A DNA stretch of 33,882 nucleotides from Nemertoderma westbladi. Lineage: Eukaryota; Animalia; Xenacoelomorpha. The notes beneath the pieces were generated by a model, which saw only the letters and a program-made list of their open reading frames with translations, was not told the origin of the DNA and did not search any database. This document shows, in pieces, positions 1-33,882 of the stretch. Location of the stretch: the NCBI GenBank assembly GCA_032718475.1, contig JAUCBJ010003522.1, positions 1 through 33,882 on the forward strand. Reading direction: 5' to 3'. How positions within the stretch are numbered: the first letter of the stretch is position 1; each line of letters starts with the position of its first letter. Position numbers and translations under genes: made by a program.

Positions 1-726
1 CTGTCGTTCGGCCTCTCGTCTATGTTGTTCGGCCTCCTGTTCGCGTTGTTCGGCCTGCCGTTCGGCCGCTTGTTCGGCCTCTCGCTTTTGTGTCTCGGCG
101 GCTAATACATCTTGCTCGGCTTGCAGTTGAATATACTCATCTTCCATCCGAGCTTTGAGGGCTAATGCCTTCCGTTCTCGCAGTTGGTCTCGGAGTGGCG
201 GCGCCCCTTGAGAACTGCGCGCTGAGCCGGATATTTCGCTCCTAGCGCTGGAGTGCTGATCTCTAACGGACCCCGTTCTCTTTCGATGTACTGCTGTCCT
301 GATGCTGGAGGATCGTACCGATTCCGCGTCTGTTCTTTCGGCCCTCTTGTAATACTGTTCCTCATAGCCTCTCACAAGGCTGAGGGTCCTCCGGTGTTGT
401 TTGCGGAACCCATCTAGATGTACAACGTGTTCTTCCAACTTGGGGTAGTTTTCCAGATCGGTGGGGGGAACGAGCTCTTGGTACGCCTGTATCATTCTTT
501 CGTACCGCTGTAGGATATTTCGGATACTTTGAAGCTGAGTTTGTACCTCATTGAGGGGGGTTTTGACTCCCTTGAGTTGTTTCTCCATCCGTTGATACGC
601 TCGGGTTACTCCGCCTTTAAGAGCCCCTAACCGACGGGTCATGTTCTTGACGTTTGGTACCTCGTCGGCTTCCGAGTCTGTGTGGTGATCCATCTCGTCG
701 GTATCGGATACGTTATTTGTGGTCAT
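1..726 (-). CDS. gag: gag N-terminal region of element A (partial, open to the window edge)
   Basis: ATG at 726 reads MTTNNVSDTDEMDHHTDSEADEVPNVKNMTRRLGALKGGVTRAYQR... with no stop to position 1; homologous to ORF 18606-19403. Confidence 0.85.
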   Translation of the reverse strand, partial: MTTNNVSDTDEMDHHTDSEADEVPNVKNMTRRLGALKGGVTRAYQRMEKQLKGVKTPLNEVQTQLQSIRNILQRYERMIQAYQELVPPTDLENYPKLEEHVVHLDGFRKQHRRTLSLVRGYEEQYYKRAERTDAESVRSSSIRTAVHRKRTGSVRDQHSSARSEISGSARSSQGAPPLRDQLRERKALALKARMEDEYIQLQAEQDVLAAETQKREAEQAAERQAEQREQEAEQHRREAERQ

Positions 727-914
727 TGTAACGCCTCGTCGATGGCGAGATACGCGATGTCGTAAAACAGTTCTTCGTAGGTATTGTACTCAGCTTGGAC
801 CACCCGAACAGTAATCCTGAATCGTCCAACGTTCGTTCCTTGTACCTCAACTTCGACGTGCCAGATTCCTGGCTCAACTTGAATTATATCAATGGGTGTG
901 ATCGATACTTCCAT
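723..914 (-). CDS. 63-aa ORF upstream of gag (element A), unknown function
   Basis: 62/63 aa identical to 19400-19591, with almost only synonymous differences; the stop overlaps the gag start (ATGA). Confidence 0.8.
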   Translation of the reverse strand: MEVSITPIDIIQVEPGIWHVEVEVQGTNVGRFRITVRVVQAEYNTYEELFYDIAYLAIDEALQ

Positions 915-1165
915 TCCCTGTTAACAACTCTCCCGAATTGTGATCTGCCGACTACGAGTTGGTTAGATCGAGTTTGTTGTTTAATTAAACCACGACTTTG
1001 TCTCAACTCAAATACCAGAGTTTCCTCGTAGTGGGTGCTGGCAAGCACGTAGAGAGTTTTTGAAGAGTATTGAAGGATTCTCAACTTCCACCAGTTGAAG
1101 TTGACCGTAATTATCCTTAATTTTGACACCGTGTCAAAATTAACCGCATTAATTATTCTTAATTT

Positions 1166-2751
1166 TGTTGCCGTTATTCCTACACCAGGGGGAAAAACGC
1201 CGATGCTGGAGACGTGACTTAACAGACCACCGAGCCCCGGCCAGTCACCGGATATTGATTGTGGGGAGGGAATATTTCTAAGATGCAAGTTTGCGGTTGA
1301 GAAAAGCTGCATTAGTTGGATATACTCTTTAATGTAACTTCCTATAGTTGAAAACCTGATTAAGAATAATTTTGGGCTTCCCCAAATCAATATACACCAA
1401 ATATTCACAATAATTATACACGATAATATAAATCCCTACGGTATATTATTTAATAACCCACTGTTCGCTCAGAATTTTAGCCTACCTAATGTTCCCCAGA
1501 TTTTCCCTCAGTCCCAGTCTTAGTGCCGTAGTGTCGGTGTCGGTCGACCCTGTCGCGTGTCCGTTCCACCCCTCACGAACCCCGAAGGGAACGATCATCG
1601 AGAACCAGCCCGGCTTGGCTAAGGGTCGGTCCAGTCGGTAGACTCTGTCGCGTATCCGTACCACCCCTCTCGAACCCCGAAGGGTTCGGTCATCGAGAAC
1701 CAGTACGGCTTGGCTAAGAGTCTGTCGTGTCGGTGGACCCGTTCGCGTGTCCGTTCCACCCCTCACGAACCCCGAAGGGTTCGATCATCGAGAACCAGAA
1801 CGGCTTGGCTAGGGGTCCGTCAGTTCATTACAGAAACCCAACCACCTAGGCTTTCCGAGTCCGTTTCAGGCTCGTAGTCGCTTCGGCAGCCGAGAAACTG
1901 CTCCGAACGGTCGGTAGGCCAGTAGAGTCTAGTCGAGTCTAGTCCTTTGTCTTTCGACCCCATCGCGTGTCCGTTCCACCCCTCACGAACCCCGAAGGGA
2001 GCGATCATCGAGAACCAGAACGGCTTGGCTAAGGGGTCTGTCGTCGGTTCCCGTCGCAAATCCCAGTCAAGCAGTCAGCGTTCCGAGTTCTTTTCAGGCT
2101 CGTAGTAGCTGCAGTTGACCCGAGACCGCTAAGGGCAGTCCTTGTCAAACCAGTCCTGTGGCCAGCCCTTTCGCATGTCCGTCCCACCCCTCACGAACCC
2201 CGAAGGGATCGGTCATCGAGAACCAGTACGGCTTAGGTCAGGGGGCAGTCTTAAGTTGGCCACCTGTTCGCGTGTCCGCTCCACCCCTCACGAACCCCGG
2301 GGTTCGATCATCGAGAACCAGAACGGCTTGGCTACTAAGGGGCCGTCGGTGCCCGTCGCAAATCCCTGACACAAGCAGTCAGCGTTCCGAGTTCTTTTCA
2401 GTCTCGTAGTAGCTGCCGTTGGCCAGGGACCGCTAAGGGCAGTCCTTGTCCTTTAGGCCTGGCGCATTACCAAATCCACCCCTACAGGCAGCAGGAAGTT
2501 GGCCAGGGCCTAATAGTACTCAGGCTAACCTGAATACTGCTTGCATTTTCCATCCCCCCTGGCCCTTATAACTATGAAATTATTCCCGTACCCTGTAAGT
2601 TGCCCCAAAGTTCGCCCATAAATCGCCCCCAGTTTATTGAATGTGCCCAAAACCCATGGTCCCGCACCCAGTAGTAATATCGGAATAATCAATTTTAATA
2701 AAATACAAAAATATTCAACTCGCGTTATGGAAAGTTGAAATACCGCGAACA
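1166..2751 (-). repeat. 5' LTR of element A (TGTT...AACA; may extend to 1096)
   Basis: Homologous to 9595-11084 and 19799-20990; contains six ~70-nt core repeats starting near 1553, 1648, 1743, 1963, 2171 and 2268. Confidence 0.88.
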
Positions 2752-5700
2752 ATCGGAATCCCAGTAATTTACCGGTATCGGAATCCCAGTAACTTACCAG
2801 TGTCGGAATCCCAGTTAACTTACCGGTATCGGAATCCCAGCAACTTACCGGTATCGGAATCCCAGTAACTTACCGGTATCGGAATCCCAGTAACTTACCA
2901 GTGTCGGAATCCCAGTAACTTACCAGTGTCGGAATCCCAGTAACTTACCGGTATCGGAATCCCAGTAACTTACCAGTGTCGGAATCCCAGTAACTTACCA
3001 GTGTCGGAATCCCAGTAACTTACCGGTATCGGAATCCCAGTAACTTACCGGTATCGGAATCCCAGTAACTTACCGGTATCGGAATCCCAGTAACTTACCG
3101 GTATCGGAATCCCAGTAACTTACCGGTATCGGAATCCCAGTAACTTACCGGTATCGGAATCCCAGTAACTTACCGGTATCGGAATCCCAGTAACTTACCG
3201 GTAGCGGAATCCCAGTAACGTACCGGTATCGGAATCCCAGTAACTTACTGGTATCGGAATCCCAGTAACTTACCGGTATCGGAATCCCAGTAACTTACCA
3301 GTGTCGGAATCCCAGTAACTTACCGGTATCGGAATCCCAGTAACTTACCAGTGTCGGAATCCCAGTAACTTACCGGTATCGGAATCCCAGTAACTTACCG
3401 GTATCGGAATCCCAGTAACTTACCAGTGTCGGAATCCCAGTAACTTACCGGTATCGGAATCCCAGTAACTTACCGGTATCGGAATCCCAGTAACTTACCA
3501 GTGTCGGAATCCCAGTAACTTATCGGTATCGGAATCCCAGTAACTTACCAGTGTGGGAATCCCAGTAACTTACCGGTATCGGAATCCCAGTAACTTACCA
3601 GTGTCGGAATCCCAGTAACTTACCGGTATCGGAATCCCAGTAACTTACCAGTGTCGGAATCCCAGTAACTTACCAGTGTCGGAATCCCAGTAACTTACCA
3701 GTGTCGGAATCCCAGTAACTTACCGGTATCGGAATCTCAGTAACTTACCGGTATCCGAATCCCAGTAACTTACCGGTATCGGAATCCCAGTAACTTACCG
3801 GTGTCGGAATCCCAGTAACTTACCGGTATCGGAATCCCAGTAACTTACCGGTATCGGAATCCCAGTAACTTACCGGTATCGGAATCCCAGTAACTTAACA
3901 GTGTCGGAATCCCAGTAACTTACCGGTATCGGAATCCCAGTAACTTACCGGTATCGGAATCCCAGTAACTTACCGGTATCGGAATCCCAGTAACTTACCG
4001 GTATCGGAATCCCAGTAACTTACCGTTATCGGAATCCCAGTAACTTACCGGTAGCGGAATCCCAGTAACTTACCAGTGTCGGAATCCCAGTAACTTACCG
4101 GTATCGGAATCCCAGTAACTTACCGGTATCGGAATCCCAGTAACTTACCGGTATCGGAATCCCAGTAACTTACCAGTGTCGGAATCCCAGTAACTTACCG
4201 GTATCGGAATCCCAGTAACTTACCGGTATCGGAATCCCAGTAACTTACCAGTGTCGGAATCCCAGTAACTTACCGGTATCGGAATCCCAGCAACTTACCA
4301 GTGTCGGAATCCCAGTAACTTACCGGTATCGTAATCCCAGTAACTTACCAGTGTCGGAATCCCAGTAACTTACCGGTATCGGAATCCCAGTAACTTACCG
4401 GTATCGGAATCCCAGTAACTTACCAGTGTCGGAATCCCAGTAACTTACCGGTATCGGAATCCCAGTAACTTACCGGTATCGAAATCCCAGTAACTTACCG
4501 GTATCGGAATCCCAGTATCTTACCGGTATCGGAATCCCAGTAACTTACCGGTATAGGAATCCCAGTAACTTACCGGTATCGGAATCCCAGTAACTTACCA
4601 GTGTCGGAATCCCAGTAACTTACCGGTATCGGAATCCCAGTAACTTACCAGTGTCGGAATCCCAGTAACTTACCGGTATCGGAATCCCAGTAACTTACCA
4701 GTGTCGGAATCCCAGTAACTTACCGGTATCGGAATCCCAGTAACTTACCGGTATCGGAATCCCAGTAACTCACCAGTGTCGGAATCCCAGTAACTTAGCG
4801 GTATCGGAATCCCAGTAACTTACTAACTTACCGGTATCGGAATCCCAGTAACTTACCGGTGTCGGAATCCCAGTAACTTACCGGTATCGGAATCCCAGTA
4901 ACTTACCGGTATCCGAATCCCAGTAACTTACCGGTATCGGAATCCCAGTAACTTACCAGTGTCGGAATCCCAGTAACTTACCGGTATCGGAATCCCAGTA
5001 ACTTACCGGTATCGGAATCCCAGTAACTTACCGGTATCGGAATCCCAGTAACTTACCGGTATCGGAATCCCAGTAACTTACCGTTATCGGAATCCCAGTA
5101 ACTTACCGGTAGCGGAATCCCAGTAACTTACCAGTGTCGGAATCCCAGTAACTTACCGGTATCGGAATCCCAGTAACTTACCGGTATCGGAATCCCAGTA
5201 ACTTACCAGTGTCGGAATCCCAGTAACTTACCGGTATCGGAATCCCAGTAACTTACCGGTAGCGGAATCCCAGTAACTTACCGGTATCGGAATCCCAGTA
5301 ACTTACCGGTATCGGAATCCCAGTAACTTACCAGTGTCGGAATCCCAGTAACTTACCGGTATCGGAATCCCAGTAACTTACCAGTGTCGGAATCCCAGTA
5401 ACTTACCGGTATCGGAATCCCAGCAACTTACCAGTGTCGGAATCCCAGTAACTTACCGGTATCGGAATCCCAGTAACTTACCAGTGTCGGAATCCCAGTA
5501 ACTTACCGGTATCGGAATCCCAGTAACTTACCGGTATCGGAATCCCAGTAACTTACCAGTGTCGGAATCCCAGTAACTTACCGGTATCGGAATCCCAGTA
5601 ACTTACCGGTATCGGAATCCCAGTAACTTACCGGTATCGGAATCCCAGTAACTTACCAGTGTCGGAATCCCAGTAACTTACCGGTATCGGAATCCCAGTA

Positions 5701-7472
5701 ACTTACCAGTGTCGGAATCCCAGTAACTTACCGGTATCGGAATCCCAGTATCTTACCGGTATCGGAATCCCAGTAACTTACCGGTATCGGAATCCCAGTA
5801 ACTTACCGGTATCGGAATCCCAGTAACTTACCGGTATCGGAATCCCAGTAACTTACCGGTATCGGAATCCCAGTATCTTACCGGTATCGGAATCCCAGTA
5901 ACTTACCGGTATCGGAATCCCAGTAACTTACCGGTATCGGAATCCCAGTAACTTACCAGTGTCGGAATCCCAGTAACTTACCGGTATCGGAATCCCAGTA
6001 ACTTACCAGTGTCGGAATCCCAGTAACTTACCGGTATCGGAATCCCAGTAACTTACCGGTATCGGAATCCCAGTAACTTACCGGTATCGGAATCCCAGTA
6101 ACTTACCGGTATCGGAATCCCAGTAACTTACCGGTATCGGAATCCCAGTAACTTACCGGTATCGGAATCCCAGTAACTTACCAGTGTCGGAATCCCAGTA
6201 ACTTACCGGTATCGGAATCCCAGTAACTTACCGGTATCGGAATCCCAGTAACTTACCGGTATCGGAATCCCAGTAACTTACCGGTATCGGAATCCCAGTA
6301 ACTTACCAGTGTCGGAATCCCAGTAACTTACCGGTATCGGAATCCCAGTAACTTACCAGTATCGGAATCCCAGTAACTTACCGGTATCGGAATCCCAGTA
6401 ACTTACCGGTATCGGAATCCCAGTAACTTTCCGGTATCGGAATCCCAGTAACTTACCAGTGTCGGAATCCCAGTAACTTACCGGTATCGGAATCCCAGTA
6501 ACTTACCAGTGTCGGAATCCCAGTAACTTACCGGTATCGGAATCCCAGTAACTTACCGGTATCGGAATCCCAGTAACTTACCGGTATCGGAATCCCAGTA
6601 ACTTACCGGTATCGGAATCCCAGTAACTTACCGGTATCGGAATCCCAGTAACTTACCAGTGTCGGAATCCCAGTAACTTACCGGTATCGGAATCCCAGTA
6701 ACTTACCAGTGTCGGAATCCCAGTAACTTACCGGTATCGGAATCCCAGTAACTTACCGGTATCGGAATCCCAGTAACTTACCGGTATCGGAATCCCAGTA
6801 ACTTACCAGTGTCGGAATCCCAGTAACTTACCGGTATCGGAATCCCAGTAACTTACCGGTATCGGAATCCCAGTAACTTACCGGTATCGGAATCCCAGTA
6901 ACTTACCAGTGTCGGAATCCCAGTAACTTACCGGTATCGGAATCCCAGTAACTTACCAGTGTCGGAATCCCAGTAACTTACCGGTATCGGAATCCCAGTA
7001 ACTTACCGGTATCGGAATCCCAGTAACTTACCGGTATCGGAATCCCAGTAACTTACCGGTATCGGAATCCCAGCAACTTACCGGTATCGGAATCCCAGTA
7101 ACTTACCAGTGTCGGAATCCCAGTAACTTACCGGTATCGGAATCCCAGTAACTTACCAGTGTCGGAATCCCAGTAACTTACCGGTGTCGGAATCCCAGTA
7201 ACTTACCGGTATCGGAATCCCAGTAACTTACCGGTATCGGAATCCCAGTAACTTACCAGTGTCGGAATCCCAGTAACTTACCGGTATAGGAATCCCAGTA
7301 ACTTACCGGTATCGGAATCCCAGTAACTTACCGGTATCGGAATCCCAGTAACTTACCAGTGTCGGAATCCCAGTAACTTACCGGTATCGGAATCCCAGTA
7401 ACTTACCGGTATCGGAATCCCAGTAACTTACCGGTATCGGAATCCCAGTAACTTACCGGTATCGGAATCCCA
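2752..7472 (-). repeat. 25-bp tandem satellite (~189 units), minus-strand unit TGGGATTCCGATACCG|GTAAGTTAC, derived from a DAW1 exon/intron junction
   Basis: Period 25 is directly visible. The rightmost unit is the last 16 nt of exon 7457-7578 plus the first 9 intron nt. Confidence 0.97.
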
Positions 7473-7578
7473 CAACCGACATGACTTATCCATGGACCCA
7501 GTAGCGATTATCGAACTATCGAAATTAAAGGTAGCGCTAGAAATCTCAGCATTGTGACCCGCCAAAACTTTATCGCAC
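7457..7578 (-). CDS. DAW1: DAW1 coding exon ([42 protein letters not shown])
   Basis: Acceptor ttttcacttag and donor G|gtaagt. WD40 repeat matching recalled DAW1 '[31 protein letters not shown]'. Phase fits exon 23405-23511. Missed by the ORF track. Confidence 0.92.
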
Positions 7579-8023
7579 CTAAGTGAAAATAAAGTTAGGG
7601 TGAGTGAGGTATGGAGTGAGGAGTTAAAGTATGGGTGAGGGTGTTATATAAGTGAGATAGGACGGGAATTTGGCTAAAGATACCTGAGGCAGGACAGTAA
7701 CTAGAGGGGACGAGCCTCACTTCCCACTTGTAGTTGTAAATAAATGTCCAATTTGTTAATATAAGTAATGCAGTTTCGAATAGATTACTAAATTTAATAG
7801 GAGCAATTAATAGTTGAATAAAAAGGGATATTGGTAGGATATACAACAAATATAAGCTAACATTCGTATTGGTTATATTTTGTAATTTTATAAAATATTT
7901 TTATTCCAAAATTCTAACATTACCCAACGCCGTTAGTATTAACAGCGAGTTGTTATTTATCACTTTACAACTTTAGAAGACATTACAGCATATTATTGGT
8001 ATATTTAGTATTGTATTTGGTGT

Positions 8024-8114
8024 TATTGTTTACTTGGTAACCCATGACGACGTTAAGTAATGTACACTGAGGGGACATTACTTAACGCCGTCATTGGATA
8101 CCACGTAAACAATA
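8024..8114. repeat. Hairpin: 40-bp inverted arms with an 11-nt loop (tiny MITE or pre-miRNA-like)
   Basis: tattgtttacttggtaacccatgacgacgttaagtaatgt versus acattacttaacgccgtcattggataccacgtaaacaata, about 4 mismatches. Confidence 0.8.
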
Positions 8115-9162
8115 GGTGGAAATTTGCCTGACAGCCAGATAGGCCTACTGCATTACCTACCAGTAGACGGGGTATAGCTATTAATAACCAGTAGGGCGTA
8201 GCTATATTATTATAACATGGCTCCAAACGCCACCATAAATATAAGCTAACTTATTTATAACATAATTTATGTCTTTTTTACATTTATTTATACAGCAACT
8301 AGTATAATTTGTGCAGTTTCTATCACCTACAATCATTTCGTAATGTTAAAATTTTGGAATAAAACGACATACATACTTGTTGCAAAGTACTTTACAGTGT
8401 TCTGATCCTCGTGGCTTTATTTTGTTTAGTGTGCTATTTTACACACAAGTATGTAAATAGTTATTACGTAATCATTGCAATTATTATTGTAATAAACAGT
8501 AATATATAATATGTAAACTCAAACAATGACGCGACACGACTAAACTATTCACTGCTGCTGACAATATAACAATAAGCTTGTCTATGTACAGTACAATATG
8601 TAAGGTAATAGAAAAAGAAACTGTGAAAAAACAATTTACTAATTTAAAGCTAAAAATATGGGGAGCGTAGAGATTACTATACTTTATTGCATATTAACCC
8701 CAATGTCCATGATGAACACGATTAAATGTTCATTGTTAGTTGTTACGTTGGGAAATTAATTTATTTACAATTGCTGTACTCTATATATTTTTAACCGGTT
8801 CAGTTTAGAGCCATTTGATCACAAAATTGACCAGGTTTTACCTAACAAGTGCCAACTGTTGAATATTTTGAAATTAAGTAACTTTTGTTCTCCTAACATG
8901 TAATATTTATATAAATGACCCAAGATACAAAAAATATAATTCCTATGAAGTGGATTTATTTTTGATATACCGCTGCAATCTTAATTTGGTTAAAATTTGA
9001 CCGTTTGGAGTAAAATAGGGTGGGTTGGGCCAACTCTTAGAAATCGCTACCAGTGTTATTTTTCTTATCCTGAAACGCTCTTTAAATGATCACAGTTTTA
9101 GTGAATATATTCCAAAGAAGTTGTTAAACTACTTATCAGACTTTCAATGAAGAGTAAATTAT

Positions 9163-9188
9163 GGGGGGGGGGGGGGGGGGGGGGGGGG
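9163..9188 (+). repeat. poly-G tract (~26 nt)
   Basis: Seen directly. Confidence 0.9.
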
Positions 9189-9440
9189 TTTGTTTTTCCG
9201 GATGTAAAATTGTATGGTGATTCCGAATCTGAAATCAGTTTTACGATAAGTTGTTTTGGTTTCGAGTTATGGCATGGCAACATGTGTTCCAAACTAGTTT
9301 GATAGTTCCAATTAGTTTGTTAAATTATTATCAACATTTATATATTTTTTAAACATTATTACCAATTAGTTTAAAATACTTTTCAACACTTGTAAAAAAG
9401 TATAGAAATGAAGTTTTCTTCGACCGTTAGAGCTAACATT

Positions 9441-9594
9441 TAAGGATGCAAGGCATATATGCTCCCTGGTTAGCCCCTTCAAACCATTCGTGCTAAATAT
9501 AAAACTGCATTGGCCCACATGGTGGGATCGAACCCACGACCTCCAGATAGATTGGAAATCAATGCAACCACTATACGTATACACCAAGGTGGAA
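9441..9594 (-). mobile_element. tRNA-derived SINE-like element (degenerate)
   Basis: Minus strand has A-box-like TAGTGG and B-box GGTTCGATCCC; a second diverged copy lies at 26100-26229. Confidence 0.7.
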
Positions 9595-11084
9595 TGTTGC
9601 CGTTATTCCCGACACCATGGGGGAAAAACGCCGATGCTGGAGGCGGAACTTTACAGACCACGGAATCCCGGCCAGTCACCGGATATTGATTGTGGAGAAG
9701 GAATAATTTCTTAGATGCAAGATTGCGGTTGAGAAAAAGCTGCATTGGTTGGATATATTCTTTAATGTAGTTAATCTCACTGAACCCTGATTGAGAATAA
9801 ATTGGGCTTCCCCAAATCAATATACACCAAATTATTCACAATAATAATACACGACAATATAAATCCCTACAGTAAATTATTTAATTACCCACTGTTCGCT
9901 CAGATTTTAGCCTAACTAATGTTCCCCAGATTTTCCCTCGGTCCTAGTCTTGGTGCCGTAGTGTCGGTGTCGGTCGACCCTGTCGCGTGTCCGTCCCACC
10001 CCTCACGAACCCCGAAGGGAACGATCATCGAGAACCAGTACGGCTTGGCTAAGGGTGGGTCCAGTCGGTAGACTCTGTCGCGTATCCGTACCACCCCTCT
10101 CGAACCCCGAAGGGATCGGTCATCGAGAACCAGTACGGCTTGGCTAGGAGTCTGTCGTGTCGGTGGACCCGTTCGCGTGTCCGTCCCACCCCTCACGAGC
10201 CCCGAAGGGAACGATCATTGAGAACCAGTACGGCTTGGCTAGGGGTCCGTCGGTTCATCGCAGAGACCCAACCACCTAGGCTTTCCGAGTCCTTATTCAG
10301 GCTCGTAGTCGCTTCGGCGGCCGAGAAACTGCTCCGAACAGTCGGTAGGCCAGTAGAGTCCAGTCCTCTGTCTTTCGACCCCGTCGCGTGTCCGTCCCAC
10401 CCCTCACGAACCCCGAAGGGAACGATCATCGAGAACCAGTACGGCTTGGCTAAGGGGTCTGTCGTCGGTTCCCGTCGCAAATCCCTGGCACAAGCAGCAG
10501 ACTTTCCGATGTCCTTTTCAGGCTCGTAATAACTGCTGTTGACCAGAGACCGCTAAGGGCAGTCCTCGTCAAACCCTTCCTCTGTTAGTCGGCCGCCCTT
10601 TCGCGTGTCCGTCCCACCCCTCGCGAACCCCGAAGGGATCGGTCATCGAGAACCAGTACGGCTTGGCTAAGGGGGCTGTCGTTTCCCGTCGCAAATCCCT
10701 GACACAAGCAGCAGACTTTCCGATGTCCTTTTCAGTCTCGTAATAACTGCTGTTGGCCAGGGACCGCTAAGGGCAGTCCTTGTCCTTTAGACCTAGCGAG
10801 TTACCAAATCCACCTCTACAGGCAGCAGGAAGTTGGCTAGGCCTAATAGTAATCAGGTAAACCTGAATACTGCTTAACTTTTCCTTCCCCCCTGGCCCTT
10901 ATATACATGAAATGAGTCCCGTACCCCGTAAGTCGCCCCAATATTCGCCCATAAATCGCCCCCAGTTCATAGAGTGTGCCCAAAACCCGTGGTCCCGCAC
11001 CCAGTAGTGATATCGGAATAATCATTTCAAATAAATACAAAAAATATTCAACTCGCGTTATGAAAAGTTGAAATACCGCGAACA
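9595..11084 (-). repeat. 3' LTR of element B (1490 bp)
   Basis: TGTT...AACA termini; preceded on the minus strand by a G-rich PPT; five core repeats near 9983, 10078, 10173, 10384 and 10601. Confidence 0.93.
10898..10905 (-). promoter_or_regulatory. Putative LTR TATA box (TATATAAG); equivalent at 20804-20811 and a variant near 2565-2572
   Basis: About 180 nt into the LTR, followed 25-30 nt later by an Inr-like GCAGT; implies a short U3 and a long transcribed R/U5. Confidence 0.55.
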
Positions 11085-11103
11085 GTCCCCCCCAATGACC
11101 TTC
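11085..11103 (-). other. Polypurine tract
   Basis: GAAGGTCATTGGGGGGGAC immediately precedes the TGTT of the 3' LTR on the minus strand. Confidence 0.75.
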
Positions 11104-11262
11104 GTGAGGTCTATCGGTAGATTGAGTTTGCATAGGTCATTCCCATATAAAAAACCCCAAATTTTTAATATTGCATAGTCTTGATTAATTTGGCCTAGAG
11201 TTCATATATATATATGTATAAAAATAAATGTTCAATAAATGTTCCTGGAATATCCCGGTCCA

Positions 11263-12381
11263 CTATTTCTTTCTCTGATACGCCTTTCTCCTCTTCGCCC
11301 GTCGACTCTCATCGATCGCTAGAGCTGGTAGAGGAGCGTCAACATCCATCGTGAGCAATGCTTCGGCTTGTCTCCTGGTGGCTCTTCCTTTCGATGGCAA
11401 CGGGATCATATCGGTTCGTCGTTCCAACTCGGAGTTGCGAGCCTCGAGGAACCACTCTCCGTCACCGAACTCCTCTTTATACGAGTATAAGCGTCTAAGG
11501 ACTTCGAATGGGCTGAATAATCCGGCGCTCAGCAACAGATCCACGTAATGGAAAGGTAGCGGTGCCGTCGTATGGAGGCACTCCGGGAAGGAAAAATACC
11601 TGCATGCCATCTCCTGCGCGATATTCCGAGCGTTTCTCCGCACTTTGGTCCTTATATGGCTGCTTGCGTATGTTTCGAACATGACCATATTTCCCACAGC
11701 GGTAACGTCTTTTGTAGGACATTTTATATAGCAGCGGGGGCTAGCGGAATGTCCACGGAAACCGCACGTAGTGCAGAGGTTATAGAGGATCGGACAGACT
11801 GAAACATCGTGGCCCGATGTCGCGCAGTATGGGCAATAAAGTATCCCGAGGAGCTGGAGGCACGAATCGGGAACCCGATTTCGTCTACCGCGTGGGCACT
11901 GCTCCGAACCACAGTTACCGCACACCTCCAACTGCATCTCTCGACCGGGGAATATCGGAATCGGGACGCCGACGTAATACTCGAGTCGTCGGTCGCTCTT
12001 TTGAATATTTGCGGTGGCCGGTAGCCATCGGAAAGCTGGGCTTTTGCGTAGTAGGTCCTCGCTCCAATAACCTTCTTTATGTCCTGTCGGTCTCAACTCG
12101 GACAACCGTTTCTGGCGGAGGATCCATTCGGTCTGCTCGGCGTACCAACGGGTTAGTCGCATAGGATCCTGTGGAACGGAGGGGGTAGTAGTCACCGCTG
12201 GTCGGCGGAGAGGTGCCGGGGTTTTTGACGGAGGGATTCCGAGGAGATCGTCGGGAGTCGGCGCAGCGCTGGGACCCTTTTCAACCAGTATCGCTGAACG
12301 GGACCGTGAGTGCTGGTACTCGGAATCTCCGACGACCAGTCTTCGCCACCCGGGAAAGGATATGGGGATAACCTTTGGCAT
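11263..12381 (-). CDS. Extra ORF, C-terminal part: CCHC zinc-knuckle protein with a basic tail
   Basis: CPYCATSGHDVSVC (CX2CX4HX4C), CTTCGFRGHSASPRC and CGNC; ends RRAKRRKAYQRKK; overlaps the 474-aa ORF in the -1 frame. Confidence 0.7.
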   Translation of the reverse strand: MPKVIPISFPGWRRLVVGDSEYQHSRSRSAILVEKGPSAAPTPDDLLGIPPSKTPAPLRRPAVTTTPSVPQDPMRLTRWYAEQTEWILRQKRLSELRPTGHKEGYWSEDLLRKSPAFRWLPATANIQKSDRRLEYYVGVPIPIFPGREMQLEVCGNCGSEQCPRGRRNRVPDSCLQLLGILYCPYCATSGHDVSVCPILYNLCTTCGFRGHSASPRCYIKCPTKDVTAVGNMVMFETYASSHIRTKVRRNARNIAQEMACRYFSFPECLHTTAPLPFHYVDLLLSAGLFSPFEVLRRLYSYKEEFGDGEWFLEARNSELERRTDMIPLPSKGRATRRQAEALLTMDVDAPLPALAIDESRRAKRRKAYQRKK

Positions 12382-13670
12382 ATGTCGCCGAAGTCGTTTA
12401 ACGCAAAGGTAGTAACTAACTCCCTCGCAGGGCTACCGGAGCCGAGTGGCGCGGTAACCGCTTCCGTCGCAGGTTCGGCAGAGGCAACCCGTTTGGCTGC
12501 CGGTTGGTAAGCGGCTTCCGGCTCGAGTTGTCGCTTCGGGGTGGAGATTAGAACGCCCTCATGTAGCCATAGTTCTTCCCCTTCCGAAGAAATCAGAGGC
12601 TCTTCCGCCCCGAGAAGATCGGTAATCGTAGGGATGTCGTAAGGTCCGTTCTCGTCCCAGGAATAGATAACGGCGAGCGTTTTCGTCTCTCCCAGTGTGA
12701 TGTTCTCGACCGCTTTGAACGCGTGGTTTATAACCTTGTTCCAGTCGTAGTCGACAAAGGAAAGAGGAACCACCGTAATGAGGTTATCGAGGGTTTTACA
12801 GATAAATTTAGCGACGGTGTATGATTCCATAACGACGTAGATGTAGTTCCGTCTATCCGGCTTCTCCCACCTTTGGTGTATCGTCCACTTTCTCTCAACG
12901 TCCTTCCATCGACCCTCTCGCTCGCTCTTTATTTCTAATCCCGGGTATCCACCATATATTTTATTATAGTCCTGGAATTTCTGAGGTTTGAAGTCGATAC
13001 CGCCGTTTAGCACAGCGAGGTAGCCGATCCCGGATTTCGTTTGTCTCACCTCGCGGAAACCTCGTATGAATTCGGCGGATCGTAACCAGGCTAATAGCGT
13101 TTGGGTGTCGACGCAATGACTAAGGGCGTTGAGGTCGTCTCGCCGGTCTCTTCCTAAAGGAGCGTTCGCGTAGTCGTTCCGGACGTCCGCCTTTATATCC
13201 GACCCGATTTTAATGACGTCGAAGTCGAAGAGGATCTTTTGGATTTCCGGAGGTAGTAACCAGATCGCTCCGGCTGCCTGCACTTCCTGTCTGGGTGTCG
13301 GAAATATTCGACACACCAATACCAAACCGTCCAGGGTTCCGAGGACGACGACCAAGGATCGACCGTATTCTTTCGCCGCGTACTTTTCCTGGTAGTCGTC
13401 ACGATTCTGGATGATCAATATACGTTCCTCTCGTAGCATCGCCGTACACTCCGACAGGTTTCCCCAGTGGGCGAGGTACGTACTCTTGTCGTCGACGAAA
13501 CTTTGACATCCCGCCAACGTCATCGCTTTCGAGGTGGGCGTTGCGTTTCCCTCGTTGTCGTATATCAAACATCGGGATCTGTAGACGCTTTGCCGAAACG
13601 TTTCCCAATACGACAACTCATCCCCTCCGGTCCGGTAGCCTTTGCGTTCCGAGTTCTTTTCAGTCTCGTA
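12192..13670 (-). CDS. Extra ORF, central part: WRN/RNase D-like (DEDDy) 3'-5' exonuclease-fold protein
   Basis: LPPEIQKILFDFDVIKIGSDIKAD, CVDTQTL, SGIGYLA and RW..PDRRNYIYVVMES match the order of WRN-exo family motifs. The frame is open from 13670; the track start at 13616 is TTG. Confidence 0.65.
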   Translation of the reverse strand, partial: YETEKNSERKGYRTGGDELSYWETFRQSVYRSRCLIYDNEGNATPTSKAMTLAGCQSFVDDKSTYLAHWGNLSECTAMLREERILIIQNRDDYQEKYAAKEYGRSLVVVLGTLDGLVLVCRIFPTPRQEVQAAGAIWLLPPEIQKILFDFDVIKIGSDIKADVRNDYANAPLGRDRRDDLNALSHCVDTQTLLAWLRSAEFIRGFREVRQTKSGIGYLAVLNGGIDFKPQKFQDYNKIYGGYPGLEIKSEREGRWKDVERKWTIHQRWEKPDRRNYIYVVMESYTVAKFICKTLDNLITVVPLSFVDYDWNKVINHAFKAVENITLGETKTLAVIYSWDENGPYDIPTITDLLGAEEPLISSEGEELWLHEGVLISTPKRQLEPEAAYQPAAKRVASAEPATEAVTAPLGSGSPARELVTTFALNDFGDICQRLSPYPFPGGEDWSSEIPSTSTHGPVQRYWLKRVPALRRLPTISSESLRQKPRHLSADQR

Positions 13671-13864
13671 CTAGCATCGGCCAACCGGAGGGCTCGTAGA
13701 TTCCAGGAATCCGGTCCCTCTCGCCCGCAGAATTTGACGACTCGCACATTCTCATTTATCAGGGTGCTCCAATTTGTATTAAAGTTAGGGGATCCGGGTT
13801 GTGGATATTCCAGTAGATCTATCATATTACGTAATTCGCCGATAATTTGGCGATTTGGGTCCAT
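13565..13864 (-). CDS. 99-aa ATG-initiated ORF, possible N-terminus of the extra ORF (frame switch)
   Basis: First ATG after the AT-rich spacer; overlaps the exonuclease-like frame. Confidence 0.45.
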   Translation of the reverse strand: MDPNRQIIGELRNMIDLLEYPQPGSPNFNTNWSTLINENVRVVKFCGREGPDSWNLRALRLADASTRLKRTRNAKATGPEGMSCRIGKRFGKASTDPDV

Positions 13865-14417
13865 ATTTACAATTATGTCCGTTGCAAAATTATATCAGTT
13901 AATTATAAATCCAGAAAGTCTGAAACTATAGTGATTGCAGAATAATTCAGTTTATTTTTAATTCAGTTTATTAAATAACATTGCTATATAGGCATCTATC
14001 ATCTTATTGCTAATACATTCAGCATTTACAGTTACTATAGCTATACATTTAATATCCAACCAGTTTTTATGACTTTTTATGTCCTCTTCTTTTTTTCCAA
14101 TTCTTTTCTTTAGACATTTTTATACTTTTTTTTTGTCTTTTTTCATTTCTCATTATTATTTCATCACATTTCATTTATTTCAACACATTTCATCATTTAG
14201 TTCCACCATTTCTTTCACATTTATCACATTTATTTCCACATCATCATTGGGGTTATAGCCCCCCGGCTATCATCATTTGTTCTAAGCGCAGCACCAGGGT
14301 GCGCATCATTTCATTTTCATCATCATACACGTCATCATTCAGTTTATAGTAATGTCGTCTGTTTCTTTTCATCTTTACCAACTACATTCAATCATCTTCT
14401 TTGGGAAATTTTCGTCG

Positions 14418-14845
14418 TGGAAGGGGTGTTACGCAGCAATCTGGGATCTACAGCTGGGCTAGTTACACCGCCTATGCCCCAAACTGCACACGTAACGGAC
14501 AATGAAGACGCTGGGAGTGAAGTCACGTGGATTGCACCAGGGACCCACCAGAATAACACTCCCAACAACATAAAGCTCAGCCGACGAAGTCATGTGGGAT
14601 GGGGTTACGCAACATTCTGGGATCTACAGCTGGACTAGTTACACCACCTACGCCCCAAAATCCACGCAATGGTCCCACCAGAATAACGCGACTGAGAAAC
14701 ATAAAACCTCTATCGTCGAAGTCATGTGGATGCACCATGGACCCACCAGAATAACGGGATAGAGGGGGTATTGCGCGGCAATCCGGGATCTACAGCCGGA
14801 CTAGTTACACCGCCTACGCCCCGAACTGCACACGCAACGGACAAC
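14418..14845. repeat. Three diverged ~60-80-nt direct repeats between pol and the extra ORF
   Basis: Core tcyggGATCTACAGcyggrCTAGTTACACCrCCTAyGCCCC near 14440, 14616 and 14782. Confidence 0.85.
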
Positions 14846-15117
14846 ATAACATACTACAATGGATACAATGAATTCCACTTCAAATCTTTACCATTTCCAA
14901 TAATCCAATGCCATTGGTCCTGATGACCAAAATCAAGGTAAACAATACATAAACGACCCTGCGTCAGTCGAAACATCTGCAGGGTGACGCTGGACTCCAC
15001 ATAACACACGAGGAAACACAAATACCATTGCGTGGTTACAGTTGGTTTAAGGGGGGTCCATTTTCATTGTCGATAAATCACAGTTATTAAAGAGTTTGTC
15101 AACAGGAGGAGAAGGGT

Positions 15118-17679
15118 TTAAACGGGTTTAGCATTGTCACCAATGTCTGCAGCAGGATCCTTAGTAGGGAAATTATCACCTCTCGTAGAGTCACCACTGT
15201 CATTGCCTTCAAGAAGGCACAGCCTCTGGATAGGGCGTTGGTAGTGGCCCTTTGCCGTTCGTATCGTCACAGTCCTCGCAAGTCCGTCTTTGGTCGGTTG
15301 TATTGCCACGACTCGCGCCACAGGCCAGTGGACGCGGTCTTTGAGGTCTTCTTTGACCAGCACCATGTCGCAAATTTCGACATTCCTGTAGGTGTTGTTC
15401 CACTTCCTCCTGGTCCGGAGGGTTATGAGGTACTCCTGGGCCCAGATTCTCCACCAATGCGCTGCCAACGCTTGGGCCTTCTTCCAGTTAGTATGTCTTG
15501 CAATATCGTCGGGATCCGGAAACATCGTCTCTGGGAGAATATGGGTTTTGCGTCTTCCCAGGAGGTGGTTAGGAGTGAGAGGCTCCAGGTCTGTGGGGTC
15601 GTCGCGGATAGGGACAATGGGCCGGTTGTTCAGGGTAGCCGTGATCTCGCAGAATGTTGTGCGGAGGGTGTCATGGGTTACCCGGGTGTCTCCTAATGCG
15701 ACGCGCATGGATCGTTTTACTAAGTCGATCAGCTTCTCCCATACCCCGCTCGTATGGGGTGCTAAGGGTGTTTGAAAGTGCCACTGTATGTGGTGGTCCC
15801 TCCAGACTTGGGATGCGGTGTCCTCGGTAAACCATCCCTCGATCGCCTCTCTAAGTTCTCTTTCTCCTCCCACAAAGTTTGTACCGTTATCGGAGTACAT
15901 ATGACGACATGTCCCGTTGTTCGCCACGAACCGACGCAGGGCGTTGATGAATGCGTGTTGCGTAAGGTTCACCACAATGTCTAGGTAGATTGCCCTAGAC
16001 GTAAGGCAGGTAAAGATGGCTCCCCAGCATTTGATGTTGGATCGTCGCTCGATGACCGTAAACGGTCCGAAACAGTCCACTCCGGTGACGTAGAACGGTG
16101 GGGAATCGGACTGTAGACGTGTGGCTGGTAAGTCTGCCATCTTTTGCGTGAGTGGTGGCGCTAGATACCTTCTGCAGGGAAAGCAACGTTTCAACACTTT
16201 CCGGATCAGTGGCTGGATGTGGGTGATCCAATATCTTTGTCTTATATTAGCTATAATCCAGTTCTGTCCTGCGTGATGGTTTTCCTCGTGACACTGTTGA
16301 ATTAATAGCTTGGCTAGTGTCGACGTTCCGGGCAGAAGTGCCGGGTATTTAACCTCATATTCAACCGGGGCGTTTGCCATCCGGGTATTCAGTCGGATCA
16401 GTCCGTCCTCTCCCATCATTGGTCTCAGTTGGTAGACTGGGCTGTCCGGTTTCAAAGTCTTGCCCGCACTGAGTTGTTCCCACTCATCGGGGAAACTTTC
16501 TCTCTGGACATATCCAACAATACACTTCTCCGCGATAATGAGTTCTTGTATGCTCCGTTTATCTATCAGCTTGTTGTCTTTCCACCGTAGGAAATTGCGA
16601 AGGGTAATAACGTGGTGGACGAGCCGTCTCATTGATGAAGTTCGCTCGATCAACAGATGTAAGGACGCCGCTGGTTGAGTGATCGTCGCGACGTTATAGT
16701 GCCTGCCCGAGTCCTTTGCAGGCTCGGTCAGACAACTATAAATTTCCACTGCGTTGCTTCTATGGACTTTACGGATCTCTTTGTCGTCCTCGGAGTATTT
16801 TCCGCTATCGAGTTCGGGATCGAATCGAGTACTCCATGTTAATTGTGGTTGTTGTAGGAATTCCGGGCCTGTAAGCCAGAGTTTACTCTTACCGAGTTGT
16901 TTTGGGGTGGCGCCTCGGCTTGATAAGTCCGCTGGATTTTCTTTCCCGTTCACGTGGTGCCACTGTTCTCGGCTGGTGCATTGTTTTATCTCCGTGGCTC
17001 GGTTCGCTACAAACGTGTGTCGCCGTGATGGTGAATGGAGGTTGGTTGCCGAACAGTAACCCACGGAGGTTGCATTCTCTTTAATCTGACATTTCGGAAG
17101 GTATGTATAGGTATCTGTAGTCTCTTCCTTGATGCCGCAGAGTGTCCATCCCATTATTGTTCGTTCAGCGTAAAAGCCGTCATCCTGCTTTATAGATCGG
17201 GCGACGTCTCCGGTGGGTATGTGTAATTCCGGTGTATCAAGTCCGATCAGTAAGGTGATGCGGTTTACATCCAACGGTGGGCACCTTAGGTCTACATCGT
17301 CTCGGTCCAACTGTATGAGGGGGGCATACTCGGCTGATTGTCGGAACCGCACTCGTAGGTTGGTGTGTACCAAGGCGTTCTCGATGGTCAGCTTAACTGT
17401 CTCGTAGCCCTTCATTACTCCTTCCATCTGGAGCTGCACCTCCCCGGATTCTACCTCTCTATGGTCGGTGATAGTTTGTATGGGCCGTTTGCAAGGTTCA
17501 TAGTCTAGGCCAAGTTGCTCGAGGAAATCCCGGTCGATGATGGTTCCGTCCGACCCGTTATCAAGGAAAGCGAGCGTCGTCAAGGATTTGCCGACCCCTT
17601 GAATTCTTACTGGGATTACTTTGGCGAAGACCATGTAACGGCGATTTATAAGGTTGATCTTGGCTGAGATATTTGTCAC
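15118..17679 (-). CDS. pol: BEL/Pao pol remnant: aspartic protease, RNase H C-terminal end and complete integrase; no RT
   Basis: FLDNGSDGT; AERTIMGW; FVANR..EI...WHHVNGKENPADLSSRG; HEENHHAG...CFPC; VDCFGP, SDNGTNF, GVWE; LTPNHLL; WPVARV...DGLAR...RPIQRLCLL. No YVDD RT motif. Confidence 0.93.
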   Translation of the reverse strand: MTNISAKINLINRRYMVFAKVIPVRIQGVGKSLTTLAFLDNGSDGTIIDRDFLEQLGLDYEPCKRPIQTITDHREVESGEVQLQMEGVMKGYETVKLTIENALVHTNLRVRFRQSAEYAPLIQLDRDDVDLRCPPLDVNRITLLIGLDTPELHIPTGDVARSIKQDDGFYAERTIMGWTLCGIKEETTDTYTYLPKCQIKENATSVGYCSATNLHSPSRRHTFVANRATEIKQCTSREQWHHVNGKENPADLSSRGATPKQLGKSKLWLTGPEFLQQPQLTWSTRFDPELDSGKYSEDDKEIRKVHRSNAVEIYSCLTEPAKDSGRHYNVATITQPAASLHLLIERTSSMRRLVHHVITLRNFLRWKDNKLIDKRSIQELIIAEKCIVGYVQRESFPDEWEQLSAGKTLKPDSPVYQLRPMMGEDGLIRLNTRMANAPVEYEVKYPALLPGTSTLAKLLIQQCHEENHHAGQNWIIANIRQRYWITHIQPLIRKVLKRCFPCRRYLAPPLTQKMADLPATRLQSDSPPFYVTGVDCFGPFTVIERRSNIKCWGAIFTCLTSRAIYLDIVVNLTQHAFINALRRFVANNGTCRHMYSDNGTNFVGGERELREAIEGWFTEDTASQVWRDHHIQWHFQTPLAPHTSGVWEKLIDLVKRSMRVALGDTRVTHDTLRTTFCEITATLNNRPIVPIRDDPTDLEPLTPNHLLGRRKTHILPETMFPDPDDIARHTNWKKAQALAAHWWRIWAQEYLITLRTRRKWNNTYRNVEICDMVLVKEDLKDRVHWPVARVVAIQPTKDGLARTVTIRTAKGHYQRPIQRLCLLEGNDSGDSTRGDNFPTKDPAADIGDNAKPV

Positions 17680-17773
17680 TTGTGATGCATCAGTTTTAAA
17701 CGGGTTGGTTTCTCTCCGTTGGGTTGTCCGGGTTCCTTTAGAAACGTGGTTCGTTTCTCCTCTTCGCTTGGCT

Positions 17774-19403
17774 TCAATCCGAAAGGGGAGGGTGGTTTAG
17801 AATGTTGTTTACTTGTTCCTCCTTATTTAATGGTTTTAGAGTGTAGTAGGCATCCTTCATCGAATCTGAGAATTCTTGGATATTCTGTGGGTCCCCTAGG
17901 GATCCCGCGTCCTGTATCAGTTTCTCGAGAGTTTTATTAATTATAGTCCCGATATTTCCGTATCTTTTATCTAGAGTTTTCCATGCGTCATAGTATGCCT
18001 CATGAGCTCCTCCCTCAAAGCATGCGATAATTCGGTGTGGTTTGTCACCCAGGTATTGTGATAAATATACCAGTTTCTGTGCGTCGGCTATGTCCGTTGA
18101 TCCAATCTGCGCAAAGAACCGTTTCTTGAATCTGAGGTAATCGACGGGATCTCCTTCGAAGGGATGTAAACGGGTTGTTGGATCGGGGAGTGGCGATCCG
18201 TTCCGAGTCCTTTTCAGGCTCGTACTTGGGGACGCTCGGGACCGTGGGAGTGGCTGGGATATAAGGTTCCTCATTCTTTAGCGTAACAGGTGGGGGATGG
18301 AATACCGGTGCTTGTGCCGATAACGTAGACTGTATGGTAGGCGGGAACTCGGGTTTCGGGGGTTTCACCGTCGGTGTCGTTAATGACTTCTCTAATTCTG
18401 GTATCGGTATTGGTTCATAGTTCTGATCTATATCCCTTTCCCAGTCCTCGTATATTTGAATATCTCGTTCTATGAGTGCGGCTTCGTATTCCGCGAGTTT
18501 CGCAATATCCGCATTCTTTTTGTGTATGAGAATCGCTTGGGCCTCGGCGTATTGTTTACGCATTTCTGCTTCCCATTTACGTTGTTCGATCTCTTGTTGG
18601 GCCTCTCATCCACGTTGTTCAGCTTCCTGTTCACGTTGTTCGGCCTGCCGTTGGGCTTCCTGTTCACGTTGTTCGGCCTGCCGTTTGGCCTCTCGCCTAT
18701 GTTGTTCAGCTTCCTGTTCACGTTGTTCGGCCTGCCGTTTGGCCGCTTGCTCGGCCTCTTGTTTTTGCATTTCAGCGGCTAATACATCTTGCTCGGTTCG
18801 CAGTTGAACATACTCATCTTCCATCCGAGCTTTGAGGGCTAATGCCTTCTGTTCTCGTAGCTGATCTCGGAGTGGCTGACCCCCTTGAGAACTGCGCGCT
18901 GAGCCGGATATCTCGCTCCTAGCGCTGGAGTGCTGGTGTCTTGAGGACCCCGTTCTCTTTCGATGAATTGTGGTCCTAGTGTTGGAGGTTTGCACTGATT
19001 CTGCGTCTGTTCTTTCAGCTTTCTTGTAGTACTGTTCCTCGTAGCCTCTCACGAGGCTGAGGGTCCTCCGGTGTTGTTTGCGGAATTCGTCTAGGCGTGC
19101 AACGTGTTCTTCCAATTTGGGGTAGTTTACCTGGTCGGTGGCGGGGATGAGTTCTCGGTACGCCTGTATCATTCTCTCATATCGTTGTAAGATACTTCGG
19201 ATATTCTGAAGCTGAGTTTGTATCTCGTTGAGGGGGGTTTCGACTCCCTTGAGTTGTTTCTCTATACGTTGATACGCTCGAGTGACTCCGCCTTTGAGAG
19301 CACCTAGTCGACGGGCCATGTTCTTGACATTCGGTACCTCGTCGGCTTCCGAGTCTGTGTGGTGATCCATCTCATCAGTATCGGATACGTTATTCGTCGT
19401 CAT
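17774..19403 (-). pseudogene. gag: gag of element B, disrupted
   Basis: Coiled-coil N-terminus; in-frame TGA at 18606-18608 (CGA in the equivalent repeats); +1 frame switch within 18170-18277 into DUF1759-like FEGDPVDYLRF...QKLVYLSQYL...LDKRYG; another +1 switch near 17780-17798; no CCHC knuckles. Confidence 0.85.
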
Positions 19404-19591
19404 TGTAGCGCCTCGTCGATAGCTAGATGTGCGATGTCGTAAAATAGTTCCTCGTAGGTATTGTACTCAGCCTGGACCACCCGAACGGTAATCCTGAATC
19501 GTCCGACGTTCGTTCCTTGTACTTCAACCTCGACGTGCCAGATTCCTGGCTCAACTTGGATTATATCAATTGGTGTGATCGATACTTCCAT
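19400..19591 (-). CDS. 63-aa ORF upstream of gag (element B), unknown function
   Basis: Conserved with 723-914; ATGA overlap with gag. Confidence 0.8.
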   Translation of the reverse strand: MEVSITPIDIIQVEPGIWHVEVEVQGTNVGRFRITVRVVQAEYNTYEELFYDIAHLAIDEALQ

Positions 19592-19798
19592 TCCCTGTTA
19601 ACAACTCTCCAAATATGTGATCTGCCGACTACGAGTTGGTTAGATCGAGTTTGTTGATTAATTAAACCACGACTTTGTCTTAACTCAAATACCAGAGTTT
19701 CCTTGTAGTGGGTGCTGGTAAGCACGGAGAGAGTTTGAAGAGTATTGTAGGATTCCCAACTTCCACCAGTTGAAGTTGGCGCGTTTTATTCTCAATTT

Positions 19799-20990
19799 TG
19801 TTGCCGTTATTCCCGACACCATGGGGGAAAAACGCCGATGCTGGAGGCGGAACTTTACAGACCACAGAATCCCGGCCAGTCACCGGATATTGATTGTGGA
19901 GAAGGAATAATTTCTTAGATGCAAGATTGCGGTTGAGAAAAAGCTGCATTGGTTGGATATATTCTTTAATGTAGTTAATCTCACTGAACCCTGATTGAGA
20001 ATAAATTGGGCTTCCCCAAATCAATATACACCAAATTATTCACAATAATAATACACGACAATATAAATCCCTACAGTAAATTATTTAATTACCCACTGTT
20101 CGCTCAGATTTTAGCCTAACTAATGTTCCCCAGATTTTCCCTCGGTCCTAGTCTTGGTGCCGTAGTGTCGGTGTCGGTCGACCCTGTCGCGTGTCCGTCC
20201 CACCCCTCACGAACCCCGAAGGGAACGATCATCGAGAACCAGTACGGCTTGGCTAAGGGTCGGTCCAGTCGGTAGACTCTGTCGCGTATCCGTACCACCC
20301 CTCACGAACCCCAAAGGGAACGATCATCGAGAACCAGTACGGCTTGGCTAAGGGGTCTGTCGTCGGTTCCCGTCACAAATCCCTGGCACAAGCAGCAGAC
20401 TTTCCGATGTCCTTTTCAGGCTCGTAATAACTGCTGTTGACCAGAGACCGCTAAGGGCAGTCCTCGTCAAACCCTTCCTCTGTTAGTCGGCCGCCCTTTC
20501 GTGTGTCAGTCCCACCCCTCGCAAACCCCAAAGGGATCGGTCATCGAGAACCAGTACGGCTTGGCTAAGGGGGCTGTCGTTTCCCGTCGTAAATCCCTGA
20601 CACAAGCAGCAGACTTTCTGATGTCCTTTTCAGGCTCGTAATAACTGCTGTTGGCCAGGGACCGCTAAGGGCAGTCCTTGTCCTTTAGACCTAGCGAGTT
20701 ACCAAATCCACCTCTACAGGCAGCAGGAAGTTGGCTAGGCCTAATAGTAATCAGGTAAACCTGAATACTGCTTAACTTTTCCTTCCCCCCCCCCCCCCTG
20801 GCCCTTATATACATGAAATGAGTCCCGTACCCCGTAAGTCGCCCCAATATTCGCCCATAAATCGCCCCCAGTTCATAGAGTGTGCCCAAAACCCGTGGTC
20901 CCGCACCCAGTAGTGATATCGGAATAATCATTTTAAATAAATACAAAAAATATTCAACTCGCGTTATGAAAAGTTGAAATACCGCGAACA
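19799..20990 (-). repeat. 5' LTR of element B (1192 bp; may extend to 19771)
   Basis: Near-identical to 9595-11084 except a ~305-bp deletion between core repeats, a longer C run and about a dozen substitutions. Confidence 0.93.
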
Positions 20991-22479
20991 CGGGACATCC
21001 CTATTTGTAAGCACCACTGTCCACAGCAAAAAAGAACATCAAAAACACAAAAATTTCTATATATTTTGCTATTTTCGGAAACAGCGCCAACATTCTGCTG
21101 TAACAAAAGCAAAAAAAGAAGATCACTTGTGAAAAGTGTTCACTTATTGGTGCTTGTTTGGTCATTTATCTCGCATTGGCTTTTTTGGAACACTTTATCT
21201 ATCCACTTATTAACTACTCAAAGTACTCACGTCTCACACTACTCAACTGATTTTCGTTATGTTTGCAGAATTATGTAGTTCTGTTTGCAAAAATGGCATT
21301 GACAGAATTTTTATAAAAGTAATTGTTTAGTTGCGAAATAAAAAATATCGAAATTAGAACGAAAATTAATATTTGGTCGCCAAATTGGGAAGGCTGGGCC
21401 CACAAAGTGGAAAACAAAATCCAGCATAATAATGACATAACAAAACGAAAAAATAACGTAACGAAAAAATGTCAAACGAAACTAAAAAAGAAATAAAAAT
21501 GTTTGTAAATAACGAAACGAAATGAAAAAACGAATTAATAGTGTTTCGTTAGTTAAATTTTTCGTTTCGTTTCGTTAAATTAAAAAGTTATTAATAATTA
21601 CGATATCAATTTATTAATATATTGAAATAATTGAAAAATTATAAATGATATTATATCCTTAATTACTGTAATGTAAACAGATTAAATTATTTCCTTCTAT
21701 ACAGCCAACCTTTATTGCCTACCAGTTTCCGTTACTATTGCAATACAAAAGATCTCGCCAAGCCATTTTCAGATTGGAAATCCTCATTAAATTATGCTCA
21801 ATTCCGTAGCATACAGGTATAATATGATGATAAAACACCAAGTCACTTGGCGAAATTTCAATTTTTAATTTTCTGCTAATAGTAAAAAACCGAAAGTCAA
21901 AAGACACAAATTTCATAAAACCTTTCTTAATCTTAATTATCAATGCAATAACATATTTCAATAAAACCGTATGTGCGTTTTCTTATTATCTATGCAATGA
22001 CAAAAAACCACAAGTCTTGTTGACTTACGGTTTTTTTTGCCTAAATTTAAATAGTTGCGATCTTTTGTATTGCACTTACGGTCTTTTACCTTTGTAACAT
22101 TCACTATATGCATACGCTAGGATACGGAGTGACTTAAGGCCTTTTTACATAGAATATCTCGAGAACTAAAGTAGATACGGTGTTCTCTATCATACCATTA
22201 GATCGAGCGCATTTTTTAGACTCAGGAAAAGTGAAAAATTAATTTTGGAAAAATGACACTTATGGTCTTTTCACATTGCACGGCAGATATGGCCTGACCA
22301 GACATATGGTAATCTACCAATGGCTGGTCAGGAGTAGAGTGCTCTCATCTCAAATTTGAGTGCACTCCACGGCGATCTACACCTGGCTGCAGAGTGCAGG
22401 GCATGGCCCAGTGGATGAGCTGCATAGCCAATGGTAGGTGCTTCATAGTATGTATGGGTGATGGGCCCCATATGTGACC

Positions 22480-23376
22480 CAACTGAGACTCCCACCCTGT
22501 GGAATGGCAAACCAGGGTGTGGTATTTGCCCCGAGAGCTGACTCGGCAAAAAAGCACCCCCCAACCCCCACTATGGATTACATTAGTAATGCTGAGGTCC
22601 GGCCACTAGAGGCCAGTGGAATTACCGGACACAATCGGCCTCACAGGCGTCAGTTATCTCCTGACCGGCTGCCTGTCTCACCGCCTACTGGAGAGAGAGC
22701 AGCCAACAATTCTTTCGAGTAGTCCCTTTCCTGATGACCTTTCTGGCCCAAACCCTGGGTCTCCACGGAGGCCAGATTGTGAGGGGGGGAGGGATTCTGG
22801 AGTTGGAGGCCACTCTCATGTTCCACCCCGACCAACCAAGCCATTGGTGAATCTGAGGCAAGTCACTAGACTAGCCTCAGTAAACACCCTAACACTCGGG
22901 TCCCCAATGCGACAAGGTGAGCTGACTGCCTTGGCAGATAAGCTTTCTCAGGAAGCAGGACAATTCGGTCTCGGACAATTCGGTCCCATTTATTTAGTGT
23001 TTTGGGACCGAATTGTCCGGCTTATCTTCTCATGTTCTAGAAGACTGGCTAAGAAGTTTCCTAAGGTGGTTCTGATTGTGTGCTACTCTCCAACTAGTGT
23101 TGCCCCTGTAGAGGAGATGTAAAATTTCTACCACAATCTACAAGCAGCTACTGATGGAGTTGATCAGCATGCATTCTTAACATTCCTGGGAGACTTTAAT
23201 GCAAGTCTGCATCAATCACCTACATCGCCCTGGGTCTATAACAATAGTGTTGACCGAAATGCAGTGAATCTTCAGGATTTATTCTCTATGGATTTCGGAT
23301 CTCTCACAGTTCAAGAACCGAACTGGAAAGCTACGGACTGCCAGTGCTCACAAGTCCCAGATAGACTATATTCTGT
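22480..23376 (+). mobile_element. Degenerate LINE 5' fragment (APE endonuclease, RTE-like)
   Basis: RLASVNTLTL, VCYSPTS, FLGDFNA and SQIDYIL motifs with stops; upstream GGAATGGCAAACC...GTATTTGCC resembles RTE 5'UTR motifs. Boundaries approximate. Confidence 0.7.
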
Positions 23377-23404
23377 TTCGTATTTTGTTTAAATTTAGAC
23401 TAAC

Positions 23405-23511
23405 CTTCCGGTCTTTACGTCCCAGATATTTACATTGTGATCGAAACTCGCAGTGATCAATTTGTCTCCCGAAGAATTAAAACAAACAGAAATAATTTCA
23501 GCTGAATGTCC
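23405..23511 (-). CDS. DAW1: DAW1 coding exon ([36 protein letters not shown])
   Basis: Acceptor ttttag, donor gttagt, WD40 repeat, phases consistent. Confidence 0.93.
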
Positions 23512-23610
23512 CTAAAATGAAAGAGAAGGAAATGTAACAATGATGTTATATTATTTATATACAAAGGTATTATTACTTTTGAAACAAATTAATTAAATAT
23601 ATTAACATAC

Positions 23611-23818
23611 CGAGAGATTAGAGACCAACTCCCCAGACTCTACGCTCCATAGCTTTGCCGTTTGATCCATTGACCCGGTAGCTACCAATGTACTCTGGGG
23701 GTTGAAACAGACGGTCACTATCTCAGCGCTGTGTCCTTTGAAGGTATGAAAATTCTTTCCAGTTTCGGAAGACCAAAGTTTCGCTGTTTTATCGAAAGAC
23801 CCGGTACAAATCTTATCC
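23611..23818 (-). CDS. DAW1: DAW1 coding exon ([70 protein letters not shown])
   Basis: Acceptor aag, donor gtatgt; continues NNPYG|DK as in DAW1. Confidence 0.93.
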
Positions 23819-24034
23819 CTTTAACATTTAAATAAATTATTATTGTTTGTGTGAAAAACGAGAAGAAAGGAAAAACAAATAAAATTACGTTAGACGATAT
23901 TAATAGCATCAAGACGAAGCTGACATGACAAAATACAGTATCTAGTTTAGTACAATTTCCGTCAATTGCCCTTCAAGTGGTGTAACAATTATGTGTAAAC
24001 CAGAACTCAAACCAAAAGTTATCAAATCAACAGA

Positions 24035-24726
24035 GTCCTATATGGTCCTTCAGACACGATTGGCGTCCTATATGGTCCTTCAGACAGGATTGGCGTCCTA
24101 TATGGTCCTTCAGACACGATTGGCGTCCTATATGGTCCTTCAGACAGGATTGGCGTCCTATATGGTCCTTCAGACAGGATTGGCGTCCTATATGGTCCTT
24201 CAGACAGGATTGGCGTCCTATATGGTCCTTCAGACAGGATTGGCGTCCTATATGGTCCTTCAGACAGGATTGGCGTCCTATATGGTCCTTCAGACAGGAT
24301 TGGCGTTCTATATGGTCCTTCAGACAGGATTGGCGTCCTATATGGTCCTTCAGACAGGATTGGCGTCCTATATGGTCCTTCAGACAGGATTGGCGTCCTA
24401 TATGGTCCTTCAGACAGGATTGGCGTCCTATATGGTCCTTCAGACAGGATTGGCGTCCTATATGGTCCTTCAGACAGGATTGGCGTCCTATATGGTCCTT
24501 CAGACAGGATTGGCGTCCTATATGGTCCTTCAGACAGGATTGGCGTCCTATATGGTCCTTCAGACAGGATTGGCGTCCTATATGGTCCTTCAGACAGGAT
24601 TGGCGTCCTATATGGTCCTTCAGACAGGATTGGCGTCCTATATGGTCCTTCAGACAGGATTGGCGTCCTATATGGTCCTTCAGACAGGATTGGCGTCCTA
24701 TATGGTCCTTCAGAGAGGATTGGCGT
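24035..24726. repeat. 30-bp minisatellite (~23 near-identical units, gtcctatatggtccttcagacaggattggc)
   Basis: Period 30 seen directly. Confidence 0.97.
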
Positions 24727-24857
24727 ATTTTTTGGTATTTTATTTCGTTCCAGACACACCAATAGAAGAGATTGTATGATCGGTGTCGGAAGCTCTGACT
24801 CATACTAATCCGGACCTAACATTGGTAGATGGGGGCGATTTTAATTGCCGAATAGGC

Positions 24858-24922
24858 GGATTGTTGAAGGACAAACGTAAGTTAACTGACCCGTAAGGAT
24901 TGTTGAAGGACAAACGTAAGTT
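24858..24922 (-). repeat. Tandem copies (39-bp period) of the 3' end and donor of DAW1 exon 28184-28306
   Basis: 24881-24915 matches 28174-28208 at 34/35 nt. Confidence 0.9.
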
Positions 24923-25218
24923 GTCACCTTTTACTCCCAGTTATCATCTAGTTATCCCCCATGGTAAAATAACTATTAGTTCTATGATGGGTAACCTGGC
25001 AACCCAGTTATCCACCCATGGGAAGATAACTATTAGTTCTATAGGTAACATGGCAACCATTATTACATCAGGCAGCAGTTTCCAGAAACTCTTCTGTAGG
25101 TACAGTACCGGTATCAGCAATATTAGAGCTAGTTTCAGTTTGCGTACCAGTATACCGGTACTGACGGACGAGCAGACAGTAGGCGCCAACCTTTTTCGTT
25201 AACAATAGTTGAATAAAA

Positions 25219-25309
25219 ATCAAGGTGTACTAATGAAATAACTTATTTATTAAATAACTTATTTATTAAATAAGTTATTTATTAAATAAGTTATTTAGTA
25301 CACCTTGAT
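25219..25309. repeat. AT-rich palindrome
   Basis: atcaaggtgtactaa ... ttagtacaccttgat with internal aaataacttattt/aaataagttattt repeats. Confidence 0.8.
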
Positions 25310-25458
25310 AAAAATTTACAAAAGTTATCCAAACATCTCAAAAGTATTTCAGTTTGCAGTCATCCGATTGGTTGTTACAGTTACAGTATAGTTCTGATGT
25401 TCGCTTTAATCGGTTTTTCATACCATCAGGTTTGCTCACTAATATGCTACTACAATAA

Positions 25459-26579
25459 AGGCCGGTTTTGGCAACTTTTTGAGCAACTTGTCAGCAACTT
25501 GTAGAGCAACCCAGGTTGCCGCTCAAGTTATTGCTCCGTGTAAACGCGTAAGTTGCTGTAAAAAAGTTGCCGTAAAAGTTGCTTAAATTTGAAGGCAACT
25601 TAAGACAATTTGAGCAGTTGAATGGACGGAATAATATGAATAATCAAAAATTAAATATAATATTAGATGAAATCTGTTTTTTGGGAAGAATTCCATGGTT
25701 GTTTATTGTTCACCCACCCCACTTGAATGTTATTCTTCTATCTATGCCATGTCTGACTGAGCTATGCCTTTATTGTTGTTCTATATTCACTTTATTATTA
25801 TGGAATACAGTACCGGTGTTGGTATACATACACTAGGGCTGGCCTACCCTTGCAGATTGCAGAGAATGATTGTTTAAAAAATTCGAATAATTCCTTATGT
25901 TCCGAAATTGCCAACCATGAACCTTGAGGTTTCGATGTTTCCTTGATATATTCGGGTTACAAAAAATAAAACTGAAGTAAAGTAAATTTTCTTCGGCCGC
26001 TAGGCCAGGGACGTACAAAGTCTGACGACTTATTTACAGTGCGGTCCCCCCAGAACTTTACTCCCCAGAGGAAACTCCAGTACTCATTAAGCTACCACTT
26101 AAGGATGCAAAGCAGAGATGCGCCCTGGCTGGTCCCTTTAAAGCGAAAACTGCCCTGGCCCATGTGAGGATCGAACCCACGACCTACAGGAGATGTGAAT
26201 TCAATGCGACCACTAAACCAAGGTGGAACACAAAACACAAACACTTCCATAAATGTAAATGACACCTGTAGCGAGTTCATTGTAGGGGGCCTACAGAATT
26301 TGTATAGAATTTACGATTATGATAATGTAAAATAGCGCGACAGAGGGAATCCGAGCGAAATGTTACATAATTATTGGGAGGCTGTGTAATAATGTAATAA
26401 TTGCCTAGTTTCTAAAGAGATAATTATTTTACATTAAATTCTCGACGTGGCTCAAAAAGTTGCCGGCCAAGTTGCTGGTAAAATTTCCACTTTTAAACTG
26501 CGAATAAATTAAGTTGATCCAAAAAAGTTGCTGGTTGCCGACAAAGTTGTTCAAAAAGTTGCCACGTTTAAACCGGCCT
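25459..26579. mobile_element. Non-autonomous DNA transposon, PIF/Harbinger-like
   Basis: Imperfect ~45-bp TIRs starting AGGCCGGTTT, flanked by TAA on both sides (25456-58 and 26580-82). Confidence 0.75.
26100..26229 (-). mobile_element. tRNA-derived SINE-like element nested in the MITE
   Basis: GTTCCACCTTGGTTTAGTGG...GGGTTCGATCC with A and B boxes; homologous to 9441-9594. Confidence 0.72.
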
Positions 26580-26710
26580 TAATGTCTGACATGCAGTTAT
26601 CAGAATGTACCCACAATGATTGCTCGTTTGTTGTTTTGGTTATTGTTGATAGTCAAGCGCAAAACATAATTAAAACTGCCATGTAACCCTAAGTCATAAT
26701 TTAATAAATT

Positions 26711-26789
26711 TAGTGGAATTTCGGACATTATTGCCATATCTACTGTAGATTTCTTAGATTTAATGGCAATAATGTCTGAAATTCCGCTA
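26711..26789. repeat. Short inverted repeat (27-bp arms)
   Basis: tagtggaatttcggacattattgccat ... atggcaataatgtctgaaattccgcta. Confidence 0.75.
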
Positions 26790-26989
26790 TAAATCGGTTA
26801 GGTTGACTGCACGTCGTACATGTCACATTTAATTACGGTTTGGGCCGTCACTCTGTAGCCTGCATGTTTACTTTTTGGTGGAAAAAAATACCTCCTACCT
26901 AAAATTTACCAGTATGATATTTTCTAAAATATTCTCAATTTAAATAGTATAAGCGTATAGACCGGTTCACAAAGACTTCGTGGTGTCAT

Positions 26990-27776
26990 GTGAGCGCGGT
27001 GAGAGTGCGGTGAGAATGCGGTGAGAGTGCGGTGAGAGTGCGGTGAGAGTGCGGTGTGAGTGCGGTGAGAGTGCGGTGAGAGTGCGGTGAGAGTGCGGTG
27101 CGAGTGCGGTGAGAGTGCGGTGTGAGCGCGGTGAGAGTGCGGTGTGAGTGCGGTGAGAGTGCGGTGAGAGTGCGGTGAGAGTGCGGTGAGAGTGCGGTGA
27201 GGGTGCGGTGAGAGTGCGGTGAGCGTGCGGTGAGAGTGCTGTGAGAGTGCGGTGAGAGTGCGGTGAGAGTGCGGTGAGAGTGCGGTGCGAGTGGAGTGCG
27301 GTGAGAGTGCGGTGTGACGGCGGTGAGAGTGCGGTGAGAGTGCGGTGAGAGTGCGGTGCGAGTGCGGTGAGAGTGCGGTGAGAGTGCGGTGAGAGTGCGG
27401 TGAAAGTGCGGTTAGAGTGCGGTGAGAGTGCGGTGAGAGCGCAGTGAGAGCACGGTGAGAGCGCGGTGAGAGTGCGGTGAGAGTGCGGTGAGAGTGCGGT
27501 GAGAGTGCGGTGAGAGTGCGCTGAGAGTGCGGTTAGAGTGCGGTGAGAGTGCGGTGAGAGCGCAGTGAGAGCACGGTGAGAGCGCGGTGAGAGTGCGGTG
27601 AGAGTGCGGTGAGAGTGCGGTGAGAGTTCGGTGAGAGTGCGGTGAGAGTGCGGTGAGAGTGCGGTTAGAGTGCGGTGAGAGTGCGGTGAGAGCGCAGTGA
27701 GAGCACGGTGAGAGCGCGGTGAGAGTGCGGTGAGAGTGCGGTGAGAGTGCGGTGAGAGTGCGGTGAGAGTGCGGTG
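26990..27776. repeat. 11-bp minisatellite (gagagtgcggt, ~70 units)
   Basis: Seen directly; its translation repeats every 11 aa (3 units). Confidence 0.97.
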
Positions 27777-28183
27777 CCGGTTACTCACAGCGTTTTGTTT
27801 TTGGATACAACGTTTCGAGAACGCGGCAGGGAAATTTTCAGTAATATCTCAATTTTTGAATAAAATTACCTTCTATACCGCCACACCCTTTCCTTACTTA
27901 AGTTAGGATGGATTATATAAATGTATTAATTTATATTCGAAGATCAACGTAAAACCAGTACAATTAGTTATCTTCCACGGATAAATAATTAATGTAAATG
28001 TTTATGATTGTATCCCCAAAATTTCCATGCCCAATTTTTATTCTTAGTCCCCCAAACAAAACCCTTTTAGAAAAGTTGGGTTGTCAGAACCTATGGCGTG
28101 TAGAGTTCGGGTGACAACATATTTATCACCCAGTTATTTAGTTATTTTACGAGTTATTTATAATATAAATAATGTTAACTAAC

Positions 28184-28306
28184 CCGTAAGGATTGTTGAA
28201 GGACAAACAATAGACAACGTTTTTATGTCCCTCCAACGAATGAACCTCTTCTCCACTCGCCGAGTCCCACACCTTGCAGGTCCGATCGTAACTACCGGTG
28301 ACGAAA
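28184..28306 (-). CDS. DAW1: DAW1 coding exon ([42 protein letters not shown])
   Basis: Acceptor ttttatag, donor gttagt; matches recalled DAW1 [20 protein letters not shown]...NNPYG. Confidence 0.95.
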
Positions 28307-29750
28307 CTATAAAACGATAAAATATTAGATCGATTGAATAAAGTAAAACACAAACTGTGGATATAAATAATTATAGTTGGTGTTCAGAAGAGGTGAAGTG
28401 GGGAAATCAAAAGTGAACGGGAGAATTGAGTGCACTCGAATCGAAGAGACGAGCTCCTCCAGAGGCGTCTCTATCCGCTGATGGAAATCAGTGCTTCCAA
28501 TCAGCACCCCCGCAGTGTTCACCAGCAGTCACCACACGAGTGTACAGCTACCACTCGTTCATTTAGGTAACGAAAAGGGTTCTTAAAAATACAATTTTTT
28601 AATTATCCATGATGTTTAGTTGTTTATTATTTGTTTTTTTTAATGAATTTTTTTTTCAAAATGTATTTTTTATTATTTTTCTCAAGAAGGCATTTTTCTG
28701 ATAAAAATTATATTTTGAATTGCAGTAGTTAAAGTAGAAGTTAGTACCGGTACTTTTCTGTTTACTCCACCTGTACTCCGAGTCTGAGCAGCAACAAGCT
28801 CCTCCAGAATACCCGAGGCGTGTCAAATTCGCTGATGAAGCGCCTGCGCCTCCAAAGCACGGCCGCAATGAGGCCTGAGAGCAGCGTACAGCACAGCTAT
28901 CATGGGGGGTGGCGGCAGCTGATGTGGAGGAAAGGAGGACGACGATGAGGAGAGTGGGGAGTGGCGAGGTGGAAAAAGGGGAGAGGGAAGTCGAGGATAA
29001 GTTCTACTTTAAACTGAGTTGAAATTTCAACTTTTTTTTATATTCAACCTTTGGAGTAGGTTTGGAGTTTGGACTGTTGGAATCTATAAGTAGGTAGAAT
29101 CTGATTCAGGGAATCCATACTTCCATTATTCCATTATAATAATTTTGACGTACAGCGGTAATAATTTAATAGGTCCAATAAATACAGTTAGTTTCCAAAT
29201 GTAAATCAGTTAGTTTCCAAATGTAAATTCTCCATCGGTAATGAATCGGTTAATTAATCGAGTTACATCCATAAAAACAATAAAAACACCCATTCTGTAA
29301 CACATTGGGGGCCTTCTGCCATTTTAGAGTTGAATTTACAACCTAAAGTTGAAATTAGAAAAAAGATTTAAATTTCAACTCAGATGGAATTTTAACTTCT
29401 TCCCGACTGGAGTGGTGAGGAATAGTCGAGAACATGACTAATAAATTGAGACTAATGTAATACTTAATTAATAATACTTATAGAGTATTTAATGAACTAT
29501 AGGCATATTGTAGGCCTACGTTTTCTTTTTTTCATGCCCAAACTATTTAGTCTGTTTTTTGAGAACTATAGTCTGATTCTGATACGATAGTGTTTTTTTT
29601 ATGCCTTTTTTTACCGGATAATAATAATAAAAAAAACACAAAACAGTGTTTCATATAAATTAAAACAATTGTTTTTCTTGTAAATGTTTTTTTAAACCCG
29701 ACTTCGTACTCAACGAGCTAAAACATGTCAATGTGCGTAATGAAGCTGAC

Positions 29751-29954
29751 CTGGAACCTGATTTATTGAAGGCGACGTTAGTTAGCGGCAGAATGTGGGC
29801 TCGAAGAACTTTAAATAAATAGAACGTGCGGTCTTCTTGTTGTATTAGTTTCTGTTGAAGTCTTTGGATTAATTGTTGAACCTGATTAACTCTGGACGCC
29901 GTTATAAGAGGCTCCTTAATCATTATTTCCTGGATCAACTGATCCACATTGGTA
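29751..29954 (-). CDS. DAW1: DAW1 coding exon ([10 protein letters not shown]...[24 protein letters not shown])
   Basis: Acceptor ttgcag, donor gtcagc; [16 protein letters not shown] is characteristic of DAW1/ODA16. Confidence 0.95.
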
Positions 29955-30232
29955 CTGCAACAAATATAATTAAAGATAAACCATATAAAAATATAATTTT
30001 ACTTTACGGAAGTCATCGGGTATCGCAAGTCAATTGAAATTTCGAATATAAAATATTAAAAATCATAAATTTACGAATTCATATTTGTCCGGTTTTCATG
30101 ATTTCTAGTTATATTTCCCGGATTCATGCCGGGTTCAACTGATCTGTTTGTTTAACTATCGGTAGTTTAGTTAGTTATAACCTTATATGATTCAGTACAA
30201 CAATACTCGAACCTAAGATAATAAATACTTAC

Positions 30233-30305
30233 TCAGAACGCAAATCCAACAAGTCGATAGACTTTGTTTTCAGATTACCAGACTGTTCATATTCCAGGAT
30301 AATTC
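30233..30305 (-). CDS. DAW1: DAW1 coding exon ([25 protein letters not shown])
   Basis: Acceptor tttttag, donor gtaagt; matches recalled [22 protein letters not shown]. Confidence 0.93.
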
Positions 30306-32408
30306 CTAAAAAAAAGCCAGAATATCTGGATTAAACAGTAATTAGAGTGAGTTAGCGATTCGTAGTCGTAGGTTATAAAAGGTAACATTCACATATAAAC
30401 TCCTACGCCACATTGATTTCAGAAATACTAAATGACAGTTAATTGCGGTTGAGGCTTGCTTGCCCATTAGAGGCGGGGGTTGTTGTGGTATTATGGTCGC
30501 AATCCAGTCCAGGTAGATCAACATTAACAACGGTAATGGAGAGGAAGAGCTATCGTAAACCTGTTTGGGGGCCTCCACATAATATAAGTATCACACGCCA
30601 TAAACCATTTGAGGACAAGTCTCGAGCAGGTTTCAAAGGCAGGCTTGTCTAACCAAAACAATAAACGGCCACTTTACCAATTGAGGGAAATGAGCAGGTT
30701 ACAGAAGCGGGCCTTTCTAATCAAAACAATAAACGACCACTTTACCAATTGAGGGAAACCATATGGTCAGACAGTCAGTAGTCGTAGTAAACTTACAACG
30801 TAGTAAAATACAACAATAAGGTAAGACATAAAACATATATAACATAAGATAACATAACAGGTACAACATAAAACTGCAAAACAAATGCAGAGATGGTCCA
30901 ACTGTCAACACTGCACCGGTAGGCCTACTGTAGCAGCTAGCATACTCTATGCACTGTTCTATTACTGCAGTACTGTAGGTCTACTGCAGGTGGAGGCCCT
31001 GAAACACGTTAGTCCTGTACAACACTGCAACACCATTCAGCCAATACCTGATTATTCATTTCATTACCGGACTAACGCCTCCGGTGGCTATAATTAAAAT
31101 GGTAGGACCATAATAAGATATATAACAACAGCAAGTAAAACTGGTCAGACAATAATTGTGAACCAATTGAACGAATAGAACGGATTGAAACAGTTGTGAA
31201 ATGTCCAATTTAATTTTATACGGGACTCCTGCGGCTGAAATGGTAGGACTAAATAATATATAACAGCGGGTAAAATACTGAAATAATAAATTAGATCAAA
31301 CAATAAACTGATAAATTCAGCGATAGAATCGAATAAAATAAAATCTAGTCTAAAATCTGATGCACATGACAGCATGACGCTAGCATAGTTCAGTAATAGG
31401 TAGTCATGTTCAGTCGTGTCGTGATGAGTGAGAGATTGTGTCCATAGTATTTGTATCTGTTTCTATTTAATCTCAAGAATACCTGTCAATCGAATCGCAC
31501 CAACTGACCAATAATACCTCCTGCCCTGCATCTCGCGTTCATAATAATATTATTTTAATAAAAACCGACACAATTAATAACGGGTCATTCCATGCTAATT
31601 CGACCAATCGGTGTGGCAAGGCTGCAAGGGTCGGAAATTTTTGACGAAATTTTAACCACTTATCAATTCTAGTGAAAAAACGATGTGGTGAAAATTTCAG
31701 CCGATTTGGTTTAGCCATTCTCGAAATATTGATGTTTTAAATTTGGCGAAATTCCAAAAACCAGTGAAGTACATTATTTGAAGTGGTGTCTACAGTTGAT
31801 CTGATTATCAGTTTAATGTTAATTGTATGTGATTCTAAATAAACGATGCCTGAACTTCAATATTTTTATTACTAAATGAATAAACTATTAATCAGAAAGT
31901 TGTCAGACGATTTCAAAGTTGCCTCGAAAATGCGAATTTTTGAAAAATGTCCACATTTGAGACCTCAGTACATTAGTCTGACAACTAGTTTATCTGTTAT
32001 TTTAGTTTTCCCGGTTAGAGTGACTCATACTGATTCGAATCATATAACTTTAGTAGGTAAACTGATAATCAGATAGTCTGTATGACTGAATATCTGGGTG
32101 AAGAATCTGAAAAATGTCAAAAAATGCAATATTGGAGGCTCTGGTGGAGAGCTCTGATTAAAGCTATGTTCATGAGCTTTTTTACCTGACATCTTTGACA
32201 CAAAATGAGCGCCCATGTCAAAATTTGAAGAGTAAACTAGATGTTCTAGAGTGTGTATGACTCATTTTAAAATTCTCATAAATTAAAATTTTAAATGGTC
32301 CTCAAGGTGGTCTGACAATTAGTTTTTTGATAAAAATACATTTTTTCAAACGATATCCAGGCAGAAGACTATATTTCAAAATTTAAAGCAAAAACGAACA
32401 GTCAGACC

Positions 32409-33882
32409 CATTATCTGACCTACTATTGAATTATTTCGAGTAAGTATCTGATCACGTGATGCTCGAATTCTCGCTCGCTCGATATAAATCGATGTTATCC
32501 AACTATTATTATAATATAACAGTATAACAATACATTAATACGAAATATAAATCAAAACAGCCAGACAAACAAAATATAATTCGTTTTTGATGTTAAGTAA
32601 TAGTAGGCCAAATAATAATTAAAATTAATTAAAAATGCCGCAATACGGCAAGTTTTGGTAAATGGATACATTTTTCAAACGATGTAATAATGACAAAAAT
32701 ACGTCGTAATATAAAACAACAACAGCCAGACACATATATTATTAGTTCGGATTAGTATAAGAAATTAATTAGGCCCCTAGTATAAAAATCACAGCTGCTC
32801 ATTGGCCCAGAGCCGAATGCCTGTATGATGAGGCCTACTCTACTATGCTAAGTTAAGTGGGGTATCACAATAAAAAAATATTAAATTCGAATAGTACAGT
32901 ACATATAAATTTATCCGAACAGTATAAGGCCTTAATGAACTACACAATTCTCTAGTGTGACCTTCATTTATGAACTGATCAACAGTACTGGTATATAAAT
33001 TTTGGTCGGTTATTGCACAACAATACTGATAGTTTTTGTAACATGTACATATATTTTTCAATGATATACGGTAATTAATACAGTGATAATTTACTTAACT
33101 ACTCTTAAGCTGAACTAGTTTTATTGTTATATTTTTGAAAATTGTAATTTTTTATGTATTAATTACCGGTACCGTATATCATTGAAAAATATATGTACAT
33201 GTTACAAAAACTATAAACTATATATAGTATTGATAAAGTATAATATAAAACTATAAAGTATTGTTGTGCAATAACCGACCAAAATTTATATAACAGTACT
33301 GTTGATCAGTTCATAAATTAAGGTCAGACTAGAGATTTGTGTAGTTCATTAAGGCCTTATATTATTCGGATAAATTTACATGTAGTGTACTATTCGAATT
33401 TAATATTTTTTTTATTGTGATACCCCACTTAACTTAGCATAGAAGAGTAGGCCTCATCATACAGGCATTCGGCTCTGCCCTCTGGGCCAATGAGCAGCTG
33501 TTATTTTTATAGTAGGGGCCTAATTAATTTCTTATACTAATCCGAACTAATAATATATGTGTCTGGCTGTTGTTGTTTTATATTACGACGTATTTTTTTC
33601 ATTATTACATTGTTTGAAAAATGTATCCGTTTACCAAAACTTTCCATATTGCGGCATTTTTAATTAATTTTAATTATTATTTGGCCTACTATTACTTAAT
33701 ATCAAACACGAATTATATTTTGTTTGTCTGGCTGTTTTATTTATATTTGGAATTAATGTATTGTTATACTGTTATATTATAATAATAGTTGGATAAAATC
33801 GATTTATATCGAGCGAGCGAGAATTCGAGCAGCACGTGATCAGATACTTACTCGAAATAATTCAATAGTAGGTCAGATAATG
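32409..33882. repeat. Large inverted repeat (arms about 32409-33073 and 33170-33882+), foldback/DNA-transposon-like
   Basis: The window end ...tagtaggtcagataatg is the reverse complement of cattatctgacctacta at 32409; complementarity is traceable through the arms. Confidence 0.9.

Follow-up and report, generated by a model that had tools for sequence, protein, structure and literature searches.

A predicted modular array of structured RNA hairpins in the LTRs of BEL/Pao retrotransposons

Short protein-binding stem-loops such as the MS2 operator and lambda boxB are well known, as are dispersed packaging signals. Several cis-acting RNA signals have also been described in LTR elements. The RcRE resides in the U3 of HML-2 (HERV-K) and binds an accessory protein (PMC11379458), and the CTEs and the MTE of MusD act without an accessory protein or via tertiary folds (PMC10746203, PMC3362945). 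Tf1/Sushi elements are known to self-prime, and certain copia lineages have been proposed to do so as well (PMC6317226); the Tf2 self-primer is located at the front of R, from which it is removed by RT (PMC5341516). Bdelloid LTR retrotransposons carry a DEDDy-type ORF3 with putative activity (PMC5408684). Kink-turns (k-turns) of the box C/D type fold only with protein (PMC5579392). Here we describe a predicted array of RNA hairpins in the LTRs of two retrotransposons that invites comparison with each of these systems.

BEL/Pao elements are abundant in animals. The window considered here, meaning the whole 33,882-nucleotide stretch of DNA that was analysed, carries two related BEL/Pao LTR retrotransposons on its minus strand. 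Element 1 lies behind LTR1 and continues past the start of the window, and element 2 is bounded by LTR3 (5′) and LTR2 (3′).

1166..2751, minus strand: LTR1, a 5′ LTR with TG..CA ends
9595..11084, minus strand: LTR2, a 3′ LTR with TG..CA ends, preceded by a purine tract
19799..20990, minus strand: LTR3, a 5′ LTR with TG..CA ends
15118..19466, minus strand: gag-pol region, in pieces, with DUF1759, aspartyl protease, integrase zinc domain and DUF5641 (Pfam)

Membership in BEL/Pao follows from a DUF1759 gag, a protease, an integrase together with DUF5641, and LTRs with TG..CA ends. The integrase region shares 37-44% identity with its best relatives, which come from marine invertebrates and fish, among other sources. 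LTR1 and LTR2 diverge by approximately 10%, LTR2 and LTR3 are 97-98.6% identical, and a target-site duplication was looked for around LTR3-LTR2 and not found. RT and RNase H are missing from the inner element copy, in which approximately 550 residues of a full-length relative are represented by approximately 110 nt, and because these two activities are absent the copy does not qualify as an autonomous BEL/Pao element.

The most conspicuous component of each LTR is a repeated structured unit, here termed the A unit. Its 14 copies, all on the minus strand, are distributed as six in LTR1, five in LTR2 and three in LTR3, in agreement with the count given in a preliminary description of this DNA. 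By its predicted folds, the array is larger than these units, which alternate with other hairpin modules that share the UA/GA internal loop. The array of LTR1 is composed as follows.

1540..1632, minus strand: A unit, type 1 (fold and covariance model)
1635..1727, minus strand: A unit, type 2 (fold and covariance model)
1730..1822, minus strand: A unit, type 3 (fold and covariance model)
1822..1912, minus strand: module C, an irregular hairpin with a reversed UA/GA loop, an S-turn-type loop and a GNRA-type apex
1950..2043, minus strand: A unit, type 4 (fold and covariance model)
2044..2145, minus strand: module B, second copy, with a basal UA/GA loop as in A, a long helix, an S-turn-type loop and a GNRA apex
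2156..2250, minus strand: A unit, type 5, with a degenerate base
2250..2345, minus strand: A unit, type 6, with a loop deletion and a basal AGUA/GAA loop
2345..2446, minus strand: module B, first copy (z -4.7)
2450..2512, minus strand: module D hairpin, with one two-sided change relative to LTR2
2511..2542, minus strand: module E, a short hairpin directly after the upstream TATA-like box

The modules are ordered E D B A A B A C A A A in LTR1, E D B A B A C A A A in LTR2 and E D B A B A A in LTR3, where the middle A unit is a type-4/type-2 chimera left by a deletion that persists despite its broken outer helix. Array copy number varies between LTRs, presumably through unit-to-unit recombination. 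Of three low-depth contigs from run X1, which speak to presence only, one joins across positions 1591-2305.

The A-unit core measures 69 nt in 13 of the 14 units. A covariance model built from the 14 recovers all of them at 86-114 bits, and nothing else in the window exceeds 12 bits. The predicted layout proceeds from an outer helix through a UA/GA loop, two G-C pairs, a 4x4 loop and a second helix to a k-turn pattern and a UUCG hairpin. Across five unit types the cores differ at 2-8 of 69 positions and the flanks at 4-14 of 21. The flanks had been reported to differ between units while remaining complementary, and between unit types this covariation is borne out: cognate flanks yield 33 paired positions over the six types, a value reached by 8 of 720 permutations (mean 25.8). 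The claim does not extend equally to all units: the outer helix of types 1-4 has 6-7 bp, whereas it shortens to 4 bp (type 5), 3 bp (type 6) and 2 bp (the chimeric unit of LTR3). Similarly, the UUCG tetraloop that had been assigned to the core is present in 11 of the units and not in the remaining three.

The previously noted sequence pattern of a kink-turn, consisting of a C stem, a three-nucleotide bulge, tandem G.A pairs and an NC stem, is found in every one of the 14 cores. It arises in 0.36% of 20,000 shuffles of one core, with the pattern for this test having been chosen after the sequence was seen. Position 3b.3n is never a Watson-Crick pair (U.U in nine units, C.A in two, C.C in two and C.U in one; n = 14). 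ViennaRNA, whose energy model includes no term for k-turns, favours an alternative register over that of the k-turn by 5.4 kcal/mol. We consider the kink-turn of the A unit to be plausible, and refer to it as putative.

Several known RNA classes with partial resemblance to the A unit were considered and rejected. SECIS elements require a helix II of 11-12 bp and an unpaired AAR in the apical loop, whereas the helix above the G.A tandem here spans seven positions and is closed by UUCG. Box C/D snoRNAs are defined by RUGAUGA and CUGA boxes plus a guide, and the A unit matches the boxes in part only, without an Rfam match. The unit begins with an A-box-like word; a tRNA origin was rejected, as ARAGORN predicts zero tRNA genes.

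Folding statistics favour the sense strand. Sense-strand z scores are lower than antisense scores in 18 of 19 modules, with means of -2.1 and -0.5, respectively. Five of six copies of module B fold at z scores of -2.6 to -4.7 and the other at -1.4. When taken alone, only 5 of the 14 A units fold at z < -2 and the other nine miss this value. Pairs broken between LTR1 and LTR2 number 19 versus 25 expected (P 0.064) and 16 versus 25 (P 0.013), which is a weak signal, and the share of changes that keep a pair is not significant (P 0.23 and 0.13). All of these sequences come from one window and from two subfamilies, and because the subfamilies are only approximately 10% apart most alignment columns are invariant and uninformative. 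Between LTR1 and LTR2, A units diverge by 2-8% in types 1-4 and by 12% in type 5. The corresponding figures are 12% for the two ends of the LTR (its first 210 nt and its last 205 nt) and 24% (22/91) for gag four-fold sites. Gene conversion or recent duplication could also explain the low divergence of the A cores. A 10-nt overlap with the SPRE core, on the antisense strand of module D, was set aside as a chance likeness (PMC8579622).

A pseudoknot had been proposed between the loop of the A unit and a downstream strand, and this feature finds no support, since the same strands also form a plain nested helix. The nested helix has a probability exceeding 0.93 in 12 of the 14 units, whereas that of the 5-bp hairpin required by the pseudoknot is below 0.01, likewise in 12 of 14, although ViennaRNA cannot score pseudoknots and both values are thus indirect. 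Nested and pseudoknot models give 87.0% and 87.3% paired cells, respectively, which does not separate them; the level of 87% was reached by none of 500 shuffles, a significance that is inflated by the relatedness of the rows. No two-sided change occurs among the 14 units in the pseudoknot’s own 5-bp hairpin. Moreover, the loop pair cited as covarying is A-U in three units, U-A in three and a purine-purine mismatch in eight, the last group being absent from the preliminary description.

A loose likeness to HDV ribozymes had been drawn from a GCGA tail before the closing helix. The likeness is not supported: in the nested fold this tail corresponds to two G-C pairs and one half of the UA/GA internal loop. 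Module B closes with the same loop and the same G-C pairs, yet lacks the 5-bp hairpin of the pseudoknot. HDV-like ribozymes adopt a nested double pseudoknot (P1-P2-P3-L3-P1'-P1.1-J4/2-P2'). A relaxed descriptor of this fold gives 12, 0 and 3 overlapping sense-strand matches in the three LTRs, at non-equivalent places in the units, and an HDV-like ribozyme was rejected. The preliminary description could not assign the RNA to a known class, and Rfam yields no match at gathering score across the whole window, and at E values up to 10 around LTR1 and LTR2 the best are 1.6 and 6.1, which is chance level, as are the individual matches to traJ-II, HgcG, ST7-OT3_1 and sR32. Considered together, covariation, strand bias and the Rfam search argue for a selected, strand-specific RNA fold without an Rfam match, as the preliminary description had suggested.

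One substructure of the array also occurs inside genes or at their edge. In the apex of modules B and C, four pairs are followed by a bulged A and a short stem that is capped by a GNRA or five-base loop, and this apex usually sits above the S-turn-type loop. Three further copies were found inside or bordering the genes of element 2.

18190..18236, minus strand: apex stem-loop copy in gag, with an AGUA/GAA loop
16694..16740, minus strand: apex stem-loop copy in pol, with a GCAA loop and a longer helix
13636..13682, minus strand: apex stem-loop copy at the 5′ edge of the exonuclease-like frame, with an AGUA/GAA loop

The last of these lies at the very start of its open frame, and its coding status is uncertain. 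An apex model, built from the same 11 copies that it recovers, places all of them on the sense strand (eight in LTRs and three internal), with the next best match at 9 bits. A 20-nt apex pattern matches the three internal sites and nothing in the 15,006 nt outside the elements. The three internal copies are read in the same frame and share six codons, in which every third position is identical and the amino acids vary at three. Because third codon positions are fixed while amino acids vary, these sites point to selection at the nucleic-acid level. The pol copy has GCAA in place of GAAA and thus retains a GNRA loop. Covariation within the apex is not significant (87/500 shuffles). Dispersed packaging signals can be recognized in sequence as a stem-loop that is repeated in coding regions with its nucleotides conserved, and that is the arrangement observed here.

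Where the array would reside on the element RNA depends on how the element is primed and transcribed. A tRNA-type primer site was not found after either 5′ LTR (LTR1 or LTR3), and the LTR1 site lacks TGG. Instead, a segment within each of these LTRs is complementary to the primer-site position.

1151..1163, minus strand: primer-site position, starting 2 nt after LTR1
1359..1371, minus strand: putative self-primer segment in LTR1, 13 nt (1/2000 shuffles)
19994..20005, minus strand: putative self-primer segment in LTR3, 12 nt, pairing with 19785-19796, likewise starting 2 nt after its LTR (2/2000 shuffles)
1328..1333, minus strand: ATTAAA, candidate poly(A) signal downstream of the primer segment (from sequence only)
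1449-1454, minus strand: second ATTAAA
2564..2571, minus strand: upstream TATA-like box, candidate promoter (by sequence match; better match in LTR2 and LTR3)

The two duplexes between LTR and primer site differ by two compensatory changes between LTR1 and LTR3, and the control complementarity with the 3′ LTR is only 7 nt. An LTR segment that complements the primer site, combined with the lack of a tRNA site, is the sequence signature of Tf1-type self-priming. A splice-made primer is unnecessary, as the complementary stretch is uninterrupted, and LTR1 and LTR2 share no strong splice donor. The self-primer segment lies downstream of the array in the LTR, and with Tf1-like priming everything upstream of window position 1359 would come from the 3′ LTR. 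If Tf-like self-priming holds, the array is likely to be functional U3 located in the 3′ untranslated region of the element RNA, because the LTR segment that pairs with the primer site is downstream of it. The earlier proposal that the array is carried at both ends of the genomic RNA is doubtful for the same reason. It had also been held that location of the units in an untranscribed U3 would speak against a selected RNA fold, which was mistaken because the U3 of the 3′ LTR belongs to genomic RNA. No case of BEL/Pao self-priming appears in the consulted sections of PMC5341516 and PMC6317226 or in the literature searched.

Element 2 also carries an extra ORF, here called ORF3.

11263..13670, minus strand: extra ORF region in two frames, with DEDD/WRN-type exonuclease-like and Cys-rich (zinc-knuckle-like) domains, weakly assigned

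Both frames (12192-13670 and 11263-12432, minus strand) resemble a single protein, P0122, with exonuclease-like and Cys-rich parts. ORF3 scores 0.90 to a WRN-like exonuclease cluster in the Atlas, below its recognition level. Its relatives are found at E values of 2e-6 and 9e-4, and the Pfam match (E 0.2) is on a relative only. This copy shows no match to the first catalytic DEDD motif, two structure predictions have pLDDT values of 32-33, a word-index search gave no match among 7,994 candidates, and PDB sequence searches returned nothing useful. ORF3 can therefore be classed only weakly as exonuclease-like.

The explanation that we favour, although its chances of being right and of being wrong seem about balanced, is that the array is a cluster of predicted hairpins on which proteins would dock, close to the 3′ end of the element RNA, so as to mark it for packaging or nuclear export. 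A packaging array or an export element is also the best of the candidate functions listed in the preliminary description. Each A unit would form a nested hairpin with the UA/GA loop and a kink-turn, which would bind a host protein of the L7Ae family (Snu13/15.5K) and thereby give the RNA a bend or a shield. As for the GNRA stem-loop of modules B and C, we propose that it serves as a packaging tag, dispersed in the genes and clustered in the LTR, and that its reader is encoded by the element and is most simply Gag. Roles in packaging, export and stability are indistinguishable from sequence.

A more elaborate version of this arrangement is unlikely. This BEL/Pao lineage might possess its own RNA-protein system resembling Rev/RRE, wherein a U3 scaffold of kink-turns, S-turn loops and GNRA stem-loops recruits a Snu13-family protein and the ORF3 product, with the tag dispersed in the genes. 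The ORF3 exonuclease could then trim the element RNA back to the primer-site duplex to produce a tRNA-free primer.

It is also unlikely that transcription begins approximately 30 nt after the upstream TATA-like box, although this box is a genuine competitor as the start. Such a start would place the array at the 5′ end of the RNA as well, where it might act as an IRES- or TAR-like leader or be part of an LTR-only RNA of approximately 1.1 kb, to be cut off later as a primer tail. There is a good TATA match upstream of the array in LTR2 and LTR3, with hairpin E right after it, and no clear TATA match at the primer segment; an ATTAAA and a GT-rich stretch follow just past the array. Furthermore, Pao reportedly carries tandem copies of a putative R region. 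However, leaders started from the TATA-like box would include 13 upstream AUGs in the LTR1 element and 6 in the LTR3 element, compared with 3 for a start at the primer segment, and an IRES role is improbable for the apex stem-loops in coding regions. In addition, the primer-site duplex lies where the Tf2 self-primer sits, at the front of R (PMC5341516).

Protection of the 3′ region of the RNA from decay, as an exonuclease block or a deadenylation shield possibly tied to the exonuclease-like protein, is quite unlikely. A location in the 3′ untranslated region, if self-priming holds, and an exonuclease-like ORF encoded by the element itself would suit such a role, and an ENE in the 3′ untranslated region of the Evade retrotransposon is reported to raise RNA stability (PMC12501189). 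The array nonetheless lacks the U-rich internal loop typical of ENEs in its sequence. Exonuclease-resistant xrRNAs need a pseudoknot, and a pseudoknot of this type is unsupported here. Copies of the apex in coding regions are better suited to a tag than to a roadblock.

We regard as improbable the proposal that the repeats act as DNA, whether as U3 enhancers, factor-binding repeats or G-quadruplex-prone runs, or that they are neutral products of unequal recombination whose folding is a by-product. U3 is where enhancers lie, four G-runs are present in the A units, and the word RGCCAA is shared by modules A, B and D. The freely varying copy number, the survival of the LTR3 chimera and the weakness of the pair test between the two subfamilies are likewise compatible with this proposal. 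It does not, however, readily accommodate the two-sided changes seen both in the outer helix and within module D, the strand bias of folding, the recurrence of RNA loop motifs in different contexts or the GNRA loop kept in the pol copy.

Finally, a self-cleaving A-unit ribozyme of an undescribed class, with module B or C docking on A, is highly improbable: the 69-nt core is highly conserved within a variable closing helix, but no Rfam ribozyme family appears at E values up to 10, no HDV fold recurs unit by unit, motif words place hammerhead (CUGANGA) and twister cores on neither strand and hairpin and pistol words on the antisense strand only, and several cuts in U3 would presumably cost the RNA both its poly(A) end and the R on which strand transfer depends.

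Searches for relatives of the A unit produced little. Among five viral-contig scans, four gave no locus and one gave 6, the best of which scored 8 bits with the unit model; a metagenome scan gave one locus (L001), which is absent from the unit-model matches at E values up to 5; and a scan of prokaryote genomes gave none. These results say little about range, as the collections scanned hold little animal DNA. Six short motifs were absent from 2.0 million characters of BEL/Pao survey supplements that represent part of that library (PMC3118150). No such array in BEL/Pao elements, and no RNA signals that would serve them in packaging, export or priming, were found in the literature searched, which includes passages of PMC3601003 and PMC8579622. 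We conclude from the predicted folds that the array is a real, undescribed modular RNA element, of a general kind (the cis-acting RNA signal of an LTR element) that is already known.

The 69-nt k-turn hairpin, the 20-nt GNRA stem-loop shared by LTRs and genes, and the covarying self-primer are testable candidates. If the k-turn is real, k-turns arrayed naturally in tandem within a mobile element would put host Snu13/15.5K to a new use. Among the systems that offer precedents, Pao is likewise a BEL/Pao element whose LTR reportedly carries internal tandem repeats, whereas the repeats here comprise several kinds of structure and are probably located in functional U3. The apex resembles the MS2 operator and lambda boxB in being a short stem-loop, with its bulged A and its loop of GNRA or five-base type, and it is repeated in coding regions with conservation at the nucleotide level. 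It departs from dispersed packaging signals in having only three internal copies plus an LTR cluster embedded in larger hairpins, and its protein binding is putative.

The A units share with the k-turns of box C/D snoRNAs and U4 a C-G pair at -1, a three-base bulge ending in U, tandem G.A pairs and a non-Watson-Crick 3b.3n position (PMC5579392). Unlike the box C/D k-turn, however, the next pair is C-G, there is no guide region, the host is a Pol II retroelement, and the kink is a prediction. Tf1 and Tf2 likewise have no tRNA primer site and pair an LTR segment with a site just after the LTR (PMC5341516, PMC6317226), but the cases of self-priming given there belong to Ty3/gypsy or copia, whereas the present one is BEL/Pao, with a putative RNA start. 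The likeness to the bdelloid DEDDy ORF3 is that an LTR element carries, behind pol, an additional ORF of exonuclease type, and the differences are the BEL/Pao host, the added Cys-rich domain and the unmatched first motif (PMC5408684).

The closest functional parallels may be the RcRE of HERV-K, the CTE of MPMV and the MTE of MusD, each likewise a cis-acting structure that an LTR-element RNA carries at its 3′ end (PMC11379458, PMC10746203, PMC3362945). The likeness is one of position and structure, and none in sequence is apparent. RcRE additionally combines a U3 location with an accessory protein encoded by the element (PMC11379458), and an extra ORF is likewise present here. In contrast to all three, the RNA described in this report, with its putative export role, is built as a tandem array of at least four module types in variable copy number, and it belongs to a BEL/Pao host.

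At the primer-site positions of the LTR1 and LTR3 elements, which are two related BEL/Pao retrotransposons on the minus strand, no tRNA primer site was found. In each element, a segment of the LTR is complementary to the primer-site position, as follows.

1359-1371, with 1151-1163: LTR segment complementary to the primer-site position, LTR1 element
19994-20005, with 19785-19796: LTR segment complementary to the primer-site position, LTR3 element

Two compensatory changes distinguish the subfamilies within this pairing, and the sequences present a candidate for a BEL/Pao element that would prime its own reverse transcription. Directly past the LTR1 primer site lie a near-perfect palindrome of 27 nt and a short duplication (about 1117-1143); the palindrome has no counterpart after LTR3.

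The inner element extends from LTR3 (its 5ʹ LTR) to LTR2 (its 3ʹ LTR), and these are 97-98.6% alike when the array deletion is set aside. A flanking target-site duplication was not found when positions 9585-9594 were compared with 20991-21000.

Among the predicted hairpins of the LTR array, most A units carry the splice-donor-like word GUGAG as their box-D-like strand (five in LTR1, three in LTR2); it is missing from type 2 units and some type-5 copies. The array also varies in the public sequencing run X1, whose contigs were compared with window 1100-2800. An 886-nt contig spans the LTR with a joint that omits 1591-2305, yielding an array form composed of modules D and B plus one A unit. A second, short contig matches both an A core and the GNRA-type stem-loop at the top of module B, pointing to a diverged related family.

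Other repeats in the window are listed here.

2752-7472: 25-bp satellite, 188.5 copies, adjoining the LTR1 start
24035-24726, 26996-27776, 32409-33882: tandem arrays with repeat units of 30 bp and 11 bp, plus an inverted repeat of 630 nt (95% identity)

A short stretch near the LTR1 start is similar to this 25-bp satellite. In addition, the minus-strand spacer between pol and ORF3 (about 14450-14830) holds a ~25-nt word three times, within longer repeats. ORF3 is the extra open reading frame (ORF) region after pol.

11263-13670, minus strand: extra ORF region, exonuclease-like and Cys-rich domains

Its C-terminus is rich in arginine and lysine. Two relatives were found among 1.8 billion representatives, one of which is a single protein that carries both the exonuclease-like and the Cys-rich domain.

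What the first reader, a model, noticed from the sequence alone, without database searches (positions are those of the whole stretch)
2752..7472. A 4.7 kb satellite made of about 189 copies of a host exon end plus its consensus 5' splice site
Seen: on the minus strand the DAW1 exon ends ...CGG TTG TGG GAT TCC GAT ACC G|GTAAGTTAC, and exactly TGGGATTCCGATACCG|GTAAGTTAC is the satellite unit, so the intron opens with about 189 consensus G|GTAAGT donors. Read-through meets TAA in the second unit, and donor 2 shifts the frame, so only the first donor gives intact protein. Established: G|GTAAGT pairs with U1 snRNA, and U1 binding suppresses premature intronic polyadenylation. Inference: either a splice-junction-seeded tandem amplification process, or a U1-loading/decoy array. 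It lies directly upstream of a sense-oriented LTR that could otherwise terminate the transcript.
Basis: partly seen in the sequence, partly recalled or inferred. Interest (0 to 1): 0.85.

Follow-up and report, generated by a model that had tools for sequence, protein, structure and literature searches.

The report
Repeated splice donor in DAW1 intron
The last 16 bases of an exon of an animal's cilia gene DAW1, with the splice signal behind them, are repeated about 188 times into the next intron, yet the one spliced transcript seen uses only the first signal, so this is likely a harmless new example of a repeat type already known from human and lancelet genes.

Summary
The array is real: 188.5 copies of a 25-base unit made of 16 exon bases and 9 intron bases of DAW1; 177 of 188 full units keep G|GTAAGT. 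DNA runs of two studies hold it at high depth. One run that behaves as RNA gives a single 1,554-base contig that joins the previous exon, this exon and the next one through donor 1, with no repeat units. The array stops in mid-unit at a BEL/Pao LTR, so the LTR likely arrived later, and the array may go on outside the window. The U1-loading idea is not supported: donor positions are not protected from change, and the intron upstream is spliced across 18 AATAAA motifs with no such array. The build is known: human F7, IFI6, CBS, ABCA7 (25-base unit, up to about 427 copies, second donor used and predicted to be removed by NMD) and lancelet 'mirages'. This scan has noted at least 14 other junction arrays in this genome and more in other animals (unchecked). 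Verdict: new member of a known kind. Open question: whether junctions seed arrays above chance in this genome; no whole genome was held to test it.

The parts
2752..7472 (-). Tandem array, 188.5 x 25 bp; unit = 16 exon bases + 9 intron bases; two main unit types interspersed
7457..7578 (-). DAW1 exon (122 nt, one WD40 repeat), sixth exon found in the window; used in the spliced contig of run X4
7448..7472 (-). Unit 1, holding the authentic donor (exon ends at 7457, intron starts at 7456)
   Evidence: X4 contig leaves the window here and reads on in frame as the next DAW1 exon
7428..7430 (-). In-frame TAA met on read-through, inside donor 2
1166..2751 (-). 5' LTR of a BEL/Pao-type element that begins right after base 12 of the last unit; the element runs off the window
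   Evidence: junction also in run X1; family from Pfam hits of the sister element
23405..23511 (-). Preceding DAW1 exon, joined to 7578 in the X4 contig
23611..23818 (-). DAW1 exon
28184..28306 (-). DAW1 exon whose 3' end and donor are copied again downstream
24858..24922 (-). Second, small junction copy: about 1.7 tandem copies of a 39-base unit holding the last 25 bases of exon 28306-28184 and its donor (34 of 35 bases alike), 3.3 kb into the intron; ends approximate
29751..29954 (-). DAW1 exon (N-terminal region; best hits are named DAW1, up to 76% identity)
30233..30305 (-). Most upstream DAW1 exon found
9595..20990 (-). Sister BEL/Pao-type element with two LTRs, sense-oriented, in the intron upstream of the exon, with no donor array before it

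Best explanation
This is a minisatellite whose first unit spans the real DAW1 exon-intron junction, likely born as a chance 25-base tandem duplication and likely tolerated because copy 1 leaves exon and donor intact while all other copies fall in the intron. Steps: (1) duplication across the junction (identity shown, direction inferred from protein conservation); (2) growth by ordinary minisatellite turnover, slippage and block duplication, perhaps helped by the unit's self-complementarity (pattern shown, process inferred); (3) the spliceosome takes the most upstream of the identical donors (shown in one RNA contig; the 5'-to-3' rule is taken from human F7 work); (4) any use of donor 2 or later gives a frameshift or stop and would be cleared by NMD (frame shown, decay inferred); (5) an LTR element inserted into the array afterwards (inferred from the cut unit). 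No selected function is needed.
For: Direction: the unit starts with the WD codons of the WD40 repeat; in 35 of 35 fetched proteins with a matching motif the fifth residue after W is G, the codon split by this intron, and the X4 contig continues in frame as DAW1. Splicing: X4 has one contig, depth 545, 0 mismatches, no intron or array cover. Real DNA: runs X1 and X2 (two studies) each have a contig from exon into unit 2; array contigs reach depth 3500 against 15.8 for the flank in X2 and 444 against 11 in X3. Turnover: three rare unit types recur at a lag of 42 units; a two-change variant pattern is spread through 50 units. Minus-strand DNA of four units folds at z -3.2. Two other large arrays in the window (30-mer x 23, 11-mer x 71) match no exon border, so this genome amplifies other seeds too. 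Precedents: PMC1557585, PMC5954066, PMC3087553, PMC3902484 (passages).
Against: A second junction copy sits in the same gene, and unchecked notes list 14 more junction arrays in this genome, which may be more than survival alone explains. Donor-changing variants stay single more often than others (8 of 9 against 4 of 11, Fisher p 0.03), though the events are not independent. The RNA evidence is one contig of one sample; contigs drop rare isoforms, and that animal's own allele was not seen. The plus strand does not fold better than shuffles (z -0.5).
Confidence: 0.7

Rival explanations
1. In this animal splice junctions seed or amplify tandem arrays above chance, through a mutational bias tied to transcription or splicing (for example breaks or slippage where polymerase and spliceosome pause). 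This array would be one product; its splicing is tolerated in the same way as in the best explanation.
For: Second exon-end copy in the same gene. Unchecked notes of 8 donor-side and 6 acceptor-side arrays in this genome. PMC3087553 (passages) calls the origin of mirages unclear and possibly general in lancelets.
Against: One junction copy among about 10 other short tandem duplications in the window is expected by chance 18-27% of the time. The notes come from a scan that picks such cases out, so they give no rate. Two of three large arrays here are not junction-derived.
Confidence: 0.22
2. The array is kept by selection as a U1 snRNP loading platform that suppresses premature cleavage at the sense LTR behind it (or as a U1 decoy).
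For: 179 GTAAGT motifs in 4.7 kb; an AATAAA lies 114 bases past the array, at 2638. Donor-changing variants are mostly singletons. U1 bound at cryptic donors can suppress nearby poly(A) signals (PMC5499120, passages).
Against: The LTR cuts the last unit, so it likely came later. No depletion of changes in the donor. The sister element upstream has 8 AATAAA and no GTAAGT, the whole upstream intron 18 and 2, and X4 is spliced across that intron (whether that allele carries the element is unknown). The AATAAA at 2638 is not in the two sister LTRs (read by eye). Only the last 20-40 units would lie within the reported range. Noted acceptor-side arrays cannot load U1 this way (unchecked).
Confidence: 0.05
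3. The array length is an assembly artefact, a short repeat blown up or a longer one collapsed.
For: No long read was available; depth-based counts differ widely between runs (about 60 in X3, about 320 in X2).
Against: 26 unit types with ordered rare variants; high depth in three DNA runs of two samples; both junctions, exon-to-unit-2 and array-to-LTR, are in X1 contigs.
Confidence: 0.03

Closest known systems
Human ABCA7 intron 18 VNTR (De Roeck et al. 2018, PMC5954066; passages)
   Same: 25-base unit that includes the exon's splice donor; 12 to about 427 copies (up to 10.7 kb); use of the second donor keeps one unit and shifts the frame, with NMD or truncation expected.
   Different: The ABCA7 unit starts at the GT, with no exon part; here 16 of 25 bases are exon, so each decoy has the true exon-side context. 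Second-donor use is shown for ABCA7, not seen here.
Human F7 intron 7 37-bp VNTR, with IFI6 (6-16), CBS intron 13, LMNB2 and PDGF intron 4 as cited there (Borensztajn et al. 2006, PMC1557585; abstract and passages)
   Same: First monomer spans the exon-intron boundary; identical pseudo-donors follow; the most upstream site is the one used.
   Different: 5 to 26 copies there, 188 here; 6-16 and CBS also use two pseudo-sites; here the donors match the GTAAGT consensus, F7's do not.
Amphioxus 'mirage' minisatellites: Adh3, globins BflGb6 and BflGb9, troponin C, PGBD5 (PMC3087553, PMC3902484; passages)
   Same: Tandem copies of an exon-intron boundary in an invertebrate, several per gene, length-unstable, reported not to disturb splicing.
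   Different: The copy numbers in the passages read are under 10; this array has 188 and carries an LTR insertion.

Membership tests
Junction-spanning minisatellite (F7 IVS7 type, lancelet 'mirage') | Head-to-tail array of a 10-160 bp unit | tested here: met
   25 bp x 188.5
Junction-spanning minisatellite (F7 IVS7 type, lancelet 'mirage') | First unit spans an authentic, used exon-intron boundary of the host gene | tested here: met
   X4 contig splices at 7457; exon is DAW1
Junction-spanning minisatellite (F7 IVS7 type, lancelet 'mirage') | Downstream pseudo-sites identical to the authentic site | tested here: met
   Units 2-4 equal unit 1; 177 of 188 keep GGTAAGT
Junction-spanning minisatellite (F7 IVS7 type, lancelet 'mirage') | Mature RNA mainly uses the authentic site | tested here: met
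   One contig of one run; rare isoforms would be dropped
Junction-spanning minisatellite (F7 IVS7 type, lancelet 'mirage') | Copy number varies between alleles | tested here: inconclusive
   Depth ratios differ about five-fold between X2 and X3, but contig depth is no copy number
U1 telescripting array | Donor motif conserved above the rest of the unit | tested here: not met
   9 of 20 distinct changes fall in the donor, 5.6 expected; weak opposite hint from singletons
U1 telescripting array | Array no older than the poly(A) threat it guards | tested here: not met
   LTR begins after base 12 of the last unit; order is inferred
U1 telescripting array | U1 occupancy and suppression of cleavage at the LTR | not testable with these tools
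   Needs CLIP and 3'-end sequencing
Intron gain by duplication of an AG|GT proto-site, or recursive splicing array | Unit holds an acceptor (pyrimidine tract, AG) directly before the GT | tested here: not met
   The only AG lies inside GTAAG, with no pyrimidine tract
Dispersed or mobile satellite family | Same unit at unrelated loci | not testable with these tools
   No genome held; two unit variants absent from the window occur in X1 and X3, place unknown

The most novel reading that the evidence does not exclude
This animal has a genome-wide mutational process that starts or drives satellite arrays at splice junctions, donor and acceptor side, so that gene architecture itself breeds satellite DNA; DAW1 carries a grown array at one donor and a seed-stage copy at another. 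The genome would then be a ready-made series, from 2 to over 1,000 identical sites, for testing how the first donor is chosen.
Probability: 0.22. Interest if true: 0.7.

Novelty: new member of a known kind. Interest (0 to 1): 0.25.

Why it matters
Alone, the array adds one more case to a described class, inside the size range of human ABCA7. It shows that 177 consensus donors with the true exon-side context can follow a constitutive exon without spoiling the main mRNA, which fits a first-come rule for 5' splice-site choice outside mammals. It would matter more if a genome-wide count showed junction arrays above chance in this animal, as that would point to a link between splicing and repeat birth.

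Tried and rejected
No whole genome was held, so the enrichment test and the far end of the LTR element were out of reach. The run search listed no holder on record as RNA; X4 was judged RNA by its spliced contig. X2 and X3 list no array-to-LTR loose end, which proves nothing about absence. An exact scan of metagenome contigs for the unit found 0, uninformative for an animal. No earlier notes near this place or in look-alike genomes. Recursive splicing and intron gain rejected: no acceptor in the unit. RNA folding pairs the donors of neighbouring units, donor 1 included (z -2.4 for four units, -0.8 for two), so structure does not explain why donor 1 wins. The X2 contig with 10 mismatches in 73 was dropped as evidence of outside units, since window stretches across the two indel units score as badly without gaps. 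No matching target duplication was seen for the sister LTR element. The short first coding exon was not found by a motif search. The first exon check had boundary slips, corrected. The organism was not determined; one paper on acoelomorph genomes (PMC10565955, passages) showed nothing on junction repeats. PMC2812944 (passages) treats repeats at boundaries as sources of new introns, a different outcome.

Full report
Observation. Tandem Repeats Finder reports one array at 2752-7472, period 25, 188.5 copies. A pattern search finds 188 matches within three mismatches and none in 100 shuffles. Splitting the minus strand gives 188 full units and a 12-base stub; 108 are exact and 45 are one variant with two changes in the exon-derived part. 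177 units keep GGTAAGT and 184 keep the GT. The window has no N.

The gene. Six minus-strand exons (30305-30233, 29954-29751, 28306-28184, 23818-23611, 23511-23405, 7578-7457), each with AG and GT ends, give a 278-aa frame with no stop, 72% identical to Mytilus DAW1. A search with the N-terminal exon returned 83 proteins, the best named DAW1. Unit 1 is the last 16 bases of exon 7578-7457 and the first 9 of the intron. It begins with the W-D codons of the WD40 repeat, and the glycine whose codon this intron splits is present in 35 of 35 fetched proteins that matched the motif. So the repeat was copied from the gene, not the other way round (inference). Donor 2 shifts the frame; donors 3-5 include the stop at 7430-7428, as all later ones must.

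Public runs. Six runs were listed, none on record as RNA; five were laid. X4 behaves as RNA: one 1,554-base contig at depth 545 covers 7455-7580 with no mismatch and nothing of the flanking intron or array. Its loose end on one side is the end of exon 23511-23405; on the other it reads on in frame like the next DAW1 exon, which lies outside the window (compared by eye with P0098). The two extra bases at each side are shared with the neighbouring exons. So the exon is used and donor 1 is used. Limits: one sample, contigs drop rare isoforms, and that animal's allele was not seen. DNA runs X1 and X2 (two studies) each have a contig that runs from the exon into unit 2 and stops at 7443, where words become repeated. 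Array contigs reach depth 3500 and 1566 (main and variant type) against 15.8 in X2, and 444 and 213 against 11 in X3. Depth is no copy number, but the array is high-copy in both samples; one of them may be the assembly's source. X1 also has the array-to-LTR junction. Two unit variants seen in X1 and X3 are absent from the window, so more units exist on another allele or outside the window.

The LTR. The array ends after base 12 of a unit, directly at the first base of an LTR (2751-1166) that is 85-91% like the two LTRs of a sister element at 20990-9595. The sister carries DUF1759, protease, integrase zinc-binding and DUF5641 matches, typical of BEL/Pao elements (family label from my own knowledge). 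A cut unit at the LTR edge is most simply read as insertion into an existing array; the other end is outside the window.

How the array grew. Three rare unit types recur at a lag of 42 units, a block duplication of about 1 kb. Main and variant types are interspersed (134 and 50 by the two diagnostic positions). Four units fold as minus-strand DNA at z -3.2, the plus strand does not, nor do the two other arrays. Those two arrays (30-mer x 23, 11-mer x 71) match no exon border. This is ordinary minisatellite behaviour (inference).

Test of the U1 idea. Of 20 distinct substitutions, 9 fall in the seven donor positions against 5.6 expected (p 0.13), so the donor is not shielded. Against my reading: 8 of 9 donor variants are singletons against 4 of 11 others (p 0.03), but several of the repeated variants come from one block duplication. 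The upstream intron has 18 AATAAA and 2 GTAAGT on the sense strand, with a sense LTR element and no array, and X4 is spliced across it. Telescripting is reported to reach about 500-1000 nt (PMC5499120, passages). An AATAAA does lie 114 bases past the array, but the sister LTRs lack it (by eye). I give this reading 5%.

A second junction copy. The last 25 bases of exon 28306-28184 and its donor recur at 24915-24881 (34 of 35 alike), as part of about 1.7 tandem copies of a 39-base unit, 3.3 kb into the intron. It looks like a small array of the same build that insertions later separated from its exon (inference). One such case among about ten other short duplications has an 18-27% chance under a simple position model, so it is a hint only.

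What is known. PMC1557585 (abstract and passages) describes minisatellites whose first monomer spans an exon-intron boundary in F7, 6-16, CBS, LMNB2 and PDGF, and shows that the most upstream donor is chosen. PMC5954066 (passages) describes a 25-base ABCA7 repeat that includes the donor, with up to about 427 copies and second-donor use that shifts the frame. PMC3087553 and PMC3902484 (passages) describe lancelet 'mirages', of unclear origin and harmless to splicing. I had recalled the 6-16, CBS and ABCA7 cases; the F7 and lancelet papers came up in my search and in earlier notes at the same time. No supplements were read. Searches listed no paper on this DAW1 array or on a genome-wide excess of junction arrays in an invertebrate; the library lacks most subscription papers.

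Earlier notes of this scan list 8 donor-side and 6 acceptor-side junction arrays in this genome and others in octopus, mussel and shark. I did not check them. They raise the chance of a genome-wide bias but come from a scan that selects such cases.

Verdict. A real junction-spanning minisatellite, a new member of a known kind, within the published size range. Most likely neutral and tolerated through first-donor choice, with NMD as an inferred backstop (70%). A junction-biased seeding process remains open (22%). Interest 0.25.

Noticed in passing
window 24858-24922 and 28174-28208: Second copy of an exon end plus donor, about 1.7 tandem units of 39 bases, 3.3 kb downstream of its exon; a 9-base inverted repeat lies near the two ends of the DNA between.
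   Followed up: partly
window 7441-7459 and 24876-24890 (approximate): In both junction-derived units the donor is followed by TTAC, the reverse complement of GTAA, so each unit is partly self-complementary; may be chance.
   Followed up: partly
window 12195-13670 (minus): Extra 492-codon frame between pol and the 3' LTR of the BEL/Pao-type element; no relevant Pfam hit; the Atlas gives a weak lead to Werner-like 3'-5' exonucleases (score 0.90, PF01612 on 38% of that cluster, 153 shared features). A second frame at 11266-12432 is cysteine-rich with no hit.
   Followed up: partly
window 9595-20990: Young-looking sense-oriented BEL/Pao-type element (LTRs 97-99% alike, of unequal length 1192 and 1490 through internal repeats) with no matching target duplication seen.
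   Followed up: partly
window 24035-24726 and 26992-27776: Two more arrays in one DAW1 intron, 30 bp x 23 and 11 bp x 71, unrelated to the exon borders found.
   Followed up: partly
window 32409-33882: A 1.5-kb imperfect palindrome, 87% alike to its own reverse complement.
   Followed up: no
window 7870-8518: Very high-copy interspersed repeat just upstream of the exon, summed depth up to about 560,000 against 19 in X1.
   Followed up: no
window 9431-9576 and 26090-26218: Two diverged copies (72%) of a short interspersed element.
   Followed up: no
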